DNA of 64,000 bases, taken from NCBI GenBank assembly GCA_021513695.1, contig CP084166.1, positions 416,001 to 480,000 on the forward strand. Direction: 5' to 3'. Both the position numbers and the translations under genes were made by a program. Source of the DNA: Candidatus Heimdallarchaeum aukensis (GTDB taxonomy: Archaea; Asgardarchaeota; Heimdallarchaeia; Heimdallarchaeales; Heimdallarchaeaceae). The notes below the pieces were generated by a model. The model was not told where the DNA came from and did not search any database. It saw nothing but the letters and a program-made list of their open reading frames with translations. Positions 1 to 64,000 of the stretch are shown here, piece after piece (within the stretch, counting starts at the first letter, position 1; each line of letters opens with the position of its first letter).

Positions 1-250
1 TGTTACAAACCTATTGCTATATAGAATAGCCTCTTATAAGTGTTGGTCTAGCGAAAATGCAGATGATAAGGAAAATATCTATTGACATAATAATGTGTGC
101 TGTCAGGCCCACGCTTTCATATGTTCTTAATGATTACTAGAAGTTTTCAAATAGTAGTGAATTTAATTTTTAGCGATAATATAGTCATTTATTCAAATTA
201 TATGACATCACTATCCTATTTTTTTTTAAAAAAAAGAATAGAGTAAAAAG

Positions 251-2464
251 TTACGATTTATCTTTTTGTTCTTTCTTTGCAGATTTTTTATTGTTTTTTG
301 GAGATATATCATATTTTCTTAAAGTTTGGGAATTGATAGCGACGATTACTGTACTCAAAGACATCAAAATTGCGCCTATAGCAGGGTTTATTATTACACC
401 TACACTTGCTAGAACTCCTGCAGCTAAAGGAATAGCGATTATATTATATCCTGCTGCCCACCATAAATTTTGAATCATTTTCTTGTATGTTTGCTTCGAT
501 AATTCAATTAATCTGATAACATCATTTGGGTTATTTCTTACAAGGATAATATCTGCGCTTTCTATTGCAACATCAGTTCCTGCCCCTACTGCAATTCCTA
601 CATCAGCAGTAACTAATGCAGGAGCATCATTAATTCCGTCTCCGACCATAGCGACTTTGTATCCTTCCTCTTTTAATTTTGTAATTTTATCAGCTTTCTC
701 ATGTGGAAGAACTTCTGCAAAATAGTCATCCATTTCTAATTCTTTTGCTACCCATTTTGCTACTTCTTCTGCATCGCCTGTAAGCATGTATGTTCTTATT
801 CCTAAAGATTTTAACTTCTCAATAGCAATTCTTGAATCTTCTCTTATTTTATCTGCTAGAGCAAATGCGCCAGCAAGTTTGTCATCAATTATTGTAAAGA
901 TTACAGTTTTTCCTTGTTGTTGCACTTGTTTTATCTTCTCATCTTCTATTTCTATTTTCAACTCGTCAAGTAAGTTTGGGCTACCAACATAGACTGTTTT
1001 TCCATTTATTTTACCTTTTACACCTTTACCTGGCATTACAGTAAAATCAATAGTTGAAGGGATCTTTATTTTCTTCTCTTTTGCATAATCTACTATAGCT
1101 TTTGCAATTATATGCTCAGAGTTAATCTCTAACGCTGCAGTTAACTCCAATAACTCTTCTTCAGGAATGTACGAGATAACATCAGTTACTCCAAAGTTTC
1201 CTTCAGTCAAAGTTCCTGTTTTATCAAAAACTATAGCATCTATGTTTCGAACGTTTTCAAATCCAGTTCTGTCTCTTATAAGTACTCCACTTTTAGCAGT
1301 AATAGAAGTAGATAAAGCAACAACTAGAGGAATAGCTAAACCTAACGCATGGGGGCAAGCAATAACTAATACTGTTACAGCTCTCTCTAAAGCGAAATCA
1401 GGAAAACCAAGAAGGAACCATGTAGTATAAGTTATGATTCCTGCGATAAGTGCTACATAAAATAATAATGCTGCTGCACGATTAGCTAAATCTTGTGTTC
1501 TTGATTTACTCATTTGTGCTTTTCTTACTAAGTCTATTACTTGAGCAAGATAATTTTCTTCACCAGTTTTAGTTATTTTTACATGTAAAATTCCTTCTGA
1601 ATTTATAGATCCACCAATAACCATGTCATCCACAGTTTTGGATACAGGCATTGATTCTCCAGTCAAAAAAGCTTCATTTACATATGAAGAACCGTCTATA
1701 ACTACACCATCTGAAGGAATTTTTTCTCCAGGTCTAACAAGTGTAACATCATTGATTTTAAGCTCGGAAACGGAGACATCAATGATTTCTCCATCCTTGA
1801 TTAAGTGAGCAGTAGTAGGCATAATCTTTACTAATTCCTCTAATGCTCTCGAAGCTCCCATAATACTTTTTGCTTCCACCCAGTGACCTAGTAGCATAAC
1901 ATCGATCAATGTAGCAAGCTCCCAAAAGAAATCTACTCCTTCAATGAAAAACACAGTAGCAGCCGAATAAAAGAAAGCTACAGATATTGCCATTGCAATA
2001 AGTGTCATCATACCAGGAAGTTTTTTCTTGATTTCGTTAAATAAGCCTTTTAGAAATGGCCAACCACCATAAAAATAGATAAGTGATGAGATTGCAAGAA
2101 CTAATTCTCTTTGAAAATTAAAGGTAATCTCAAAGTTTAACCATAGCTGAATTGTTTCAGATAGAAGTAAAACTGGAATGGTTAAAATTAAAGAGACAAA
2201 AAATCTTTTCTTGAAGTCAGAAATGTGAGCAGAATGGTCATGAGATTTGTGGTCCTGATGATCTCCATGTTTCATTTTAGTTCCTGTAGATCCATGATCT
2301 TTGTGTTCTTGATGATTTTGATGCGTAGTATGTGCTTCTGCAGAAACATGACTTTTATGATCCTTATGATCTTTATGTTTCATATGAGATTCTGAAGAAT
2401 CATGTTTTTTGTGATTTTGGTTATCATGATCTTGATTTTTATTTCCTTTGTTCATTTTTTTCAC
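251..2464 (-). CDS. copB: P1B-type heavy-metal (copper) translocating ATPase, CopB-like, with a His-rich N-terminal metal-binding region
   Basis: 737 aa. The N-terminus is full of H-x-H/HKDH repeats. There is a transmembrane CPH motif (IACPHALGLAIP), a DKTGTLT phosphorylation site and a GDGINDAPAL hinge. The CPH motif plus His-rich N-terminus is the P1B-3 (CopB) signature. Confidence 0.9.
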   Translation of the reverse strand: MKKMNKGNKNQDHDNQNHKKHDSSESHMKHKDHKDHKSHVSAEAHTTHQNHQEHKDHGSTGTKMKHGDHQDHKSHDHSAHISDFKKRFFVSLILTIPVLLLSETIQLWLNFEITFNFQRELVLAISSLIYFYGGWPFLKGLFNEIKKKLPGMMTLIAMAISVAFFYSAATVFFIEGVDFFWELATLIDVMLLGHWVEAKSIMGASRALEELVKIMPTTAHLIKDGEIIDVSVSELKINDVTLVRPGEKIPSDGVVIDGSSYVNEAFLTGESMPVSKTVDDMVIGGSINSEGILHVKITKTGEENYLAQVIDLVRKAQMSKSRTQDLANRAAALLFYVALIAGIITYTTWFLLGFPDFALERAVTVLVIACPHALGLAIPLVVALSTSITAKSGVLIRDRTGFENVRNIDAIVFDKTGTLTEGNFGVTDVISYIPEEELLELTAALEINSEHIIAKAIVDYAKEKKIKIPSTIDFTVMPGKGVKGKINGKTVYVGSPNLLDELKIEIEDEKIKQVQQQGKTVIFTIIDDKLAGAFALADKIREDSRIAIEKLKSLGIRTYMLTGDAEEVAKWVAKELEMDDYFAEVLPHEKADKITKLKEEGYKVAMVGDGINDAPALVTADVGIAVGAGTDVAIESADIILVRNNPNDVIRLIELSKQTYKKMIQNLWWAAGYNIIAIPLAAGVLASVGVIINPAIGAILMSLSTVIVAINSQTLRKYDISPKNNKKSAKKEQKDKS

Positions 2465-2655
2465 TAAAGAGTTTTTATTATTTTTAAGATATTAAAGCTA
2501 TTGGTTAAACAATTTTTGAAATAATAATATCTTTCTCTTTAAGTGATATTGTTTTTCTACTCTAATTTGAGTAAAATCTCCTATTTTAGTTGTAATTCTT
2601 TCATTATTTTTTTAAGTCAAGAGATAAACCAATTTAAAAATTTAAATAATGTTAG

Positions 2656-5600
2656 TTAGTTCATGCTTTCTTTTAGATAAACCCAAGTATAACCCATTTG
2701 TTTTTGGACTATTTCTTCTGGTTTTCCTTCTGAGATTATGTACCCTCCTAGCTCTCCTCCTTCTAGACCTAAATCTATAACATAGTCTGCCTGTTTAATT
2801 AAATTCATTTCGTGATCAATTAGAACCACACTGTGTCCTTTATTTGCTAATCTATGAAGAATTTCAATAAGTTTTTCTAAATCAAAAAAGTGTAATCCTT
2901 GAGAAGGTTCATCTAGGATGTAAATACTATTTCCATAGGTTCTTTTAGATAGTTCTCTTACAATCTTTAATCTTTCAGCTTCTCCACCACTTATTGTTGT
3001 TGTTGGTTGTCCCATTTTCAAATAACCTAAACCTGCTTCAACAGCTAATTTTAATGGAGCACTTATTTTTTCTAGATCCCTAAATAACTCATATGCTTCT
3101 TCAATAGTCATCTCAAGAATATCAGAGATAGATTTTTGTTTGTACTTTACAGCTAGAACTTTTTTGTTATACCTTTTCCCCTTACAAATAGGACAAGTTA
3201 ACCATACATCAGATAAGAAAAGTAATTCTACCTTCTTTTGCCCTAATCCTTTACATTCTGGGCATTGTCCTTTTTTTACATTAAAACTAAAATGAGCAGA
3301 GCTCATTCCTCTGTTTCTTGATTCAGGTAGTTCAGCATAAAACTTTCTTATCTCGTCAAAAACTCCAAGATAAGTTGCTGGAGTTGAACGAACAGATTTA
3401 CTCATTGCAGATTGATCTACAGCAATAACTTTTTTGATATCTTCAAAACCTTTAATTTCTTTATGTTTTCCTGCTTCTATCTTCTTTTTAGAAATTTTTT
3501 TCTCTAAAGCTTTTTGTAAAGTATCTATAACCAAAGAAGATTTACCCGCACCTGATACTCCAGAAACAGCAGTAATAATTCCCTTTCCAAACTTTGCTGT
3601 AATATTTTTAAGATTATTTTCTTGTGCTCCTACTAAAGTTATATTTTCTGAAGTTTTTCTTCTTTTAGTAGGCGTTTTTATTTTTCTCTTGCCATAAATA
3701 TAGCTACCAGTAAGAGAAGATTCGCTTTTAAGAACCTCATTGGTTGAACCAAAGTTAATTATTTCTCCTCCTTCTTCTCCTCCCCTTGGTCCTAACTCAA
3801 TTATATAATCAGACTCTTTAATTATTGTATCGTCATGTTCTACTACTATTACGTGATTGCCATTTTCTTTTAATTTCTTCATGGTGTCTAATAGCCTGTT
3901 AATGTCTCTTGGATGTAAACCAATAGTGGGTTCGTCTAAGCAATAAGTTACCCCTATTAATCCACTTCCTATTTGAGAAGCTAAGCGTATTCTTTGTGCT
4001 TCTCCATTGGATAATGTACTTGCTCTTCGATCAAGAGTTAAATATTCTAACCCTACATCTACTAAATATTGAGCTCTTTTCTTTAATTCGGAAAGGATTC
4101 GCTCTGCTATTTTCGACCTTCTTTTATCTAATATTATATTATTCAGAAATACAAGAAAGTCTTTAACTGAATATTTTGTCAAATCTGTAATTGATTTGTT
4201 ATTAATTGTAATAGCTAAAACTTCTGGTTTAAGTTTTTCTCCCTTACAGTCGGGGCAAAGATACTCTGAATAATATTGGTTCATTTTTTCTTTATATTTA
4301 AGTGACCAAGTCGAATCTGTTTCAGATTTCATCCAATCATCCCAACGAGGAATTAATCCTTCCCAAGGTTTTTCTCTAATATACTCTGATACAGATTTAC
4401 GACTTTCTTGACGATAAACTATTTCTACTATTTCGCCATCTGAACCATAAAATAAAGCATGTAGTTGTTGAGGAGTAAAATCTTTTAGAGGAGTAGAGAG
4501 AGTGAAACCAAAGTGTTTTCCTACTGATTCTAACATACTTCGTCTCCAAGAGTTAGGATTACTCATTCTTTGTGCAGTATAAGGACCAATTGCTCCTTCA
4601 ATTATTGATTTATTCCAATCTGTAACTATCTTTCTAATATCAAATTTTCTGATCATTCCCAATCCTGTACAAGTTGGGCAAGCTCCTGAATAGTGATTAA
4701 AACTAAATAACCTTGGGTGAATCTCTTCTGGGACTTCAATTCCATGCTCTAAACATTCAGCATTGAATGAATACCTTTTTCCTTTTTTATCTGTAGAATA
4801 GACTTCTATTCTCCCTTTTCCAAGTTCTCTAGCTATTTCTAATGAATCAACAAATCTCGTATCTTCAACTTTTGATAAATCTATTCTATCAATCACAACT
4901 GAAAGTGTTTTAACATTATCAACACTAAACTCTTCATCTAAATGTAATAGTTTCTCATTTAGTAAAATCCTTGTATATCCTTCTTTCTTTAGTTCTTTTA
5001 CAATTTTAGATATATCTACTTGCTCTCCATTTAATACTGAAGCAGCAAGGTATATTTTCTTATCTTTGAACTCTTTTCTAATCAATTTTGCTATTTCTGT
5101 TTCTGTCCTTTGTTTTAATTCAATAGAACATTTAGGACAATGAGGAATACCTACTTTTGCAAAAAGAAGACGAAGATAATCATAAATTTCAGTAGTTGTG
5201 GCAACAGTGGAACGAGGATTATGTGAAATTGAATGTTGATCTATTGCAATTGAAGGAGTTAAGCCTACTATTTCTTCTACTTCTGTCCTTTCTGCCCGAT
5301 TTAGAAACTGTCTAGCATAACTGCTCAAACTTTCAATAAATCTTCTTTGCCCTTCAGCAAATAGTGTATCAATAACTAAACTACTTTTTCCACTACCAGA
5401 AACTCCAGTAACAACAACAAGATTATTTTTTGGAATAGTAAGATCAAGATTTTTTAGATTGTTCTTTTTTGCTCCTTTTACATAAAGAAAACTGCTTGGA
5501 TCTAATTCTTTATCTGATGTGGAAATAGAATTTTTACTTACTGTTTGCTCTTTTTCTAATTCTCTCTTTTCTCCTTCTAAAACCTTTTTTAGAGCTTGAC

Positions 5601-8445
5601 CTGTATATGACTCTTTAATTTTCACAATTTCTTCGGGAGTACCAAAACCAACTAAATATCCTCCCTTTTCTTCTCCTCCTTCAGGACCTAAATCAATGAT
5701 ATAATCTGCAGTCTTAATTACATCTAACTGATGCTCTATTACAAGAACGGTGTTTCCTTTATCTACTAATTCTTGTAAAACTTTGATTAGTTTCTTGATA
5801 TCTTCAAAACTTAAACCTGTAGTTGGTTCATCTAAGATATACAGAGTCTTACCAGTAGCTCTTTTAGCTAATTCTCTACTCAATTTTATTCTTTGCGCTT
5901 CTCCTCCAGAGAGAGTAGTAGAAGACTGACCTAATTTTATATAGTCTAAACCTACAGCTTCAAGAGTTTTGAGTATTCTAACAATTTTAGGTTGGTTCTC
6001 AAAAACATTTAATGCTTCACTTACAGTCAAGTTAAGTATATCTGCGATAGAATATCCTTTGTATTTAACTTTAAGTGTTTCATCATCATATCTGTTTCCT
6101 TTACAAATTTCACACTCTACCTCAACATCAGGTAAAAGAGACATCTCTATAGTGTTAAAACCTTTTCCTTGACAAGCTTCACATCTACCAGGGCTGTTAT
6201 TAAAACTAAATCTAGTTTTTGTATATCCTCTCAGTTTAGCAGTAGGAAGAGAAGCAAATAAGTCTCTAATAGGGTCAAGCATCTTTGTGTAAGTTGCAGG
6301 ATTTGAACGAGTAGTTCTACCTATAGGTGATTGGTCAATAACAACTACTTTATCGATATTCTCGACTCCTTTCAAAGTCTTGAATTTTCCTGCTTTCTGT
6401 TTTCCATGATGTAACTTATTTACTAAAGCGGGATAAAGGGTATCAGAAACTAAACTACTTTTACCGCTTCCAGAAACTCCAGTTACGCAAACAAATGTTC
6501 CTAAAGGTATCTTTACATCTATATTCTTTAGGTTATTGTGCTGAGCTCCTTTTAATTCAAGAAAAATATTGCTCTTTCTTCTCTTTTTAGGAACTGAAAT
6601 TGAGTCAAGGTTTAGTAAATATCTAGCTGTAAAAGAGCGTTTAGCGTCTTTTTCACTTATATCTCTAGGGTTTTTAGCAAAAAGTAATTCTCCGCCTAAA
6701 CTACCTGCTCGAGGTCCTAAATCTATTAAAACATCTGCACTCTGTAAAGTGTCTTCGTCATGTTCAACAACAATAACTGTATTCCCACCATCACGTAGAG
6801 TCTTTAAAGAAGAAAGAAGCTTTTCATTATCTCTATTTGCTAAACCTATGCTAGGTTCATCTAGAACATAATTAACTCCTTGAAGTTTAGCTCCTATTTG
6901 TGTTGCTAATCTAGTTCTTTGAGCTTCTCCGCCACTTAAATCAACAGCACTTCTATCTAAAGTGAGATAATGAAGACCCACCTCGATTAAAAAATATAAT
7001 CTGCTTATGATTTCCCTAAGAAGGGGTTTTGCTATCTTTTCTTCCTCTGGAGATAACTTTAAACTGTTAAAGAAATTGTAACATTCTTCTATAGACATTT
7101 GATTAAGTTCAGCAATATTTTTTCCATGGAAAAGTACAGATAGACTTTCATTCTTTAACCTTAGCCCTTTACAATCAGGACAAGTTTGAAGTTCCATATA
7201 TTGTTCTAAACGTTCTTTCATGCTTTTAGAAGAAGTTCTGTAATAACCCTCCATTGTTGCAGGAATAAAACCTTTCCATTTTACATCTGAAGTTCCCCGG
7301 GCTTTCCAGACACTATCTCTTGCTCCCCATTTCCAATTAATGGTATACTCTTTACTTCCAGTACCGTACATCAAGATTTGTTTGTGTTCTTCAGGCAAGT
7401 CCTTCCAAGGAATAGAAATATCAATACCTAACTGTTTAGCAATCTGTGCAATAGAATTTTTGCTCAATCCAGTATAAGTAAAGTGATCTCCACTTTTCGT
7501 CTGTAAAGCTATTGCATGTTCTAATAAAGGATTATCAGGATTAGTAACAAGTTTGTCGGGAACAATTTGAGGAAGCTTACCTAAACCTTTACATCTTGGA
7601 CAAGCTCCAACAGAAGAATTATAAGAAAAATCTCGAGGGTGAAATTCATTAACAGATAAACCACATTGAGGACAAACAAGCTTATTAGAAAAAATCTTTT
7701 TTTCCTTTTCTCCAATAATCTTTACTTTCCCATCAGCGAGATCTAAGCAAAGATCTACACTATCACGGATACTAGCTTCATTTTTCCTCAAACATTTATT
7801 TCTATCTACAACTATTTCAATATCATGGGCGACATATCTTTCCAATTTTGGAAACTTTTCATCCAGATTAATCTCTTCTCCATCAATGATTAAACGAGTA
7901 AAACCTTCTTCTTTCCATTTTGCTAGTTCTTTCCTGTACTCACCTTTTCTTTTTTTAAACATTGGTGCAACAATCTTGACTTTTTGTCCTTCAAAAGAAG
8001 CGAATATTTGATCTATTATCTGATCAGAAGGTTGTGCATCTATTTTAATATTACATATTGGACAATGAGGAACACCTACTCTAGCAAAAAGAACACGCAA
8101 GTAATCATATATTTCTGTTAAAGTTCCAACAGTACTTCGGGGATTCCTAGAAATGGTTTTCTGGTCAATAGAAATGGTAGGTCTTAAACCTTCAATATGT
8201 TCAACATCTGGACGATCAAAGTTGCCAATAAATTGTCTAGCATAAGCAGATAGAGTTTCCATATATCTTCTCTGAGCTTCTGAAAAAATAGTATTGAAAG
8301 CTAGTGAACTCTTCCCACTACCTGAAACGCCAGAAATTACCACTAGTTTATCATGTGGAATAGAAATAGTTATGTCTTTCAAGTTATTTTCTTTAGCTCT
8401 AATAATTTTAATACTGTCAGTACTAGAAGTCATATGATTATTCAC
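2656..8445 (-). CDS. uvrA: Tandem-duplicated (single-chain dimer) UvrA excinuclease ATPase, 1929 aa with four ABC nucleotide-binding modules
   Basis: Four Walker A sites (GVSGSGKSSL three times, GVSGAGKSSL once), each preceded by an N-L-K-N/D-I/L motif. Four ABC signature motifs (LSGGEAQR three times, LSNGEAQR once). The UvrA-type SxxARQF motif occurs twice (SAYARQF, SSYARQF). CxxC zinc modules recur. Each half is about 950 aa, the size of a full class I UvrA. Confidence 0.85.
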   Translation of the reverse strand: MNNHMTSSTDSIKIIRAKENNLKDITISIPHDKLVVISGVSGSGKSSLAFNTIFSEAQRRYMETLSAYARQFIGNFDRPDVEHIEGLRPTISIDQKTISRNPRSTVGTLTEIYDYLRVLFARVGVPHCPICNIKIDAQPSDQIIDQIFASFEGQKVKIVAPMFKKRKGEYRKELAKWKEEGFTRLIIDGEEINLDEKFPKLERYVAHDIEIVVDRNKCLRKNEASIRDSVDLCLDLADGKVKIIGEKEKKIFSNKLVCPQCGLSVNEFHPRDFSYNSSVGACPRCKGLGKLPQIVPDKLVTNPDNPLLEHAIALQTKSGDHFTYTGLSKNSIAQIAKQLGIDISIPWKDLPEEHKQILMYGTGSKEYTINWKWGARDSVWKARGTSDVKWKGFIPATMEGYYRTSSKSMKERLEQYMELQTCPDCKGLRLKNESLSVLFHGKNIAELNQMSIEECYNFFNSLKLSPEEEKIAKPLLREIISRLYFLIEVGLHYLTLDRSAVDLSGGEAQRTRLATQIGAKLQGVNYVLDEPSIGLANRDNEKLLSSLKTLRDGGNTVIVVEHDEDTLQSADVLIDLGPRAGSLGGELLFAKNPRDISEKDAKRSFTARYLLNLDSISVPKKRRKSNIFLELKGAQHNNLKNIDVKIPLGTFVCVTGVSGSGKSSLVSDTLYPALVNKLHHGKQKAGKFKTLKGVENIDKVVVIDQSPIGRTTRSNPATYTKMLDPIRDLFASLPTAKLRGYTKTRFSFNNSPGRCEACQGKGFNTIEMSLLPDVEVECEICKGNRYDDETLKVKYKGYSIADILNLTVSEALNVFENQPKIVRILKTLEAVGLDYIKLGQSSTTLSGGEAQRIKLSRELAKRATGKTLYILDEPTTGLSFEDIKKLIKVLQELVDKGNTVLVIEHQLDVIKTADYIIDLGPEGGEEKGGYLVGFGTPEEIVKIKESYTGQALKKVLEGEKRELEKEQTVSKNSISTSDKELDPSSFLYVKGAKKNNLKNLDLTIPKNNLVVVTGVSGSGKSSLVIDTLFAEGQRRFIESLSSYARQFLNRAERTEVEEIVGLTPSIAIDQHSISHNPRSTVATTTEIYDYLRLLFAKVGIPHCPKCSIELKQRTETEIAKLIRKEFKDKKIYLAASVLNGEQVDISKIVKELKKEGYTRILLNEKLLHLDEEFSVDNVKTLSVVIDRIDLSKVEDTRFVDSLEIARELGKGRIEVYSTDKKGKRYSFNAECLEHGIEVPEEIHPRLFSFNHYSGACPTCTGLGMIRKFDIRKIVTDWNKSIIEGAIGPYTAQRMSNPNSWRRSMLESVGKHFGFTLSTPLKDFTPQQLHALFYGSDGEIVEIVYRQESRKSVSEYIREKPWEGLIPRWDDWMKSETDSTWSLKYKEKMNQYYSEYLCPDCKGEKLKPEVLAITINNKSITDLTKYSVKDFLVFLNNIILDKRRSKIAERILSELKKRAQYLVDVGLEYLTLDRRASTLSNGEAQRIRLASQIGSGLIGVTYCLDEPTIGLHPRDINRLLDTMKKLKENGNHVIVVEHDDTIIKESDYIIELGPRGGEEGGEIINFGSTNEVLKSESSLTGSYIYGKRKIKTPTKRRKTSENITLVGAQENNLKNITAKFGKGIITAVSGVSGAGKSSLVIDTLQKALEKKISKKKIEAGKHKEIKGFEDIKKVIAVDQSAMSKSVRSTPATYLGVFDEIRKFYAELPESRNRGMSSAHFSFNVKKGQCPECKGLGQKKVELLFLSDVWLTCPICKGKRYNKKVLAVKYKQKSISDILEMTIEEAYELFRDLEKISAPLKLAVEAGLGYLKMGQPTTTISGGEAERLKIVRELSKRTYGNSIYILDEPSQGLHFFDLEKLIEILHRLANKGHSVVLIDHEMNLIKQADYVIDLGLEGGELGGYIISEGKPEEIVQKQMGYTWVYLKESMN

Positions 8446-8620
8446 TTAAAAGCGACTAGTAAGTGTAAAAAATGCCTAGATTTCAATATTTAAACTTGTA
8501 TATTTAACAAGAAATAAAGAATCAGAATAAAAGTTAATGTTTAGTTGCTGAAATAAGAGCGTTGATTCTTTGTTAAAAACAAAAGATTGAACAAAATTTA
8601 TAATAGTTAATCAAATTAAA

Positions 8621-9511
8621 TTGTTGGTTATCTTTATGTTCATCTTTAAAAGAGTAAAAAGAAGAATTATTCTGAAAAGATTTTTTGTTACGCAAAACCA
8701 ACTATTAAGTGAATTTTTTGAAGAAACAGAGAAAGCATTGGGGAAAAAAATTACAATAATAGAATTTAATGAAGCCTTTAATCCAATAATAGAAAAATTA
8801 AATCAGATTATAGAAAACCATTCCAAAAGTAAAATCCTTAAAAAAACTATGAAAAAAAGATGGGCTAGGATTCTGTGGAGAAAGAAAGGAAAGGCTAAAG
8901 AAATTGAAAAGAGTCTTGTTAATATAACAGCAATTTTGGACAAATTAGATTTTTCAATTATTAATAATGATTTAGAAGAAATTGAATATTTATTAGAAGA
9001 TATAATAGAGATCGATTATGCATATGAAAAATTAAATAAATTAAAAAACGCAATAAATAGCTTCGATATTTTGTTAGAAAAAATGCTTTCAGTATTCAAC
9101 TTTTATGCAATACTAATTTCAAACGAGTCAATAAAAAATTTTGACAATTTAATAGTTAGAATTGAGAAAGATAGTTTAAGATGGAAAGCAGAAATAGATA
9201 CTTACGAAATATTAAAAGAAGCTATAGAAGAAAGAGCAGAACGAATAAACAGGCTTAAAGTATTTAATGATATGCTTGTTAAGAAAGAAAGTGTAAGCAT
9301 TACTGAAATGATGGACAAATTGGATTTTGAAAATAGAGAAAATCTAGAAAAATGGTTATTAGAAAATGTTCCTGCTAATACAATACTAATTAGCAGAGAG
9401 ATAATACAATTTAATAAAAATGTAAGTAAAAAAGAAATAGCTGAAGCAATAGATTCTTTGTTAAAAGATTACGAAAAATGGGTTAAGCAAGGAGTAGGAA
9501 AAAAAACCTAA
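8621..9511 (+). CDS. Hypothetical Lys/Glu-rich coiled-coil protein
   Basis: 296-aa ORF with heptad-like K/E/L/I composition. No recognisable catalytic motif. Confidence 0.3.
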   Translation: MLVIFMFIFKRVKRRIILKRFFVTQNQLLSEFFEETEKALGKKITIIEFNEAFNPIIEKLNQIIENHSKSKILKKTMKKRWARILWRKKGKAKEIEKSLVNITAILDKLDFSIINNDLEEIEYLLEDIIEIDYAYEKLNKLKNAINSFDILLEKMLSVFNFYAILISNESIKNFDNLIVRIEKDSLRWKAEIDTYEILKEAIEERAERINRLKVFNDMLVKKESVSITEMMDKLDFENRENLEKWLLENVPANTILISREIIQFNKNVSKKEIAEAIDSLLKDYEKWVKQGVGKKT

Positions 9512-9722
9512 AAATTTTTGATGTTCTTCTTTTTGGAATTAAAGATATTTTAGATAAAATTAAAGAAATAAATGTACAGGAAATGATTTCTTTCTAATTC
9601 TTTATGTTTTTAGAATTTATGATTGATGCAGTGCTGATCATTGAAAAGCATTTTCTGTAAAGAATAAGAGAAAATAAGGAAAAAAACAAAAATATTTAAT
9701 TTTCAATAAAAAAGTAAAAAAA

Positions 9723-10121
9723 CTAACAATTACTAGAAATTAAACAGTTAATCTTTTCTAATATTGTCTTTAGTCTAAAGGGTTTTCTAAGATAATGTAA
9801 CCCTAATTCTTCAACTTGTTTCTGAATTGAACCTTGAAATGCTGTTATTGCAATAATAGGAAGATTAGCATTAGAAAGAATAATTCTAGAAGCTTCAATT
9901 CCACTCATTTCTGGCATCTTAATGTCCATCAAGATAAGATCTGGTTTCCATTCTCTTGCAATAACTACAGCCTCTTTGCCGTTTTTTGCCATCCTAACTT
10001 CAAAAGAATCTTTCAAAAATTCATGGAATATTTTTCTTATATCCTCTTCGTCATCTGCTACAAGAATCTTCTTTGTTGGGTTAGAAAAAGGAGCAAGATT
10101 GTTTGATAAATTTAATAACAT
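9723..10121 (-). CDS. Single-domain response regulator (CheY-like receiver)
   Basis: 132 aa. ILVADDEEDIR acidic pocket, a phospho-acceptor Asp in LILMDIKMPEMSG, and a conserved T/K region (AITAF...LRKP). Confidence 0.8.
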   Translation of the reverse strand: MLLNLSNNLAPFSNPTKKILVADDEEDIRKIFHEFLKDSFEVRMAKNGKEAVVIAREWKPDLILMDIKMPEMSGIEASRIILSNANLPIIAITAFQGSIQKQVEELGLHYLRKPFRLKTILEKINCLISSNC

Positions 10122-10229
10122 AATAACCTGTCTATGAAAACAGAATTATCTATACTTAAAAGCACTATTATGTTACAAAAATAAATAACTATAGAAAAAG
10201 GATTTAAGTTCAAAAAACTATTTTTTATT

Positions 10230-10706
10230 ATGAATGAAATTTCAAAAGCTCTCGAAATAGAGATGAAGTCAGTTTTTAAAATGTTAAAAAACGCAGTAAG
10301 CAGAATCGAAGGAGATTATTGGAAAAAAAAGGAAAATAACTGGATGTACGGATATGTTTTATTTCATACGATAGAAGCAATTGATTACTATCTCTCTGAA
10401 TCAGCAGAAGAGTGGAAACCTCTAAATGATGTTTCTAACTATTCAGAAGAAAAAGAAACAGAAGCATTAAAAACAAAAGATAAGCATTTCTTTGAAGAAT
10501 ATTTAAGAAAAATAGAAGAAAAAACCTTTGAAACTCTTGAAAAACTTTCTGATGAAAAATTATTAGAAAAAGACGGGTTTGGAAAAAAAGGATTTACTTC
10601 AAGATTGCACAAATATATTTACTTGATAAGACATTGTATGGTGCATTTAGGAGAATTATCTAAAACTTTGAGAGACAAAGGAGAAGAAAACATTAAGTGG
10701 GAATAA
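10230..10706 (+). CDS. Hypothetical protein, DinB/YfiT-like four-helix-bundle pattern
   Basis: 158 aa. Weak DinB_2-like H-x3-H region (RHCMVHLGEL). Otherwise uncharacterised. Confidence 0.3.
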   Translation: MNEISKALEIEMKSVFKMLKNAVSRIEGDYWKKKENNWMYGYVLFHTIEAIDYYLSESAEEWKPLNDVSNYSEEKETEALKTKDKHFFEEYLRKIEEKTFETLEKLSDEKLLEKDGFGKKGFTSRLHKYIYLIRHCMVHLGELSKTLRDKGEENIKWE

Positions 10707-10890
10707 ATTCAAAGAATCTCTATCAGTTAATTCATTTCTAGAAATAGTAAAATAGAAAATCCCATTTAGTAGCTTCAAATAGAAGTTCTTAAGCTAAAAA
10801 TATTGATTAATTATAGATTATTTGAAAAATGGATATTCTTTTTGCATTGTACTGATAAATAAAAAAAAGAGAAAATTGTTTTCTACAAGC

Positions 10891-11439
10891 TTAATCTAAA
10901 AATGGAAATTTCTTTGAAACCTTTTCCCAAATTTTTAATCTCCAGCCAATGTTTGTTCCATGTGCAAAGAGTAAGAGAAATGCGCCATATACTAGATGAT
11001 CGTCGAATACAGGATTATGACCTGTACCTTTTTCAGTCCAGGGAGCAACAGCTAACCACATAAGCAATAGTAAAATGAATCCTCCGTAGCCAGCAATCTT
11101 TCGACCAATACCAAAAATCAATGAAAAGCCTAATCCGTATAAAGCAATCATAAATAGCCAGTCAAGAACAGCATTTCCAGCCATAGCATCAAAAACCTTG
11201 TACAAAGGACTGTTAACAGCACCAAAATGTAAAAAACCATAGGTAGGAGAACCAGGACCGAATCCAAAAAGCCATTTATTTTCAGGAGAAGTACTATAGT
11301 TAAGCCCAAAAGTTTTGTCCAATGCAGCCCATAGAAAAATTCCAGCAAGAAAAATTCTAGTTAACATAAAGAAGATGTATTCTAAAAGATTCTTTTTTGG
11401 ATCAGTTAAATCTATTTTTTCATCCAATTTTATCACCAT
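10891..11439 (-). CDS. DoxX-like small integral membrane protein
   Basis: 182 aa with four predicted TM helices. N-terminal RIFLAGIFLWAALDK resembles the DoxX family motif. Confidence 0.45.
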   Translation of the reverse strand: MVIKLDEKIDLTDPKKNLLEYIFFMLTRIFLAGIFLWAALDKTFGLNYSTSPENKWLFGFGPGSPTYGFLHFGAVNSPLYKVFDAMAGNAVLDWLFMIALYGLGFSLIFGIGRKIAGYGGFILLLLMWLAVAPWTEKGTGHNPVFDDHLVYGAFLLLFAHGTNIGWRLKIWEKVSKKFPFLD

Positions 11440-12043
11440 TTAATAATTTGAAAGAGCGAATTATGATGTTTAATTCCGTTCTTCTCTTTCAATCGATTAC
11501 GATACGAATGCTTGCTTTAATAGTGCATCATTAAAATAATTAAGTAAACCATATTTTAGAAAAAAAAACGATAACTGTGCATCATCTTGTCTAAGACTGC
11601 AATGTTCTTACATTTAATCAAAAAGGAGTCTAGTCTTTTTATTGTATTACTTAATAAATGCCTTTTTTGACTTTACTTTTTAAATAGAAAAAATATTGTC
11701 AAAAGTTAAGAAAATAACAAGTTCAACCTTCGAAACAAGAATTAAACTGAGAAATTAGGTAATTAATATATTTAAAAATATATTATGGTTGACATACCTT
11801 ATTATTAGGAGCTACTTTATTAAATGGATATATGTTTTGGTATGGACATCCTTGTTAGAAGAACAAGCATTTACAAAAAAATGGAAACTATACCCTTACA
11901 AGAAGGTAGGGAAAAATCAGTAAAAACAAGAAAAATGGAGAAAATAGACGCAGAAACAGAGAAATATAAATAAGGTTAATTTGTTAAAGCTGAATGTAAA
12001 GTTAATATGATCATCAGAATTTTTAAAAAGACAATAACAAATA

Positions 12044-12529
12044 TTGTTTTCCATGTCTTACCAAACTTTTGCTGAGAAGTGCGAACCTGCTGTTCCAAAG
12101 TATGTACATTACATTATTGCAGGTCTTGCATGGTTAGGAGTAGGAATAATGTTATCTAATTTTGCTATTCAATGGTTAATCGTTGCAGAGGTACCTCTTG
12201 TTTGGATTTATGGTTTAATTGGAACAATTGCTGGTTTTATCATCTACTACTTTGGTTTTTCGCATATTGCCAAAAAGAATGTTAAAAGAATAGTTGAAAA
12301 AAGGCATAAATTCTGTGTTTTTGCTTTTATTTCTTGGAAATCATACTTGACAATACTTGTTATGGTTGCAATGGGGATAGGATTGAGATTGTCTCCTATA
12401 CCTAAACACTATCTAGCCGTCTTATACATTGGTTTAGGAATAGGTTTAGGTCTGTCTAGTTTTGTTTATTTTGGAAAAACTATTCTTCATTTCAGAAATA
12501 ACCAACCAGATCAAATAACAAACAATTAG
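12044..12529 (+). CDS. Hypothetical integral membrane protein
   Basis: 161 aa with four hydrophobic helices. The 3' end overlaps the convergent methyltransferase by 4 nt. Confidence 0.35.
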   Translation: MFSMSYQTFAEKCEPAVPKYVHYIIAGLAWLGVGIMLSNFAIQWLIVAEVPLVWIYGLIGTIAGFIIYYFGFSHIAKKNVKRIVEKRHKFCVFAFISWKSYLTILVMVAMGIGLRLSPIPKHYLAVLYIGLGIGLGLSSFVYFGKTILHFRNNQPDQITNN

Positions 12530-13422
12530 TTTTTTTCTCTTTTATCATTAGTTCTTTCTGAATATGGGGTATAGAATTCTCCCAATTTAATCTTGCTCAG
12601 GTTCCACTCTATTATTTCTTGCAATTGTTTGTTTATTTCGTATCCTATATAATGTCTATAAGCTCCTTTACACACCACTGCTGTTGTACCGTTTCCCATA
12701 AAAGGGTCTAGAATTATATCTCCAGGTTTGCTTCCAAAATCTATACATCTTAAAACAACATCTGTTGGAAGTTTTGTTGCATTCTTTTTTATTCCCGTGT
12801 GATATACTCTTTTTATATTCCAAACATCTTCTGGGTAGTGTTCAATTTTATTAAAAAAATAGTTTCTTTTGTTTTTTACAGCAAAAAGAATATGATAATG
12901 ACTTGTAACAAATTTTCTTTTTGTAAAAACTCCAAATTGATATTTCCAAATTATGTGATTAATTAACTCCAAATTGTTTTTTTCCAGAGCAAATAGTATA
13001 TCTTTTAAATTTGTCCACCCACTGAAAATCCACACTCCTCCACTTTTTTTTAATATTCTCGGCAGTTCACTTATCCATCTATTTGTAAATTCAGAGTAAT
13101 TACTAATTTCTACCTCTTTGTAACCCTCAATTACATTATTTTTGTCTCTATTGTATATACCTTCTTTTCCGTTAAAATTTATTCCAAAGGGAGGATCAGC
13201 AACAACCATGTCAATGCTATTATCAGGAAGTTTTCGCATACCTTCAATGCAATCTTCATAATGGATAATATCAATATCAAAATTACATTTAGAACTCTCA
13301 TAAAGAGCTCTAGCTTCTGAAATAGTCCAATCATAAGTGGGTTTAAACTTTTTAGAGCTTTTTTTAGTGCTATGCTTATTTTTTCCTTTTTTGGTTGTTT
13401 GAGATTCCATAGATTTCTTCAT
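12526..13422 (-). CDS. Beta-class DNA methyltransferase (N6-adenine or N4-cytosine), apparently orphan
   Basis: 298 aa. Motif IV DPPF (MVVADPPFG) precedes motif I (ILDPFMGNGTT). This order is diagnostic of beta-class amino-MTases (PF01555-like). The N-terminus has a Lys-rich tail. No restriction-enzyme-like neighbour. Confidence 0.85.
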   Translation of the reverse strand: MKKSMESQTTKKGKNKHSTKKSSKKFKPTYDWTISEARALYESSKCNFDIDIIHYEDCIEGMRKLPDNSIDMVVADPPFGINFNGKEGIYNRDKNNVIEGYKEVEISNYSEFTNRWISELPRILKKSGGVWIFSGWTNLKDILFALEKNNLELINHIIWKYQFGVFTKRKFVTSHYHILFAVKNKRNYFFNKIEHYPEDVWNIKRVYHTGIKKNATKLPTDVVLRCIDFGSKPGDIILDPFMGNGTTAVVCKGAYRHYIGYEINKQLQEIIEWNLSKIKLGEFYTPYSERTNDKREKN

Positions 13423-13582
13423 ACCTCTTCACAGATACAATAAAGATTTATCGGTTGAATAAATTAGAATATTACAACAAAAGTAAGACAATTGCTTTTT
13501 TCTTTACATTTAAAGGAAATTCAATATAAAAAACAGAAACAATTATCCCTAAACAAAGAATAGAAAAAAAGAAAAAAACTAA

Positions 13583-14020
13583 TTATATATCGAAGGATTC
13601 TCCTTTAACTTGTTTAATATGGTGTAAATCGTGTTTCCATAGACCAAATAAATCTGCAGCTTTTTCCTCAAGATTCTTTTCTATAAGTAATTTATAGTTT
13701 TTAATTAATTCTTCTCTTTTTTCTTTAAACATGTCTACTACTTCATTCAGACTTTTTTCTTTATATTGTTCTAGTTGTTTATCGTTCCATTCGTCAAGCT
13801 TTGAACCTGAATATTCTTCAGACCATACAACTTCTTTACCCTCAAATACATCTTTTACAATTCTCAAAATTTCAATGTCCCAGACTAATAAGTGTGCAAT
13901 AAGTTCTTTCTTTCCCCAACCGTTTGATAAACTAAAATCTTCGGAAAGATCTAACACAATTTCAGTTGTTTTTTCAAATTTGTTTATATGCTCAGTTGGT
14001 TTAATTTTTTCTTGAGTCAT
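13583..14020 (-). CDS. Hypothetical protein, ClbS/DfsB (DUF1706)-like helical protein
   Basis: 145 aa. KKELIAHLLVWDIEILRIV resembles the ClbS-family core motif. No nuclease motif. Confidence 0.3.
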   Translation of the reverse strand: MTQEKIKPTEHINKFEKTTEIVLDLSEDFSLSNGWGKKELIAHLLVWDIEILRIVKDVFEGKEVVWSEEYSGSKLDEWNDKQLEQYKEKSLNEVVDMFKEKREELIKNYKLLIEKNLEEKAADLFGLWKHDLHHIKQVKGESFDI

Positions 14021-14191
14021 AAAAACAATGTTAAAATTGTATTTTTATCTTTTTCTTTAGGTATTTAAACTGTTATTTTCTCTTATTTTCAATTGATTCA
14101 TTGGTTGTTTTTTTCTCACTTTATTCTTGTAAAGTAGTATACTTTACTTTTCTAAATAGTAAAGTATTCATAAAAGAATGATAATTGTCAT

Positions 14192-15262
14192 TTGGTGAAA
14201 AAAATGTTCACAAAAACAAAAATTATTGGTTTGGGAATACTTCTTTCAATGCTGGTAAGCTCTTTAGCTATATCAGCTGAAAGTCAAGGGTTGCAATATT
14301 CAGAACAAAATAAGCTCGTAACAATAAGCTATGAGGATCTTACACTCATGGTTAATGCTGGAGGTCAAGTACCTAAGTTTCATATCATTCAGGATGGTGG
14401 AATAGAGTTCCAAGTAATGTTCAAGCTTCTAGCCGAATATTATGACGAAAACGGAGATGGAGCTTTTCAATATGATGAACTAAATATAGCCCAAACGGGA
14501 CAGACAGGTCCTCCTACTGCTAGAACTAACATTTTAGCTCTACCAAGTGTCATCTGGTCATTCAGCGGTTTTGAAGCAGAATACGAAGAAGGAACAGAAA
14601 ATATTGTAGCTATACACTTCAGTTTTGTCAGTGATCAAATACTTATTCCATTTTACGCTGATTTTTCTATGGAAATAAAGGCCCATTTCTATCTAGATAA
14701 CAAGACCATTGATGGATATGAGATCATTGGCGGAAGAGAACTCAAATTTGATATAATCATGAACAATTGGCCATGGGAAAGAGATGATACTTACCTTGCT
14801 TTAAGATTTGACATTTCCCCTCAAAATGATGTTGCAGAAGTAAAAGATGCTGAAGGAAAACCTATTGACACAAAAACTAACTCTACAGGTGCTGAACACA
14901 AAGTCAATAATCAAAATAAAATGAAAAATTCTTTTGAGTTAGGGAATGCTACAGATAAAGGATTCTTTGCTTACTCTAATACGGCCAACTATTCCTATCA
15001 AAATGAATACCAACAAGGAACAGTAAATTGCTCTTATGCTACAAACGGAGATAACACAATTCAAACTTATTTAAGTTTCGAGCATTTCGATGAAGAAGTT
15101 GTTTATGATCCTTCACTAGGAATCGTTTCTGATACTGAAGAAGATACAGAAGGAGATACTGACGAAGATACAAGTGGTCTAGGAAATATTGAAATATTGA
15201 CAATCAGCGTATTTTCGATATCAGCCATTACTGCTGTAGCTATCATAAGAAAGAAGAAATAA
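14192..15262 (+). CDS. Secreted/surface protein with N-terminal signal peptide and C-terminal TM anchor
   Basis: 356 aa. Signal-like N-terminus (ILLSMLVSSLAISAES). Acidic Thr/Asp/Glu stalk, then a C-terminal hydrophobic helix ending in RKKK. Confidence 0.5.
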   Translation: MVKKMFTKTKIIGLGILLSMLVSSLAISAESQGLQYSEQNKLVTISYEDLTLMVNAGGQVPKFHIIQDGGIEFQVMFKLLAEYYDENGDGAFQYDELNIAQTGQTGPPTARTNILALPSVIWSFSGFEAEYEEGTENIVAIHFSFVSDQILIPFYADFSMEIKAHFYLDNKTIDGYEIIGGRELKFDIIMNNWPWERDDTYLALRFDISPQNDVAEVKDAEGKPIDTKTNSTGAEHKVNNQNKMKNSFELGNATDKGFFAYSNTANYSYQNEYQQGTVNCSYATNGDNTIQTYLSFEHFDEEVVYDPSLGIVSDTEEDTEGDTDEDTSGLGNIEILTISVFSISAITAVAIIRKKK

Positions 15263-15300
15263 TATCCTTTTTTTCTTTTTTTCTTTTTTTTTCTTTTTTT
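15263..15300. terminator. T-rich tract shared by convergent genes (putative archaeal intrinsic terminator)
   Basis: tcctttttttctttttttctttttttttcttttttttg lies immediately after the stop of 14192..15262 and just downstream of the convergent gene 15395..17251. Confidence 0.3.
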
Positions 15301-15394
15301 TGATTTTAATCAAAAATCTTTAGAAAATAAGACCATTCAAAACTTAATTTTGTATTATATTGAAAAAAAAAGGATTTTAGTTTAACCACTAAAA

Positions 15395-17251
15395 TTAATA
15401 TTTCTTTCCACAGATATCAATTTCTTCAAAAGTTTCCTTAACTTTATTTTTCTTTTGTTTTGTTCTGAAGATAATTTCAAATAAAACAATTGAAAAAATG
15501 AAAATCATCCAAACTATACTTTTACTGATAATTTCTTTTCTTCTAGTAATACCTATGTTTGAATTAGGATCTAATGGGTCAAAATCATTCATTACTTCTT
15601 CATAATCAGTATATGAATCTCCATCTGTATCAGGATCGTTGGGATCAGTATTATAAAATTTTACTTCTTCAAAATCGTCCAATCCATCAAAGTCACTATC
15701 TATGCGTAAAGGATTAGTATGGTAAATAAATAATTCTTCATAATCATCTAGTAAGTCACCATCTGTATCACGATTTAGGGGACTAGTATTGTAATTATTT
15801 ACTTCTTCTCCGTCTTTTAATCCATCATTATCAGAATCACTATCATTGGGGTCAGTATCGTACATGTAAATTTCAAGATTATCAGACAAACCATCCAAAT
15901 CTGAATCTTTTAATGTAGGATTTGTTCCATAAACAAATACTTCTACTCCATCATCTATTCCATCATTATCTGAATCATCATTTGTAGGATCTGTTCCATA
16001 AGCGTATATTTCATCACCATCTAATAATCCATCAAAGTCAGTATCATTATTCCTTGGATCAGTATTGTTTTCAAATTCGTGAATATTATATAATTCATCA
16101 TTATCAAAGTCAACATAGGCATCAATTGGATTAGCAACATCTAAACCATAGTAATATTCCCAGTAATTTGTCATTCCATCGCTGTCTAAATCTCCATCAG
16201 CATCGCTTGGATCATCAGGATCTAATCCTACACTAACTTCCCAGTAATCAGGCATTTTATCGTTATCACTATCTCTTACTAGTTTTATGATAAAAGCATC
16301 AATATATCCTTCCAAAGTGGAATTTAAAGGGCTTTTTAAAAGAAGATCATTACTCTCTGTACTCCCTACTATGTAGATAGAACCATCACTATCCACTGCT
16401 ATATCTCTACCTACATCTTCTTCTCTTCCACCAAAATATGTGCTAAAAACTAAATTTGTTCCACTTCTGTTTAACATAGAAACAAAAATATCGGAATAAT
16501 AAGTAGGATTTCTTTCTTCAATTGCATTTTTAATCGGAAAATCATTGCTCCATGTTCCACCTGTTAAATAGACGTTTTGATCATTATCTACCGTTATTGA
16601 CAAACAAGTATCATTTGATGAACCACCTAAAAATGTACTATAGATTATATTATCAGCTGTTGAACTTATTTTTGTTAAAAATATGTTAGAATATCCATTT
16701 AGTGTGTCATCAAAGGCATTTTTTGTTGGAAAGTCAGTACTATTTGTAACACCAGTGATATATACATAACCTTCACTATCAATAGTTATTCCTCTGGCAT
16801 AATCATTATACTTTCCCCCTAAATAAGTGCTAAAGATTAACCCATTTCCTGTAGAGTTAATATAGGATAAATAAACATCAAAAAAGCTTCCACCACCATA
16901 AGTAGAATTAAAAGCATTTACAGTCGGAAAATCATCACTTCTTGTAGATCCAGTAATGAAAATAGAACCATTAGAGAAAACTTTACCTTTAGCAAAGTAT
17001 TCAGCATCACTTCCCCCTATTATTGTGGTGAAAATAGGTTCAAGAGTTTCTCCATCAAGTTTAGTAACAAAAGCATCATAATCATCATCTGAAATATTTC
17101 CAAAAGCAAAGTTGTTGAATAAAGAAGTGCTCATAGTATCTCCAAAAATGTATATATTTCCATCATTTCCTATTTCTATCTTGCGTCCATAATCAAAAAT
17201 ATCCCCGCTTAAATAAGAACTAAAATCTACTAAATAAGGATCAATAATCAA
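15395..17251 (-). CDS. Surface protein, C-terminal segment: SBBP-type beta-propeller repeats plus thrombospondin type-3-like Ca-binding repeats and a C-terminal TM anchor. It is in frame with 17336..18067, so the two are probably one gene.
   Basis: Recurring blocks of the form G-x-I/D-I-D-S-x-G-x-hydrophobic-Y-I-x-G-x-T-x-S-x-D-F-P (SBBP beta-propeller repeat). Multiple D-x-D-x-D-G-L-x-D-x-x-E units follow, then a hydrophobic helix and a basic tail. The annotated start is a TTG that simply continues the upstream reading frame. Confidence 0.6.
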   Translation of the reverse strand: MIIDPYLVDFSSYLSGDIFDYGRKIEIGNDGNIYIFGDTMSTSLFNNFAFGNISDDDYDAFVTKLDGETLEPIFTTIIGGSDAEYFAKGKVFSNGSIFITGSTRSDDFPTVNAFNSTYGGGSFFDVYLSYINSTGNGLIFSTYLGGKYNDYARGITIDSEGYVYITGVTNSTDFPTKNAFDDTLNGYSNIFLTKISSTADNIIYSTFLGGSSNDTCLSITVDNDQNVYLTGGTWSNDFPIKNAIEERNPTYYSDIFVSMLNRSGTNLVFSTYFGGREEDVGRDIAVDSDGSIYIVGSTESNDLLLKSPLNSTLEGYIDAFIIKLVRDSDNDKMPDYWEVSVGLDPDDPSDADGDLDSDGMTNYWEYYYGLDVANPIDAYVDFDNDELYNIHEFENNTDPRNNDTDFDGLLDGDEIYAYGTDPTNDDSDNDGIDDGVEVFVYGTNPTLKDSDLDGLSDNLEIYMYDTDPNDSDSDNDGLKDGEEVNNYNTSPLNRDTDGDLLDDYEELFIYHTNPLRIDSDFDGLDDFEEVKFYNTDPNDPDTDGDSYTDYEEVMNDFDPLDPNSNIGITRRKEIISKSIVWMIFIFSIVLFEIIFRTKQKKNKVKETFEEIDICGKKY

Positions 17252-17335
17252 TTTTTTAGCTGTATCATATTGTTCAATATTAAAAATATAACAGTTGTCA
17301 TCAAGAGTAAAATAAGCGGGGATAATTTTTCCTTC

Positions 17336-18067
17336 TTAAAAAACTTTTAAGTTTCTATCATTAAAAATTCTATATTCTGTATTTCCGATTCTTGAGATTC
17401 CAACTATATTAGTTTCATCTTCTTGTTTTAAGTAAAACTTTGAATCTGATGATAGTTGAACCTTAATAACTGAAGGATCAGCGTTTGGTTCAACAATAAA
17501 TTCGTATTTCAGAAATGAACCTGTAAAATAGTATCTTAAAGATATTCCGGGGTATATATCTTCATATATTATTTCTTGATAACAGCTTATTTGAGTAATT
17601 GCTTTATCTTTGTAAAAAAAGTTAGAATAGTAATTTGCTAATGCTTTTGCCTGTGGTACAACGATATTTGAATCAGGAAAAGAGACATTAATTAAGAAAA
17701 ATTTAGTATTTTCTTCTTTATTCGGTTTAAGATTCTGAATAAAGTAGACCTTAGATTCTCCAAAGTAAACATTTGTTAAAGGAGATTGAGCATAATAAAA
17801 AACTGTCTTGTCAAATATATGCCCTTTATTTTTCATAAAAAAGTATTTAGAATTGTAATCACTGACATAGTTCTCTTCAATTTCGCCGGAAACACTGTAA
17901 AAATTAATTTTTGCTTTATTTTGCTGTTGTGAATATTTTATGCTGTAAGAGCCAACTAAAGTGTTATTTTTGACATAAAATCCAGATAAACTGCTCACAC
18001 TTACAAGAAAGATTAAAAACAAACAAACAATAAATGAAACATTTCCTTTGCTTTGATTTTCATTCAT
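17336..18067 (-). CDS. N-terminal segment (signal peptide plus N-terminal domain) of the same surface protein. It is terminated by an in-frame TAA at 17336..17338.
   Basis: 243 aa with a signal/TM N-terminus. It ends YPGISLRYY...LKYEFIVEPNADPSVIKVQL, typical of the N-terminal domain of SBBP-repeat proteins. The same frame continues in sense after the TAA (RGKIIPAYFTLDDNCYIFNIEQYDTAKKLIIDPYL...). Confidence 0.55.
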   Translation of the reverse strand: MNENQSKGNVSFIVCLFLIFLVSVSSLSGFYVKNNTLVGSYSIKYSQQQNKAKINFYSVSGEIEENYVSDYNSKYFFMKNKGHIFDKTVFYYAQSPLTNVYFGESKVYFIQNLKPNKEENTKFFLINVSFPDSNIVVPQAKALANYYSNFFYKDKAITQISCYQEIIYEDIYPGISLRYYFTGSFLKYEFIVEPNADPSVIKVQLSSDSKFYLKQEDETNIVGISRIGNTEYRIFNDRNLKVF

Positions 18068-18351
18068 TTTTCTAAATATTTTAGGTTGAAAAATATTATA
18101 TAAATATTATCAAATGATTTTTGGATAGTTTTTTATTTAAAGTTTAAAATAAAGCTTGAATAGATTTTAGAATAAAAAGAAAAATTTTGCCAATTATATC
18201 TTTTTTGTAAGATTTAATCTAAAAAAGATAAATTCAAATTATAAGAAATAAGACAGATAATATTAGGCTAATTATCAGTTTTTCTATTAAATTCAAAATA
18301 GTGTTCTAGAAATCTAAAAAAATAGAATGAGGAAAACAGTAAAAAGCTATA

Positions 18352-18457
18352 GTACTTCCGCAATAAGTTGACTGATTTCTATAGGTTAAAATTATAGGAG
18401 TTCATACTATCATTGGTGTGTTCTCAATTCATACTTTTTGAGATAATTCGGAAGTAC
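18352..18457. mobile_element. MITE-like element, copy A: 106 bp with 9-bp terminal inverted repeats GTACTTCCG / CGGAAGTAC, flanked by TA on both sides
   Basis: Read directly. It is the reverse complement of 28437..28542 with only 2 mismatches. TA lies at 18350..18351 and 18458..18459. It is intergenic, between divergent genes. Confidence 0.6.
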
Positions 18458-18504
18458 TAAAGCTAATAACAATTTTTTTAAGTATAATTATTAAATAAAA
18501 CACA

Positions 18505-19326
18505 ATGGACAATTCTAATGATTCAATCAAGGAAATGAAACTTTTTTCAAATCAAACAAGAAGGGATTTGTTAAAACTTCTTGGAGAATCAGGAGGATTG
18601 TCTTTTACTAACATTAAAGAAGAATTGAGACTTACAGATGGAAGATTATATTTCCATCTAAAGAAATTAGAAGGCTATATTGAGAAAGATACACAAAATA
18701 ATTACAAATTAACTTTAGATGGTAAGAAAATCTATGATTCTTTGTTTTTTAGTCATATTAAAGAACAGAAAAAATTTGAAGAAGATGTTTCATCGAAATC
18801 TCTTAACAAAATCTTTCCAGAAGACATTGTTTATTATTTAATTGGAACAAAAACGAGAAGTATGATAGAATTAAATATGTTATTGTTAATTTTATGTTGG
18901 TTTTTTGCAGTTACAGACAGTTACTTTAGTTCTATTGAAACAATAGTTTTGGGGGGAGCTATAGTCAATTTTGTCATTAACCTTATCCATTGGTATTTTT
19001 ACTGTTTACTCATTTATATAATATTAAAAATTGCAAAGAAAGGAATAGACTTTGTAGAATTAACTATTGTTACAATAATAGGAATTGCCCCATATTTCCT
19101 CTATTTACTAATAAAAGGGATTTTGCAATTATTGAATATAGAAATAATTGGTTTGATAAATATTGTTCTGGTAATTTTATTTGTTATTTGTAAGATATGG
19201 TCTTCACTAATAATAGCACAAGGATTAACAGTCGTCTCAAAGATCCATCCATCACAATCTTTACTAGCTGTAATTTCATTAACAATTATTGATTATTTGT
19301 ATTTGTTTATTACTTTATCAATGTAA
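18505..19326 (+). CDS. Membrane-tethered winged-helix transcription regulator (ArsR/PadR-like N-terminal wHTH plus C-terminal multi-TM domain)
   Basis: 273 aa. N-terminal TRRDLLKLLGESGGLSFTNIKEEL...GRLYFHLKKLEGYIEK is a wHTH. The C-terminal half has four to five hydrophobic helices. Confidence 0.5.
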   Translation: MDNSNDSIKEMKLFSNQTRRDLLKLLGESGGLSFTNIKEELRLTDGRLYFHLKKLEGYIEKDTQNNYKLTLDGKKIYDSLFFSHIKEQKKFEEDVSSKSLNKIFPEDIVYYLIGTKTRSMIELNMLLLILCWFFAVTDSYFSSIETIVLGGAIVNFVINLIHWYFYCLLIYIILKIAKKGIDFVELTIVTIIGIAPYFLYLLIKGILQLLNIEIIGLINIVLVILFVICKIWSSLIIAQGLTVVSKIHPSQSLLAVISLTIIDYLYLFITLSM

Positions 19327-19401
19327 TGATAGAACTTTAGAAAAATAAATAAGAAGAATAATAAAAAAGAAAGAGAAAAAATAAATAGAGAGCTGAAAAA
19401 C

Positions 19402-20070
19402 ATGGAAAAAAGAAATATACTGTCTCTGTTTCTACTAGTTGTAATAACTAGTTCTATAGTCGTCTCTGGGATGCTTACAATTAGAAATTATGAAGAAATA
19501 GTCGAAGATTTACATAACACTAATATTTTTCCTACCGAACCAATAGATAATGGAGATGACGATATAAAAACAGGAATATTAGAATTGTTTTATCTCGGCT
19601 CTGTTTCTGAAAATCAAGTTTTAAAAAGTATGACCAGTTATGGTCCCCCGAATGCGACAGAAACTTTGCAGAATGTTTGGATAAATGTTACAAAAATTGA
19701 ACTGGTAGGAAATGATTCAAGTTTAGTTAAGTTGTTTGAAGACCATGTCCAGCTTGATATAAAAAAGGCAGAAGAAGAAACAATATTCTTGTTTTCATTT
19801 AACATCACAGAAGGAACATACCCTGCAATTAAAATATTCTATGAAAACACTTTGATAGTAAAAACAACAGAAGGAACGGTTAAAACATATATAATTCAAG
19901 GATCGAACTTTCTAGTTATACCTTTCATGCAAGATAAGTACTCCACTAACCAATCAAATCTAGAAATATCGAAGAATGTAAAAAAATCTACCTACTTAGA
20001 TTTCAACGTGAATTTAATTTCATTTACTCAGTCAGCAGTAATAAATATACAAGCATTCTTAAGCCTTTAA
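19402..20070 (+). CDS. Secreted hypothetical protein
   Basis: 222 aa with a signal peptide (ILSLFLLVVITSSIVVSG). No recognisable domain. Confidence 0.4.
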   Translation: MEKRNILSLFLLVVITSSIVVSGMLTIRNYEEIVEDLHNTNIFPTEPIDNGDDDIKTGILELFYLGSVSENQVLKSMTSYGPPNATETLQNVWINVTKIELVGNDSSLVKLFEDHVQLDIKKAEEETIFLFSFNITEGTYPAIKIFYENTLIVKTTEGTVKTYIIQGSNFLVIPFMQDKYSTNQSNLEISKNVKKSTYLDFNVNLISFTQSAVINIQAFLSL

Positions 20071-20241
20071 GTAAAAAAAATTATTTTGCAGAGTCTATTT
20101 ATTTTTAGATATTTACAGTTTTAATTCTCACAGATTCACTTCATTATTTTTAAGAGATTATATCATATAAATAATTAATAGAAAATTTATAGAAGATACT
20201 AAGATAGTTTTTTATATCTTCTTTAATTTGAATGTATAATA

Positions 20242-21156
20242 ATGAAAATTGGTTTTTCTATTCCAATATCAGAAAATAATAAAAATCAGTTACATTATGT
20301 TAAAAATCTTAACGATTTAGGAATAGAACAATTTTGGATAGGAGATAATCCTCCTGTAAACAACGCTTTTCTCACTATTGAACATATTTTAAGTAGAATA
20401 GAAAAAATTACTTTAGGAACAGGAATTACTTCTCCCTTTTATTATTCTAAACAGACTTTAGTAGGCACAGTAGAGTATTTCATAAAAAATTATGGTAAAA
20501 GATTCATTTTGGGGTTGGGTTTTGGAAAAAAGAAGTCTTTTTTTGACAGTAATGAGAGATTAGATTTTAGAAAATTTCAATCTTACACTCATGAATTAGT
20601 AGAAACAGTTAGACACAGATTACAGAAAAACAATTTGCAAGATTCTTTTTCTTATGCTATAGGAGGTTTAGGTAATAGTATATCAAAATTTGCTATTCTC
20701 AATGCTGACATATTCTTGGTGAATAGTGCTTCTAAATATGATCTCAAGCGAATAAATAAGATATTCAACAGTTTTGATGATAAAAAGAAAAGCCAAGTGT
20801 TTCTTTATTGTATGATGGAAATAAGAGAGAAGAAAGAAAACATTTCTCTCAAATTATGGAATATAGTTAAAGACATAGCTCGCAACTCATCTCTAAATAT
20901 ATTGGAAGAGCATAACTACTCTCAAAGTATGATAGAAAAAATAAAGCAATTACCTCCAGAATACATGTTTAAAATTCCTGAAGGAGAAGTAGTTCATATA
21001 GTCAATGATTTTGCTTTGGTTGGTAAAATCGATGAATTAGCGGAAAAGGTTTCTAATTTAATGAAAACTTCTAAAATAATCGATGGCTTAATTTTTGGGT
21101 GGACCAACGAAATTTATGACTACAAAAAAATAGCTGATTTTCTAGAATTGCTTTGA
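20242..21156 (+). CDS. Luciferase-like monooxygenase (LLM) family flavin/F420-dependent oxidoreductase
   Basis: 304 aa. MKIGFSIP...GIEQFWIGDNPP matches the LLM TIM-barrel N-terminal consensus (MKFG...GFDSVWVSDH). Confidence 0.55.
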   Translation: MKIGFSIPISENNKNQLHYVKNLNDLGIEQFWIGDNPPVNNAFLTIEHILSRIEKITLGTGITSPFYYSKQTLVGTVEYFIKNYGKRFILGLGFGKKKSFFDSNERLDFRKFQSYTHELVETVRHRLQKNNLQDSFSYAIGGLGNSISKFAILNADIFLVNSASKYDLKRINKIFNSFDDKKKSQVFLYCMMEIREKKENISLKLWNIVKDIARNSSLNILEEHNYSQSMIEKIKQLPPEYMFKIPEGEVVHIVNDFALVGKIDELAEKVSNLMKTSKIIDGLIFGWTNEIYDYKKIADFLELL

Positions 21157-21211
21157 ATTACGCCAATTTATTTGAATATATTTAAATATTTAATTATTAA
21201 GCGAAAAATCT

Positions 21212-22174
21212 ATGAGCTCTTCAGATTTTGCTGTAGAAACCAATAGGTTAACAAAAGATTATGGATCATTAAGGGCAGTAAATGAAATTGATCTATCTAT
21301 TGAAAAATCAGAAATTTTTGGTTTGCTTGGTCCAAACGGTGCAGGAAAAACTACTACCATCAGGCTTCTTTCTGGAATGCTAACACCTACTTTTGGAAAA
21401 GCTAAAGTTTTAGGTATGGATTCTGTGGAAAAATCCCTCCAAATCAGAGAAAAAACAGGATTACTGACTGAAACCCCTTCGATTTATGACAGATTAACTG
21501 TTAGAGAAAACCTTACTTTCTTTGGTAGAATATATGGAGTTAAAACTGATTCCTTGAGAAAGAACATTGATAAATTGTTGGATATTTTTGATTTAGAGGA
21601 GAAAATAGATACAAAGGCAGGTACCTTATCAAAGGGTATGCGACAGAAAGTAGCAATAGCAAGAACACTTATTCATGATCCTGAACTCATATTTCTTGAT
21701 GAACCTACAGCTTCTCTTGCTCCTGAATCAGCTAAAGTTGTTAGAGATCTAATCCTTAATTTAGCAAAGGAGAGTAAAAAAACTTTCTTTATTGCAACAC
21801 ACAACCTCTATGAAGCTGAAATACTTTGTGATAGAGTAGCAATTATAAACAGAGGAAAAATTCTTGCAGTAGGAAAGCCTAAAGAACTCAAAGAAATGAT
21901 GAAGGGAGAAACATATACGATTATTAAATTCCAAGAATGGAACAAGGAAATAGAAAACTTTCTTGAAGCACATAATTACAAGATAAGTAATCTTGCCAAA
22001 GAAGAAAGAAAAATACACATAAAATTAAAGGACATTGAAAAAGAAACACCAGCTTTAATTAAAAAATTAATTGAGAATAATTACAACATTGTAGAAGTTT
22101 TCCACGAGAGACCTTCTTTAGAAAAGATCTATCTTGAACTAATAGAAAAAGAATCAAATGGAGGATTGAATTAG
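21212..22174 (+). CDS. ABC transporter ATP-binding protein
   Basis: Walker A GPNGAGKTTT, Q-loop, signature LSKGMRQKVAIA, Walker B LIFLDEPT and an H-loop. Confidence 0.9.
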   Translation: MSSSDFAVETNRLTKDYGSLRAVNEIDLSIEKSEIFGLLGPNGAGKTTTIRLLSGMLTPTFGKAKVLGMDSVEKSLQIREKTGLLTETPSIYDRLTVRENLTFFGRIYGVKTDSLRKNIDKLLDIFDLEEKIDTKAGTLSKGMRQKVAIARTLIHDPELIFLDEPTASLAPESAKVVRDLILNLAKESKKTFFIATHNLYEAEILCDRVAIINRGKILAVGKPKELKEMMKGETYTIIKFQEWNKEIENFLEAHNYKISNLAKEERKIHIKLKDIEKETPALIKKLIENNYNIVEVFHERPSLEKIYLELIEKESNGGLN

Positions 22175-22990
22175 ATGAGATGGGATAGAATTTGGGCTTT
22201 AGCTAAAAAAGATATTAAAGATTATACTAAATCTAAATATGTTTTCTTTACAATTATCTTCATGCCATTATTTCTTTCTCTTATAATGGCAATATCAGGT
22301 GTTTTACCACTAGTTAGTATTCCTGAAGATGAGGTCGATGAAGATGATTTTGCTTCTATCGATAATATTGTAGCAAATGTGGTAAAAGGCTGGAATGACT
22401 TTAATCCCAAACAGAAAATGCTAATTATTAGTGCTTATGGGATGCTATTCTTTGTTGCTCTCATACCAATAATTATACCGTCAATAATAGCTTCGGAAAC
22501 AATAGTAGGCGAAAAAGAAAGGAAAACAATGGAAGGATTAATTGCGTCTCCTCTCAGCGAAGGAGAGATAGTAGTAGGAAAAATAGTTTCTGCTTTTCTA
22601 CCCTCAATTATAGGAACAATTGTTGCTTCAATTGTTTATGCGGTAAGTGTTGATATTATGCTATATCGTGAGATAGGAAGACTTCTCTTTCCAGATCCTT
22701 TGATTATTTTATTTACATTCGTTATCAGCCCCATAACAACTATCCTTTGCGTAGAACTGATGATAATGATTTCAACAAAGATGTCAAGTGTAAGAGATGC
22801 CTATCAAATTGGTTCGCTTGTAGTTATGCCTGTGTTCTTCTTTGTTTTTCTTCAGATGGTGACCTTCTTCTTTTCAAGTTTATTATCAATACTAGCAGGA
22901 ACTACAATACTTATCCTATCTACAATTTTCTTCTACAAGCTTGCAGAGAATATTTTTGACAGAGAAAAAGCATTGGTAAAATTAGTTTGA
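22175..22990 (+). CDS. ABC-2 type transporter permease
   Basis: 271 aa with six predicted TM helices. It lies 0 nt after the ABC ATPase stop, so it is translationally coupled. Confidence 0.7.
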   Translation: MRWDRIWALAKKDIKDYTKSKYVFFTIIFMPLFLSLIMAISGVLPLVSIPEDEVDEDDFASIDNIVANVVKGWNDFNPKQKMLIISAYGMLFFVALIPIIIPSIIASETIVGEKERKTMEGLIASPLSEGEIVVGKIVSAFLPSIIGTIVASIVYAVSVDIMLYREIGRLLFPDPLIILFTFVISPITTILCVELMIMISTKMSSVRDAYQIGSLVVMPVFFFVFLQMVTFFFSSLLSILAGTTILILSTIFFYKLAENIFDREKALVKLV

Positions 22991-22994
22991 TTTT

Positions 22995-23063
22995 CTTTTC
23001 TCTTTTTTATTTTTATTTTCAGAAAAATTTTTATTAAATATATAAGGATATAATTGAAGGGGT
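22995..23063 (+). promoter_or_regulatory. Conserved 5' region of the tandem surface-protein paralogs (putative BRE/TATA plus an AGGGG SD-like box before a TTG start)
   Basis: cagaaaaatttttattaaatatataaggatataattgaaggggtt TTG. An almost identical string precedes the downstream paralog at 25228..25302. Confidence 0.3.
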
Positions 23064-25118
23064 TTGAACAGAGCAAAAAAAATAGTACCTTTAGCTATAA
23101 TATTTGTTCAAATAATTCTTTTTACTAGCTTACAGTATAGTTCCGTCAATGCAGATGAGATTCAGTATAACGTAATTGGAATAAACATCAATTCCGATAG
23201 TGATTTTATTGATTTTGCAAGGACAGGAGCAGGAACTAAAGAAGATCCCTACATAATTTCAGGGTATCACTTTGAGTACTATGAAATTGGGATATTTATT
23301 TCACAAACAAGTAAATATGTCATAATAACTAACTGTTCTTTTTCTAACATCAAATATGAAGCAATAAGATTGTGGTCTGTCAAATCTGGAACAGTAAGAA
23401 TAGAAAACAATACGATTGTTAATGCAAAAGTGGGAATATTCCTATATGAAGCTCCAGATTGTACAATAATAAGTAATAAAATAATGAACTGTTCTGCTTT
23501 TGCAATTAAAGATGATTTTTCTAGAATAGGATCAAAAATTATGAACAATACACTTTATAACAACGAAGAAGGAATAACCATAAGTGAAACTAATTACACT
23601 CAAATACTGAATAATTACATAATTTACAGTAGAAATGTTGGCATTTATTTAATGGATACCACAAATGGAACAGAAATACATCATAACTTCTTCTTAAATG
23701 CTAACAAACCTGCTTTTACAACAGCTTGTAGTTATGGATATTATAATAATTGGACATCAAATTATTGGAGTGATTGGGATGGTTCAAGTCCATATAAAAT
23801 AGAGAGTAAATATGAACAAACTTTTGACACAAATCCTTTAAGTTTCGATGACTCTGATGGAGACAAAATAATCGATATTTTAGAACTTGTTATGGATATG
23901 AATCCAGAATCAACCGACAACGACTCTGATGAAATTTCAGATTATGATGAATTACTTATTTATGCAACAAACCCTAATACAATAGATACAGATGAAGATG
24001 GAATAACAGATTATGATGAAATATTTGTATATTTAACAAATCCGAATACACAAGATACAGATAAAGATGGAATAACAGATTATGATGAAGTATTTGTATA
24101 TCATACAGATCCGAATAAAAAAGACTCAGATGGTGATACCTTTTCAGATTATGAAGAAATATTACAGAAAACCAATCCTAGGAAAAGTTATAGTAATCCA
24201 ATTACAAAAAAATATTTGACAATCTTTCTTCCAATTTTTTCAGGTTTATTTGGTGTTGCATTTCTTTCAACTAGATATTACTCTAACTCAAAGAAAAACA
24301 AAATTAAGGTAATCTTTGACACATGGAATGAATTTTTCAATGAATGGGAAAAAATAATTGAACAGATAAATAAATCAGGAAATTCAGAAATAGAAGAAAT
24401 AATCTTTGAGGTAAATCAGTTAAAAGAAAAAAAAGTAGATGAGCTTGAATTTGTCAAAAAAATAGTAGCTCAATCAAAGAAACTACTTATAGAACATATG
24501 AAATTCAACGTTGAATTAAGTTTACAAAAATACAAAAAGCAAATAGAAATTTTTGTTAACCTACAGAGTAATTTGATTGATAAAGCTTTAATTACCCTTA
24601 ATCAAATAACAGAAAATACAATTCTTAATGCTGTAAAAGATTATTTGTGGATGAGATTCGTTTATTTGTATAGTACTACTAGCAAATCAGAAGCAATTAC
24701 CACTATTGAAGATGTGAGTGGAGATGCACTTTTTAACAAGTTCATTAAATTTTATAGATCTTTAGATTATGAGGAAAGACTGAAAAAAGAAATATCCAAC
24801 TTAGCAGAAGAAGTAAAATTTCAGATAAATCAAGCAAAAAAATATGAAATTGAGCTTATAGAAAGTTCAATAAACTCTATTATTGATTCTCTATTTGATA
24901 AATTTAATAAACTTGAGATCGATATAAATATTCTTCAAGAAAAAATCAAGGATATAAACATCGCTCAGATTAAACTAGATAATCCTTCCGAAACTTTTGT
25001 TAGAATCGAAAATATAGTAAAAGAAGAAGTGAACATACAAATGAAAGATAAAGAAGAGTCTATTCAGTCTAATCTTTTCTCTAATCAAGAAAAAGGGTTA
25101 AAGAATCCGCGTGAATAG
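23064..25118 (+). CDS. Receptor-like type I membrane protein: signal peptide, right-handed parallel beta-helix, TSP3-like Ca-binding repeats, a single TM helix, and a cytoplasmic coiled-coil domain. TTG start.
   Basis: 684 aa. Beta-helix rungs (NNTIVNAKVGIFLY, CTIISNKIMNCSAF, NNTLYNNEEGITIS). Four DTDxDGITDYDE repeats. A TM helix (IFLPIFSGLFGVAFLS), then a 300-aa K/E-rich heptad region. Confidence 0.7.
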   Translation: MNRAKKIVPLAIIFVQIILFTSLQYSSVNADEIQYNVIGININSDSDFIDFARTGAGTKEDPYIISGYHFEYYEIGIFISQTSKYVIITNCSFSNIKYEAIRLWSVKSGTVRIENNTIVNAKVGIFLYEAPDCTIISNKIMNCSAFAIKDDFSRIGSKIMNNTLYNNEEGITISETNYTQILNNYIIYSRNVGIYLMDTTNGTEIHHNFFLNANKPAFTTACSYGYYNNWTSNYWSDWDGSSPYKIESKYEQTFDTNPLSFDDSDGDKIIDILELVMDMNPESTDNDSDEISDYDELLIYATNPNTIDTDEDGITDYDEIFVYLTNPNTQDTDKDGITDYDEVFVYHTDPNKKDSDGDTFSDYEEILQKTNPRKSYSNPITKKYLTIFLPIFSGLFGVAFLSTRYYSNSKKNKIKVIFDTWNEFFNEWEKIIEQINKSGNSEIEEIIFEVNQLKEKKVDELEFVKKIVAQSKKLLIEHMKFNVELSLQKYKKQIEIFVNLQSNLIDKALITLNQITENTILNAVKDYLWMRFVYLYSTTSKSEAITTIEDVSGDALFNKFIKFYRSLDYEERLKKEISNLAEEVKFQINQAKKYEIELIESSINSIIDSLFDKFNKLEIDINILQEKIKDINIAQIKLDNPSETFVRIENIVKEEVNIQMKDKEESIQSNLFSNQEKGLKNPRE

Positions 25119-25227
25119 CTTTATTTCTCTTTTATAGTTGATACTTTTATTACAATGAACTTACTCACAATCTCTCTCCAAAAATATGAAATATAATCTT
25201 TCTTCCTAATGAATCAAACATTATTTA

Positions 25228-25302
25228 TAATCTAATTTCACTTTTCTTTTTTCAATTTTAGAAAAATTTTTATTAAAGGTACAAAGATATGATTGAAGGG
25301 GT
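25228..25302 (+). promoter_or_regulatory. Duplicated 5' region of the second paralog (same BRE/TATA-like and SD-like boxes, TTG start)
   Basis: tttcaattttagaaaaatttttattaaaggtacaaagatatgattgaaggggtt TTG. This matches 22995..23063. Confidence 0.3.
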
Positions 25303-27288
25303 TTGAAAATAAAAAAGTCAAAATCTAATCTGTTAGTTTTGTTTTTAATATTGTTCTTTACTAGTTCTACCTATTTTCATATAAAAGCAGATGATAATAC
25401 AAAATCAGGTTTTGCAATTCAAATCTCTTCTAACGATGAATTTTCTTTATTTTCAAAAGCAGGTAACGGAACTAAAGAAAATCCCTATGTTATCTCAGGA
25501 TATATCATTGAACACTTCGAAGCAGGTATTTTTATATCTCAAACAACCAAATTTTTCGTTATTACTAATTGTACTTTTCTTAATCTAAAATATGAAGCCA
25601 TACGAATAATGACAGTAGATGTTGGTAATGTTAGAATAGAAAATAATACGATTATTAATACAAAGTTTGGAATTTATATATATCAAGCTCCAAAAAGTAT
25701 TATTGTAAATAACAAAATCGTTAATTGCACTGTATCAGGAATAAGAGACGAATTTTCAGGAATAGGTTCTAAAATTGAAAACAACACTCTTTACAACAAT
25801 GAAGAAGCTATTACAATTTATTCAACAAATTATACTCAAATATTAAATAATTATATAATCAAAAGTCGGAAAGCTGGCATATTTCTATTGTGGAAACCAA
25901 ATGGAACAGAAATACATTATAACTTTATTCTAAACTCAGTAAAACCTTATATTGCAACTGCTCACAACGAAGGATTCAATAATAATTGGACATCAAATTA
26001 TTGGAATGACTGGAATGGAACAGGAGATTATCAAATAAGTAGCATTTATGAAACAACATTTGATAAAAATCCTTTGAGTTTTAATGACACTGATGGAGAT
26101 AAAATAATTGATATTTTGGAACTTGTAATGAATACAGATCCTTATGTGGTAGATAGCGACAATGACGGAATTGATGACTATAATGAATTGCTTAATTATG
26201 CAACAAACCCTAATGCCCAAGACAGTGATGGAGATGGAATATCTGATTATGACGAAATAATTGTATATACAACAAATCCCAATGCACAAGACACTGATGG
26301 AGATGGAATAACAGATTATGATGAAGTATTTGTTTATGGAACTGATGCAAAGAAACGAGATACTGATGGCGATACTTTTTCTGATTATGAAGAAATATTA
26401 ATGAAAACTAACCCTAAAAAAAGTTACAGTAATCCTATTATTAGAAGATATCTAACCATCTTAATTCCTACTTTTTCAGGAGTACTTGTTATTGCAGCTT
26501 TTTCAACTAGATACTATACCAACTCAAGGAGAAACAAAATTAAGGTGATTTTTGAAACATGGAATGAATTTTTCACTGAGTGGGAGAAAATAATTGAGCA
26601 GATAAACAATACAAAAAATTCAGAAGTTGAAGAAATAATATTTGAGGTAAAGGAACTTAAAAATAAGAAAATTGACGAACTTGAGCTTGTAAAGAAAATA
26701 ATCAGTCAAGCTAAAAAATTACTTATCAATCATATGAAGTTCAATGTTGAATTAAGCTTACAAAGATATAAAAAGCAAGCTGAAATTGTAATTAATCTAC
26801 AGAATAACTTAATTAGCCAAGCATTAACTGCTCTTAATCAAATAACAAAGAATACAATACTAAACGCTGTAAAAGATTACTTGTGGATGAGATTTGTTTA
26901 TCTATATAGCACAACAGAAAAATCTGAAGCCATAACTACTATTGAAGATATAAGTGGAGACACTCTTTTTAACAAGTTTGTCAAATTTTACAAATCATTA
27001 GATTATGAAGAGAGATTGAAAGAAGAAGTTGCTCATTTGGCAGAAGAAATCAAATATCAAATAAGAAAAGCCAAAGATTATGAAATTGATCTTTTAGAGA
27101 GTTCAATAAATTCAATTATAGACTCTTTACTTGATAAGTTTAACAAGCTTGAAGTTGATATTAATTTTCTTGAAGAAAAAATAAAAGACATTAGTGTTGA
27201 ACAGTCCAAGATCGATAATCCAAAAGATGCCTTCTTAAAAATAGAAAAAATAGTTAAAGAAGAAGTGAAAGAACAAAAAAGCAATTAA
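25303..27288 (+). CDS. Tandem paralog of 23064..25118 with the same architecture: beta-helix, TSP3-like repeats, TM helix, cytoplasmic coiled coil. TTG start.
   Basis: 661 aa, collinear with and similar to the upstream gene along its whole length (eyeball estimate roughly 60-65% identity). Confidence 0.7.
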   Translation: MKIKKSKSNLLVLFLILFFTSSTYFHIKADDNTKSGFAIQISSNDEFSLFSKAGNGTKENPYVISGYIIEHFEAGIFISQTTKFFVITNCTFLNLKYEAIRIMTVDVGNVRIENNTIINTKFGIYIYQAPKSIIVNNKIVNCTVSGIRDEFSGIGSKIENNTLYNNEEAITIYSTNYTQILNNYIIKSRKAGIFLLWKPNGTEIHYNFILNSVKPYIATAHNEGFNNNWTSNYWNDWNGTGDYQISSIYETTFDKNPLSFNDTDGDKIIDILELVMNTDPYVVDSDNDGIDDYNELLNYATNPNAQDSDGDGISDYDEIIVYTTNPNAQDTDGDGITDYDEVFVYGTDAKKRDTDGDTFSDYEEILMKTNPKKSYSNPIIRRYLTILIPTFSGVLVIAAFSTRYYTNSRRNKIKVIFETWNEFFTEWEKIIEQINNTKNSEVEEIIFEVKELKNKKIDELELVKKIISQAKKLLINHMKFNVELSLQRYKKQAEIVINLQNNLISQALTALNQITKNTILNAVKDYLWMRFVYLYSTTEKSEAITTIEDISGDTLFNKFVKFYKSLDYEERLKEEVAHLAEEIKYQIRKAKDYEIDLLESSINSIIDSLLDKFNKLEVDINFLEEKIKDISVEQSKIDNPKDAFLKIEKIVKEEVKEQKSN

Positions 27289-27295
27289 AAAGTTT

Positions 27296-28411
27296 CTAAT
27301 GTATCCTTAGATTAGGTGGAATAAGGTTTAGAACTCCACAGGCTGGACATTCTATTACTCCATTTTCGTTCATGTCTTTTAGATCTAAGAGTTCTCCACA
27401 ATTCCCTGCACAATACATGGGAATTAATTCTGGTCCTTCCTTTACTCCTTCAATTGCACTATTAATCTTTGGAATAACTTCTTTGTAGAGCCTTTCGTGT
27501 ATTTGATCCACTTCATAACCGTAGACCCATATAGCTATATTTCCACTTTTTTCTTTTCCTGTGATTATAAGTTCAACTATAGAAATATCTTTTTTTCCGA
27601 TTTGGGAGACAAACATCAGGTTTCCAATGAAATTTTCACTTGTATCCATTACTATCTGTTCGTTCACTGTTTTATAAGAATCAAATAAGGTTTTTAAAAC
27701 TTTAAAAGCGACTTTTGGCTTTGCATGGAATTCTATTGATCTTCCTAATGAATCGAGCTTGTTGTTCTTTAATTCCATTAAAGCTTCATAATAACCATTT
27801 TCTATTCTTTCTTTAAGTATTAAAGCTCGTTCCTCTCTTTTTTTGTAAGCTTCATAGATTAGTTCTGTAAATTCAGCTTGTTTTTTCTTAACTATTGTAA
27901 ATTTCGTTCCTTCATGTATCTTTACAGGGGGAAAAGGCAAGCTACCTATTATTTGAGACTGAACAATATATGGTTCTCTTAAAGTTGAAGGAACAATAAA
28001 GCTTAACGAAGTACCGTAATCGATTATTTTTCCAATGTTTCCCTCTCTTACTATTGAACTCCAATCTCCTCCAGGAATTGTAACTGTATCTGGAACAGCC
28101 AAAAACACAACATCTGCTCTCGGGGGAGCAGAAGATATTAAAGCTGTTACTTCTTCTCCATCACCTATTTCTCCTGCAATTCTTTTGTCCAAGTATATTA
28201 AAGGATTTTTTCCTTTTTTTACTATCTCATTGATTTCAGCAAAAACTGAACTAGTCCTTCCAATTGTAGAAGAAAAGAGAAGAGCATATTTTTCATCATC
28301 TGCAAGTTCTAATTCAGTATCTTCTGGTAAAACTATACCTATACCGTTTCTAAAAACTAGTTTAACTTTACATGTAACCGTTTTCACATTCCTCTCTAAG
28401 AAAATCCTCAC
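27296..28411 (-). CDS. Hypothetical protein with a C-terminal C4 zinc ribbon
   Basis: 371 aa. The C-terminus is CAGNCGELL...ECPACGVLNL (C-x3-C...C-x2-C). No other motif recognised. Confidence 0.4.
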   Translation of the reverse strand: MRIFLERNVKTVTCKVKLVFRNGIGIVLPEDTELELADDEKYALLFSSTIGRTSSVFAEINEIVKKGKNPLIYLDKRIAGEIGDGEEVTALISSAPPRADVVFLAVPDTVTIPGGDWSSIVREGNIGKIIDYGTSLSFIVPSTLREPYIVQSQIIGSLPFPPVKIHEGTKFTIVKKKQAEFTELIYEAYKKREERALILKERIENGYYEALMELKNNKLDSLGRSIEFHAKPKVAFKVLKTLFDSYKTVNEQIVMDTSENFIGNLMFVSQIGKKDISIVELIITGKEKSGNIAIWVYGYEVDQIHERLYKEVIPKINSAIEGVKEGPELIPMYCAGNCGELLDLKDMNENGVIECPACGVLNLIPPNLRIH

Positions 28412-28436
28412 ATTTATATTTTCCTATAAGAAAATA

Positions 28437-28542
28437 GTACTTCCGAATTATCTCAAAAAGTATGAATTGAGAACACGCCAATGATAGTATGAACTCCTAT
28501 AATTTTAACCTATAGAAATCGGTCAACTTATTGCGGAAGTAC
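28437..28542. mobile_element. MITE-like element, copy B, in inverted orientation relative to copy A. Same 9-bp TIRs and TA flanks.
   Basis: 104 of 106 positions match the reverse complement of 18352..18457. TA lies at 28435..28436 and 28543..28544. It is intergenic. Confidence 0.6.
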
Positions 28543-28752
28543 TAAAGAAAAAGAAAAAATAAAATTCTAAAAAGGTAGTTGGGGAAGAAATTCCAGAAAA
28601 TTAGCTAAAGTCCCATATAAGCCAAATAAAGAACCTAGAATTGAATAAACAAGTAAAGCATATTTTTGAAACCCAGAAATATTTATGCCTAACAAGGCTT
28701 CAAATTGTTTTTTATAGAATTTAACAGGAATATTAACAACAAAAAGTTGTTT

Positions 28753-29529
28753 TTAATTTTGTTCAAATTCTATTCTAATCTCATATGCAGTTTTTGAAGT
28801 CCAAATAGTTGGTGTGATGAAAAATTCTGCAACTATTTCTTCTTTATCTGGATCAAAATATACATTTCTTTCAGACGGGACAATATAACCAATTCCATTT
28901 GTAAAATAAGCTCTTACAGTCATTGAACCTTGATTAAGTCCATTTAGTTTTACTGTTGCTTCAGTTAATTTTTTACCCAATTTTTCTGTTGTCAAACTAT
29001 AAAGTCTAGCTTCTTCAGAACTAACTCTAGAGCAAGTAATTTCTAACTCATCCAGAGCATAACCAGTTTTTTTGATAAAAATAACTAATTTAAAGACTTC
29101 ATTAATACAAAAATTATATGGTACTTTTATCATTAAATTTCTACTATAGGTCTTTTCTTCTTTATCAACAGAGAGTGAAAGAGATTCTGTTTCTTCTGCT
29201 TCTTCGATCATTTCCAATTCAGGAGATTCAATTAATTTCTCATCAAGTGTCATAGGAGCAAAAGGAATAGGAGAGCGTACAGATTTTGGAAGTTCAGTTT
29301 CTTCTTCTGATGACATTGTTTTTACTGAAGAAGGAATAGAACGTCTTCTTTTTTTCTTACTTTTCTTATCTTTTCTAGATAATCTCATTTTATCCGTTAT
29401 TAGATCCTTTACATTTGAAGTGAAAATTTTCTCTTTTTGAAAATCTATCTTCTTAGAACTGAAAACAATAACAAATGTTACTAAGCTACTAACTAGAAAA
29501 ATTATTCCTAAAATAAAAGATGTTGACAT
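28753..29529 (-). CDS. Hypothetical N-terminally membrane-anchored protein with a Lys/Arg-rich linker
   Basis: 258 aa. N-terminal TM helix (FILGIIFLVSSLVTFVIVF), then a KKSKKKRRRS stretch. Confidence 0.35.
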   Translation of the reverse strand: MSTSFILGIIFLVSSLVTFVIVFSSKKIDFQKEKIFTSNVKDLITDKMRLSRKDKKSKKKRRRSIPSSVKTMSSEEETELPKSVRSPIPFAPMTLDEKLIESPELEMIEEAEETESLSLSVDKEEKTYSRNLMIKVPYNFCINEVFKLVIFIKKTGYALDELEITCSRVSSEEARLYSLTTEKLGKKLTEATVKLNGLNQGSMTVRAYFTNGIGYIVPSERNVYFDPDKEEIVAEFFITPTIWTSKTAYEIRIEFEQN

Positions 29530-29702
29530 TTATATGAGGATATATATTATGTTTGATGAAAATATATTCCTAATAACAAAAATAATTGAAATATCAACTT
29601 TAAAGTTATACAGAAGACAAAAAAAAGTTTTTTTGATAATTATGTAGTACCCATTAATTTTAAAAATAAATAAATAGATTTGTTTTTTGAGCAAATGGGA
29701 TA

Positions 29703-30755
29703 ATGATGAGTAAACAAAAAAACAAAAAAACAAATAACACAGAAGTATACAAGAAAATTTTTCAGACGGCTCAAGATTCAATTTTTTTGCTTAATAAGAA
29801 TAATGTCTTTATAGATTGCAATCCTTATACTTGTGATATGTTTAATTGTGAGAAAGAAGATATTATTGGAACAACCCCAGTTGAATGGTCTCCTGAACTA
29901 CAGTTTGATGAAGTTCCTTCAGAAAAAAAGGCTAAACAATATATAAACAAAGCCTTTTCTGGAACACCTCAACGCTTTGAGTGGATTCACAAAAAAAAGA
30001 CAGGAGAATTATTTTATTGCGAAGTTTCTCTTAATAAGGTTGTAATAGATGGAGAAGATTTTTTACAAGCAATAGTACGTGAGATAACAGAAAAAAAATT
30101 TATTGAAGAAGTTGATTTAATATTCTCAAAAATAATTGACCATGATACCAGAAATATAGCCTTTGCAACTACTTCATACATCAATCTAATTCGAAATAAC
30201 TTTGAAGTAAATGAAAAACTAGATAATTATCTTAAAAGAATAGAAGATAATTTAGAAGAATTAATGAGTATTATAAATAAATTTTCAATTTTACATGAAG
30301 TCATGTATGAAACAAAAAAGCAAGTAATAAACCTTTATGAGACTGTTTGCAAAAGCATTCAACTTTTTGAAGAGAAATTAGGAGAAAAAAAAGTTGTAGT
30401 TGAAAACAAGATTAACAAAAATCACAAAGTAATTGCGGGGAATTTATTGATTGAAGTAATTAACAATTTAATAAGTAATTCCCTTCGGCACGCAAATGCT
30501 AATAAAGTTTTAATAAAAAGCAAAGAAACTCCAGAAAAAATAATTCTTGTTTTTGCAGATGATGGAAAAGGTTTTGACGAAAATTTATTACCTAATTTAT
30601 TTAAAGAAGGAATAAAAGGTCGTGATTCAAAAGGATCTGGTCTCGGTTTATATATTTCTAAAAAAATAATTAATTTATATGAAGGACATATTTCAGCAAG
30701 AAATGCAAGTAAAGGCGGAGCTGAATTTATTATTGAATTAGAAAAAGCAGATTGA
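29703..30755 (+). CDS. Cytoplasmic PAS-domain sensor histidine kinase
   Basis: 350 aa. N-terminal PAS fold, an H-box (HDTRNIAF) and HATPase_c N/G boxes (NNLISNSLRHA, DDGKGFD, GSGLGLYISKKI). Confidence 0.8.
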   Translation: MMSKQKNKKTNNTEVYKKIFQTAQDSIFLLNKNNVFIDCNPYTCDMFNCEKEDIIGTTPVEWSPELQFDEVPSEKKAKQYINKAFSGTPQRFEWIHKKKTGELFYCEVSLNKVVIDGEDFLQAIVREITEKKFIEEVDLIFSKIIDHDTRNIAFATTSYINLIRNNFEVNEKLDNYLKRIEDNLEELMSIINKFSILHEVMYETKKQVINLYETVCKSIQLFEEKLGEKKVVVENKINKNHKVIAGNLLIEVINNLISNSLRHANANKVLIKSKETPEKIILVFADDGKGFDENLLPNLFKEGIKGRDSKGSGLGLYISKKIINLYEGHISARNASKGGAEFIIELEKAD

Positions 30756-30829
30756 TTTAAACAAATTTAAACCCAAAAAATATAATAAAGATAAAAGAAT
30801 AATATTCGCTAACTCACGCAAAAATTCAT

Positions 30830-31693
30830 GTGAAAGATATGAATGATAAAAAAAGATACTTAAGGTTAAAGAATTTAAAAGAATTTGGAGTAGATATTAC
30901 TTGGGAAAATCTTTTTTCAAAAACCGTTTTATTTGCAGGAGTAGGTGGAGTAGGAAGTATTGCTGCTGAAATGTTTGCTCGATGTGGAATAGGAAAAATG
31001 ATTTTGATAGACTTAGATATTGTAGAAGAAGTAAATTTAAACAGACTATTTTATACTCAGGAAAATATAGGAAAGCCAAAAGTAGAAGTAGCAAAAGAAA
31101 TTTTAACAAAAATTAATAGAGACGTGGAAATTGAAACATATCATTCTGATATCTGTGCAATCGATTTTGAAGAAAAATTTGAACAATTGATAAAAGAATC
31201 AGATTTAGTTATTTCTAGTTTAGACAATATACCTGCAAGATTATATATTAATGAAAAATGCGTTCAACTAAGAAAAGAGTATATCGATTCAGGAGCAAGC
31301 AGATCAGGTTTAGGAGGATATGTTCATTTAGTTATTCCATTTAAAACTGCTTGCTATCAATGTACAGGTTCAATAGATTTAGGAGAAAAAAAGCATGGAG
31401 AACCATGTACTGCTTCTTTACCTTCTACAATAGCTATTATAGCTTCACTCACAGTGGAAATTGCACTTAAACATTTGTTAAATTTTGGAGTGATTCCTGA
31501 TTATATCGGTTTTAACGCTTTGACCGACCAGTATATAATACAAAAGATGAATAGAGATCCTTCATGTTATATATGTGGAGAAAGAAAAACGAATCTAAAA
31601 GAGCAGAGGAAATCTTTGCAAGAAATTGATGAATTAACGGAAGGAAAAACTGTAGATGAGTTAATTCAAAATTTGGATTCTCATGAGAAGTAG
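30830..31693 (+). CDS. E1-like ubiquitin/SAMP-activating enzyme (ThiF/MoeB/UBA family)
   Basis: 287 aa. Nucleotide-binding Gly-rich loop AGVGGVGS, a Rossmann fold, and two CxxC pairs (CYQCTG...C, CYICGE). First gene of the Ub-like operon. Confidence 0.8.
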   Translation: MKDMNDKKRYLRLKNLKEFGVDITWENLFSKTVLFAGVGGVGSIAAEMFARCGIGKMILIDLDIVEEVNLNRLFYTQENIGKPKVEVAKEILTKINRDVEIETYHSDICAIDFEEKFEQLIKESDLVISSLDNIPARLYINEKCVQLRKEYIDSGASRSGLGGYVHLVIPFKTACYQCTGSIDLGEKKHGEPCTASLPSTIAIIASLTVEIALKHLLNFGVIPDYIGFNALTDQYIIQKMNRDPSCYICGERKTNLKEQRKSLQEIDELTEGKTVDELIQNLDSHEK

Positions 31694-31706
31694 AACTAAT
31701 TAAAAA

Positions 31707-32765
31707 GTGGTAAGAATGGTTAAAGTTCAAATTTCTAAACATATCTTAAAAGCAATAGAGAAACACGCTATTGAATTTAAAGGAAAAGAAATCTATGGTT
31801 GGTTGTTAGGATACGATAATGGTTCAAATTTGAAAGTTATTGCAAGTGTTCCTTGTAAAATGTACAAAATTCAAAATGAAGTAAGAGCAGAACCATCAAC
31901 AGAAGAAGCTTTTGAAATTGTAAAGAACATTCCTAAAGGAATAGGAATCATAGGTATTTATCATAGTCATCCAAATAAGGTTTATCACAGCGTAACTGAT
32001 GATTTGACAGTAAAACAATATGCTAATGTATATCCTCATTTCTTAAGTATTGTAACAAACGGAAAGGAAACAAAATCATTTCAATTAATAGATAACGATG
32101 TTAAACCAATTGATGTAGGTGAGTTAAAAGAAGAAACTTTAAAGACTCTTACTTTTAAGATACCTTTGAAATATTATTATCCTGAAAATGAGGAATTAAC
32201 GCTAGCTTTCATTTCATCAGAAATAAGAGAATTCTTGGAAAAAGAGTCACAAAACCTAAAACTAATAGCTAATGACAGAGAAATTAAAGATGATGAGAAG
32301 ATAGATTCTTTGACAAAAACAACCATTGAAGTAAAGTTAGAAAGTGCTGAAATTAATTTCAATGAAAAGAAAAAGTATATTTTCTTTAATTTTCATTTTG
32401 ATATGGTTTCTCCACCCAAGAAAACTGTTTCAGATTTAAAACCTCTCTTATTCAATGGCATTAAAGATTCTATGTATTATTACATTAAAAATATAAAATT
32501 AAACAATTCTTTTGAACTACCTTACGAATTTAAATTTGAAATTTCTAATATTCCTTGGAGGTTTAATGTCAAAAAAGACACATGGGATCTAATTCAGTTT
32601 CTTGACATTTTTGCATTTCGAATAAAGTACATGTCATTTAAAAATGAGAAGAAGAGGAACAAAATTCATTCAGAGATAATTAAAATTAAAGAAATTTTAG
32701 AAAAAGACAAATCAGCTTTTGGAAAAATTGATTCGTTATTGGAGGGACTAACGAAAAAGATTTAA
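31707..32765 (+). CDS. JAB1/MPN/JAMM metalloprotease (Rpn11/CSN5-like deubiquitinase) with a long C-terminal extension
   Basis: 352 aa. Conserved Glu in EIYGWLLG, and a JAMM motif HSHPNKVYHSVTD (H-x-H-x6-S-x2-D, one residue shorter than canonical). It starts 13 nt after the E1-like stop. Confidence 0.75.
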   Translation: MVRMVKVQISKHILKAIEKHAIEFKGKEIYGWLLGYDNGSNLKVIASVPCKMYKIQNEVRAEPSTEEAFEIVKNIPKGIGIIGIYHSHPNKVYHSVTDDLTVKQYANVYPHFLSIVTNGKETKSFQLIDNDVKPIDVGELKEETLKTLTFKIPLKYYYPENEELTLAFISSEIREFLEKESQNLKLIANDREIKDDEKIDSLTKTTIEVKLESAEINFNEKKKYIFFNFHFDMVSPPKKTVSDLKPLLFNGIKDSMYYYIKNIKLNNSFELPYEFKFEISNIPWRFNVKKDTWDLIQFLDIFAFRIKYMSFKNEKKRNKIHSEIIKIKEILEKDKSAFGKIDSLLEGLTKKI

Positions 32766-32804
32766 AAAGAAAAAAGCTAGAAGAAGAACAATGGGGACAA
32801 AAAA

Positions 32805-33068
32805 ATGGAGTCTTTAAAGAGATTATATTTTACAACAATAGTAGGAACAGAACATAAACAAATACCATTTGAAACACCAGGAAGTATAGTTTTCCACGAA
32901 TTAATTGTAGAAGTTTCAAAAAAGTTTGGAATAGCTACTGAACAAATTGCGATAAGCAGTGAAATGGGAGAAACTCTAACAGTTTCAGATTTTCAATCCA
33001 CTGTGGACGAAATAATAAGAAAGTATGGAACAGCTTTTCAAGTTATTAATCGAGGAGTAGTAGGATAA
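32805..33068 (+). CDS. Ubiquitin-like beta-grasp protein (Ub/SAMP-like modifier)
   Basis: 87 aa. Secondary-structure-like pattern collinear with ubiquitin (IAISSEMGETLTVSDF ~ QRLIFAGKQLEDGRTLSDY; TAFQVINRGVVG ~ STLHLVLRLRGG). The C-terminus is G-V-V-G, not a canonical GG. Confidence 0.6.
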   Translation: MESLKRLYFTTIVGTEHKQIPFETPGSIVFHELIVEVSKKFGIATEQIAISSEMGETLTVSDFQSTVDEIIRKYGTAFQVINRGVVG

Positions 33069-33079
33069 AGATTTTAGAG

Positions 33080-33661
33080 ATGGGGGTTCCAAAGATTAGC
33101 GACAGCGATACTTCAACAGTAAAAGGAAGATGGAGAGAAACACCTGCAGAAAGAGAACTAGTTAAGTTTCCAGAAGCTCTGATAAATATAACTCCAAAGC
33201 ATCCTAAATGGACAGAAAGAGTGAAAATAGAAATTTTAAATCTAGCAAAATATGTTCAGTTTTTACAAAGAAAAGGCGGGCATAGCTGGTTCTTTCTTAC
33301 ACCTAGTAAAGATCCTAAGTACAACTTTATGAAATGGGAAGGATATTTGCAAGTGGCTACAAGACCAGAAATTAGGTTTAAAATAGTAATTCTTTTACCT
33401 GGAAACTATCCAAAATCTTGCCCTAGGGCTTTCATTGAAGAAAGAGTAGTAGAATTTGCAGGAAAGATTTATACCAAAAATGTCTGGGAAGAGCCAAATG
33501 GAGAAAAATATTTGATGATATGTCATGACCACATGAGTGAAATTGACGATATTTGGGATCCAAGGTTAACAATTGCACACTTTTTCATAAGAGAAGTATT
33601 CTATTGGTGGGCAGCTCAACAGAACCTAATAATTGAACATTACGACAAAGGAAAGAAATAG
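33080..33661 (+). CDS. E2-like ubiquitin-conjugating enzyme (UBC fold)
   Basis: 193 aa. FKIVILLPGNYPKSCPRAFIEE resembles the E2 Y-P-F-K-P-P-K-V-x-F segment. EPNGEKYLMICHDHM resembles the HPN...G.IC active-site region with the catalytic Cys. It starts 11 nt after the Ub-like stop. Confidence 0.6.
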   Translation: MGVPKISDSDTSTVKGRWRETPAERELVKFPEALINITPKHPKWTERVKIEILNLAKYVQFLQRKGGHSWFFLTPSKDPKYNFMKWEGYLQVATRPEIRFKIVILLPGNYPKSCPRAFIEERVVEFAGKIYTKNVWEEPNGEKYLMICHDHMSEIDDIWDPRLTIAHFFIREVFYWWAAQQNLIIEHYDKGKK

Positions 33662-33836
33662 ATTATTTTTAAGCTATTTTTACTTTTTAAATTTAGAAGT
33701 TTATTTTTATTAAATGGTGTTTACTTGAAAAGCAGAAGCAGAAATAAGAAAGAAGTTATGAGACTAAATAAATCAATGTAAAAAAACTGTTAAATTTAAA
33801 CAAAAAATTTAACTATTTTATCGTTTATATAATTTT

Positions 33837-34874
33837 TTGATGAGTAACAATTTAATATTGAATTTTTTAAATTTTCCACCAAATGTTGATTCTTTTACAG
33901 ATTATGAAAGTAAAATTCATAACGAAATTGAAAATCAATTCAATGATACACGTTCATTACTTCTTGTAATCATGAAGAGTTTGGATGTGGAAGACAAAAA
34001 ACGTTTTTTCAAAATTAAGAAATTTCTTGACAAATTAATTAGTGAGTTCAATTCCTTAAAAACTAGAATTTTTTCATTTGAGACAATTGAAGGAAAATTA
34101 TCTTTCAATCATGAAGTTGTTTTAATTTTAGATTTCTTAATTTTTGAACGTTTATTAGACTTCAATACTACTTTAAGAAATATAGAATCGATAGTTCTAC
34201 ATACTTTGGATAAAGATTACATTCAAGCTCAATCTTTTCAACTTCACAAATCTCTACAAAAACTAGAAAATTTAATTAATTTCCGTAAAGTAGCACATCA
34301 ACTTACTCCATCTGATCAATTGTTTCTGCAATTCTCAGAAGATTTCAGTGCTCAACTCTCTTATCTTGAATCAGTAGGCGTAATTCACCAGTTTGATGAA
34401 CTAAGTAAACCTTCTTTATTGGGAAAGAAAGCATATTATGACAAACTTTCTCAATTGTTTATCTCAACTTGCAATTCTCTACAAAAACAAAATAGATTAA
34501 ACATACCTTTTCTTGAATTTGTAGATGTTTTTCAAAAGAGATATCCAAATGTTGAGTTTGCTGTAGAAGATTTGGACAAAATTGCTTCAAGACTTTCAAA
34601 GACTGGGATGATTTCTGTAGTTACTAATACAGAGCAATCAAAGAAAATTATTATTGGCGAAGACATTGCTTTACAGCAAGAAATACTCAAATTAGCCAAA
34701 GGAAAAGGATACATTACACAAGAAGAATTGATTAGTTCTTTAGGTAAAAGTATAACGGAGATACAATTAACTATCAAGAAACTTGAAGATGCAGGACTAG
34801 CTATCGAAGACGATGACTATGCTTCAGGAAAGAGGATCTATTTTCCAGGTTTAGAAACAGAAATAAAAAGTTAG
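33837..34874 (+). CDS. Hypothetical protein with a C-terminal winged-helix domain. Candidate ESCRT-II (EAP30/Vps22-like) component, by Asgard synteny only.
   Basis: 345 aa. The C-terminal ITQEELISSLGKSITEIQLTIKKLEDAGLAIEDD looks like a winged helix. Its position directly after the Ub operon mirrors Asgard Ub-ESCRT clusters. No motif-level proof. Confidence 0.3.
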   Translation: MMSNNLILNFLNFPPNVDSFTDYESKIHNEIENQFNDTRSLLLVIMKSLDVEDKKRFFKIKKFLDKLISEFNSLKTRIFSFETIEGKLSFNHEVVLILDFLIFERLLDFNTTLRNIESIVLHTLDKDYIQAQSFQLHKSLQKLENLINFRKVAHQLTPSDQLFLQFSEDFSAQLSYLESVGVIHQFDELSKPSLLGKKAYYDKLSQLFISTCNSLQKQNRLNIPFLEFVDVFQKRYPNVEFAVEDLDKIASRLSKTGMISVVTNTEQSKKIIIGEDIALQQEILKLAKGKGYITQEELISSLGKSITEIQLTIKKLEDAGLAIEDDDYASGKRIYFPGLETEIKS

Positions 34875-34883
34875 GGTGAAAAA

Positions 34884-35531
34884 ATGTCATATATTGTAAA
34901 ATTGGGATTAGATGAAAAACAAGAAAATAATGTAACTAAAAGTGAACTTTCAGATGAACTTGTTGCATGGGTTTTTCCCTACGCTTTAGAAAAATGGGAA
35001 AAAATTAATTTAAAGAAAAGAAGGCAAATTTTGGTTAAACTCAATGAAAAAGCTCTCGTTTATAACAAAGAAAACTTCATTCAAGAGCTTTCAAGTGGCT
35101 TATACAAAGTTAATAGAAAAGAAGGTCTTGAAGATCACAAAATTGTTTTCTTAGAAAAAAACCTTATTACTCTTAAATGGGGCATCACTCAAATGCAAGG
35201 AGTTTTAACAAGTGACAATATAAAAGTTGGAGCTTCTGGAACAGTTTCTCTAACTTTATCAGGTGCAGAAGTATTTGTTTTAAACGTTCTGAAAAATAAA
35301 ACAAGTTTTTCAAAGAAAGAACTCCGCCCCATAATAAATAATATCGTCAAAAGTGCATTAAGAGAAGTTTTTCCACAGTATTCTATTGAAGAATTACAAA
35401 AATTAAGTAAAGACGAATTACTTATGTTCTTTGAACCAATAATTGTAGAAGAATTGCAAAAAATAGGTTTTAGTAGCCAAGATATATCATTGGGTGCATT
35501 GGGAATTCCTCCGGAGTATAGGATTTTCTAA
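34884..35531 (+). CDS. Hypothetical protein. Candidate Vps25-like winged-helix protein, by synteny only.
   Basis: 215 aa. It starts 9 nt after the previous gene. The size fits Vps25. Confidence 0.25.
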   Translation: MSYIVKLGLDEKQENNVTKSELSDELVAWVFPYALEKWEKINLKKRRQILVKLNEKALVYNKENFIQELSSGLYKVNRKEGLEDHKIVFLEKNLITLKWGITQMQGVLTSDNIKVGASGTVSLTLSGAEVFVLNVLKNKTSFSKKELRPIINNIVKSALREVFPQYSIEELQKLSKDELLMFFEPIIVEELQKIGFSSQDISLGALGIPPEYRIF

Positions 35532-35647
35532 AAAAAAGATAAAAAAGGCTTTTTAGGGTGAATAACAAGAGAAAAAAATAAACTGCCCTAATAAAGCCTT
35601 AAACAACCATTTTTGCGCTTCTCTCCGTAATACAACATGTTTTTATT

Positions 35648-36514
35648 TTGAAAAAATATTCTTGTTTCATGTCATTAGAATACAGTTGTATACTTCCACA
35701 TGGTTTTAATCTTATACCAGATCTTAATCCAGAACAAGATGAAAAATCAGCTAAACTCGCTTTAGAAATTTCTTCTATTGCTGAACAAATAGTTAACAAA
35801 GACCCTGAAGTAATAATTATTGCGTCTCCTCATAATCTGCGAATAAGCGAAAATATAGGCATTGTTACTACAGAATGGTTGAAGGGCTCTTATATAGAAA
35901 AAGATACAGAAAAAAGTGCAGAAATGGAATGGAAGTGTGACAGAAAACATGCTTCTAAACTCTACATTAGGGCAAAAAATGAAGGTTTACCTGTAGTTGC
36001 TGTTAATTTTGGAACAAGTGAGGGCCCATTATCGAGTATACCTTTAGATTGGGGAACATTTATTCCTCTTTACTTCATCAAAAAAGCTTACGAGAAAAGT
36101 AAGAAAACAATTCCTCAGGTAGTTCTAATCACCCCTAGCAGAGACATAGATTGGAAGCATTTAGTGAAATTAGGAGAGTTAATATATCTATTGAGCATTG
36201 AGGAAAATAAGAAAACAGTTTTCATAGCAAGTGCTGATCAAGCTCATGCACATGATGCAAATGGTCCTTACGGATTTGATCCTGCAGCAAAAAGTTTTGA
36301 CGACTTGATTTGCAAAATGATTACTTCAAACTCGTTAAATGATTTATTAGGAATAGATCAAGGATTAATTGAACACTCAAAACCAGATAGTCTGTGGCAG
36401 ATACTTATTCTTGCAGGAATAGCTGTTAAAGCAAACATGGTCAACAAGTCTTGTGTCTATGAGTGTCCAACTTACTATGGAATGATTGCTGCCTCATTTG
36501 AAAGAAAAATATAA
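35648..36514 (+). CDS. LigB/DODA-family (class III extradiol dioxygenase-like) protein
   Basis: 288 aa. Conserved His-containing segments ILPHGFNL, IIIASPHN and ADQAHAHDANGPYGFD resemble LigB-family metal ligands. Confidence 0.4.
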   Translation: MKKYSCFMSLEYSCILPHGFNLIPDLNPEQDEKSAKLALEISSIAEQIVNKDPEVIIIASPHNLRISENIGIVTTEWLKGSYIEKDTEKSAEMEWKCDRKHASKLYIRAKNEGLPVVAVNFGTSEGPLSSIPLDWGTFIPLYFIKKAYEKSKKTIPQVVLITPSRDIDWKHLVKLGELIYLLSIEENKKTVFIASADQAHAHDANGPYGFDPAAKSFDDLICKMITSNSLNDLLGIDQGLIEHSKPDSLWQILILAGIAVKANMVNKSCVYECPTYYGMIAASFERKI

Positions 36515-36545
36515 AAAAAACTGCTCGTTCATTGAATAGAATATT

Positions 36546-37571
36546 ATGCACAACAAAGAAAAAAGAAAACAATTATTCCTTTTTATTTTTGCCTTAATAA
36601 TCAGCATAACACTCGCAATAGTGCTTACTCTAGTAGAAAAACAAGTTTCAGTTCCTAAAATGATTATTTTTGGTTTTTCCTCTTTTTTAAATATCATAAC
36701 AATTTGTATCTTTACTTTTCCTTACATTAACAAAATAGTTATAGAGTATCTAAAAGGAAGAAAAATATACTATCTTTTCTTATTAGTAGTAATTATCAAT
36801 CCATTGTTAAATTGGATATTTATTGATTCACTAAATGGATTTATAGTTGCTTTTCTATCTTATTTAGCTTGGATAGCTTTACCTGTTATAGCTTTTATGC
36901 AAGCATATGTAATTGATAAAATCAAGTTTAAATCATTACTACTTGTGGCAGGAATATTAATTTTAGCATATGGTTTTGATTCAAGACTTATGTATTCTGT
37001 TCTTTCCGGTTTTGATGAAGGAAAATACAGTTTTAGCTCATTATGGGTAAGCGCAATAATTCTTACAATATACTCTATTCAGTTAGAAAAAGCAGAAATA
37101 AGATTAAGGTGGACACTAAATTTAAAGAAGCTAATATTATCTCTCGGTTCTTTAGTCGTATTGTTTGCTGTTATAGTTCCTTTAGGCTTATATACTGAAT
37201 TTCTAGTCTGGTCTCCTGATTGGCCAGGATTTGCATTATTTATCCTTGCATTTATAGGTATATGGTTTACAATTGCTCTTCCAGAAGAACTAATAGCTCG
37301 CTCAATAATCCAATATCAATTATCAGAGAAAACTGTTCCTAAAAGTAGTAAATATTACAAATATCACAAATGGATTATATTGGTAGTAGCGTCCTTTATC
37401 TTCGGATTAAGTCACCACAACAACACAAGTGCAGAATTCGCTTGGATTTACATAGGCTTTGCTACTTTTGCAGGAATTTTATATGGTATATGTTGGAGAT
37501 ATGGTAATTTAGCTACAGCAATGTTAACACATACTCTAGTAGACTGGATTTGGCAACTGTTATTTAGATAG
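36546..37571 (+). CDS. CPBP-family (CAAX/Abi-type) intramembrane metalloprotease
   Basis: 341 aa, polytopic. Motif 1 EELIARSIIQ (EExxxR), motif 2 FGLSHHNN (FxxxH), motif 3 HTLVDW (HxxxD). Confidence 0.7.
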   Translation: MHNKEKRKQLFLFIFALIISITLAIVLTLVEKQVSVPKMIIFGFSSFLNIITICIFTFPYINKIVIEYLKGRKIYYLFLLVVIINPLLNWIFIDSLNGFIVAFLSYLAWIALPVIAFMQAYVIDKIKFKSLLLVAGILILAYGFDSRLMYSVLSGFDEGKYSFSSLWVSAIILTIYSIQLEKAEIRLRWTLNLKKLILSLGSLVVLFAVIVPLGLYTEFLVWSPDWPGFALFILAFIGIWFTIALPEELIARSIIQYQLSEKTVPKSSKYYKYHKWIILVVASFIFGLSHHNNTSAEFAWIYIGFATFAGILYGICWRYGNLATAMLTHTLVDWIWQLLFR

Positions 37572-37573
37572 AT

Positions 37574-38716
37574 TTACATCCTTTCTACTTCTTCTAAATA
37601 ATCAAAAAATTGAACTTTTTCTGATGTCTCAGAATCTTGCATTCTTTTTATTAATCTCTTTTTTGCAACCTCAATTGCTTTTTTTGAGTTATCTATACCT
37701 ATCCATCTTCTATCTAGTTCTTGAGCAGCAAGTAGAGTTGTGCCAGAACCGCAAAAACAATCAAGAACAATGCTATCTTTGTTAGAAGAAATAGCAATTA
37801 GAAGTTTTAACAATTCAATGTTTTTTTCTGTAGGGTAGCTGGGATATTGAGGATCTTTAAACTCTAGAATGTCTTGATATTTCATTCCTTTTTTCTCATC
37901 TGCATAAATTTTCTTCCTAGGAACACCTGTTTTTGACCATTCAATTAGTCCTTCTTTATCTAGTTTTTCTAGTTCTTCAGGAGAACTTCGCCAGTGTCGT
38001 CCTTTAGGCGGTAAAATTCCTTTCCACTCTTTTCCTGTCAAACCATTTTTTGTTTCTCCAGGAGCATGAAGAGGAATGGTGGTATATCTTCTTCCATCGC
38101 TATCAATTTTTTTGAAAAGACGATTAATGTCTTCTTCAGTAAAAGGTTTTTTTTGTTCATTCCAAATATAATCTTTAGTCTTTGAATAGAATAATATCAT
38201 GTCTTTAATATTACCAAAAGCTTTTCGATGAAAATTTTTGGGATTACACTTTATTCTTGACAAATCATTGATAAAATTCTCTTCTCCAAATATTTCGTCC
38301 ATTATGATTTTAACATAGTGACCTATTTTGTAGTCAGTATGGACATAGATAGAAGCTTGTTTTGACATTAATTCTCTTATTAAAACCAATCTTTCTCTAA
38401 GAAATTCAAGAAATTCATACCCCGTTACAATATCAGAAAAAGCTACATTCGAAGACAAACTGTTGCTAATTGTGTTAGCCCTATCTTCTGAAATTCTAAA
38501 AACCTTATTTGTAGAAAAAGGAGGATCTATATAGACCAAATCTATTTTTTCTTTATATTTTTCAGATTCTAGTAAATGTTTCATAACTCTCAAATTATCT
38601 CCAAAAATGAGTTTAGAACTAGTATTATTACTTCCGTTTATTGACTTTAATTCAATTTGAGGAATTGACTTGAATATCTCCTCTTTTGTCTTCTTGTTAG
38701 GATATTCTAAATACAT
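37574..38716 (-). CDS. Beta-class DNA methyltransferase (N6-adenine or N4-cytosine), apparently orphan
   Basis: 380 aa. Motif IV (DLVYIDPPFS) precedes motif I (VLDCFCGSGTT) plus the IGIDNSKKAIEVAKKRL helix. No nuclease-like neighbour. Confidence 0.85.
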   Translation of the reverse strand: MYLEYPNKKTKEEIFKSIPQIELKSINGSNNTSSKLIFGDNLRVMKHLLESEKYKEKIDLVYIDPPFSTNKVFRISEDRANTISNSLSSNVAFSDIVTGYEFLEFLRERLVLIRELMSKQASIYVHTDYKIGHYVKIIMDEIFGEENFINDLSRIKCNPKNFHRKAFGNIKDMILFYSKTKDYIWNEQKKPFTEEDINRLFKKIDSDGRRYTTIPLHAPGETKNGLTGKEWKGILPPKGRHWRSSPEELEKLDKEGLIEWSKTGVPRKKIYADEKKGMKYQDILEFKDPQYPSYPTEKNIELLKLLIAISSNKDSIVLDCFCGSGTTLLAAQELDRRWIGIDNSKKAIEVAKKRLIKRMQDSETSEKVQFFDYLEEVERM

Positions 38717-38836
38717 CGGTTAAACCATGTAAACCTTATAATTAATTATTAAAATCATTTACTCTTGCTGTTATTTGAGTTTTATTAAAATTCTTTATTT
38801 AACAAAGTTTTAATAGAAGAGCATTAAGAGCACACC

Positions 38837-39526
38837 ATGATTGATGGTCTTCTATCATTAATATTCTTTGCAATCGAATTTGCAATATTAATATCTGTAG
38901 TGCTTTTAAATAGAGATCATCCTTTCTTTTGGACTATTATCTCTCTGTTAGCACTACTTCAACTATATCAGCTATCTGAATTCCTAATTTGTAGTGGAAT
39001 TGCACCTGCAATATTTATCCGAATTGCGTATGTAATAATAACTTTCCTTCCTCCCACAGGATATTTTCTTTCATCTCAAATTTCAGGGTGGAAAAATCAA
39101 AGCAATATACTGGGTAAAGATTACATACTAGGATTTATTTTAGGAACAGGTTTCGCTATCTATTATTTGGTAGATACAGCTTCTGTAACACTTTTGGATT
39201 GTAATCCTTTTTTTGCAACTTATGACAGCAAGTTCTCTTTAGCTTATGGTATATTTTATTATGGTTACATAATGTTTGCAATTGCACTACTGTTCTATTC
39301 AATTGGTTTTGGAGTTTATAAAGAGGAAAATTATCCTAAAAAGAAATATGCTATTCTCATGCTAATCGGTTATCTATCTTTTCTAGTACCAATGCACTTG
39401 ATGACATTGATTGATGTAAGTTGGCTTAATGTTGTTCCTTCAGTAATGTGCAAATACGCTATTCTACTCGCTATAACTTTGGGAATATTCAGTTTTATAA
39501 AAAAGTCAAAAACTAAAACTGAATAA
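38837..39526 (+). CDS. Hypothetical polytopic membrane protein
   Basis: 229 aa with six to seven hydrophobic helices. Confidence 0.4.
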   Translation: MIDGLLSLIFFAIEFAILISVVLLNRDHPFFWTIISLLALLQLYQLSEFLICSGIAPAIFIRIAYVIITFLPPTGYFLSSQISGWKNQSNILGKDYILGFILGTGFAIYYLVDTASVTLLDCNPFFATYDSKFSLAYGIFYYGYIMFAIALLFYSIGFGVYKEENYPKKKYAILMLIGYLSFLVPMHLMTLIDVSWLNVVPSVMCKYAILLAITLGIFSFIKKSKTKTE

Positions 39527-39540
39527 CTCTTTTTTACTTT

Positions 39541-40437
39541 TCAAAGAGGAATAGTTACAAATTTCATTTTATTAATAATCATCAACCCATTCATTATAAA
39601 AGTAGCACAAGCTTGTAAGAATGCAGGAAAAGGCAAGTTTATGGTTATTTGTTCTAAAAGCAAATTATATATTTCTAATAGTTTTTTGCTCGAATTATCT
39701 TTAGCGAGAATGAACAATTTTTTGTAAATTCTATGTGTAGTCAAATCTATCTCAGGAATTATTTCTCTCCAGTTTTTTTGATAAATTTCAATTGTTGTTT
39801 CATTTGAATAAATGATGGATATTGTAGAATTAAGTAGCAGATCTAATTCCAGTAGTTGTCTGATTTGTGGAGAACTATCTAATCTTGTTTCCAAAAAAGT
39901 TGCTACATAATGAAGCATTTCTTCATCTAAAACAACCAATGACTCAAAAGAATTAGCTAGTTGTGTAAACCATGTATCCACGATATCTTTGTCTATTTCA
40001 ACAGAAACCAGAGCTGTTATCTCAATAAAACCTAAACGAGAAACATACTTATGCTCTTTACTTTTTACCTTTGCAATAACTTTTTCTTCTATAATATATT
40101 GTGTTTGCCTTAAATAGTCCTTAATCTTTAAACCTTGAAGGTTAAAAGGAGAATAACCAATAGAGTCAATAAATACTTTTCTTAATTCTGATTTCTTGGG
40201 CATAGGAATGTTTAATCCTATTTCTTGTTTCTTCTCTTTTTGTTTTGCTTGAACTTGTGATCTAACATTGAAATCTTCATCTACATACAGAATTATAGCA
40301 TCCAAAGAATCTTTACAGTCATGTACATCTACATAAGTTGTTAAACCTTCAGCTCCTATTTTAACAACAAGCTCAGAAGGAATTTCCATTGTTCTTTTTT
40401 TTCCACAAAAGTTGCATTGATAAGTAATTATAGTCAT
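39541..40437 (-). CDS. Hypothetical Zn-ribbon protein, paralog A of 44566..45471
   Basis: 298 aa. N-terminal YQCNFCGKKR...VDVHDCKD (C-x2-C...H-x-C). It is collinear with the paralog, including NVRSQ, FNLQGLKIKDYLRQ, and C-terminal NxLxIxxxxKxxFxTIP. Confidence 0.45.
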   Translation of the reverse strand: MTIITYQCNFCGKKRTMEIPSELVVKIGAEGLTTYVDVHDCKDSLDAIILYVDEDFNVRSQVQAKQKEKKQEIGLNIPMPKKSELRKVFIDSIGYSPFNLQGLKIKDYLRQTQYIIEEKVIAKVKSKEHKYVSRLGFIEITALVSVEIDKDIVDTWFTQLANSFESLVVLDEEMLHYVATFLETRLDSSPQIRQLLELDLLLNSTISIIYSNETTIEIYQKNWREIIPEIDLTTHRIYKKLFILAKDNSSKKLLEIYNLLLEQITINLPFPAFLQACATFIMNGLMIINKMKFVTIPL

Positions 40438-40521
40438 TTAGTATCTAAAATAATTAATTGTTCTGAGCCTATAAAAAATTTGCTAGAAAAAAGATAAAAG
40501 TGTCTTTTTTAATTTGGTTGT

Positions 40522-41367
40522 ATGAGTAAATACCCAGTCTTTATTCTTGCAGGACGAGACAAAGAAAGAAGAGAAATAATGAAAAATATGGATCCAGAAG
40601 AAAAATATCAAATAAAAGCTCTGTTACCATTTTTAGGTAAAAGGGTTATAGATTATGTTGTTGAAGCTCTTTATCAATCTAAGATGGTAGAAGATGTATA
40701 TATTGTCGGTCAGAATGAAAAAACCCTACCCTTTGATAACTTTCCGGTAAAGTATATTGAAATAGATTACATTTCTGATATTAAGACTAAATATAATGCT
40801 ATTTTAAATTATTTAGAGAGAGAAAATAAGAAACTAAATTACATAATTTTTTGCTCTTCTGACTGTCCAGCAATAAGACCTGAACTAGTTGATCAATTCA
40901 TCAAAGAAGTAGACTCTTGTGAGAATTGCGATTTTATAATGTCTATTGTTCCAAATGAAAGAGTTATAGAACTCTATGGTGAATCTAATAGAGTTGTAGG
41001 TAAGTTTACTGATGCGGAAGTATTCCCTGGAGAAATGTATGCTCTTTCTCCACGAGCAATAAAAGTAGGTACAAAAGAAATAGAAATTTTATCTAACAGG
41101 CGTAAGAATAGAACTTTCTGGGGAACAGCTTCTTATATAGTAAAGAAAGCTATAAAGAAACCTTCAACTTGGTTTAGGATACTTAAATTAGTTTTTAAAA
41201 AAGCAAGTCTGAATGATGCAAAGATTATTTTCGAAAAAGTTTTCGAAATAAAAGGAAAAGCTGTGATTATCGATGATATTGGATTTGGTTACGATCTAGA
41301 TTTAGAAGAAGACTATGAAAAATTAGAAAAACTAGTTATTCAAAGAAATAATGAAATGAAAAAGTAA
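40522..41367 (+). CDS. MobA-like NTP-transferase (nucleotidyltransferase) family protein
   Basis: 281 aa. N-terminal VFILAGRDKER...LLPFLGKRVIDYVVE is typical of the NTP_transferase/MobA-like fold. Confidence 0.4.
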   Translation: MSKYPVFILAGRDKERREIMKNMDPEEKYQIKALLPFLGKRVIDYVVEALYQSKMVEDVYIVGQNEKTLPFDNFPVKYIEIDYISDIKTKYNAILNYLERENKKLNYIIFCSSDCPAIRPELVDQFIKEVDSCENCDFIMSIVPNERVIELYGESNRVVGKFTDAEVFPGEMYALSPRAIKVGTKEIEILSNRRKNRTFWGTASYIVKKAIKKPSTWFRILKLVFKKASLNDAKIIFEKVFEIKGKAVIIDDIGFGYDLDLEEDYEKLEKLVIQRNNEMKK

Positions 41368-41412
41368 ACAAATTGCAAAAAAATTAAAAGTGTAATACGA
41401 ATTATTACTATT

Positions 41413-42369
41413 ATGAAAAAAAAATACATCTCTTTTTTTATCATAACAATTTTTATTGCTTCAATATTGAATAGTGTTTCAATATTAGCTGAAACAGCTC
41501 CTGATGAGCTTGAACTCCAGGAAGGAACGTATGTAAAAGGTCGATATTATAAAGATGCAAATAATGAGACTGTTGCTACAGTCACTTTAACTGTTTCAAA
41601 AATATGGAATATTACTAGTTCTCTTGATGCTATAGCTATAGAACAAAAGATGGAATATCCTTCAGGTTCTACAGATATTTTCTTTGGTTCAACTTATTCT
41701 ACTGTTATTATGACAGAATTAGTTTGGAAGCATAACCGTACTGTTATCTATCCTGCAGCTAAATTAAAACTTGTAAATAGTTCTGATACTATTGAAGCTA
41801 CAATCTTAGATAATCCTGATTATGAATCTATGATGGATACAAATAACTTAAAAATAGTTTTAAAAGATGGTACTAGTTATAGAATAGGAGATATTGATAG
41901 TTCTATCCCTGACTATTCCAAAGTTTTAGGAATGGCTTTTGCATGGGCAATAATAAATGCTGTATTACTCATTGGTTATACTTATACATGGTTAGCGATC
42001 AGTCCTGAAACTGAAGACACTCAGACTATAAATTACAGAAATGGGACTGCTTCGGTTGAAGACATTAGTTCCTTTACTGTAGGAGGAAAGAAATACTCCA
42101 CTATTCATTTACAACAAAGCAAAAAGAAGGTTACTAGCGGATTCTTTTCTAACTATTTCAATGAAGTAGATGCATACTATGAAACAAAAACTGGATTTCT
42201 AATTAAGTGGAAAGAAAAAGATTATGATACTGATGAACTATACATTTTCGAACCCAGTGAAATTGAAATAAAAGCTTCACTAATTGGAAACATAGACTTT
42301 TCTATTTACGGAGCTCTTATTGCTTTTGCAGTAATTTCTTTTGCAGTATTTGTTAGAAAGAGGAGATAA
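41413..42369 (+). CDS. Secreted/surface protein with signal peptide and C-terminal TM anchor
   Basis: 318 aa. Signal peptide (FFIITIFIASILNSVSILAETA). C-terminal hydrophobic helix followed by RKRR. Confidence 0.45.
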   Translation: MKKKYISFFIITIFIASILNSVSILAETAPDELELQEGTYVKGRYYKDANNETVATVTLTVSKIWNITSSLDAIAIEQKMEYPSGSTDIFFGSTYSTVIMTELVWKHNRTVIYPAAKLKLVNSSDTIEATILDNPDYESMMDTNNLKIVLKDGTSYRIGDIDSSIPDYSKVLGMAFAWAIINAVLLIGYTYTWLAISPETEDTQTINYRNGTASVEDISSFTVGGKKYSTIHLQQSKKKVTSGFFSNYFNEVDAYYETKTGFLIKWKEKDYDTDELYIFEPSEIEIKASLIGNIDFSIYGALIAFAVISFAVFVRKRR

Positions 42370-42439
42370 TCTATTTTTCTCTTTTTTTTATTATAAGAGG
42401 AAACTTAAATATTAGCGGTTTATTTTTTTTTGAAGAGGA

Positions 42440-43675
42440 ATGAAACATATATCAGAAGATATTTTGGGAACTTTAAGTTCAGAATTAGATGGAAAAACTA
42501 TTGTTCATTGTGTGACTAGCTCTATTTCATGCTTTCTAGCACCAAAAATAAGTCGGTTATTGATGAGAAATGGAGCAAAAGTTATTCCAGTTTTATCTCC
42601 TGAAGCAGCAAAGTTTGTTCATCCTATGATTTTTGAGTGGGCAACAGGAAATGAACCAATAGTTACAATTGAAGGAAAAGTAGAACATGTTCATTATGCA
42701 GGTTTATCAAAAGAAAAAGCTGATCTGATTCTTATTGCGCCCATAACTGCAAATTCTCTTTCTAAAATAGCTAATGGGATTATGGATACATCTGTTACAC
42801 TGATGGCTGGAACAGCTTTGGGAAACAATATACCTATGATAATTGTTCCTACAATGCATGAAGTTATGCTTTACAACCCTTCTGTTAAAGAGAATATTAA
42901 GAAGCTAGAGAAAATGGGTGTTAAAGTCTTAATGCCATTGATTGAAGAAGAAAAAGCTAAAATTCCTTCTGAAGAATATATAGTAAATGAAGTAGTAAAA
43001 GAACTAACTGAAAAAACTTTTGAGAATACTTCTGTTTTAGTTACAGCTGGTCCAACTAGAGCATATATAGATGGAATAAGGTTTATTAGCAATCCTTCAA
43101 GTGGAAAAATGGGTTTTGCTTTAGCTTTGGAAGCTTGGAAAAAAGGAGCTAAAGTAAAAGTTGTTTATGGAGCTACAGAACTTTCTCCTGAAAAGAATAT
43201 AGAAGAAAAAGTAAAAGTTGAAAGACCAGAAGAAATGTATTTAGAGGTTTTAGAATCATTAAAGAAAGAAAAATATGATTTTGTAATCCTTGCAGCAGCT
43301 ATGAACGACTTTGCTGCAGAGGAGATACCTGACGAGAAAATCAAGTCAAAGTCAGAATGGTTACTTAAACTGAAGCCTGTAGCCAAATTAGCAGACAAAA
43401 TAAAAGAGATTTCACCTGAAACTACATTAGTTTTATTTAAAGCAGAATATGCAAAAACAGACGAAGAATTAGTTGAAATAGCTAAACAAAGACTAGAAAA
43501 AGCTCAAGCTGACTTTATTGTGGCTAACGATGTTTCCGTCAAAAAATATGGATTTGCAAGTTACCAAAATAGGGTGGCTTTGATATCAAAAGATAAAGAA
43601 AAAGTTCAGTGGTTTGAAGGTAGTAAAAAAGAAGTTGCTAGAAAAATATTAGAAAATATTAGAAAAAAAATGTAA
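42440..43675 (+). CDS. coaBC: Bifunctional phosphopantothenoylcysteine decarboxylase / phosphopantothenate-cysteine ligase
   Basis: 411 aa. N-terminal flavoprotein domain (KTIVHCVTSSISCF...PVLSPEAAKF) and C-terminal DFP domain (VLVTAGPTRAYIDGIRFISNPSSGKMG...VANDV). Confidence 0.85.
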   Translation: MKHISEDILGTLSSELDGKTIVHCVTSSISCFLAPKISRLLMRNGAKVIPVLSPEAAKFVHPMIFEWATGNEPIVTIEGKVEHVHYAGLSKEKADLILIAPITANSLSKIANGIMDTSVTLMAGTALGNNIPMIIVPTMHEVMLYNPSVKENIKKLEKMGVKVLMPLIEEEKAKIPSEEYIVNEVVKELTEKTFENTSVLVTAGPTRAYIDGIRFISNPSSGKMGFALALEAWKKGAKVKVVYGATELSPEKNIEEKVKVERPEEMYLEVLESLKKEKYDFVILAAAMNDFAAEEIPDEKIKSKSEWLLKLKPVAKLADKIKEISPETTLVLFKAEYAKTDEELVEIAKQRLEKAQADFIVANDVSVKKYGFASYQNRVALISKDKEKVQWFEGSKKEVARKILENIRKKM

Positions 43676-43689
43676 GAAGGCAATATTTC

Positions 43690-44424
43690 TTAATTACCAG
43701 ATGCAACTGGAACTTCAACTATTTTTTTATTGTTCTTTCTTTGGTCAATAATGAAATTTAGTAAAAACAATACTGGAATTCCAGAGTTAAATTCTAGCAG
43801 ACTGTTGAAAAGAATAATTGATAAACTACCTTCAATAGGCCTTATTCCTGAAACATGTAGAGTTAATTCCATTCCAAAGTGAACTAATATACCTATCAGA
43901 AAAAGATAAGCTATGTTAAGAAATGTTAAGTCTTTCATTGGTTTATAAAACAATTTAAGCAAAAGAATTACCAAATAACCAATTCCAACCATGAGTATTT
44001 GTGTCAGCCTAGCATTTGTCATTTCTCTGTAAATTGAAATCGTGCGGTCATCAAGAGGAATATATTGAGACATAAATGCAGATGACAACCAACCTACATA
44101 TAGGAAAACTGTCCAGAATAAAGCTTTCTTTACTTCTTTTGTTCTAATCATAATAATAGCGTAAGAAAACTCAATAACTCCGTAAGTAAATGAAAAGTAC
44201 AATAAAAACAGATCTGGTTGTAGAGGAGCATCAATAACCCTTGTTCCTTTAAGATGAAACCAAATGACATCATCAGTAAAGAAAACTATTAAAAAACCAA
44301 ATAAACCAAAGAAAAACTCTCTGTAATGTTTTTTCTTCAATAAAACTCCAATCCAAATCAAGCAAAATAATAAGTCAAAATATATAAAATCAAAATTAAA
44401 GACTCTGGCAACTATATTGTTCAT
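43690..44424 (-). CDS. Hypothetical polytopic membrane protein
   Basis: 244 aa with six to seven TM helices. Confidence 0.4.
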   Translation of the reverse strand: MNNIVARVFNFDFIYFDLLFCLIWIGVLLKKKHYREFFFGLFGFLIVFFTDDVIWFHLKGTRVIDAPLQPDLFLLYFSFTYGVIEFSYAIIMIRTKEVKKALFWTVFLYVGWLSSAFMSQYIPLDDRTISIYREMTNARLTQILMVGIGYLVILLLKLFYKPMKDLTFLNIAYLFLIGILVHFGMELTLHVSGIRPIEGSLSIILFNSLLEFNSGIPVLFLLNFIIDQRKNNKKIVEVPVASGN

Positions 44425-44565
44425 TAAATTCGAGACAATTTACGTGATTTATAAGATTTATCTACATTTTAGTGTAATGTTGTTTATAATTTTTCATAAT
44501 AACTAACTTTTTGTTAGTACAATGAATAGGGTTATAAATTCTCCTTTCAGAGTTAATTTCGGAAA

Positions 44566-45471
44566 TTGAATAGGCAAATAGAATATCAGTGTGATGAATG
44601 TAAGAAAATAAGAATGCTACTTATTTCAGATGCTATTGAACTTAAGAGTTTAATGCTAGATGTTGGAACTATCGAGTTCGTAGATGTTCATCGATGCATA
44701 GATGATGAAATTAAGGCATCGTTATTGTACATAGACTCTTATAACAAAGTTCGTTCTCAGTGTATTATTGAAGCTGAAGAAAATGATGATACCAAAAATG
44801 AACTAGATAACTTAATTCCTACCGTTCCAAAAACAGATTTTCCTAAAATTCAAATAGTACCTACTTCTGATTTTGGTTCATTCAATTTAAAAGGTTTTAA
44901 AATTAAAGACAAACTTAGACAATGTTATTACTTACTTAATGAGAATGCTAAAGGAGAAAAAATTAAAGTTATTTCTCTCCTGAAATTTATTGAATTTGAA
45001 GCAACTATTGCTCCAGAAATAGATAAAAAGATTGCAGAAAGATGGATAAAAAGAACAGTAAAGTTAATTGAAAGTGTTCCAATTTTAGAAGATATTGTTA
45101 TAACCTTTCTCCCTTCCTATCTTGATAATTTTATCACTTTTGAACCAAAAGAAAGAGAAATAAATGAACTAGAATTGCTTTTTAATTCACCAATAAGTGT
45201 AATTTATACAACAGAAGATAAAAAGAAACTGTTTCAAGAAAATTGGAAAACTATTTGCCCAGATTTAGGTAGTACAGGATATAGAATGTATAACACAATC
45301 TTAGAAGAATGTGCAGATGAAATTGAAAAATCAATAATCGATGTATATTTTCAAATAGGTTCACAATACACTTTTCCTTACTTTTTAGCTTCAATTAATG
45401 AATTAATATCCTTGGGTTTAATCTGTTTTGAAAAACTAGAATTTATAACTATTAAACGACCTAACGATTAA
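44566..45471 (+). CDS. Hypothetical Zn-ribbon protein, paralog B of 39541..40437
   Basis: 301 aa. N-terminal YQCDECKKIR...VDVHRCID. It is collinear with paralog A and lies immediately upstream of a large beta-helix surface protein. Confidence 0.45.
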   Translation: MNRQIEYQCDECKKIRMLLISDAIELKSLMLDVGTIEFVDVHRCIDDEIKASLLYIDSYNKVRSQCIIEAEENDDTKNELDNLIPTVPKTDFPKIQIVPTSDFGSFNLKGFKIKDKLRQCYYLLNENAKGEKIKVISLLKFIEFEATIAPEIDKKIAERWIKRTVKLIESVPILEDIVITFLPSYLDNFITFEPKEREINELELLFNSPISVIYTTEDKKKLFQENWKTICPDLGSTGYRMYNTILEECADEIEKSIIDVYFQIGSQYTFPYFLASINELISLGLICFEKLEFITIKRPND

Positions 45472-45535
45472 GAATTGAGATATTAATATTTTTTTGTTGA
45501 TTTTTTTATGTTATTAAACACATTTAAAAAGTGAT

Positions 45536-48505
45536 ATGAAAATAAAATCCATGAAATATAAAAAATATTTTTTCTTTGTACTTTTCACGGTCTTAGTTGT
45601 ATTCGCTTATCCACGAAGCTTTTACAACGAAGTTGAAGCAGGATATACACAAACAACTCCTATCAACATATATTCTGATTCAGACTTAGAAAGTTATTCA
45701 TTTCCTGGTACAGGAACTGAAGCTGACCCTTATATTATAGAAAATTATAACATCACAGTTACTAGTGGTTATGCTATTTCAATTAGAGCAACAACAAAAT
45801 ATGTCATTATAAGAAATAACTATATTATAGGGTCTGATACTGGCAATGGAATGTACATTTTTAGTGTTGCACCAAACACTGTTCATATAATAAATAACAC
45901 CGTTGTCAATGCTTATACTGGAATTTATGTAAATACTGAAGGACAAATGATAATAGAGAATAATACTGTAACAGGAGGAGAGTCTGCCTATTATTTCTCT
46001 TCAACTGGAAATATTAATTTTACTAACAATAAGGCAATCAATCCTAAAAAATATGGTTTAAGAGCTTATAATTTAAATAACTTCAGAATGGCTAATAGTA
46101 CTTTAATAGGCGCTGGAGTAGGTTTTTCTACAAGTAGTACATCCTTTTATGATAATTACTATTTTGATAACAATTCAATTAATAACAAGCCTTTGATGGT
46201 AGTTTATTCTTCATCAGATCTTGTTTTTGACAAAAATCAAAATGGTCAGATATTAATTATAGACAGCACGAACATCACAGTCAAAAATTATGTCTCAAGC
46301 GAAAATACTTTTGGAGTTTATTCCTACTATTCTGATAAAATAACAATAGAGGATAGTTTTTTTTCAAAAGCAGTTTCTTCAATTAAAGCAGAATATTCTT
46401 CAAATATTGAAATAAAGAATGTAAAAATTAGTAACACATACGAGTATGGAATGAATATTCGCAATATAGATGGAATTTCGATTGAAGATACTATAGTTGA
46501 AGATTCTAATAAAGGGATATATGCAAGAGGAATAAATAATTTAGAAATAACAAATACTACTTCCACTAATCATGAAAATGATGGCTTGTACCTGTGGTAT
46601 GTAAATAATGCAAATATTTCTAGTTCGTTTTTCGCAAATTGTAAGAACGGATTAGTTGCAAGAAGTTCAACTAACATAAGATTAGAAGAAAACTCAGCTT
46701 CAAACTGTAGTTATACAAGTTTTACTCTAATTTATCTTGAGAATGTAACAGTAAAAGATAACTTAATGGAATCTGGGATAAAACTTAACCATTACAACGT
46801 TGAATGGAGCTACGAATTCAGTAATAATACAATAAAAGGAAAACCTTTAGGTGTTTTTTATAATAAAACAGGGTTAACTATTGACTCAACTTATTCGCAA
46901 TTAATACTAGTAAATTGTACAGACTTTATAATCAATAATGCGTATTTTTCTCAAGTAGTAAGAGGAATTTACATTCTTTACGGAGAAAATATTTCTATAA
47001 ATAATATCTCGATGTACAACGTCTTTGAAGGTGGACTATTAGTAGAGTATTCCAAGAAAATAAGCATTCAAGATTTAAATGTAAATGGAGTAATAGGTAA
47101 TGAAGCTTATGGTATTTACACTTATAATGTAACTTCGGTGTTTCTTAATCATTCTATTTTTACACTGTGCGGAGATTATCCTTTTTATGGAGAAGAGATT
47201 GCAGATGCTATAATTTCTTATAATATATTTAATAATAGCACTAATAATGTGTTTTACATTTACAATGGCTTTAATCTTTCTATTTTTGGAAATGATTTTT
47301 TGTTTAATGATTATGCACTTTATGTTGAATTTTCAAACGAAATAGAATTCTACAACCTTGAATTAGAAATGGGAAATTGTTACTCTGAATGGAACGGTTC
47401 AACTAGATATCCTATTGAAACAGATAGTGGCTACATTTATGATGAATTTCCATTAAATGATACTGACAGAGATAAGCTTAACGACAGTTTAGAAGTGTAT
47501 AGTTACAATACTGACCCATTTCTTGCAGATACAGATTACGATATACTCAGTGATTATGACGAAATAATGAACTATGGAACTGACCCAAACTCGGTAGATT
47601 CAGATAATGATAATATGCCAGACAAATGGGAAATAGAAAATAATCTTAACCCAATCGAAGATGACTCCTCAGAAGATCCTGACGATGATGATTTGTCTAA
47701 CATAGAAGAATATAATTCACACACCAATCCCAATTCTGCTGATACAGATTCTGATGGTATGCCTGATGGTTGGGAAGTGGAAAATGAATTAAATCCTTTG
47801 ATAGATGATGCTGATGAAGACCCAGATAATGATGATCTAACTAATTTAGAAGAATACTCTAATAATACTGACCCTAACTCTGCAGATACAGATTCTGACG
47901 GTATGCCTGACAAATGGGAGGTAGATAATAATCTTGACCCAACTAAAGATGATGCTGATGAAGACCCAGATAATGATGATCTAACTAATTTAGAAGAATA
48001 CACTAACAACACAGACCCTAACACCAATGACACAGATGGTGATGGTATGTTTGATGGTTGGGAAGTAGATAATAGTCTTGATCCTCTAACTGATGATGCT
48101 GATGAAGATCCTGATAATGATGGACTAACAAATCTAGAAGAACATACAAACAATACTAACCCAAATGATGAAGATACGGATTCAGATGGTATGCCTGATG
48201 GATGGGAAGTGGAAAATGGATTAAATCCTCTGATAGATGATGCTGAGGAAGACCCAGATAATGATAGATTAACTAACATACAAGAATACTTGAATAACAC
48301 AGATCCCAACAATCCAGATACTGATGGAGATGGATATTCAGACTCTGAAGAAATAGAGAAAGGCTCTAACCCTACCGATGCTACAGATAAACCTCTTAAT
48401 TTGGGATTGATTCTTGGTTTATCCATTGGTATTCCAACTGTTCTTATTGCAGTCTTCTTATTTATAATGAAGAAAAAAGGTTTACTCTTCTTTAAGAAGA
48501 AGTAA
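45536..48505 (+). CDS. Large surface protein: N-terminal signal/anchor, right-handed parallel beta-helix region, six tandem 41-42-aa TSP3-like Ca-binding repeats, and a C-terminal TM anchor
   Basis: 989 aa. Many beta-helix rungs (NNTVVNAYTGIYVN, NNTVTGGESAYYF, and so on). The repeats read DTDSDGMPDGWEVENxLNPLxDDADEDPDNDDLTNLEEY. The C-terminus is a hydrophobic helix plus KKKG. Confidence 0.7.
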   Translation: MKIKSMKYKKYFFFVLFTVLVVFAYPRSFYNEVEAGYTQTTPINIYSDSDLESYSFPGTGTEADPYIIENYNITVTSGYAISIRATTKYVIIRNNYIIGSDTGNGMYIFSVAPNTVHIINNTVVNAYTGIYVNTEGQMIIENNTVTGGESAYYFSSTGNINFTNNKAINPKKYGLRAYNLNNFRMANSTLIGAGVGFSTSSTSFYDNYYFDNNSINNKPLMVVYSSSDLVFDKNQNGQILIIDSTNITVKNYVSSENTFGVYSYYSDKITIEDSFFSKAVSSIKAEYSSNIEIKNVKISNTYEYGMNIRNIDGISIEDTIVEDSNKGIYARGINNLEITNTTSTNHENDGLYLWYVNNANISSSFFANCKNGLVARSSTNIRLEENSASNCSYTSFTLIYLENVTVKDNLMESGIKLNHYNVEWSYEFSNNTIKGKPLGVFYNKTGLTIDSTYSQLILVNCTDFIINNAYFSQVVRGIYILYGENISINNISMYNVFEGGLLVEYSKKISIQDLNVNGVIGNEAYGIYTYNVTSVFLNHSIFTLCGDYPFYGEEIADAIISYNIFNNSTNNVFYIYNGFNLSIFGNDFLFNDYALYVEFSNEIEFYNLELEMGNCYSEWNGSTRYPIETDSGYIYDEFPLNDTDRDKLNDSLEVYSYNTDPFLADTDYDILSDYDEIMNYGTDPNSVDSDNDNMPDKWEIENNLNPIEDDSSEDPDDDDLSNIEEYNSHTNPNSADTDSDGMPDGWEVENELNPLIDDADEDPDNDDLTNLEEYSNNTDPNSADTDSDGMPDKWEVDNNLDPTKDDADEDPDNDDLTNLEEYTNNTDPNTNDTDGDGMFDGWEVDNSLDPLTDDADEDPDNDGLTNLEEHTNNTNPNDEDTDSDGMPDGWEVENGLNPLIDDAEEDPDNDRLTNIQEYLNNTDPNNPDTDGDGYSDSEEIEKGSNPTDATDKPLNLGLILGLSIGIPTVLIAVFLFIMKKKGLLFFKKK
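47597..48360 (+). repeat. In-frame tandem DNA repeats of about 123-126 bp (six copies) encoding TSP3-like units
   Basis: Repeated strings such as gatgatgctgatgaagacccagataatgatgatctaactaatttagaagaata recur with near-identity. Confidence 0.6.
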
Positions 48506-48570
48506 GTTCTTTATTTTTTTTACAATTTTACTATTTTGCTAATTTTCAACAAAAAAGATAAGAAAAAAAG

Positions 48571-49467
48571 TTAGTAGAATTCTTTAGTTATAATTTCTAT
48601 TTGTTCATCACTTAAGCCTAGTTTGTCATGAGCAGGAATATATCCTTGGTTTAGAGCGAAATCTCTTTCTTCGTATGTTGTTTTATTTTCAATCTGGTAG
48701 AATATTCCTATAGGTAATTGATCTCTCACAAATCTCTGATTAGCCAAATCTATAGCAGCATGAAAGTCTTCTTTATCGTGGTCTGTTTCTTCTATTTTGT
48801 AAACTCTTGCTCTAAAGAAATCAAAAGTTTGGTTTCTGTTGAAAGTTATACATGGGCTAAAAACGTCAACAAATGCAAAACCTCTATGTTCTATTGCCTC
48901 TTTAAAGATATATTGTAAATGTTTAGCATCACCACTAAATCCTCTTGCTACAAAAGTTGCTCCTGCAGAAATTGCTAAAGAAACTGGATTCAAGGGGTTT
49001 TCTATGCTTCCTCTTGGAGTAGTCTTTGTTAATGTTCCTACTGGCGAAGTTGGAGAGGCTTGCCCTGTTGTTAGACCATAAATGAAATTGTTAGATACAA
49101 TTGTTATAATGTCCACATTTCTTCTACAAGCATGTAAAAAGTGATTTCCTCCTATCCCATAAATATCTCCATCTCCTCCATAAACAAGAACAGTTAATTT
49201 GGGATTAGCTAGTCTTACACCCGTCGCAACAGGAATTCCTCTTCCATGCACCGTCTGTATTCCATAAACATTTAAGAAATTGGGCATATGAGAAGAACAA
49301 CCAATTCCTGAAGCTAAAACAACTTCTTCAGGAGGAATCTCAAGTTCAGCTAGAGCAGCTCTTAAAGCTCTCCATTGGGCGAAGTTACCACAACCAGGGC
49401 ACCATGTAGGCCTAAAATTGCTTTTATAATCGTCAGCTTTATATTTTCTTTCACTCATTTTTAACAA
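48571..49467 (-). CDS. 2-oxoacid:ferredoxin oxidoreductase beta subunit (TPP-binding)
   Basis: 298 aa. CPGCGNF cysteine motif near the N-terminus. GGDGD TPP-binding motif (VYGGDGDIYGIGGNHF). Confidence 0.85.
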   Translation of the reverse strand: MLKMSERKYKADDYKSNFRPTWCPGCGNFAQWRALRAALAELEIPPEEVVLASGIGCSSHMPNFLNVYGIQTVHGRGIPVATGVRLANPKLTVLVYGGDGDIYGIGGNHFLHACRRNVDIITIVSNNFIYGLTTGQASPTSPVGTLTKTTPRGSIENPLNPVSLAISAGATFVARGFSGDAKHLQYIFKEAIEHRGFAFVDVFSPCITFNRNQTFDFFRARVYKIEETDHDKEDFHAAIDLANQRFVRDQLPIGIFYQIENKTTYEERDFALNQGYIPAHDKLGLSDEQIEIITKEFY

Positions 49468-51202
49468 TCTCCTTTACTTTCTCTACTATTTGGCTCGGAA
49501 CAATAAGTTCTCCATCATATCTTCGCAAGTGATGCTTGATATCAAAAGCAGTTTGCATACAAATATACTGCTGCATCTGTCCAGAAAAGTTCTGTTCTAT
49601 AATCAAAACTTCTTTAGCATTCTCCAAAATTTCTTTAACTTTTTCTTTTTGGAAGGGGAGAATGTATTTTATGTGAAGATGATTACTTTTTATTCCTTCT
49701 TCTTCCAGAAGAATTCGAGCTTCTCTAACAATATTTATTGTTGAGCCCCAAGAAACAAGTGTTATATCTGCATCTTTGTCTCCTTCGAAAATAGGTTCTG
49801 GTATCTCTTTTGCTACTTGCTCCAGTTTTCTAGCTCTTTTTTCAACCATTGCATTTCTAATAGGTAGAGTATCAGGAAGACCTGCTAAAGTTGACGCAAT
49901 AGAAAAACCTTTTTCATTTCTTTCACTAGAACCTGTAAAGTGCATACCTTTGGGTGTTCCTGGAAGTGTTCTGGGTGAAACTCCACTTTCTGTAATTTTA
50001 TATCTGAGATAATTGTCATCCACTTTGTCTAGAATACCATATCTTTTTGTTTTGTGTTTTAAATTGAGTTTTCTAACTGTAGCTATTCCTTCTGATAAAT
50101 AGAGATCCATTAAAACTATTACTACCATTTGATATTTTTCAGCTAATTCTAAAGATTCTACACCCACGTTAAAAGCATCTTCCATATCATATGGAGCGAT
50201 TATAATCTTAGGAAAGTCTCCTTGACTTGCACCATAAGCTTGGAACAAATCAGCTTGTTCGGTTTTTGTTGCCATTCCAGTTGAAGGACCAGCACGCATG
50301 GAGTTGATTATAACCAAAGGAACTTCTTGAATGGCAGCCATCCCTACAATCTCTGTCATGAGAGCAAATCCTCCTCCAGAAGTCCCCGTAGCAGCTCGTG
50401 CACCACAATAAGAAGCTCCTACAGCCATTCCTACTGCTGCTATTTCATCTTCAGTTTGTTTAACGATAATTCCTAATTTAGGTAGATATCTTGTGAGATA
50501 ATGAATAATTGAAGTCGCTGGAGTCATGGGGTATCCAGAATAATATTTCAAGCCACCTGTTAAAAGACCTAAAGCTAAAGCTTCATTTCCAGTTATGACC
50601 ATCTGTTTTCCTTTTTCAAACTTAAGTTTTTTAGATACCTTTTCCCAGTTATTGCTTTTAGCAAATTCAATTCCTAAATCTAAAGCTTTATAGTTTATTT
50701 CTACTACTTCTTTTCCTTTGTAACCAAATTGCTCTTCTAAAACTTCTTTAATTAGTTCAGTATCTAAACCTAGTATATGTCCTAAAGCTCCAAAAACAAT
50801 AATGTTCTTAATTACAGAAAGCTTAGAAACTTGCTTTGCTAATTCTTTCATGGGTATGGGTAATTTCTCTATTTTGTCAGAAGTGTAACCCAACTCATCT
50901 AAATCAACATAGTCTTGATCATAAACTATCTTTGCATTATCGTTGACCCTAGGAAGGTGTAATGCTGCAACATGTTTATTGAGCAAAACAATTATGTCTG
51001 CTTCTTCACCAACAGAATAAACTTTCTCGTCGCTGAATCTTAACTGATATTCGTTATATCCTCCTCGAATAACAGATTGATAACTTCTAAATCCTACTAG
51101 ATTTAGATTGTGTTTTTTAATTATTTTAGCAAAAAGCCAACCTAAAGAGACCAAACCATCTCCAGCACTACCAACAAATCTCACTGTAATATCTTGATTC
51201 AT
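49451..51202 (-). CDS. 2-oxoacid:ferredoxin oxidoreductase alpha subunit (fused gamma plus alpha domains)
   Basis: 583 aa. N-terminal gamma-like VRFVGSAGDGLVS, followed by an alpha-subunit pyrimidine-binding domain (GYPMTPATS). It overlaps the beta gene by 17 nt, an archaeal alpha-beta type operon. Confidence 0.85.
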   Translation of the reverse strand: MNQDITVRFVGSAGDGLVSLGWLFAKIIKKHNLNLVGFRSYQSVIRGGYNEYQLRFSDEKVYSVGEEADIIVLLNKHVAALHLPRVNDNAKIVYDQDYVDLDELGYTSDKIEKLPIPMKELAKQVSKLSVIKNIIVFGALGHILGLDTELIKEVLEEQFGYKGKEVVEINYKALDLGIEFAKSNNWEKVSKKLKFEKGKQMVITGNEALALGLLTGGLKYYSGYPMTPATSIIHYLTRYLPKLGIIVKQTEDEIAAVGMAVGASYCGARAATGTSGGGFALMTEIVGMAAIQEVPLVIINSMRAGPSTGMATKTEQADLFQAYGASQGDFPKIIIAPYDMEDAFNVGVESLELAEKYQMVVIVLMDLYLSEGIATVRKLNLKHKTKRYGILDKVDDNYLRYKITESGVSPRTLPGTPKGMHFTGSSERNEKGFSIASTLAGLPDTLPIRNAMVEKRARKLEQVAKEIPEPIFEGDKDADITLVSWGSTINIVREARILLEEEGIKSNHLHIKYILPFQKEKVKEILENAKEVLIIEQNFSGQMQQYICMQTAFDIKHHLRRYDGELIVPSQIVEKVKEIVKNE

Positions 51203-51344
51203 ACACTTATTCGCTCTTCTAAGCTTCTAAGAGCACATAATTTAAAGAGATAAAAAATCTTGCTAAATGGATATGATTTATTTTAGATCAACATTTGTCA
51301 CTTAAAATTACTTAAAACTTAAGAACAATAATGCATATTTTCAT

Positions 51345-52313
51345 TTGGTGGTTTTTATTACAAATGAAAACACTTTTCGCACAGAAAAAGAAAATGAACT
51401 TGGTTTCGAACAATTTTTGATAAAAAAACCTTCAGTTTTTAGGTGGATAATAGTTTTCTTAATTACACTTGGTTCTAATTTACTTTGGGTAGCGCTTACA
51501 GAAATTCCACTAATGCTATTACTTTTTGTTGTAGGTGGGGTAATTACTATTTCAATCTTCTTTTGGTCTGTAACAGGTCAATGGAGTGTAAGAATACTAG
51601 TTCTAAAAAATATTGAACGTATATCGGTTGGAAAAATGGGTTTTTTTCTTAAATATTCTATGAAGTTCCTTGGAATGCATTTTGATAAAAATAATAAATA
51701 CTTTTTAGAACGAACAAGCTATTTTAGAGATTATAATAATATAAAAGAATTATTTTATGATAGACTTCTTGACCCTGTTTCTTCGTCACTTGGATTAGGT
51801 TTCTTAATAATAACTTTTGTCAAACCATTCATCACTACTGTTCCACAAGCAATGATTATAGCAAACTTCGTTCTTCTTACAACTCCATTACTGGCAGGTT
51901 TTATAATTCCATTCTATTGGATAATAAAAGATTCTAGAATAAGATACATAAATGAGAAAAACGACATTTTCAAAGCAGAAGAAAATATAAAGAAGAGTAC
52001 ACTTAACAAGTTTTTAGGTTTTTCAGGTTTTGTTGCAGGAATTAATTTCCTACTAGAAAGTTTGCCAGAACATCCAGCATTTGCTAAAGTTAACTCGACT
52101 TTGGTTTTATTCATACTTTCAGTAATCGTCCTTCTGTTCATAAGCTTGATAGTTGCAGGAATAAACCTTTTTGTAGCAACAGTATATCTAACAACAAAAC
52201 ATCAAAAATTAGTAAATGAATTAAGAAATAAAATTACAAATTTTATTCCTGTAGGAGAAACTAATGTTTTACTAAATGATGAAAGAAAATCAGAAGTTAA
52301 CTTTCAAAGATAG
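51345..52313 (+). CDS. Hypothetical polytopic membrane protein
   Basis: 322 aa with at least six TM helices. The true start may lie downstream of the annotated Met. Confidence 0.4.
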   Translation: MVVFITNENTFRTEKENELGFEQFLIKKPSVFRWIIVFLITLGSNLLWVALTEIPLMLLLFVVGGVITISIFFWSVTGQWSVRILVLKNIERISVGKMGFFLKYSMKFLGMHFDKNNKYFLERTSYFRDYNNIKELFYDRLLDPVSSSLGLGFLIITFVKPFITTVPQAMIIANFVLLTTPLLAGFIIPFYWIIKDSRIRYINEKNDIFKAEENIKKSTLNKFLGFSGFVAGINFLLESLPEHPAFAKVNSTLVLFILSVIVLLFISLIVAGINLFVATVYLTTKHQKLVNELRNKITNFIPVGETNVLLNDERKSEVNFQR

Positions 52314-52551
52314 TTTTTTTTTTATTTTTAATTTTGTTATGATCTTAGACAATTAAAATATTCTTTTAAACTTTCGTTACAATATTTGATGAATTTGGGA
52401 AATTTGTATATTCTAATCCAATTAAACAAGAGTAAATAATAAAATTGCAATGAAAATCAATTACAATTAACTTTTGTTTAATTAAAGCTAGAAAATAGAT
52501 TATAATTTGTAAAAGATTGTTTAGGAAGTCTAAATAAAAAAAGAAAGGAAA

Positions 52552-54459
52552 TTAGTAGATTTTTTTCAGTTGTTTAAGGAGAGGAGTATAGATATCATAC
52601 TCTTCTTTTAGATCTTTTGCTATTATTAGTTCTTTCAGATTCTGTGCAGATTGTAAAATAAAAGTGGGTGCAGTACTCTCAATTAATGGATATTGTTTTG
52701 ATTTATATCCTGCTAAAACAGTATTGTTCTTTAGGCAAATAGAAGCCAATAGTTTAATTTCCTCTTCTTCGTTTAGTTCTTCTCCTTTTTCAAATAACCA
52801 GTTTATAGAACCTTTTTCTGCTATACTGCCTACCCAGATTAATAGAAGATAATCATAGATATCGTTAGGAAAGCCTAAACTGTTGTATTTGTTAAAAACA
52901 GAGAATAAATTAGCAAATTGTTCTACTTCTTTATTATCTTTACTTACTATCATTATAGAGATAAGAAAATCTTTTTGAACATCTGTGAGAGTATCTAAAA
53001 GCTCTTTCTTTATCTTTAACAATTCATCTTTCTTCTCTTTAATTTCTTCATAACTTTCATTGTTTATTTTGTAATTTCCAATTATCTCATCAAGTTGTTT
53101 TTTCCTTTCTTCTTCTAAACCTTCTAAATCTTTTGTATAATTTTCAATAATCTCTTTTAGAGTTTCTTTAGCTTCTTCTACTTCTTTCTCTGTAACTTCT
53201 GCATTAGTGATGGTCTTTCCTTGCATTGCAGCTTTTGTCTGTTTTTGCCAACTAAGTGCGTCTTTTAAACTTTTATCGTTTAATAAAGAGTTGATCATCT
53301 TTGCAACTATGTATTTAATTTCAACGATGGAATTAGCATCTCTTGTAGCTATTGAAAGAAATAGGTGTAAAACATTAGGCATCAAATTATAAGGATCAAT
53401 TTGTTGATTTCCTCTCAATGCACTAAAATTAAAGTTAGATAATGCCCATTCATATAAAGAACTTCCAACGAAGTTTGAAGGGGGATTAAGGGCAGAAAAT
53501 ATAGGTAAAGAAGTATACATGTTACCTATTGACAATAAAACATTATGCCAACCAAAGGTCGAAGAATCAAATTCTTTAATTCTTATTTCTTTTCCAGAGA
53601 TAAGGTATTCTTCAGTCAAATAATAAATTAAATGTTTATTTAAGCTGACTGAAGATAGAGAATCTGCTTCATATTTGGTCTCATTACTGTTTAATACAGA
53701 TATTAGCTCTATATTGTTAAATAATTCTGCTTGATTAGCGTCATCAAGTATTTCTTTTATTGATTCTTGGTTTTCAGGGTATAATGCTTCTAGAATGTGG
53801 TATATCCAGTGAATAATGTAAGCATAAACATTCTCATTTTGTTTAAGCACTTTTCTCCATTCAAACCATTGTTTTAGTCTATTTAGATAGATTTCACTCA
53901 TCTTTTCAATATCTGAATCACTTAATTCTTTTGTTGAATAACGCAATGGAAAGATTGAAACAGGTTCCTTATTATTAAACAGCACTTCTTTAATGTCTTT
54001 AATTAGTGTGTTAATAATTAGTTCAAGATCCATAATTGCATAACGTGAGATTACTTTTGCTTCTTTAAAATAATCAAAAGAGCAGCTTCCATTTCTCAAG
54101 AAAATGGGTTCATGAATGTAACTAACAATTTTATCAAAGAATTCTTTCCCCTTTTCATCTAATTGAGCAATAAGTTCTGATACTTCTTGAAAGATATAGG
54201 CATTAAGAAAAGCGTTAAACGCTGTTCCAATAATTTTTGCATTTGAAGCATAACTCTTAATAATTTTATTAATCTCTGGACTATTCTTTTTTATTTTACT
54301 TAACTCAAAGTCATCTGGAATCTTAACTAGTTCTTTATTACTATCTCGTGGCCTAAGAAATTTTCCTTCACTTTGAAAGACAAGTAGTTTGTTCTTTGTA
54401 TCCAAACCAAAAATAACTTCCTTGTCTAGCAATTTTCCTTCAAAAATTTTTATATCCAT
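52552..54459 (-). CDS. Hypothetical cytoplasmic protein, 635 aa
   Basis: Long uninterrupted ORF with normal composition and a central coiled-coil stretch (EEAKETLKEIIENYTKDLEGLEEERKKQL). No recognisable family motif. Confidence 0.4.
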   Translation of the reverse strand: MDIKIFEGKLLDKEVIFGLDTKNKLLVFQSEGKFLRPRDSNKELVKIPDDFELSKIKKNSPEINKIIKSYASNAKIIGTAFNAFLNAYIFQEVSELIAQLDEKGKEFFDKIVSYIHEPIFLRNGSCSFDYFKEAKVISRYAIMDLELIINTLIKDIKEVLFNNKEPVSIFPLRYSTKELSDSDIEKMSEIYLNRLKQWFEWRKVLKQNENVYAYIIHWIYHILEALYPENQESIKEILDDANQAELFNNIELISVLNSNETKYEADSLSSVSLNKHLIYYLTEEYLISGKEIRIKEFDSSTFGWHNVLLSIGNMYTSLPIFSALNPPSNFVGSSLYEWALSNFNFSALRGNQQIDPYNLMPNVLHLFLSIATRDANSIVEIKYIVAKMINSLLNDKSLKDALSWQKQTKAAMQGKTITNAEVTEKEVEEAKETLKEIIENYTKDLEGLEEERKKQLDEIIGNYKINNESYEEIKEKKDELLKIKKELLDTLTDVQKDFLISIMIVSKDNKEVEQFANLFSVFNKYNSLGFPNDIYDYLLLIWVGSIAEKGSINWLFEKGEELNEEEEIKLLASICLKNNTVLAGYKSKQYPLIESTAPTFILQSAQNLKELIIAKDLKEEYDIYTPLLKQLKKIY

Positions 54460-54639
54460 TTTTTTCCCCTTTTCTCGCTATTAATGAACATTTTGCAAAG
54501 TTTTTATTTGTTTGCTTGTATGACATACAATTTTAACTTCAAATAATAATTCTAAATGTTAATTTAAATTAGGTCCCTTTAAAAAATCTTAAAAAATAAA
54601 TAAGTTATTCATATTATCGATTATACAGAGAATCTAGAA

Positions 54640-55938
54640 ATGAATAAAGTAAATTATCTTTCAGAGAAAGGAATGTTCATCGAAAAAAATGTTAATCTTT
54701 CAGCAGGAACTCTTGCTTGGGGAAGTAAGGCAAGACAAAGAGCTAAAGAAGTTAAGGATTTTATAGACGCAACAATTGGCTCGGCAAAAAGTGATGAAGG
54801 AAAGTTATTTGCTTTTAAAACCTTTGAAGAGGAATTAAAAGGGTTACCAGCAGATAAAATGTTTGGTTATGCAAACGTTAGAGGACAAAAAAGATTTACA
54901 AGAGCTTGGATGGAAGATACATTAGAAACCTTTCCAAGTGAATATAGAGAAAAATCTCGTTTATTATCAACAGAACCTATAACAACTTGCGGCGGGATTA
55001 CAGGAGGATTAACTATTGCAGGTCAACTCTTTTTCGATAAAACAGATAATTTACTTGTTCCTAATTCAAGATGGAGTAATGTAGATAATTGTTTCTTCAA
55101 AAACCAACAGATAACAGAATTAAATTATAATCTGATTGACATAGAAGGAAATCTATCTTTTGATGACCTTATAGAGAAAATTAAACTTCTAGAAAAAGAA
55201 AATAAAAAAATTGGTATATACTTTAATTTTCCAAACAATCCCAGTGGTATAAGCCCCACTTTATCACAAATAAAAGAAATTCAAGAAACTTTAGAAGAAG
55301 TAAAAGTTCCAACAGTAATTATTTTAGACGATGCTTATGAAGGATATGTCTATTCTGATGATGTTTTAGATCATTCGATTTACCCTTATTTAATCGGGCT
55401 AAATGAGAATGTCCTAACAATTAAAGTAGACGGTATGAGTAAAAGATATTCTGCTTATGGAGTAAGATTAGGTACAATTATGCTAGGTTTTGGAAAAGAA
55501 GTTGATGAGAAAGAAAAAGAAGATTATCGCGAGCTGATAGCTAAAGGTGCAAGGTCTTTAACTTCTAGTTCTCCAAGAGGTCCTCAAGAAGCTTTTGCCA
55601 ACATTTCAGAAGACAAAAAGAAGAAAGAACAACTGAAAAAAGAAAAAGAAGAATTAAAGAATCTATTAAAAGAGAGGTATTTAGAGATAAAAGCTTTAAT
55701 AAAAGATAAAGAGCATGATACTATTCACCCTGTCGACTTTAATAGTGGTTTCTTCGGTTATTGGATAATTAAGAACGATCTTCTATCATTCGATTTAGGA
55801 GAAAAGTTGTTAGAAAGAGGTTTAGGAACTGTACCATTTTACAACAATACAACAGGATTAAATGGTATAAGATTAGCTTTTTGCTCAATAAAAAGAGATG
55901 ATCTCGAAAAAGCAATTGATATTCTTTATTCAATCTAA
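54640..55938 (+). CDS. PLP-dependent aminotransferase, class I/II fold
   Basis: 432 aa. NFPNNPSGISPT (N-x-P-x-N-P-T/S-G) and a Schiff-base Lys region KVDGMSKRYSAYGVRLG (SKxxxxxGxRxG). It contains an unusual K/E-rich coiled-coil insertion. Confidence 0.65.
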   Translation: MNKVNYLSEKGMFIEKNVNLSAGTLAWGSKARQRAKEVKDFIDATIGSAKSDEGKLFAFKTFEEELKGLPADKMFGYANVRGQKRFTRAWMEDTLETFPSEYREKSRLLSTEPITTCGGITGGLTIAGQLFFDKTDNLLVPNSRWSNVDNCFFKNQQITELNYNLIDIEGNLSFDDLIEKIKLLEKENKKIGIYFNFPNNPSGISPTLSQIKEIQETLEEVKVPTVIILDDAYEGYVYSDDVLDHSIYPYLIGLNENVLTIKVDGMSKRYSAYGVRLGTIMLGFGKEVDEKEKEDYRELIAKGARSLTSSSPRGPQEAFANISEDKKKKEQLKKEKEELKNLLKERYLEIKALIKDKEHDTIHPVDFNSGFFGYWIIKNDLLSFDLGEKLLERGLGTVPFYNNTTGLNGIRLAFCSIKRDDLEKAIDILYSI

Positions 55939-56111
55939 CTCTTTTCTTTTTTTTAATTTCTTTTTCACTTTTCTACTTTTCCACTTTTAAAAAAAGATAG
56001 TTGTTGACCAAATAAGTAATTTATTACCCAATAGAACAAATTTAAGATGAGTCAATATTCTATTTAATTTTAGAAAAAATTTATAAAATAGCTATTAAAC
56101 AAAAAGTTGAA

Positions 56112-57629
56112 ATGAATTTGCTAAAAACTGTAGTAAAAATAACTCCTGTCTCAATATTGCGTAAAGTTCAATCATTTTCACTAAAAAAACCTAGCAGAAT
56201 TAAATTTTTATTCAAAGTTTCTAATGAAGAAGCTTTAGTCGAGATAGGAAAAAAACTGGCTTATAATAATTTCAAAAAAGTATCAAAGAATACACCCGCT
56301 TACAAGAAGTTCTTGGAGAGTAATGGAGTCAATGCAAAGAAAGTTAATAGCTTTGAAAAATTTATTGAAATTGTTCCTACAACAGACAAAAACAACTATA
56401 TTGCTAAATATCCGATGGATGAACTCTGTATCAACGGAGACCTTTCTCCACTAGCAATAATTGACAGAAGCTCAGGATATTCGGGTAAATCCATTTACTT
56501 TCCGATATCCAAAAAAGAAAACCTCTTTGATGAACTAGTAATGGCAAATTGGTTTAAAACACAATTCAATATCTCAACTAAAGATTTACTCATAAATTGT
56601 TTCTTTTTAGGTTCATGGGTAGCAGGAATAAAGATAGGAAACTCAGCTAGAATGATAGGAACTACAATAAATACAGGACCTCGTTTAGATGAAATTGTAG
56701 AAACAATATTCGATCTCGATAGATACTATGAAAGAATAATTATTTTATCCTATCCGCCCTTTGCAATGATGCTTGTTTACAAACTAATAGAAGCAGGATA
56801 TGACTTTGAAGGTAAAAACTTCTTGTTTTTGGTAGGAGGAGAAGGATATAATCTGGAGTTCAAACAAAAATTGCAAGAACTTACAAAAAACAGTAGCGAA
56901 ATTTTTGGAGCTTTTGGTAGTACTGAAACAGGAATAAGAATCGGAAATGAAACAGCTGATACACACATGCTTAAACAAATGGCTGCATCAAACAAGGAAT
57001 TCTGCAAGAAAATGTTTGGAAAAGAATTCCCACCAAATATCTTTCAATATGACCCAACAAATGTTCATTTATTCACAAAGAAATATAAAAACGGAAAAGA
57101 CGCTCTGGTTTTCACTTCAGCATCTAAAAGAGCAGTTCCTGTAATTAAATATAACCTAAAAGATGAAGGAGGAGTACTAACACAAAAAGAAGTAAAGAAA
57201 ATAATAAAAGAAGTATTTAACATGGATTTCAATTTTAAACTACCTTTACCAATCTTTTATGTTTATGGAAGAGTAGATGATACAATATCCATAGCAAGTG
57301 CAATATTCTATCCTCATCAAATAAAATCAGGACTGTTGGAGTTCATGGATAATGTAATAGATTACAGATTGGAATCAAAAACAACAGATACAGGAGTAAT
57401 CTATCCTGCAGTTCATGTAGCGGTAAAAGATAAAAGAAAAGCTTCCAAAAAGAAAATAGAAGAAAGTATTTACAAAACGTTACTAAAATACAGTAGCACC
57501 TACTCAGAATCAATAAAAGAAGGAATTGCAGATAGACCTATAGTTTTCCTATACACAGAAAAAGACTTCCCTTTTGAACTAAACGAAATAACAAAAAATC
57601 AAGTAAAAGAAAAACATTTAGTAAATTAA
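56112..57629 (+). CDS. GH3-like / ANL-superfamily adenylate-forming enzyme (acyl-amido synthetase or F390-synthetase-like)
   Basis: 505 aa. RSSGYSGKSIYFP resembles the GH3 motif T-S-S-G-T-S-x-G-x-x-K-x-x-P. FGSTETG resembles the second adenylation motif (Y-G-S-T/S-E). Confidence 0.5.
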   Translation: MNLLKTVVKITPVSILRKVQSFSLKKPSRIKFLFKVSNEEALVEIGKKLAYNNFKKVSKNTPAYKKFLESNGVNAKKVNSFEKFIEIVPTTDKNNYIAKYPMDELCINGDLSPLAIIDRSSGYSGKSIYFPISKKENLFDELVMANWFKTQFNISTKDLLINCFFLGSWVAGIKIGNSARMIGTTINTGPRLDEIVETIFDLDRYYERIIILSYPPFAMMLVYKLIEAGYDFEGKNFLFLVGGEGYNLEFKQKLQELTKNSSEIFGAFGSTETGIRIGNETADTHMLKQMAASNKEFCKKMFGKEFPPNIFQYDPTNVHLFTKKYKNGKDALVFTSASKRAVPVIKYNLKDEGGVLTQKEVKKIIKEVFNMDFNFKLPLPIFYVYGRVDDTISIASAIFYPHQIKSGLLEFMDNVIDYRLESKTTDTGVIYPAVHVAVKDKRKASKKKIEESIYKTLLKYSSTYSESIKEGIADRPIVFLYTEKDFPFELNEITKNQVKEKHLVN

Positions 57630-57795
57630 CAAACCCTTTTTTCTTTTTATTGATAAACAACTTTCTACCTTGCGTAAATAGTTTAGTTTATTTATAGAGA
57701 ATTGAAATAAAACAGAACTAAACATCATAAAAAGTTTTATCAAAAAATGAAATCGTGTTTTAAAATTTAAAAATAAAGAAAAAAAGAAATTTTCA

Positions 57796-60700
57796 TTATT
57801 CTTTCTTCTTACCTTCACCTATAATTTCCCAATCACGATATTGGCTAAGTAAACGGTCAATCTCATTATCAATATCAATAGTTTCTTTTCTTACAAAAGA
57901 TTGCTCAAGTTCATAATATTCACCAATATCAGGGTTAGCTTGTAGGATATCTTTGAGATACTCTTCAACAACAGATTTAGAAAGACCGCTAAGTTCAGAA
58001 ATTCGTTGCAAAGTAACAGAAATATTAGGTTTGAATTGGTTAAGCAAGTTAATGAGAGTTTTATAATCTTCTTCTCTCTTCAATGCTTTCATGTACTCAG
58101 ATTTAGTTTTATAGCCTTGAGCAGAGATTTCTTCCCACTCAGACTTAGTTTTAAAACCTAACTTCATTGCTGTATACATTTCTTTGATAGAAGAAAAACC
58201 AAAAGAAGAAGCTCTTTTACGAAGATAAAGTCTAATTCCTATAAAAGTCAAAAAAGCAACAGCACCAGTAACAATGACAGCACCTGTAACTATTGAAATA
58301 ATTGTGAGTATTCTTTTAACTTTCAATTTGTGTTCTAAATTCGATTTAGGATTGAGAGGATCAAAACCGTTTTCTATTTCTTTACCATCATTTTCTCCAT
58401 CTCCATCAGTGTCAGAATTGTTAGGGTCTGTTCTATAAATCTTTACTTCTTCATAATCAGTTAATCCATCACTATCAGAATCACTACTTGTGGGGTTAGT
58501 AAAATATTCTTTAATCTCTTCATAATCAGTTAATCCATCATTATCTGTATCAGTACTATTAGCAAACGTACCAACATTAAATTCTTCAAGATTGGTTAAA
58601 CCATCACCGTCTAAATCAGAGTTGGAATCATCTGTTAATGGGTCTAATCCAGAATGAACTTCATAACCATCAGGCATACCATCTTCGTCAGTGTCAGAGT
58701 TGTTAGCGAAAGTGCCAAGAGTATATTCCTCAAAATTAGATAAATTATCGTTATCGAAATCAGAATTACTATCATTAACAATTGCGTTTGTACCTGTTTG
58801 AACTTCCCACAAATCATCCATCAAGTCACCATCAGTATCAGTACTATTAGCAAACGTACCAACATTAAATTCTTCAAGATTGGTTAAACCATCACCGTCT
58901 AAATCAGAGTTGGAATCATCTGTTAATGGGTCTAATCCAGAATGAACTTCATAACCATCAGGCATACCATCTTCGTCAGTGTCAGAGTTGTTAGCGAAAG
59001 TGCCAAGAGTATATTCCTCAAAATTAGATAAATTATCGTTATCGAAATCAGAATTACTATCATTAACAATTGCGTTTGTACCTGTTTGAACTTCCCACAA
59101 ATCATCCATCAAGTCACCATCAGTATCAGTACTATTAGCAAACGTACCAACATTAAATTCTTCAAGATTGGTTAAACCATCACCGTCTAAATCAGAGTTG
59201 GAATCATCTGTTAATGGGTCTAATCCAGAATGAACTTCATAACCATCAGGCATACCATCTTCGTCAGTGTCAGAAACCAAAGGATCAGTACCGTAAGTGT
59301 TAACCTCTTCTCCATCAGTTAAACCATCACTGTCAGTGTTAGAAGTAGTAGGATCAGTTGAATAAACATTGATTTCACTAAAATCATCTAATCCATCACT
59401 ATCAGTATCAGAAGTAGTAGGATCAGTTGAATAATTTACTACTTCATCAAAATCATCCAATCCATCACTGTCAGTATCAACCTTACTCATATCTGTCCCT
59501 AAAATCTCCTCCTCATGGTCAAACAATCCATCATTATCAGTATCTAAATATTCCCCTGTCCTTTGATTGTTAACCGAATCAGTATAGAGTGGAGCATATC
59601 CAAGGCCAATAGAATTCCAAATAGATACTCCCATGTTGGAAACATCACCGTACCCGGCAAGTATTTCTAAGGAAGAATCGTTATCGACATCAGCAACAGC
59701 TAAAGACCAAAAAGTACCACTTGTCGTTTTTGGCCAACCAGGAACAACAGTACCATCACTATTCCAAATAACCACTCCACCACCAAAGTCAATACGATAC
59801 CCGGCAATTATCTCAAGTGCTGAATCGTTATCGACATCTGCAATAGTTAAAGAATGAACTTCACCACTTGTTTCACTTGTTGTTTGTGGCCAACCAGGAA
59901 CAACAGTACCATCACTATTCCAAATAATTACGCCACCACTGTAGTATTCACCGTACCCAGCAATTATTTCTAATGTTGAATCATCATCAACATCTGCAAC
60001 AGCTAAAGAATAAACATAACCACTTGTTGTTTTTGGCCAACCAGCAACAACACTACCATCACTATTCCAAATAACTACTCCACCACCATATCCTGCAATT
60101 ATTTCTAATGTTAAATCATCATCAACATCTGCAACAGCTAAAGAACGAACATCATCACTTGTTTTTGGCCAACCAGGAACAACAGTACCATCACTATTCC
60201 AAATAATTACTCCACCACCATATCCTGCAATTATTTCTAATGTTGAATCATCATCAACATCTGCAACAGCTAAAGAATAAACATAACCACTTGTTGTTTT
60301 TGGCCAACCAGCAACAACACTACCATCACTATTCCAAATAACTACTCCACCATAACCAGCATCACGATATCCTGCAATTATTTCTAGTTCTGAATCACCA
60401 TCAACATCAGCAAGAGCTAAAGAATAAACATAACCACTTGTTGTTTTTGGCCAACCAGCAACAACACTACCATCACTATTCCAAATAACTACTCCACCAT
60501 CATCAACATATCCTCCTCCTGCGACTATCTCGAGTTTTAAATCACCATCAACATCAGCAAGAGCTAAAGAATAAACATCTCCGCTTGTAGTTTTAGGCCA
60601 ACCAGGAATAACAGTACCATCACTATTCCAAATAACTACTCCACCATAATACCCTGCAAGTATTTCTAGTTCTGAATCACCGTCCACATCTCCAACAGCT

Positions 60701-62244
60701 AAAGAATAAACATAACCGCTTGTAGTTTTTGACCAAGAAAATAAAGTTGAATAATAATTAATAAAAGAGTTATAGCGACTGTTACTTGTATTATAGTTAG
60801 TTGTTTTCCAATCAAAAACATTATCACAGCTAATTTGAGCAGCTAAAATATAACCATAATAATCTGAATAGTATAAATATTTGCCTTGAATAGTAATTAT
60901 TCTGTTTAAATATAAATAACCTGATAATATTGCTTCATTCGTGGATGAAGAATAAAAATGCTTTGCATAAACATTTGAAGAGGAACAATATAGTAATTCC
61001 CAATTATAATCATTGTCCACATCGGTAAGTATAGGTTCTTCTTGAATATTTAGACCTAAGGAACTACTATACTCATTTAATATCTCTCCGGTGAAAGAAA
61101 AACTTTTTTGTTCTCCGTTTGTTGATAGAGTAACTATTTCATACTCTCTATCCCAATTAATATCAACAATTATAGGACCTAACCACTCTGAATCACCTGA
61201 AGAAGTAAGCCAAGAATGAATAGTAGTACCATTATTTGATAAAAGATAAAGATTTCTTCCTGCAGGGCAAACAATGTCTATTTTACTGTCTTTGTTGATG
61301 TCTGCAACTGCAAGAGGATGAGTAATAGGCTCTGTTAAATCTTTAGGAAAATTTGAGATGATGTCTCCATTTCCTTTCCACGCGTAAACTTTTCCATCGG
61401 TACTACCTACAATAACATCTTTGGAACCATCATTGTCTACATCAGCTAAAACTGGTGCAACTATTACTTCTCCTCCTGTTGTTTTAGGCCAACCAGCTAA
61501 AAGATTTCCACTTCCATCAAATGCATAAACTTTTGAACTGTTAGATCCAACCACTATCTCATTTTTATCGTCTCCATTAATATCTCCAACTGCTAATGTT
61601 TCTTCTACTGGTCCCTCACAATTGACTGGCCAACCTGGTATACTAGTACCATCACCGTAAAATGCGTAAACCGAACCATTAGCTGCTCCTATAATTATTT
61701 CTTCAGTTGCACTATTTCCATCTATATTAGCTAACATTGGTGTAGATATTAAAGCAACACCTATGTTTTTTCCATCTATCCAATTTGAAGATTCTGTACC
61801 ATCTATCTCGTAAACTCTTATTATGCCATTTAACGTTCCTACAACAATTTCATAATTTCCATCTCCGTCTATATCCCCTGCTCCAGGTCCTCCTTTTAAC
61901 TCTCCCCCTACATATATTGGCCAACTACCAAAAGAATTGAGAGATTGAGAGATTTTTTTACCTGAAAAATTGTTATCTAAAAGTTCAGAACGGGAAGAAG
62001 TTGTTTTGATCTCTATGTCGTTGTTCGCTTCTTCAACTCTTTGTAAATCTGTGTGATAATCATTATTTTGACTTACATTATTTTGACTTACATTACTTTG
62101 TTGTGAATCTAAAATGATATTATTAAAATCTTTCATCACTAGAGAATTTGTAGTCATTGAACTTGTAATTATAATTAGTAATGCTACTACCATTCCTGAA
62201 TATTTTGATTTCCCTCTAAAACTTTTTTTTATTCGTTTCATCAT
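57796..62244 (-). CDS. Giant integrin-like type I membrane protein: signal peptide, FG-GAP/VCBS beta-propeller repeats, TSP3-like Ca-binding repeats including near-perfect 96-aa tandem units, a TM helix, and a 170-aa cytoplasmic tail
   Basis: 1482 aa. FG-GAP signatures (IADVDGDGNYEIVVG, VGDINGDDKNEIVVG, LADVDNDGSKDVIVG). About 9 repeats of GGVVIWNSDGSVVAGWPKTTSGYVYSLAVADVDDDSxLEIIAGY. DTDSDGLDDFDE-type units. A TM helix (ILTIISIVTGAVIVTGAVAFLTFIGI), then a basic-start cytoplasmic tail. Confidence 0.75.
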   Translation of the reverse strand: MMKRIKKSFRGKSKYSGMVVALLIIITSSMTTNSLVMKDFNNIILDSQQSNVSQNNVSQNNDYHTDLQRVEEANNDIEIKTTSSRSELLDNNFSGKKISQSLNSFGSWPIYVGGELKGGPGAGDIDGDGNYEIVVGTLNGIIRVYEIDGTESSNWIDGKNIGVALISTPMLANIDGNSATEEIIIGAANGSVYAFYGDGTSIPGWPVNCEGPVEETLAVGDINGDDKNEIVVGSNSSKVYAFDGSGNLLAGWPKTTGGEVIVAPVLADVDNDGSKDVIVGSTDGKVYAWKGNGDIISNFPKDLTEPITHPLAVADINKDSKIDIVCPAGRNLYLLSNNGTTIHSWLTSSGDSEWLGPIIVDINWDREYEIVTLSTNGEQKSFSFTGEILNEYSSSLGLNIQEEPILTDVDNDYNWELLYCSSSNVYAKHFYSSSTNEAILSGYLYLNRIITIQGKYLYYSDYYGYILAAQISCDNVFDWKTTNYNTSNSRYNSFINYYSTLFSWSKTTSGYVYSLAVGDVDGDSELEILAGYYGGVVIWNSDGTVIPGWPKTTSGDVYSLALADVDGDLKLEIVAGGGYVDDGGVVIWNSDGSVVAGWPKTTSGYVYSLALADVDGDSELEIIAGYRDAGYGGVVIWNSDGSVVAGWPKTTSGYVYSLAVADVDDDSTLEIIAGYGGGVIIWNSDGTVVPGWPKTSDDVRSLAVADVDDDLTLEIIAGYGGGVVIWNSDGSVVAGWPKTTSGYVYSLAVADVDDDSTLEIIAGYGEYYSGGVIIWNSDGTVVPGWPQTTSETSGEVHSLTIADVDNDSALEIIAGYRIDFGGGVVIWNSDGTVVPGWPKTTSGTFWSLAVADVDNDSSLEILAGYGDVSNMGVSIWNSIGLGYAPLYTDSVNNQRTGEYLDTDNDGLFDHEEEILGTDMSKVDTDSDGLDDFDEVVNYSTDPTTSDTDSDGLDDFSEINVYSTDPTTSNTDSDGLTDGEEVNTYGTDPLVSDTDEDGMPDGYEVHSGLDPLTDDSNSDLDGDGLTNLEEFNVGTFANSTDTDGDLMDDLWEVQTGTNAIVNDSNSDFDNDNLSNFEEYTLGTFANNSDTDEDGMPDGYEVHSGLDPLTDDSNSDLDGDGLTNLEEFNVGTFANSTDTDGDLMDDLWEVQTGTNAIVNDSNSDFDNDNLSNFEEYTLGTFANNSDTDEDGMPDGYEVHSGLDPLTDDSNSDLDGDGLTNLEEFNVGTFANSTDTDNDGLTDYEEIKEYFTNPTSSDSDSDGLTDYEEVKIYRTDPNNSDTDGDGENDGKEIENGFDPLNPKSNLEHKLKVKRILTIISIVTGAVIVTGAVAFLTFIGIRLYLRKRASSFGFSSIKEMYTAMKLGFKTKSEWEEISAQGYKTKSEYMKALKREEDYKTLINLLNQFKPNISVTLQRISELSGLSKSVVEEYLKDILQANPDIGEYYELEQSFVRKETIDIDNEIDRLLSQYRDWEIIGEGKKKE
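58537..59275 (-). repeat. Near-identical 288-bp tandem DNA repeat (about 2.6 copies) inside the giant surface-protein gene
   Basis: The string aacttcccacaaatcatccatcaagtcaccatcagtatcagtactattagcaaacgtacc begins at 58801 and again at 59089. Hundreds of bases are identical between copies. Confidence 0.7.
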
Positions 62245-62491
62245 TTTTTTGAATTACTTATATTTTATAAAATTTTTTTTAATAATAATTCTCTAAGAAC
62301 ACGTTTAAATTTTAAAAAAATGTCACTTCGCTACTTCTCACAAGTCTGTTTCAATTTACCATATCTATATTATAGACACTTTTTTAGGAAATTTATGACG
62401 GGAATGCAAATAATTACGTATTGGTTATTCAAATGCTTCTATTTTCAATCATATCCGATATCTTTAAATTTTAAAATTCTTTTTTGCAAAT

Positions 62492-63616
62492 ATGATTTCT
62501 TATTACTCTATAGGTTTATTCTTATTTGAGCAACTTACTTTTATTACTAGCAGCATTATTTTGTTTAGAACTTACAAGCAGACTCGCTTTCTTTCTCACT
62601 TCCTTTTGGGTACTAGCTATCTTTTGTGGGTTTTCAATTCTATAGGAAGATTCATTACTTCTTTTTTCAGTGAAAATGTAATAATCTTCGACAATACTCG
62701 ACTTATTTCACTTATTTGGATCATTGTTAACTGTTTGTTAATTCTTGGAATGATTTTCGTTTTCTATTCTTTTATTTATTTCAAGACTAACAGATTACAT
62801 CCTATAATAAACATAGTTAGTTTTTTAGGAGGAGCATTATTTCTTGCATTTATAATACCTGATTTCACTGAATTGACTTACTCTGAACAACTTGGAGCTT
62901 GGTCTGCGAAATATAGTATTTGGATATCTGTTCTTGTTATTCCAATGCTTTTATTCTTCATTTTTTCTTTTATTCTTCCCATTTCTACAAAAATTGTTAG
63001 AACTACTGACAAAGATATTCGTAAGCAACTATTTGTGCAGATAGTCGGACTTATTATCGTAATTATCTGGGCATTTTTCGCTGGTTTTACTAGCAATGCT
63101 GTTCTTCGAGCTGTTCGTCCTTTCCTTATGGCAACAGGCTGGTTTATCTGGTCTTTAACTTTGATAATGGATCCTTTCAACATAATGATTTCTAACGCTA
63201 AAATTAGTCAATTATTGATTACAACTACTAGCGGTTTACCAATCTATTATGATGACTTCACTTTTGATGAAAAAGAAGTAAAAAGTGAGATTTCTGCAGA
63301 TCTAGCTTCAGGTTTAATTTCAGGAGTTACCCAAGCTCTAGAGCAAATAATGGAAAGAAAATCGGAATTAAACACTGTAGTATATAAAGACAAAGTTATA
63401 GGTACTACTGCAGTAGGCTATCTTCAAGCATATATTTTTGGAGAAAGATTTGATAAAACTTTAGAAACTGTATTAAATGTTCTTCTAAGAGAAATACAAG
63501 ATAATCCAGCTCTTGCTTTAAAAATCACTCCCAACTTTGTAGATCTAGATGGGGCTTCAGGAAAAATCTTGAAACTCATAGTTGAAAAAAATCTAAAGAG
63601 AATATTAGTAATTTAA
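62492..63616 (+). CDS. Hypothetical membrane protein (N-terminal polytopic domain) with a roughly 130-aa C-terminal cytoplasmic alpha/beta domain
   Basis: 374 aa with six to seven TM helices. The soluble C-terminal domain (SADLASGLISGVTQALEQI...VVYKDKVIGTTAVGYLQAYIF...) is possibly roadblock/LC7-like. That assignment is a weak guess. Confidence 0.4.
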   Translation: MISYYSIGLFLFEQLTFITSSIILFRTYKQTRFLSHFLLGTSYLLWVFNSIGRFITSFFSENVIIFDNTRLISLIWIIVNCLLILGMIFVFYSFIYFKTNRLHPIINIVSFLGGALFLAFIIPDFTELTYSEQLGAWSAKYSIWISVLVIPMLLFFIFSFILPISTKIVRTTDKDIRKQLFVQIVGLIIVIIWAFFAGFTSNAVLRAVRPFLMATGWFIWSLTLIMDPFNIMISNAKISQLLITTTSGLPIYYDDFTFDEKEVKSEISADLASGLISGVTQALEQIMERKSELNTVVYKDKVIGTTAVGYLQAYIFGERFDKTLETVLNVLLREIQDNPALALKITPNFVDLDGASGKILKLIVEKNLKRILVI

Positions 63617-63774
63617 TTAATTTGCATTCTTTTCTTCCTTTTTCTTTCTTATGTTCTATATTTAGCTTTTATTATACTAGGTAAATATACGAAACTATCA
63701 TATCTTTTAATATAAGTTCAAAATAGTTGATTAATAGGAAATAAACTTTTAAATAACCAATTTTAGAAATAAAT

Positions 63775-64000
63775 ATGATTGCACCAACTATTGATTCTTT
63801 ATGGTCTGCAGCTTTGGGATATTTTTTTGGTTCAATACCCTTATCTTTTATAATCGTCAAAGTTTTTCTTGACGGGTTAGATATTCGAACAGTTGGATCA
63901 AAAAATGTCGGTGGAAGAAATGTTATTAGATCTTTCAAGTATAAAGGAAAGTCAAATAATGTTGCTTATACTATGGGGTTAATTGTAGCTATCTTTGATA
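63775..64000 (+). CDS. plsY: PlsY-like acyl-phosphate:glycerol-3-phosphate acyltransferase, 5' fragment truncated by the window end
   Basis: ATG at 63775. [38 protein letters not shown] matches the PlsY N-terminal consensus (LGSIP...G.D.R..GSGN.GATNV.R). Confidence 0.5.

Follow-up and report, generated by a model that had tools for sequence, protein, structure and literature searches.

Does the compact gene cluster of Candidatus Heimdallarchaeum aukensis that encodes an E1, a JAMM protease, a small modifier and an E2 specify a ubiquitin system, or a protein-conjugation pathway of another type? The cluster lies in a 64-kb stretch of DNA, all of which was analyzed and which is referred to here as the window, and a first-pass annotation made from the sequence alone had classified it as a partial Asgard/Caldiarchaeum-type ubiquitin operon. 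The Asgard affiliation was retained, but the ubiquitin-type assignment was not, as UBA5, UFC1 and UFM1 proved to be the best-fitting relatives. It is considered likely that the locus represents a UFM1-type, rather than a ubiquitin-type, cassette conserved in Asgard archaea, since its E1, E2 and modifier independently point to UBA5, UFC1 and UFM1, protein conjugation being its presumed function. The features concerned are as follows.

27296..28411, minus strand: zinc-ribbon protein of the ZR family (iterative HMM; outside the coordinates of the first-pass annotation)
30830..31693, plus strand: UBA5-like E1, 287 aa (Pfam ThiF; best PDB match human UBA5)
31707..32765, plus strand: JAMM/MPN+ metalloprotease, 352 aa (Pfam Prok-JAB and JAB)
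32805..33068, plus strand: predicted Ufm1-like modifier (Ubl), 87 aa (AF2 model and Foldseek)
33080..33661, plus strand: UFC1-like E2, 193 aa (Pfam UFC1, PF08694; model matches)
33662..33836, plus strand: AT-rich intergenic gap, 175 nt (sequence reading)
33837..34874, plus strand: EAP30/Vps22-like winged-helix (WH) protein, 345 aa (Pfam EAP30)
34884..35531, plus strand: soluble SPFH/Band 7 protein, 215 aa (Pfam Band_7 and Band_7_1)

The positions and orientation of the six open reading frames (ORFs) were confirmed, as were the gaps of 13, 39 and 11 nt previously reported between the first four, the full series of intergenic distances being 13, 39, 11, 175 and 9 nt. The 175-nt gap, which harbors several T5 runs and a TATA-like sequence, probably marks the boundary of two transcription units, E1-JAMM-Ubl-E2 and WH-SPFH, which is consistent with the WH-SPFH pair shifting en bloc relative to the core at other loci. 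Across the ORFs in the window that encode 110 aa or more, no family match to RING, Vps4, ESCRT-III, Vps25 or Vps28 was obtained, in agreement with the earlier statement that a RING E3, Vps4 and ESCRT-III are absent, and no homologues of UfSP, UFL1, DDRGK1 or CDK5RAP3 were detected in the window. Two DNA methylases are also encoded within it.

The E1 carries a ThiF domain (Pfam E=4.6e-51), a GVGGVG motif at residues 37-42 and the two CxxC pairs noted previously, which are located at residues 175-178 and 246-249 and are predicted to form a zinc site. Its best PDB match is human UBA5 (6h77; E=2.4e-51, 178 bits, 39.3% identity over 257 residues), with weaker matches to MoeB (91 bits) and UBA1 (78 bits). 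The E1 segment 'GEPCTASLPST' aligns to 'REGVCAASLPTT' of UBA5, and Cys193, aligned with the in-domain Cys of UBA5, is the predicted catalytic residue. The small single-domain ThiF architecture, the in-domain Cys, the putative four-Cys zinc site and the presence of a C-terminal tail are all shared with the E1 of the eukaryotic UFM1 system, although the tail is shorter (~38 aa versus ~70). It ends in an acidic/hydrophobic motif, 'TVDELIQNL', which is kept in most of 27 family members; a likeness of this tail to the UFC1-binding sequence of UBA5 was sought and found to be without support, and neither a UIS nor a UBS was demonstrated in it. It should be considered that UBA5 has been argued to descend from a bacterial homologue (PMC10183829), which counts against a UFM1-type reading.

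The E2 exceeded the gathering score of Pfam UFC1 (26.1 bits against 25) and remained under threshold for Pfam UQ_con, while its PDB sequence matches were all UFC1 and a profile search retrieved UFC1 only (E=1.8e-7). The UBC fold attributed to this protein was borne out by its predicted structure (UBC-type, pLDDT 87.9), whose best 25 PDB matches were all UFC1, at moderate TM scores (0.57-0.75), compared to ~0.45 or below for canonical E2s. The protein is devoid of an HPN motif. Cys148, positioned within an invariant 'MICH(D/E)H' motif and aligned to the UFC1 catalytic Cys, is the predicted catalytic residue; Lys129 aligns to the Lys of the UFC1 TAK motif, and the (G/T)IAH motif also aligns. The UFC1 fold, the aligned Cys, the lack of HPN and the TAK-type Lys are common to the archaeal and eukaryotic proteins, whose joint alignment contains 16 invariant columns, I147-C148 among them, whereas an insertion of ~12 residues ahead of the Cys is confined to the archaeal side. 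When 1.84 billion representatives were searched exhaustively, the E2 family obtained only 51 matches, those with a source name being all Asgard, and eight weak matches read as eukaryotic UFC1s; UFC1 has been described in the literature as eukaryote-only.

The modifier is 100% identical to K9W45_01750 of Ca. Heimdallarchaeum aukensis and is encoded in mature form, ending in ...N-R-G-V-V-G87 without a tail. Its AF2 model adopts the anticipated beta-grasp fold (pLDDT 89.4), and the best 14 Foldseek PDB matches were all UFM1 (TM 0.72-0.92), with ubiquitin a significant match ranked below UFM1; structure prediction accordingly left both the modifier and the E2 within the folds first proposed for them, with UFM1 and UFC1 as the best structural matches. 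Because the comparison with Pfam Ufm1 remained under threshold (E=0.061) and the family profile did not retrieve UFM1 from PDB, assignment of the modifier as UFM1-type is based on the predicted structure and the -VG end. Within the family, the C-terminal G-[VI]-V-G is invariant, and the -VG terminus, previously regarded as an oddity, is better viewed as a UFM1-like conjugation end, since eukaryotic UFM1 likewise has a single terminal Gly after Val, mature UFM1 exposing Gly83 (PMC12985071). A structural genomics study published in 2026 reported homologues of Ufm1 from nine clades of Asgard archaea but from no prokaryote outside them (PMC12962969), and these probably belong to the same small-protein family. 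UBA5, UFC1, a protease and genomic context go unmentioned in the main text of that study, and we found no description of a UFM1-type Asgard operon in the literature consulted; the present analysis adds a conserved operon in which the modifier is accompanied by its likely E1, E2 and protease.

The protease is a JAMM enzyme, not a UfSP cysteine protease. Its catalytic domain (residues 1-125; Prok-JAB E=4.9e-8, JAB E=8.6e-8) displays the motif E28...H86-S-H88-x6-S95-x2-D98, and the C-terminal 227 residues yielded no significant match in a Pfam search. Among solved structures, the Rpn11-like protease of Caldiarchaeum (6fjv, E=1.4e-5) is the nearest relative of the JAMM protein, CsRpn11 being a known enzyme for Ub-precursor processing and deconjugation (PMC6043591). 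The 6-residue spacer, in place of 7 residues, which the first-pass annotation had observed, is apparent as a one-residue gap in the alignment with Caldiarchaeum Rpn11; its designation as anomalous was not upheld. The motif, all catalytic residues included, is kept in 29 of 29 homologues, and Heimdall-type relatives have a spacer of 6 residues and Loki-type relatives one of 8, which marks its length as a lineage trait.

Of 35 independent Asgard loci, 26 contained the complete E1-JAMM-Ubl-E2 set, these being drawn from Heimdall-, Loki/Prometheo-, Hermod-, Odin- and Sigynarchaeota, and because the set recurs to this extent, its clustering is far above chance. At many loci the Ubl and E2 reading frames overlap by 4 nt, and at seven they are fused, with -VG retained at the junction; a further five of 22 free Ubls bear tails of one to three residues, resembling in this respect the short-tailed precursors of the eukaryotic system. 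Such fusions and tails imply that an endoprotease is required. As the Asgard E1, carrier enzyme and tag each resemble the UFM1 pathway most, an operon encoding the core of this pathway probably predates eukaryotes.

The identification of the cluster as a partial ubiquitin-type operon with ESCRT-II, with the modifier taken as a divergent ubiquitin and the products of the downstream genes as Vps22 and Vps25, draws on an identical parts list, on the Caldiarchaeum Rpn11-like protease as the closest relative of the JAMM enzyme, on ubiquitin as a significant, if lower-ranked, structural match, and on the resemblance of the 345-aa protein to EAP30 and SNF8/Vps22. The Caldiarchaeum subterraneum/Asgard ubiquitin operon is indeed a comparably compact archaeal assembly of E1, E2, beta-grasp modifier and JAMM, yet its modifier ends in GG, its E2 is a canonical UBC enzyme, a RING E3 is included and the E1 bears its Cys on a separate domain (PMC11354881), while all three core proteins are UFM1-type in the present case, the E2 is without HPN and the modifier without GG, the E1 Cys aligns to the in-domain UBA5 Cys, and no RING was found in the window. 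Furthermore, the sixth gene encodes an SPFH protein and not Vps25, and ESCRT-III and Vps4 are absent from the 64-kb window. As UBA5, UFC1 and UFM1 clearly outrank their ubiquitin-pathway counterparts in the fold and profile rankings, this identification is largely refuted and is regarded as improbable.

A sulfur carrier of the SAMP/Urm1/MoaD-ThiS kind, in which thiocarboxylation of the beta-grasp protein by the E1 would serve the thiolation of tRNA or the synthesis of cofactors and conjugation would be secondary or absent, is judged very unlikely. The E1 does match ThiF, MoeB and SAMP-activating UbaA models below their cut-offs, the JAMM protein weakly matches a desampylase model (E=8.1e-5), and archaeal SAMP systems also combine an E1 with a JAMM protease; however, every NCBIfam sulfur-pathway model scored far under its cut-off, the UBA5 score is twice that of MoeB, and no rhodanese domain is present. 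Sulfur carriers, moreover, end in GG rather than VG, and SAMP and Urm1 systems are not known to include an E2, whereas the present system invariably has a dedicated E2, which carries an invariant Cys and is in places fused to the modifier. Least probable of all is an anti-virus defense operon that tags viral proteins in the manner of bacterial Bil or CBASS Cap2/Cap3, for although the four parts equal those of BilABCD (Ubl, E2, JAB, E1), a Bil Ubl of bacterial origin ranks 23rd, as a distant match, in the structural comparison, PADLOC CBASS 'E1-E2' and 'JAB' models match the E1 and JAB proteins and the two methylases lie in the window, these model-level matches are limited to generic domains (65 bits for the E1 adenylation domain versus 178 for UBA5), PADLOC returned no meaningful match for the Ubl, E2, zinc-ribbon, WH and SPFH proteins, 2.9 million viral contigs contain no member of the family, and the occurrence of the operon in all sampled Asgard phyla with stable neighbors and graded identity fits vertical inheritance better than patchy defense-island spread.

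Under the UFM1-type reading, the UBA5-like E1 would adenylate Gly87 of the modifier, which would be loaded onto Cys193, a residue located, like its UBA5 counterpart, within the adenylation domain, handed on to Cys148 of the UFC1-like E2 and transferred to lysines of target proteins, a sequence of thioester and isopeptide chemistry that we infer for the archaeal enzymes. The JAMM zinc metalloprotease may stand in for the eukaryotic UfSP cysteine proteases, which are papain-like, and its presumed specificity would be to cleave after -VG in tailed or E2-fused modifiers and to strip the modifier off targets; as the modifier of this genome is already mature, deconjugation would be its main role here. 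In contrast to the eukaryotic system, the Asgard system is prokaryotic and organized as an operon, the modifier and E2 are fused in several lineages, UFL1, DDRGK1 and CDK5RAP3 are not adjacent, and the partners are zinc-ribbon, EAP30-like WH and SPFH proteins, which may form a targeting or reader module, and possibly a scaffold-type E3.

These partners, the ZR protein and the WH-SPFH pair, are likewise recurrent among the Asgard loci. The two downstream proteins had been described as having winged-helix C-termini and as encoded where ESCRT-II components (EAP30/Vps22 and Vps25) lie in Asgard Ub-ESCRT loci; the winged-helix description held for the first of them. The 345-aa protein (100% identical to K9W45_01760) possesses a helical N-terminal region and a C-terminal tandem winged helix, exceeds the gathering score of Pfam EAP30 (E=2.8e-8), a model matched by eight of 18 family members, and is EAP30/Vps22-like at the level of its predicted domain. 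The family, present in 23 of the 35 loci, yields a profile that retrieves human SNF8/Vps22 (3cuq_A, E=1.8e-7) and yeast Vps22 (6.9e-4), with UFL1 and DDRGK1 unmatched in the same search. While its tandem winged helix fits that of human and yeast Vps22, the protein differs in its long N-terminal helical extension, in being larger than the characterized Heimdall Vps22 of 27.9 kDa (PMC9192718), in the still longer Loki versions (~460 aa), which carry an additional WH at the N terminus, and in the company of its gene, which travels with SPFH and UFM1-type genes and without Vps25, ESCRT-III or Vps4 in the window. For the 215-aa protein, Vps25 or winged-helix identity was ruled out by matches to Band_7 (PF01145, E=8.5e-12) and Band_7_1 (PF13421, E=2.1e-6); transmembrane prediction returned no segment, and the SPFH family, found in 21 loci, adjoins the WH gene in 20 of these. 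The ZR family, detected in 24 of 35 loci by iterative HMM, is represented in the window by a protein of about 360-371 aa in which ~320 N-terminal residues without a family match precede a LysW-type C-x2-C...C-x2-C zinc ribbon, the sole part recognized (Pfam Zn_ribbon_LysW in 10 of 16 members and NCBIfam lysW in eight of 16). The ZR gene is positioned immediately 5' of the E1 gene in Loki-type loci, and in Lokiarchaeum ossiferum the N-terminal part of the ZR protein is fused to a WH domain (L014 2829-4223).

The locus at 30830-35531 is a UFM1-type E1–JAMM–Ufm1–UFC1 operon which is conserved across Asgard archaea and accompanied by three further conserved partner genes. ORF calling recovered all six of the co-directional open reading frames described by the first-pass annotation, separated by gaps of 13, 39, 11, 175 and 9 nt, respectively, within a window of approximately 30% G+C, while the third partner gene was located by iterative profile search:

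30830-31693, +, UBA5-like E1, 287 aa
31707-32765, +, JAMM protease, 352 aa
32805-33068, +, Ufm1-like modifier (Ubl), 87 aa
33080-33661, +, UFC1-like E2, 193 aa
33837-34874, +, EAP30-like winged-helix protein (WH), 345 aa
34884-35531, +, SPFH protein, 215 aa
27296-28411, -, zinc-ribbon protein (ZR)

The 87-aa and 345-aa products correspond to K9W45_01750 and K9W45_01760 of Candidatus Heimdallarchaeum aukensis (100% identity each), transmembrane helices were predicted in none of the seven proteins, and a search for RNA genes across the window found none. The 175-nt gap between the E2 and WH genes is AT-rich and contains T-runs, and the WH-SPFH pair lies upstream, downstream or on the opposite strand relative to the core in other genomes, which suggests that the core and the pair represent two linked transcription units.

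Separate assessments of the E1, E2 and modifier all favour the UFM1 pathway over that of ubiquitin. The best solved relative of the E1 is human UBA5 (PDB 6h77; E=2.4e-51, 178 bits, 39.3% identity over 257 residues), the scores against other characterized E1 enzymes being 91 bits for MoeB, 79 for ThiF and 78 for UBA1. The ThiF/E1-like character noted previously is borne out by a GVGGVG motif and by both CxxC pairs, which are located at residues 175 and 246 and form a four-Cys zinc site as in UBA5. In UBA5, a C-terminal extension carries the UFM1-interacting and UFC1-binding sequences. The C-terminal tail of the archaeal E1, of approximately 38 aa, has an acidic/hydrophobic motif conserved in most family members, which may resemble the UFC1-binding sequence; a 16-member profile of this tail, too short for power, retrieved no chain of UBA5 from the PDB. 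In the alignment with UBA5, GEPCTASLPST corresponds to REGVCAASLPTT, placing Cys193 opposite the catalytic Cys of that enzyme, which is Cys250 in the human protein (PMC12355090).

The UBC-type fold that had been anticipated for the E2 was recovered, yet its assignment to a ubiquitin-type system was not. The 25 best Foldseek PDB matches of its AlphaFold model (pLDDT 87.9) are all UFC1 (TM on target 0.64-0.75, E 2e-6 to 6e-5), whereas the canonical E2s Ubc9 and UbcH5 reach a TM of approximately 0.45 or lower, with E of at least 5e-4. The protein passes the Pfam UFC1 model PF08694 by a narrow margin (26.1 bits against a gathering score of 25, E=7.7e-6) and falls below the cut-offs of the UQ_con and UEV models. 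UFC1 also accounted for 26 of 26 single-sequence matches in the PDB and for all 26 best matches of the family profile (E 1.8e-7 to 2e-6), and precomputed Pfam UFC1 labels are already attached to these proteins in public databases. A joint alignment of archaeal E2s and eukaryotic UFC1s contains 16 invariant columns. The invariant I147-C148 lies opposite the Cys of eukaryotic UFC1 'GGKICL', with an archaeal insertion of approximately 12 residues preceding this catalytic-position Cys, and K129 aligns with the Lys of the TAK motif, which stands in place of HPN in UFC1. The corresponding archaeal motif is (A/T/C)-G-K, without conservation of the Thr and Ala, and an HPN motif is absent from the E2 sequence. 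When 1.84 billion representative proteins were searched exhaustively by HMMER with the E2-family profile, only 51 matches were returned. All those with a source name are Asgard, eight weak matches (E 1e-7 to 6e-4) are recognizable eukaryotic UFC1s with 'TAKMYRGGKICL' and 'FGIAHAL', and neither a canonical E2 nor a named bacterial protein was present among those of the 51 that were examined. On the basis of genomic linkage and of natural Ubl-E2 fusions, the UFC1-like E2 is presumed to accept the modifier from the UBA5-like E1 as a thioester.

Several divergent UFC1-like relatives were also encountered. A Lokiarchaeota protein of 866 aa annotated as 'SIR2 family protein' (P0040) contains such a domain at residues 583-764, and six proteins of 400-540 aa (P0067-P0070, P0080 and P0084) belong to the same group; among these, P0068 from Hodarchaeales has an N-terminal Ubl-like region without -VG, others of similar length matching at a similar internal position. 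In a 164-aa protein from Heimdallarchaeota (P0060), Asp replaces the catalytic Cys, and this protein may be a UEV-like inactive form.

For the 87-aa modifier, the predicted beta-grasp fold was confirmed (pLDDT 89.4), although its closest likeness is to UFM1 and not to ubiquitin: the 14 best Foldseek PDB matches are all UFM1 (TM 0.72-0.92, rmsd 1.3-2.6 Å), and ubiquitin ranks behind them with an rmsd of at least 2.7 Å. The modifier scored 13.7 bits against Pfam Ufm1 PF03671 (E=0.061), under the gathering score of 27, and a 15-member profile matched no UFM1 in the PDB, its best match being a redesigned ubiquitin (E=0.067). The protein is, therefore, referred to as only Ufm1-like at the sequence level; it is too divergent for sequence methods, and its UFM1 likeness is resolved by structural comparison of the predicted model only.

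The modifier family has an invariant C-terminal G-(V/I)-V-G across its 15-member alignment, and -VG is kept in every locus. In UFM1, similarly, trimming of a short extension leaves Gly83 as the single exposed terminal Gly of the mature protein (PMC12985071). The loci retrieved contain 22 free homologues, of which 17 terminate precisely at -VG and five carry tails of one to three residues (+L in H. endolithica, +GN in Lokiarchaeum ossiferum, and +GF, +ART and +WYE). In seven loci from several Loki/Hermod-type genomes, as in proteins P0011 and P0017, an in-frame fusion joins the modifier to the E2, '-(V/I)VG' being retained at the junction:

L017, 6283-7098, Ubl-E2 fusion
L019, 6740-7552, Ubl-E2 fusion
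L023, 6734-7552, Ubl-E2 fusion
L024, 6713-7525, Ubl-E2 fusion
L026, 3090-3908, Ubl-E2 fusion
L027, 5979-6791, Ubl-E2 fusion
L033, 977-1753, Ubl-E2 fusion

The -VG end, the short tails and the fusions together match what is usually seen in conjugatable Ubls that depend on a protease to expose the C terminus. As read from their sequences, the fusions would imply obligatory endoproteolytic release or, possibly, a modifier-E2 unit that acts in cis.

A candidate for this protease is encoded within the operon. The JAMM motif reads E28...H86-S-H88-PNKVYH-S95-VT-D98, with a spacer of six residues as opposed to the seven of Rpn11 and AMSH. The spacer comprises six residues in Heimdall-type homologues and eight in those of Loki type ('HSHPFSSEVFHSHTD'), and because every homologue compared retains the catalytic Glu, Ser, Asp and both His residues, its length is considered a lineage trait and not a sign of decay. 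Both this spacer and the G-V-V-G end of the modifier had been read correctly in the first-pass annotation, where they were regarded as oddities; across homologues they prove to be lineage and family traits. Pfam found no family in the C-terminal 227 residues of the protein. The nearest solved structure is that of the Caldiarchaeum Rpn11-like enzyme CsRpn11 (6fjv, E=1.4e-5), which processes its ubiquitin precursor and deconjugates (PMC6043591), and the operon-encoded JAMM is likewise presumed to be specific for -VG modifier precursors and conjugates. The JAMM protein of L. ossiferum CP104013 (L014, 4269-5702, minus strand) gave a weak Pfam match to ODR4-like (E=0.026). The N-terminal domain of eukaryotic UFSP2 is a non-catalytic domain of MPN fold (PMC12985071), and a link by descent between the operon JAMM and the MPN domains of the eukaryotic deUFMylation machinery is possible, if very weakly indicated.

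A search of GTDB species genomes with the E2-family profile yielded 35 loci, and every one with a named lineage was Asgard, with the exception of two partial UFC1-like matches (L035 and L039; JANBVM010000027.1 and JANBVM010000030.1) in a MAG labelled 'Patescibacteria group bacterium'. Since all other matches are Asgard, these two contigs are probably mis-binned. The lineages represented are Heimdallarchaeota, Promethearchaeota (including the cultured L. ossiferum) and Hermod-, Odin-, Sigyn- and Hodarchaeota. E1, JAMM, Ubl and E2 occur together in 26 of the 35 loci, the remaining nine comprising five short contigs or contig ends and four partial E2 matches only, and the Ubl and E2 genes frequently overlap by 4 nt. 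The breadth of Asgard phyla carrying the operon and the stability of its neighbours suggest vertical inheritance. In some Promethearchaeota, genes are inserted between E1 and JAMM (L010, 2821-4287 and 5570-6616; L013, 3053-4585). One of those in L010 encodes a 488-aa leucine-rich-repeat protein, and the inserted proteins of this locus share a similar C-terminal motif, '...EIYAQYFSS...AFDQQANIDEID'.

Three other systems that pair an E1-like enzyme with a small modifier were weighed against the UFM1-type assignment. A sulfur-carrier system of the SAMP/Urm1 kind is very improbable, as sulfur-pathway models score far under their cut-offs, there is no rhodanese domain, and the modifier is invariably accompanied by, and in some cases fused to, a dedicated E2 whose Cys is invariant. 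A Bil/CBASS-like defence conjugation system, whose list of parts is identical, appears marginally less probable still: PADLOC (PADLOC-DB of 2023) gave no match for the Ubl, E2 or partners, the E1 matches nothing beyond generic 'E1-E2' models, with at most 65 bits, JAB matches are weak, the family is absent from the viral contigs scanned, and the Asgard-wide distribution speaks for vertical descent. The Caldiarchaeum/Asgard-type ubiquitylation operon proposed initially is consistent with the Rpn11-like JAMM and its complete catalytic motif, but fails on the -VG (not GG) modifier end, the UFC1-type fold of an E2 without HPN, the UBA5-like E1 and the lack of any RING family match within the window. 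The UFM1-type operon nevertheless differs from eukaryotic UFMylation in being prokaryotic and operonic, in employing a JAMM protease instead of UfSP, in its natural modifier-E2 fusions and in its EAP30-like, SPFH and zinc-ribbon partners. The analysis establishes family identity, conserved residues and synteny; the chemistry of conjugation, what the protease cleaves and what the partners do are inferred.

These partners, ZR, WH and SPFH, are conserved with the operon. Iterative searches identified the ZR protein, of approximately 360 aa with a C-terminal LysW-type zinc ribbon, in 24 loci, and placed its gene directly upstream of E1 in Loki-type loci; this ribbon was the only element of the family recognized in the PDB, Pfam and NCBIfam. 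Its identification as a Cdc48/p97 N-domain was rejected (hhalign probability 0.2% against the p97 N-domain). In L014, where the E1 and JAMM genes are divergent from those of Ubl and E2, a 464-aa protein (2829-4223, minus strand) joins the N-terminal ~320 residues of the ZR family to an EAP30-like WH C terminus, such that the WH replaces the zinc ribbon; its gene adjoins that of the JAMM.

The WH protein, present in 23 loci by iterative searches, exceeds the gathering score of Pfam EAP30 (E=2.8e-8), and its family profile matches human SNF8/Vps22 (E=1.8e-7) and yeast Vps22 (E=6.9e-4) over the tandem winged helices. EAP30 is also the sole specific Pfam family matched repeatedly by its members (8 of 18), and the EAP30 identity proposed in the first-pass annotation is, therefore, right at the domain level. 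UFL1 and DDRGK1 were considered as identities for this protein and found no support at the sequence level: neither gave a PDB match at E<=1, and E3_UFM1_ligase lies outside the 25 most-matched families. The characterized Heimdall Vps22 has a mass of 27.9 kDa and is clustered with Vps25, ESCRT-III and Vps4, and Asgard genomes are said to carry a single Vps22/36-like gene (PMC9192718). In contrast, the WH protein has 345 aa (approximately 460 aa in Loki), a long N-terminal extension and SPFH as its pair partner, and on the evidence of the window we interpret it as a probable separate paralogue with an EAP30 domain, associated with the UFM1-type system. The first-pass annotation saw no RING E3, Vps4 or ESCRT-III after the cluster; RING E3, Vps4 and ESCRT-III (Snf7) are unmatched within the 64-kb window, and the same is true of Vps25. 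The 215-aa product, previously regarded as a winged-helix Vps25 candidate, instead carries an SPFH/Band 7 domain (PF01145, E=8.5e-12, 45.9 bits for a cut-off of 23.6; Band_7_1, 28 against 24). It occurs in 21 loci, adjoining the WH gene in 20 of these, and a search of the PDB by sequence gave nothing significant. In two divergent Heimdall-related loci (L031, 4073-5152, minus strand; L032, 10924-11985, plus strand), the WH protein ends in a Cys-rich module, 'CGNCGK...CDDC...CKLCG', with several C-x2-C pairs, which could be a zinc finger or RING-like element, Pfam giving no support for a RING.

Four neighbouring genes are considered to lie outside the system. Between the ZR and E1 genes are a 258-aa protein with an N-terminal transmembrane helix (28753-29529, minus strand) and a PAS-HATPase histidine kinase (29703-30755, plus strand), excluded because they are positionally conserved in H. 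endolithica (L005) only. Directly after the SPFH gene are a LigB-family dioxygenase-like protein (35648-36514, plus strand) and an Rce1-like CAAX/CPBP intramembrane protease (36546-37571, plus strand). The former recurs after SPFH in the Heimdallarchaeaceae relatives L005, L007 and L034 and the latter in L005 only, and as both are missing from Loki-type loci they are probably unrelated neighbours.

UFMylation is regarded as specific to eukaryotes and is tied to the endoplasmic reticulum (ER) and ribosome quality control. A previous analysis considers UFM1, UFC1, UFSP2 and C53 exclusive to eukaryotes and UBA5 probably derived from a bacterial homologue, with UFL1 and DDRGK1 originating in Asgard archaea and therefore older than UFM1 (PMC10183829); among searchable papers, this was the only one to name both UFC1 and Asgard archaea. 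Ufm1 homologues have newly been reported in nine Asgard clades (PMC12962969, 2026), in a main text without UBA5, UFC1, other enzymes or genomic context, and earlier work had credited these genomes with a 'ubiquitin system' and generic 'E2-like candidates' (PMC9192718). Earlier surveys may thus have counted these genes without recognizing their UFM1-type identity. Because a conserved operon unites the modifier with UBA5-like and UFC1-like enzymes in Asgard phyla, the cascade is most simply read as having arisen before eukaryotes, and the archaeal UFL1 and DDRGK1 homologues gain a plausible pathway in which to act.

A more specific scenario, which we advance as a speculation with the odds against it, is that the whole UFMylation core (E1, E2, modifier and deconjugating protease) originated as a single operon in Asgard archaea, from which eukaryotes inherited it, with the partners as ancestral targeting machinery. 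In such a scenario, the EAP30-like WH and ZR proteins, which are fused in Lokiarchaeum, would form a scaffold-type E3 or reader that lacks a RING and is comparable to the UFL1-DDRGK1 ligase, itself built of winged helices. The WH-ZR unit would direct tagging to SPFH-organized assemblies, and the catalytic JAMM could be the forerunner of the non-catalytic MPN domains of UFSP2 and ODR4. If true, this would overturn the published views of UFC1 as a eukaryotic invention and of UBA5 as bacterial in origin. In vitro reconstitution should be feasible, given the small size and predicted solubility of the four core proteins. A cultured organism, L. ossiferum, also carries the operon, and the three partners may show what a UFM1-type system does in a cell without an ER.

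Beyond the operon, the window encodes two N6/N4 DNA methyltransferases (12526-13422 and 37574-38716, both on the minus strand), with no obvious restriction endonuclease partner for either among their Pfam-annotated neighbours. In a 1929-aa protein (2656-8445, minus strand), the UvrA interaction and UvrA DNA-binding domains each occur twice, together with several ABC/P-loop modules; at approximately twice the normal length of UvrA, the protein looks like a tandem-duplicated UvrA-like fusion. Five large thrombospondin type-3 (TSP3) repeat proteins, presumably located at the cell surface, are encoded at 15395-17251 (minus strand), 23064-25118, 25303-27288, 45536-48505 (plus strand) and 57796-62244 (minus strand). 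Three of the five are paralogues with an additional NosD-type right-handed beta-helix, and the other two add beta-propeller or FG-GAP repeats.

Follow-up and report, generated by a model that had tools for sequence, protein, structure and literature searches.

We propose, with a probability of roughly 0.6, that the 1482-aa open reading frame at 57796..62244 (-) encodes a modular, Ca2+-dependent surface adhesin or receptor of a Heimdallarchaeaceae archaeon, whose cytoplasmic tail serves as a docking module to a shared cytosolic partner. The new element of this protein is its tail, which holds an unannotated domain; as a whole, the protein appears from its sequence not to be a true integrin and to be assembled from common calcium-binding adhesion modules. 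Domain identities, topology features, repeat structure, family distribution, and domain co-occurrence were computed here, and from these we infer surface location, Ca binding, a role in adhesion, and whatever coupling the tail provides. In the proposed mechanism, a Sec-type leader would export the N-terminal part, and two FG-GAP propellers, one conserved and seven-bladed and the other recently amplified and eight-bladed, would form a ligand-binding head in which one Ca loop per blade stabilises each propeller. A TSP3 rod of ~415 aa would keep this head off the membrane, a single transmembrane (TM) helix would provide the anchor, and the tail ('GF' helical repeats, an acidic winged-helix (WH)-like domain, and a C-terminal helix with GEGKK at its end) would recruit the cytosolic partner.

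The gene begins with ATG, ends with a stop codon at 57796-57798, and would encode a type-I surface protein; its position and length are those given in an earlier note on the 64,000-nucleotide stretch of DNA analysed here (the window). By layout it is monocistronic, with a divergent ORF at 62492-63616 and a convergent ORF at 56112-57629, and its neighbourhood is not kept in the ortholog contig compared. Its nearest relatives, P0001-P0005, share 60-77% identity and derive from Heimdallarchaeaceae MAGs. Pfam was run on the whole protein (FG-GAP_3, E 2.8e-25 over 7 stretches; TSP3_bac, 1.8e-14; FG-GAP, 5.8e-5) and then on residues 100-480, 500-892, and 892-1302, where all matches lay above curated cut-offs. 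Two hydrophobic segments are evident from hydropathy, at residues 17-37 and 1307-1341. The first is the core of a signal-like leader (residues 1-37; 62134..62244 (-)) that follows a K/R-rich N-terminus at a position conserved among orthologs, and it may be read as a Sec signal peptide, with probable cleavage, or as a signal anchor. A poorly conserved, N/Q/S-rich linker follows (residues 38-104; 61933..62133 (-)), with just 25-27% identity to P0002-P0005, a 15-bp unit repeated x2.7 in tandem at 62061-62100, and a pLDDT below 50 at this start of the AF2 model. The second segment contains a single TM helix (residues 1311-1341; 58222..58314 (-); hydropathy peak 2.36) with RKR next to it, which is conserved in P0001, P0124, and P0125. 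The signal peptide and lone TM helix described in the earlier note are both present, and hydropathy speaks against a protein devoid of a TM helix. The predicted orientation and leader cleavage draw on this profile and on the fact that FG-GAP and TSP3 modules are known to be extracellular.

Propeller 1 (residues 105-500; 60745..61932 (-)) consists of seven diverged FG-GAP blades of ~47 aa, each with a DxDxDGxxE-type Ca loop and with a mean identity between blades of 34%. Residues 100-480 match FG-GAP_3 (3.9e-17) and FG-GAP (1.9e-9), the strand pattern of the AF2 model forms seven units at pLDDT ~90, and behind the blades come an additional beta-hairpin region (about 437-470) and a linker of low confidence (469-499). 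This is the domain most conserved among orthologs (68-87%). Propeller 2 (residues 501-890; 59575..60744 (-)) has eight near-identical blades of 44-54 aa (mean pairwise identity 77%, range 64-100%) with the consensus WPKTTSG..SLAVADVDxDSxLEIIAGY..GGVxIWNSDGxVVxG, encoded by DNA in which a 147-bp unit recurs x5.7 at 84% identity. It matches FG-GAP_3 (5.7e-28) and FG-GAP (1.3e-15) over residues 500-892, and 8-bladed propellers are the best match to its AlphaFold model. When the pattern [DN]x[DN]x[DN]xxx[DE] was counted in both propellers, propeller 1 gave seven Ca-type loops (one for each ~47-aa unit) and propeller 2 eight, with a DVDxDxxLE loop in every blade of the latter. FG-GAP/FG-GAP_3 repeats above curated thresholds and closed propellers place the protein in the FG-GAP / VCBS beta-propeller superfamily, as the calcium-binding FG-GAP loops recognised earlier had suggested, and not among the PQQ or WD40 types. 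The earlier note had also listed about nine near-identical 44-aa blade-like repeats; such repeats do exist, but they number eight and, instead of forming a separate kind, are themselves the FG-GAP blades of the second propeller.

The stalk (residues 891-1305; 58330..59574 (-)) comprises ~17 predicted Ca-binding repeats of the bacterial thrombospondin type-3 kind, in agreement with the TSP3-like repeats first noticed there. TSP3_bac matches residues 892-1302 at 7.3e-30 (102.9 bits against a cut-off of 25), and the tandem ~22-aa DxDxDG...D pattern of PF18884 gives ~17 units by motif count. At the DNA level, a 96-aa (288-bp) block is repeated x2.5 with 99% identity at 58543-59274. Both the blade and TSP3 arrays have been recently amplified and differ in copy number among orthologs. 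Ca binding by these loops and repeats is likely, judging from their motifs.

Beyond the TM helix lies the cytoplasmic tail, present as had been described but of 141 aa (1342-1482) instead of 170 aa. In its juxtamembrane segment (residues 1342-1392; 58069..58221 (-)), a short helical 'GF' motif occurs 2-3 times (GFSSIKEM.., LGFKTKSEWEE.., QGYKTKSEYMK..); AF2 models helices here at pLDDT 88-91, and members of the tail family (e.g. P0133, P0134, and P0211) carry 1 to >10 copies of the motif. An acidic winged-helix-like domain follows (residues 1393-1453; 57886..58068 (-); LINLLNQFKPNISVTLQRISELSGLSKSVVEEYLKDILQANPDIGEYYELEQSFVRK), which belongs to an unannotated family and lacks any sequence match in Pfam, NCBIfam, or PDB. 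The C-terminal helix (residues 1454-1482; 57799..57885 (-); IDNEIDRLLSQYRDWE) leads into a terminal GEGKKKE motif, and the ending ..IDxLLxxYxxWExxGxGKK is conserved in RING-less family members (e.g. P0125-P0130, P0140, P0173, and P0174). The AF2 tail model is moderately confident (pLDDT 74.5), with low-to-moderate confidence in the C-terminal helix and with the expected beta-wing modelled as helix.

An exhaustive search, its profile built from the target together with close fragments, defined a tail family of 98 representative proteins; all of the named clusters (11/11) are Asgard, and the WH module so far appears, from this search, to be restricted to Asgard archaea. The WH core is conserved across the family (consensus lLnqfrPnIPVxLxRIaEL...vE..Lk.IL...P.lGEYLeLEQVFIrk), with near-invariant R, G, Y, E, and F that the target carries as R1414, G1441, Y1443, E1447, and F1450. 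Pfam matches on 93 members include zf-RING_2 (22), Prok-RING_1 (9), LRR (10), TSP3_bac (10), HEAT (6), TPR (6), and WD40 (5). The family takes in TSP3-stalked surface proteins with WD40 or beta-helix heads as well as many cytosolic LRR/HEAT/TPR-WH-RING proteins in which the WH domain lies between the repeats and the RING finger. Because the module occurs both in the tails of other TSP3-stalked proteins and in these cytosolic proteins, it is most likely a protein-protein docking module that connects the surface protein with a shared partner in the cytosol. The target itself does not qualify as a RING-type E3 ubiquitin ligase: Pfam finds no C3H2C3/C3HC4 RING finger in it, its four Cys all lie in the ectodomain, and RING fingers belong to other family members.

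Four other TSP3 proteins had been reported in the window, and all four are there (15395-17251(-), 23064-25118(+), 25303-27288(+), and 45536-48505(+)), each with a TM helix after its TSP3 block. The first belongs to a gene at 15395..18067 (-), interrupted by one in-frame TAA at 17336-17338, that encodes a signal peptide, DUF7948, an SBBP propeller, TSP3 repeats, a TM helix, and a ~20-aa tail. Two tandem paralogs (23064-25118 and 25303-27288; together 23064..27288 (+)) combine a signal, a beta-helix/NosD head, TSP3, a TM helix, and helical cytoplasmic tails of ~260-280 aa that resemble each other but not that of the target. The fifth protein (45536..48505 (+)) has a signal, a long beta-helix/NosD region, TSP3, and a C-terminal TM helix with almost no tail. 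A TSP3 stalk and C-terminal TM helix are thus common to all five, which is the part that survives of the large paralogous family suggested earlier. The heads are of different kinds, with FG-GAP in one, an SBBP propeller in another, and beta-helix/NosD in the remaining three; the tails (141 aa with WH, ~20 aa, ~270 aa and coiled, or a few aa) show no relationship, and no conserved motif is common to them. Since only stalk and anchor are shared, the five represent a stalk-and-anchor cassette spread by domain shuffling and not whole-protein paralogy.

Three other explanations of the target bear on this evidence. One is a membrane-tethered transcription factor whose winged-helix tail would bind DNA, either while still tethered or once freed by regulated proteolysis, upon sensing of an external ligand by the propellers; the tail domain does have weak, sub-threshold HTH_IclR and HTH_40 matches and DNA-binding regulators at the top of its structural neighbours. 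Yet the non-DNA-binding WH domains of ScpB and DDRGK1 score equally well, the WH domain is acidic (family mean net charge -2.5; about -6 for target residues 1393-1482 by direct residue count), its most conserved residues (G1441, Y1443, E1447, and F1450) fall in the wing/core segment and not in a basic recognition helix, and its usual partners (RING, LRR, HEAT, and TPR) belong to protein-protein interaction or E3 ligase architectures, all of which makes such a role improbable. A somewhat better case, though still an unlikely one, can be made for a structural protein of the cell envelope or matrix, or a scaffold for extracellular enzymes, with no signalling and with a tail used for anchoring or sorting only. 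Two of the five window proteins sharing the stalk and TM helix have almost no tail, and amplified arrays of variable number are typical of envelope proteins under diversifying pressure. Moreover, according to the homologs' Pfam matches, bacterial FG-GAP propellers often accompany secreted peptidases (S8, C25, and M6 partners) and other hydrolases rather than adhesins, so the head could scaffold something other than adhesion. Against this, Pfam detects no catalytic domain in the whole target or its separate parts, and the tail, a member of a conserved domain family with near-invariant residues, is itself conserved (69% to P0001 over its full length, 91-94% to closer fragments) beyond what an anchor needs.

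The integrin-alpha-like architecture proposed in the earlier note holds for the FG-GAP superfamily and type-I topology: as in metazoan integrin alpha, an N-terminal seven-bladed propeller with DxDxDG Ca loops is joined to a single-pass TM helix and a cytoplasmic tail. The eukaryotic signature proteins of Asgard archaea have also been reported to include integrin-repeat proteins (PMC9258230, citing Liu et al. 2021), which would suit a true homolog or precursor that pairs with a VWA/MIDAS beta-like subunit and whose tail connects ligand binding with the cytoskeleton. The likeness ends there. The thigh, calf-1, and calf-2 legs (Integrin_alpha2, PF08441) have no match at E<=0.01 in the whole target or its parts, the TSP3 rod occupying their place; GFFKR (Integrin_alpha, PF00357) has no match either, the post-TM sequence being RKRASSFGFSS; and the window ORFs scanned yielded neither a VWA nor an integrin-beta-like ORF. 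Ca loops occur in all seven blades of propeller 1 rather than in 3-4, a second, 8-bladed propeller is present, and bacterial integrin-type propellers have been described with both traits, a Ca loop per blade and a tandem arrangement (PMC3192720). The tail, at 141 aa, is a module of an unrelated WH family, whereas that of integrins is a short talin-/filamin-regulated peptide. Against PDB, the ortholog profile recovers ITFG2 (E 3e-4) and CRTAC1 (E 6e-4) with no integrin alpha at E<=0.01, the single sequence recovers ITFG2 only, and named homologs beyond the five orthologs are mostly bacterial FG-GAP proteins. Integrin alpha membership is largely refuted, and a true integrin precursor is very improbable. 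A match to integrin alpha-V was rejected, as it arises only when unrelated domains contaminate the profile.

Other close counterparts of the putative adhesin or receptor are found among bacterial integrin-type / VCBS-superfamily propellers (Chouhan et al. 2011, PMC3192720; Pereira & Lupas 2021, PMC8023676), which share its compact ~45-50-aa blades, one Ca site in each, and tandem arrangement. The same comparison group includes Bap1 (6mlt), a biofilm adhesin of V. cholerae, and the vertebrate proteins CRTAC1 and ITFG2, the latter two being weak sequence matches. The bacterial examples in PMC3192720 lack a TM helix, whereas the target, an archaeal protein, combines a TM anchor, a long stalk of TSP3 repeats, and a structured domain on the cytoplasmic side. 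Long bacterial-type TSP3 arrays are likewise found in the Myxococcus surface adhesion/cohesion proteins CglD and MtsD (NF033765 and NF047639), which the TSP3 region matches below threshold (E 1.6e-21 and 2.9e-16; 76 vs 800 bits and 58 vs 400 bits); the repeats alone are in common, and CglD/MtsD are lipoproteins or outer-membrane-associated proteins without the TM-plus-WH tail. DDRGK1, from the UFL1/DDRGK1 ligase of the ubiquitin-like UFM1 system (8c0d), is a membrane-anchored winged-helix scaffold that the tail resembles at the fold level only (13% identity); its topology is opposite, with an N-terminal anchor and no ectodomain, and a functional link would be analogy only. The window also carries an Asgard-type ubiquitin/ESCRT cluster.

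The 1482-residue surface protein is encoded by one unbroken open reading frame with an ATG start (57796-62244, reverse strand). Its hydropathy profile has two hydrophobic segments, one at residues 17-37 after a K/R-rich N-terminus and one at residues 1307-1341 followed by RKR. Pfam searches with the whole protein recovered FG-GAP_3 (2.8e-25, seven stretches), TSP3_bac (1.8e-14) and FG-GAP, while residues 100-480 and 500-892 alone matched FG-GAP_3 (3.9e-17 and 5.7e-28, respectively) and residues 892-1302 alone matched TSP3_bac (7.3e-30), all three above the curated thresholds. Pfam and hydropathy thus bear out in substance the architecture described in the earlier note, namely a signal-like segment, FG-GAP calcium loops, repeats, TSP3 repeats, a transmembrane (TM) helix and a tail, with two adjustments: the near-identical repeats number eight, not about nine, and the cytoplasmic tail is 141 residues long rather than 170.

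The ectodomain comprises two propellers on a stalk. Propeller 1 has seven units of ~47 aa at residues 105-432, and every unit carries a [DN]x[DN]x[DN]xxx[DE] loop; its blades are diverged from one another (34% mean identity), and it is the best-conserved domain between orthologs (68-87%). Propeller 2 (residues 501-890) has eight units, 44-54 aa in length, whose loop reads DVDxDxxLE and whose coding DNA is a tandem array with a 147-bp unit. These units share 77% mean identity with one another (maximum 100%), slightly higher than the 72% and 65% shared with two orthologs, and the number of blades varies between orthologs. This pattern of higher identity within than between proteins, together with the varying blade number, points to recent amplification or homogenization of the propeller 2 blades. 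The stalk (residues 891-1305) holds about 17 TSP3 repeats and contains a 288-bp unit present 2.5 times, with 99% identity at the DNA level. We rejected a frameshift or an assembly error as the origin of the repeats in this gene, since the reading frame is unbroken and the orthologs have the same organization with other repeat numbers.

The earlier note had called this topology integrin-alpha-like. In common with integrins, the protein has a 7-bladed FG-GAP propeller with calcium loops, a single TM helix and a tail, but the resemblance does not go beyond this overall plan: a stalked propeller head, a TM helix and a tail. Neither the thigh and calf legs nor the GFFKR motif of integrins was found in the protein, by Pfam on the whole and on parts and in the sequence after the TM helix, and no VWA or beta-subunit gene was present among the window ORFs scanned. 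Against solved structures, the single sequence matched ITFG2 only, and a profile of the orthologs matched ITFG2 and CRTAC1 only (E 3e-4 to 6e-4). Another profile (A4), which took in distant multidomain homologs, was contaminated by PQQ-propeller and kinase regions, which made its top PDB matches uninformative. Bacterial integrin-type propellers were shown in 2011 to occur in tandem and to have a calcium loop in each blade (PMC3192720), and the FG-GAP/VCBS supercluster is widespread (PMC8023676). Among the matches listed, named homologs beyond the five orthologs are mostly bacterial, many of them peptidase fusions. A contig search with the generic motifs AGDIDGDG and TPMLA[ND]ID returned, among the matches listed, almost only bacterial FG-GAP loci (22-39% identity) and no Heimdall genome. 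Literature searches on Asgard integrin, TSP3 or WH-RING proteins turned up no description of this particular architecture. Because the legs and GFFKR motif are absent, no beta-subunit gene was found among the window ORFs scanned and no direct sequence link to integrin alpha among solved structures, and because the calcium loops match the bacterial type and the named homologs are mostly bacterial, the protein is a member of the FG-GAP superfamily and not of the integrin alpha family. It carries little weight as an "archaeal integrin", its head and stalk being common prokaryotic adhesion modules that lack the integrin-defining features.

The best homologs are five proteins from Candidatus Heimdallarchaeaceae MAGs (P0001-P0005; 60-77% identity), of which P0001 alone is full length and the other four stop within the repeats. 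An exact-sequence look-up with the target protein gave no match. Both public short-read contigs carrying the neighboring aminotransferase gene (L001 and L002; Logan SRR15988954 / SRR15988958) break off 780 nt inside the target gene, which shows repeat-driven assembly breaks. Taken together, the truncated orthologs and broken contigs imply that genes of this type are systematically fragmented in MAGs, such that the protein class is under-counted in MAG-based surveys. The gene following the aminotransferase encodes 438 aa on L002 as opposed to 505 aa in the window and on L001. Two large ORFs adjoining the target, at 52552-54459 (reverse, 635 aa) and 56112-57629 (forward, 505 aa), have no significant Pfam match, and L001 carries called genes with product lengths equal to both.

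By its layout the target gene is monocistronic, and a synteny comparison with the P0001 contig, where the neighbors differ, indicates no operon partner. A promoter and terminator scan gave background level only, with a sigma-70 promoter model that is not applicable to archaea; the G+C content of the window is ~30%. The divergently transcribed neighbor (62492-63616, forward) codes for a protein with five hydrophobic segments and, at its C-terminus, a soluble domain of ~130 aa; the protein has no Pfam match and is missing from the gene content of the P0001 contig.

The head and stalk are unremarkable. The tail (residues 1342-1482) belongs to a family that deserves follow-up. The 141-aa segment has no significant match in Pfam or NCBIfam, and word-indexed searches with the tail, or with a profile of the acidic winged-helix-like (WH) domain that it contains (residues 1393-1453), returned near-identical fragments only. 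The family is detectable by exhaustive search only: HMMER with a profile built from tail-only sequences found 98 representative proteins at E<=1e-3, 15 of them at E<=1e-10. Of the 98, 90 cover a core of ~60 aa whose consensus is lLnqfrPnIPVxLxRIaEL..vE..Lk.IL...P.lGEYLeLEQVFIrk, and within it R1414, G1441, Y1443, E1447 and F1450 are conserved at 89-98%. The WH domain is acidic across the family (mean net charge -2.5), matches no PDB entry by sequence, and drew no Pfam model at threshold in 33 members. All source-named clusters are Asgard, nine from Heimdallarchaeota, Heimdallarchaeaceae or Hodarchaeales and two from Odinarchaeota. These results define the tail as an unannotated domain family known to date only from Asgard archaea, a new family worth curating given that neither Pfam nor NCBIfam has an entry for it.

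Members of the family differ widely in architecture. Some are surface proteins that combine TSP3 repeats and a TM helix with a head of the FG-GAP, WD40 or beta-helix type (Pfam: TSP3_bac in 10/93 members, WD40 in 5/93), and one 370-kb contig carries two WD40-headed members. Many others are cytosolic, with the WH domain following LRR (10), HEAT (6) or TPR (6) repeats. A zinc ribbon and RING finger come after the WH domain in many members (zf-RING_2 in 22, Prok-RING_1 in 9; 42 RING members by a looser pattern count), and those without a RING usually end as the target does, with a helix and a ..WE..GxGKK motif. The juxtamembrane part of the tail (residues 1342-1392) is a short helical repeat, the GF motif (G-F/Y-x-[ST]-x-x-E-[WYF]-x-x-A, period about 17 aa), which has no Pfam model and recurs in arrays of at least 10 copies in certain tail-family proteins (P0133, P0134, P0211). 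Three further proteins (P0179, P0196, P0218) match by the GF repeat only and have no WH core, indicating that the repeat is not tied to the WH domain.

The target is most likely a Ca-dependent surface adhesin or receptor, whose cytoplasmic WH domain would dock a cytosolic partner common to it and the WH-RING proteins. The ectodomain could possibly have a purely structural role in the envelope, but such a role leaves the conserved tail unexplained. A membrane-tethered DNA-binding function for the WH domain is disfavored by the charge of the domain, by its conservation pattern and by the partner domains of the family alike. Beyond an adhesin or receptor with a docking tail, we consider a more specific role doubtful, at a probability of roughly 0.15: that the WH domain is an Asgard ubiquitin-system docking domain. 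In cytosolic proteins it lies after substrate-recognition repeats (LRR, HEAT, TPR) and ahead of a RING finger, and on surface proteins with interchangeable FG-GAP, WD40 and beta-helix heads it would couple TSP3-stalked receptors to ubiquitylation. This link is based solely on which domains occur together and on the fact that the window itself encodes such a system: there, an Asgard-type cluster (30830-35531, forward) encodes a ThiF/E1-like protein (30830-31693), a JAB/MPN protein (31707-32765), a UFC1-like E2 (33080-33661) and an EAP30/Vps36-family ESCRT-II-like protein (33837-34874), followed by an SPFH/Band-7 protein. Given this E1/E2/JAB/ESCRT-II cluster, the coupling might in turn serve ESCRT-dependent sorting or outside-in signaling. 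If true, ubiquitin-coupled WH tails would represent an archaeal precursor of surface receptors under ubiquitin control; a conserved, structured tail on several surface proteins that is elsewhere fused to RING fingers offers a concrete, testable handle on whether Asgard receptors are wired to ubiquitin/ESCRT machinery.

In four further proteins of the window, a TM helix comes after TSP3_bac repeats. One consists of an SBBP-propeller, TSP3 and TM ORF and an upstream DUF7948 ORF in the same frame (15395-18067, reverse), separated by a single in-frame TAA at 17336-17338 (context ...AAAGTTTTTTAAGAAGG...); the two make up a single surface-protein gene of ~890 aa, which is a pseudogene, contains a sequencing error or is read through. 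Two tandem beta-helix/NosD paralogs (23064-25118 and 25303-27288, forward) carry TSP3, TM and ~260-280-aa helical cytoplasmic tails, highly similar to each other and with no Pfam match, which constitute another conserved, uncharacterized tail on the TSP3 stalk cassette. The fourth is a long beta-helix protein with TSP3 and TM and almost no tail. The suggestion of a paralogous surface-protein family holds for the stalk-plus-anchor cassette that all five proteins have in common, but not for the heads and tails of these four, which bear no relation to the target's own; the proposed conserved cytoplasmic motif was looked for across the five and none was shared. Heimdallarchaeia are among the archaea considered nearest to eukaryotes, and they appear to make a repertoire of surface proteins by combining a single stalk-and-anchor cassette with exchangeable heads, which is relevant to how their cells contact partners. 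Elsewhere in the window, a 1929-aa ORF (2656-8445, reverse) with two full UvrA domain sets (UvrA_inter x2, UvrA_DNA-bind x2, ABC_tran) appears to be a tandem-fused double UvrA.

Follow-up and report, generated by a model that had tools for sequence, protein, structure and literature searches.

The locus and its putative promoter

The DNA analysed here (the window) is a stretch of 64,000 nucleotides from Candidatus Heimdallarchaeum aukensis. At its far edge, an ATG at 63775 opens a frame on the forward strand that runs off the end of the window (63775..64000; 75 codons plus one base). The gene upstream, at 62492-63616 on the same strand, encodes a multi-pass membrane protein of 374 aa that matches neither Pfam nor NCBIfam, and beyond it a 1482-aa repeat-rich surface-type protein with a C-terminal transmembrane segment is encoded on the reverse strand (57796-62244). 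The counterpart of this last protein in Ca. H. endolithica has 1381 aa, 75% identity and a different repeat count; this is a surface protein that evolves rapidly.

There is a TATA-like box, TTTTAAATAA, at 63747-63756 on the forward strand, approximately 24 nt upstream of the ATG and within a conserved block (63720..63774). In this block the window and Ca. H. endolithica agree at 49/55 bases, and at 29/29 around TTTTAAATAA, while the remaining intergenic spacer has 48/103 identical bases and an 11-nt indel. The octamer TTTAAATA is scarce in the window (15 found in comparison with 25.7 expected from shuffles). We infer that TTTTAAATAA is the archaeal TATA box of the gene at the edge, and its distance from the ATG suggests a leaderless or near-leaderless mRNA.

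The window also holds the eukaryote-like ubiquitin system that had been noted in a preliminary description of this DNA. The genes form an Asgard-type ubiquitin/ESCRT cluster at 30.8-34.9 kb, all on the forward strand, and encode a ThiF E1-like protein (30830-31693), a JAB deubiquitinase-like protein (31707-32765), a UFC1-like E2 (33080-33661) and an EAP30/Vps36-like protein (33837-34874), after which comes an SPFH/Band 7 protein. Elsewhere, a 1929-aa ORF on the reverse strand (2656-8445) carries two full UvrA domain sets (UvrA_inter, UvrA_DNA-bind and ABC_tran, each twice); this ORF is about double the length of a normal UvrA and resembles a UvrA-UvrA fusion in tandem. At 15395-17251, 23064-25118 and 25303-27288 there are genes for proteins whose repeats are of the TSP3 and beta-propeller or beta-helix types. 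Two N6/N4 DNA methylase genes (PF01555) lie on the reverse strand at 12526-13422 and 37574-38716, one of them adjoining small ORFs, and these may belong to restriction-modification systems or be orphan methylases.

The gene at the window edge encodes a PlsY-family protein

The 75-residue fragment matches Pfam PF02660 (G3P_acyltransf) over positions 1-43 of the 164 in the profile (E=6.2e-10; 39.8 bits, where the gathering score is 24.1 bits), and its top NCBIfam model is TIGR00023 PlsY. The preliminary description had recognized a truncated PlsY-like ORF here from GSIP and motif 1, both of which the fragment contains, and had proposed to extend the contig. The extension was found in a second sequence, L082, whose positions 1-565 are identical to 63436-64000 of the window (100% identity, 565 bases), a match far beyond chance, and which carries the complete gene. 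The product, P0002, is 242 aa long and its residues 1-75 are the same as those encoded in the window. PF02660 is the precomputed family of P0002, and its NCBI name is 'glycerol-3-phosphate acyltransferase [Candidatus Heimdallarchaeum aukensis]'.

Among the species genomes of GTDB, a scan identified an orthologue in PR6 (Ca. H. endolithica, closed chromosome CP084167.1) that is 99% identical over the 75 residues and, at full length, 98% identical to P0002. The PR6 orthologue covers profile positions 1-163/164 of PF02660 (117.4 bits) and matches Aquifex aeolicus PlsY (PDB 5xj5) with E=6.5e-14 in HMMER. The AlphaFold2 model of P0002, made with a 99-sequence alignment as input, has a pLDDT of 94.4 and a pTM of 0.90. 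When it was compared with the PDB using Foldseek, only the PlsY structures 5xj5-5xj8 were matched (probability 1.0; target-normalised TM 0.78-0.79), and every non-PlsY match had E>1. Taken together, the membership of P0002 in PF02660 and in the predicted seven-helix PlsY fold is secure. The PR6 orthologue falls short of the TIGR00023 PlsY equivalog, however, with 124.5 bits against a cut-off of 137.2.

One protein, P0001, was the sole match in a first word-indexed search with the 75-aa fragment and was rejected as a full-length reference because it is frameshifted on its contig. A plsY-like copy of 73% identity on a JGI metagenome contig (L001:3035-3773) has a +1 frameshift just before GGKGVAS and is a pseudogene or an assembly error.

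Active-site residues

The substrate contacts of PlsY are known from the Aquifex enzyme (Li et al., 2017; PMC5700162). The acyl-phosphate site consists of the backbone amides of residues 104-107, the side chain of His92 and the hydroxyl of Thr41, which contacts the acyl carbonyl. The phosphate of G3P is clamped by Ser35, Arg45, Lys104 and Asn180, and the glycerol 2-OH is contacted by Ser142 and His177. These residues were mapped onto P0002 using the HMMER alignment to 5xj5 and a multiple alignment of the family (A1). Seven of the positions are kept: Ser35 (Ser42 in P0002), Asn37 (Asn44), Asn42 (Asn49), Arg45 (Arg52), His92 (His112), Ser142 (Ser158) and Asn180 (Asn215). Lys104 has changed conservatively to Arg124; Heimdallarchaeum has Arg at this position, and many of the related proteins described below have Lys. 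Thr41 is replaced by Arg48 and His177 by Gln212.

In terms of the PlsY motifs, motif 1 (GSGNxGATNxxR; residues 41-52 of P0002) has its Ser, both Asn and its Arg but departs from the consensus in having Arg for Thr41. His92 and motif 2 (GGKGVA, the phosphate hole) are present, as GHNW and HGGRGVAT. Motif 3 (HxxNxxR...GxE) reads SRQKSNFMKIKNGEAK, in which Asn180 and a G-E-x-K tail are kept but His177 is Gln. The preliminary description had named the lack of the remaining PlsY motifs in the full-length protein as the result that would count against it, and this is half true of P0002: motif 2 is present and motif 3 is without its His.

Both replaced positions are important in Aquifex PlsY, where the residual activities of mutants are 4.8% for T41A, 25% for K104R and 1.0% for H177Q (PMC5700162). 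The kcat/Km of H177Q is 219-fold lower and no side chain that was tried substitutes for His177 (PMC5700162). Arg at position 41 and Arg at position 104 occur in approximately 3% of natural PlsY homologues (PMC5700162 Table 2), and Gln is absent from the natural alternatives listed for position 177 (PMC5700162). The alignments place Arg48 and Gln212 in the putative pocket of P0002, at the positions of Thr41 and His177.

A divergent subfamily restricted to Heimdallarchaeia

The two replacements are a property of a whole group of proteins, which we refer to as the R/Q type. In alignment A1 the two clades nearest P0002 (RQ1 and RQ2) have Arg at 41, Gln at 177 and Asn at 180 in 56/56 proteins, and Ser at 142 in 55/56. 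Identity to the query is 57-98% in the RQ1 clade and 31-42% in the RQ2 clade, and two further representatives (P0148 and P0149) have the same R/Q pattern. Across lineages of only 38-40% identity, conservation is strict in the phosphate clamp, in the loop of the phosphate hole and at His92 and Asn37. R/Q proteins also have a conserved extra C-terminal helix (...MKLWKIFxGKAxEALK), a feature not seen in canonical PlsY. Further R/Q-type proteins score 98.6 and 107.5 bits against TIGR00023, which is again under 137.2.

An exhaustive phmmer search of 1.84 billion cluster representatives returned 8399 family members at E<1e-3. Among these matches there are three at E<1e-30 and a handful at 1e-20 to 1e-30, and the bulk of ordinary PlsY lies at approximately 1e-17. 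All named R/Q members are assigned to Heimdallarchaeaceae, Heimdallarchaeota, Kariarchaeaceae or 'Asgard group archaeon'. The window gene is therefore a member of a small divergent PlsY subfamily that so far occurs only in Heimdallarchaeia. In the literature searched, we found neither the split between the R/Q and canonical lineages nor the loss of Thr41 and His177; this search was limited and an earlier mention is possible.

The preliminary description had called the gene a bacterial-type PlsY in an archaeal genome. The PlsY family and the archaeal genome are borne out, but 'bacterial-type' does not fit a divergent lineage confined to Heimdallarchaeia that scores below the equivalog cut-off and carries the T41R and H177Q replacements.

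Genomic residence and neighbourhood

Over its final 11 kb, and into the gene itself, the window is collinear with the closed chromosome of Ca. H. endolithica PR6, at 89-94% nucleotide identity. The GC content of the gene is 33% (window, 30%) and its GC3 is 27%, like that of the neighbouring genes. The same sequence occurs in independent assemblies, and there is no bacterial sequence closer than approximately 40% identity. Archaeal-type genes throughout the window had been taken in the preliminary description as an argument against contamination, and the collinear closed Heimdallarchaeum chromosome and the host-like composition support that argument.

At least seven further Heimdall MAGs (L003-L009) carry orthologues of the R/Q type. 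There they are flanked by a class I/II aminotransferase, a protein of approximately 640 aa and a 2-oxoacid:ferredoxin oxidoreductase pair, with an Eis-like GNAT/SCP2 acetyltransferase and a protein of approximately 490 aa and unknown function as further neighbours. In the window, the oxidoreductase alpha and beta genes, a 635-aa ORF and the aminotransferase lie together at 48571-55938, 8-15 kb upstream of the gene and in inverted orientation. This points to an inversion or insertion that took place locally in the genus Heimdallarchaeum. Neighbours that are common to the window and the other MAGs argue for long residence of the gene and for vertical inheritance within the class, and an ancient transfer into the Heimdall ancestor is possible.

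Downstream of the gene, L082:1107-11068 encodes a BirA-like biotin ligase on the reverse strand, an acyl-CoA carboxylase carboxyltransferase (524 aa, mmdA-like, 755 bits) and an ORF of at least 3344 aa. This giant ORF might be among the giant genes of the Heimdallarchaeum mobile elements (Wu et al., 2022). At none of the loci examined is the plsY-like gene flanked by lipid genes. In a Pfam scan of 40 window ORFs, a set that leaves out those at 45536-48505 and 57796-62244 among others, there was no match to plsX, plsC, gpsA, G1P dehydrogenase, DegV or prenyltransferase. Similarly, no source of acyl-phosphate (PlsX or FakA/FakB) was found in the scanned ORFs of the 64-kb window or of the approximately 11 kb beyond it.

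A canonical PlsY lineage in other Heimdallarchaeia

A different PF02660 protein, marked by GSGNMG(AT/TA)N ... WRH(K/R)xNI, is encoded on two other Heimdall contigs (L016 and L047). This paralogue passes TIGR00023 (161.4 bits), and its NCBI name is 'glycerol-3-phosphate 1-O-acyltransferase PlsY'. Its clade (P0293-P0334) has approximately 40% identity to Firmicutes PlsY, and over the N-terminal 155 residues the paralogue and P0002 share 32% identity. In some members of the clade motif 1 has GTAN or GMAN, not GATN. A neighbour-joining tree was built by a rough distance method (Kimura distance computed in numpy, 199 columns, 100 bootstraps) and gave support of 100 each to RQ1, RQ2 and the canonical Heimdall clade and 68% to RQ1 plus RQ2; the R/Q group and the canonical Heimdall clade were sisters in 0 of 100 replicates. 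One MAG (SRP214966_co2_105) holds both types, the R/Q gene on L004 and the canonical gene on L016. Indirectly, the data suggest that the two Heimdallarchaeum genomes carry the R/Q type only, the canonical clade not having been detected in them.

On L047 a DegV-family gene (PF02645, 206.9 bits; TIGR00762, 216.9 bits) lies near the canonical plsY. FakB, which binds fatty acids as a subunit of an acyl-phosphate-making kinase, belongs to the DegV family. The arrangement is the same at L047:9962-14323 and L016:9962-14911, where the canonical PlsY gene is three genes from the DegV/FakB-family gene and has an alpha/beta hydrolase upstream; a 516-aa gene directly downstream of the canonical plsY has no family match. 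The proximity of the DegV/FakB gene is a hint that the canonical Heimdall lineage may truly use acyl-phosphate, and some Heimdallarchaeia could have a Fak-type acyl-phosphate supply and incorporate fatty acids. It says nothing direct about the window gene.

Published work on archaeal PlsY and lipids

PlsY-like genes are already known from Asgard archaea, and the window gene is already annotated. Asgard PlsY and PlsC homologues are credited in later papers to Villanueva et al. (2017) and appear likewise in Manoharan et al. (2019) (PMC6737245), and Coleman et al. (2019) described both homologues in Heimdallarchaeota LC_2 and Lokiarchaeum but PlsY for Thorarchaeota. Published PlsY phylogenies have no specific link to eukaryotes, and PlsY is described, in a passage of PMC5700162, as being without eukaryotic homologues. 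Published trees place the root of PlsY in Bacteria and read the archaeal copies as transfers, and neither PlsX nor PlsB is known from any archaeon (PMC6431249). According to a 2022 review the function of archaeal PlsY homologues 'remains to be elucidated' (PMC9385802), and the literature searched gave no biochemical data for them.

Ester-lipid genes were surveyed in both circularised Heimdallarchaeum genomes by Wu et al. (2022), and PlsC is missing from both (PMC8813620); no mention of PlsY, PlsC, PlsX or K08591 was found in the supplements of that study. A 2026 paper in EMBO Rep has shown that bacterial PlsY and PlsC take both G1P and G3P, and it points to the Asgard plsY and plsC genes (PMC13400652). 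It has no discussion of His177, Ser142 or docking and gives no structural rule for stereoselectivity (PMC13400652). The sole cultured Asgard lipidome cited there is described, in the relevant passage, as containing archaeal lipids only (PMC13400652).

Possible functions of the R/Q protein

The explanation that we prefer is that this is a vertically inherited gene, probably natively expressed, for an integral-membrane PlsY-family protein of 242 aa. Its phosphate hole (His112 and the GG(K/R)GVA loop) would hold the phosphate of an acyl-phosphate donor, and its phosphate clamp (Ser42, Arg52, Arg/Lys124 and Asn215), together with the contact from Ser158, would hold an acceptor of the glycerol-phosphate type. 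The acceptor would then be esterified in an acyl-phosphate-dependent reaction by the substrate-assisted mechanism of PlsY. G1P, the abundant archaeal isomer, is an obvious candidate acceptor, although this is speculation. The strict retention of clamp, hole, His92 and Asn37 at 38-40% identity suggests an active enzyme with two phosphorylated ligands, and the invariant Arg and Gln at the carbonyl and 2-OH contacts suggest that its specificity is probably not that of bacterial PlsY. From the conserved residues, we consider the chance to be about even that the R/Q protein is still an acyl-phosphate-dependent acyltransferase, with donor and acceptor specificity probably unlike those of the bacterial enzyme.

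It is possible, if rather doubtful, that this PlsY-fold protein no longer acylates glycerol phosphate and acts instead on another phosphorylated membrane substrate, or has a non-catalytic role in binding or transport. Both of the residues that were replaced are experimentally important in PlsY, and because H177Q is nearly dead in the Aquifex background the R/Q protein could be a weak acyltransferase or an inactive one. Consistent with a changed function, other divergent PF02660 lineages are without motif 3 and are named only 'membrane protein' by NCBI, the extra C-terminal helix is conserved and no lipid-synthesis genes are neighbours. Against this, the whole phosphate clamp, the hole loop, His92 and Asn37 are strictly kept, which is the pattern of an active enzyme.

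We think it unlikely that the protein is an ordinary PlsY that, in line with its annotation, makes 1-acyl-sn-glycerol-3-phosphate from acyl-phosphate and G3P and so feeds the synthesis of ester-linked membrane phospholipids of a bacterial or eukaryote-like kind. The full-length PF02660 match, the PlsY fold and the retention of most substrate-binding residues would fit such an enzyme, as would the natural occurrence of Arg at T41 and K104 in approximately 3% of homologues (PMC5700162). Nor need the lack of a G3P source be a block, since the bacterial enzyme takes G1P as well as G3P (PMC13400652). The score under the TIGR00023 cut-off does not fit, however, and neither does a Gln at position 177 that is invariant even though H177Q leaves 1% activity in Aquifex PlsY. 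Additionally, PlsC is missing from both Heimdallarchaeum genomes (PMC8813620) and PlsX and PlsB from archaea (PMC6431249), and the sole cultured Asgard lipidome cited, as it is described, has archaeal lipids only. A separate canonical PlsY exists in other Heimdall MAGs, and the presence of both in one of them (L004 and L016) suggests that the two are not redundant.

A bolder reading of the R/Q type, as a PlsY re-tooled for sn-glycerol-1-phosphate or for an ether-lipid intermediate such as geranylgeranylglyceryl phosphate, is in our view quite improbable. On this reading Gln at the 2-OH contact and Arg at the carbonyl contact would be the adaptations to the new substrate. If it were true, ester-containing or hybrid ether/ester lipids would be produced by a non-bacterial route in Heimdallarchaeia, which of all archaea are the closest to eukaryotes.

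Finally, PlsY is overwhelmingly bacterial and published trees read the archaeal copies as transfers, but the chance of bacterial contamination of the assembly or of a very recent bacterial transfer is negligible, and both are excluded by the collinearity with a closed circular Heimdallarchaeum chromosome, the independent assemblies, the neighbours shared with at least seven MAGs and the host-like composition.

On the preferred explanation, that of an acyl-phosphate-dependent acyltransferase of probably altered specificity, two substrate-contact residues are replaced and the window gene is for this reason weak evidence for bacterial-type lipids. Alone, it does not indicate a bacterial-type phospholipid pathway in Ca. 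Heimdallarchaeum aukensis. The preliminary description had linked the gene to the lipid divide; the gene is indeed present, but PlsY-like genes of Asgard archaea had been published before, PlsX and PlsC are reported missing and the published phylogenies show no specific link to eukaryotes. Asgard PlsY and PlsC homologues are often cited as hints of ester-linked lipids in the archaeal ancestor of eukaryotes. In Heimdallarchaeia the name 'PlsY' covers two separate lineages, and the closed Heimdallarchaeum genomes carry the non-standard one, so presence/absence tables in which the R/Q type is scored as 'PlsY present' make bacterial-type lipids look better supported than they are. The strictly conserved remainder of the active site and the length of 242 aa make the R/Q protein a clean, small target for biochemical assay.

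Comparison with known systems

Bacterial PlsY (Aquifex aeolicus, PDB 5XJ5-5XJ9; TIGR00023) and the R/Q type share the full PF02660 profile and the seven-helix fold, and they are of similar size (approximately 200 aa in comparison with 242 aa in P0002). The two differ in sequence, with approximately 25% identity and an R/Q score under the equivalog cut-off, and in architecture, the R/Q type having a longer TM6-TM7 loop and a C-terminal helix that is amphipathic as well as extra and conserved. They also differ in setting, because the R/Q host is an archaeon in which PlsX and PlsC are reported absent.

The canonical Heimdall PlsY is like the window gene in family, in archaeal class and in its annotation as a glycerol-3-phosphate acyltransferase. 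It is unlike the window gene in that His177 and Asn180 are both kept, TIGR00023 is passed and a DegV/FakB-like gene is nearby.

A third comparison is with the PRK14417, PRK14416 and PRK14399 lineages of PF02660, which NCBIfam names 'membrane protein' and which occur in, for example, Chloroflexota, Micrarchaeota and Omnitrophota. These are of the same fold family as the R/Q type and likewise have altered PlsY motifs, and some of the PRK-type proteins (L017 and P0150) share GSKNVGGRN in motif 1 with it. The R/Q type scores far under the cut-offs of the PRK-type models, however (88 in comparison with 249 bits), and whereas the PRK-type lineages are mostly without the H..N of motif 3 (R..A in the Chloroflexota type), the R/Q type keeps Asn180 and the G-E-x-K tail.
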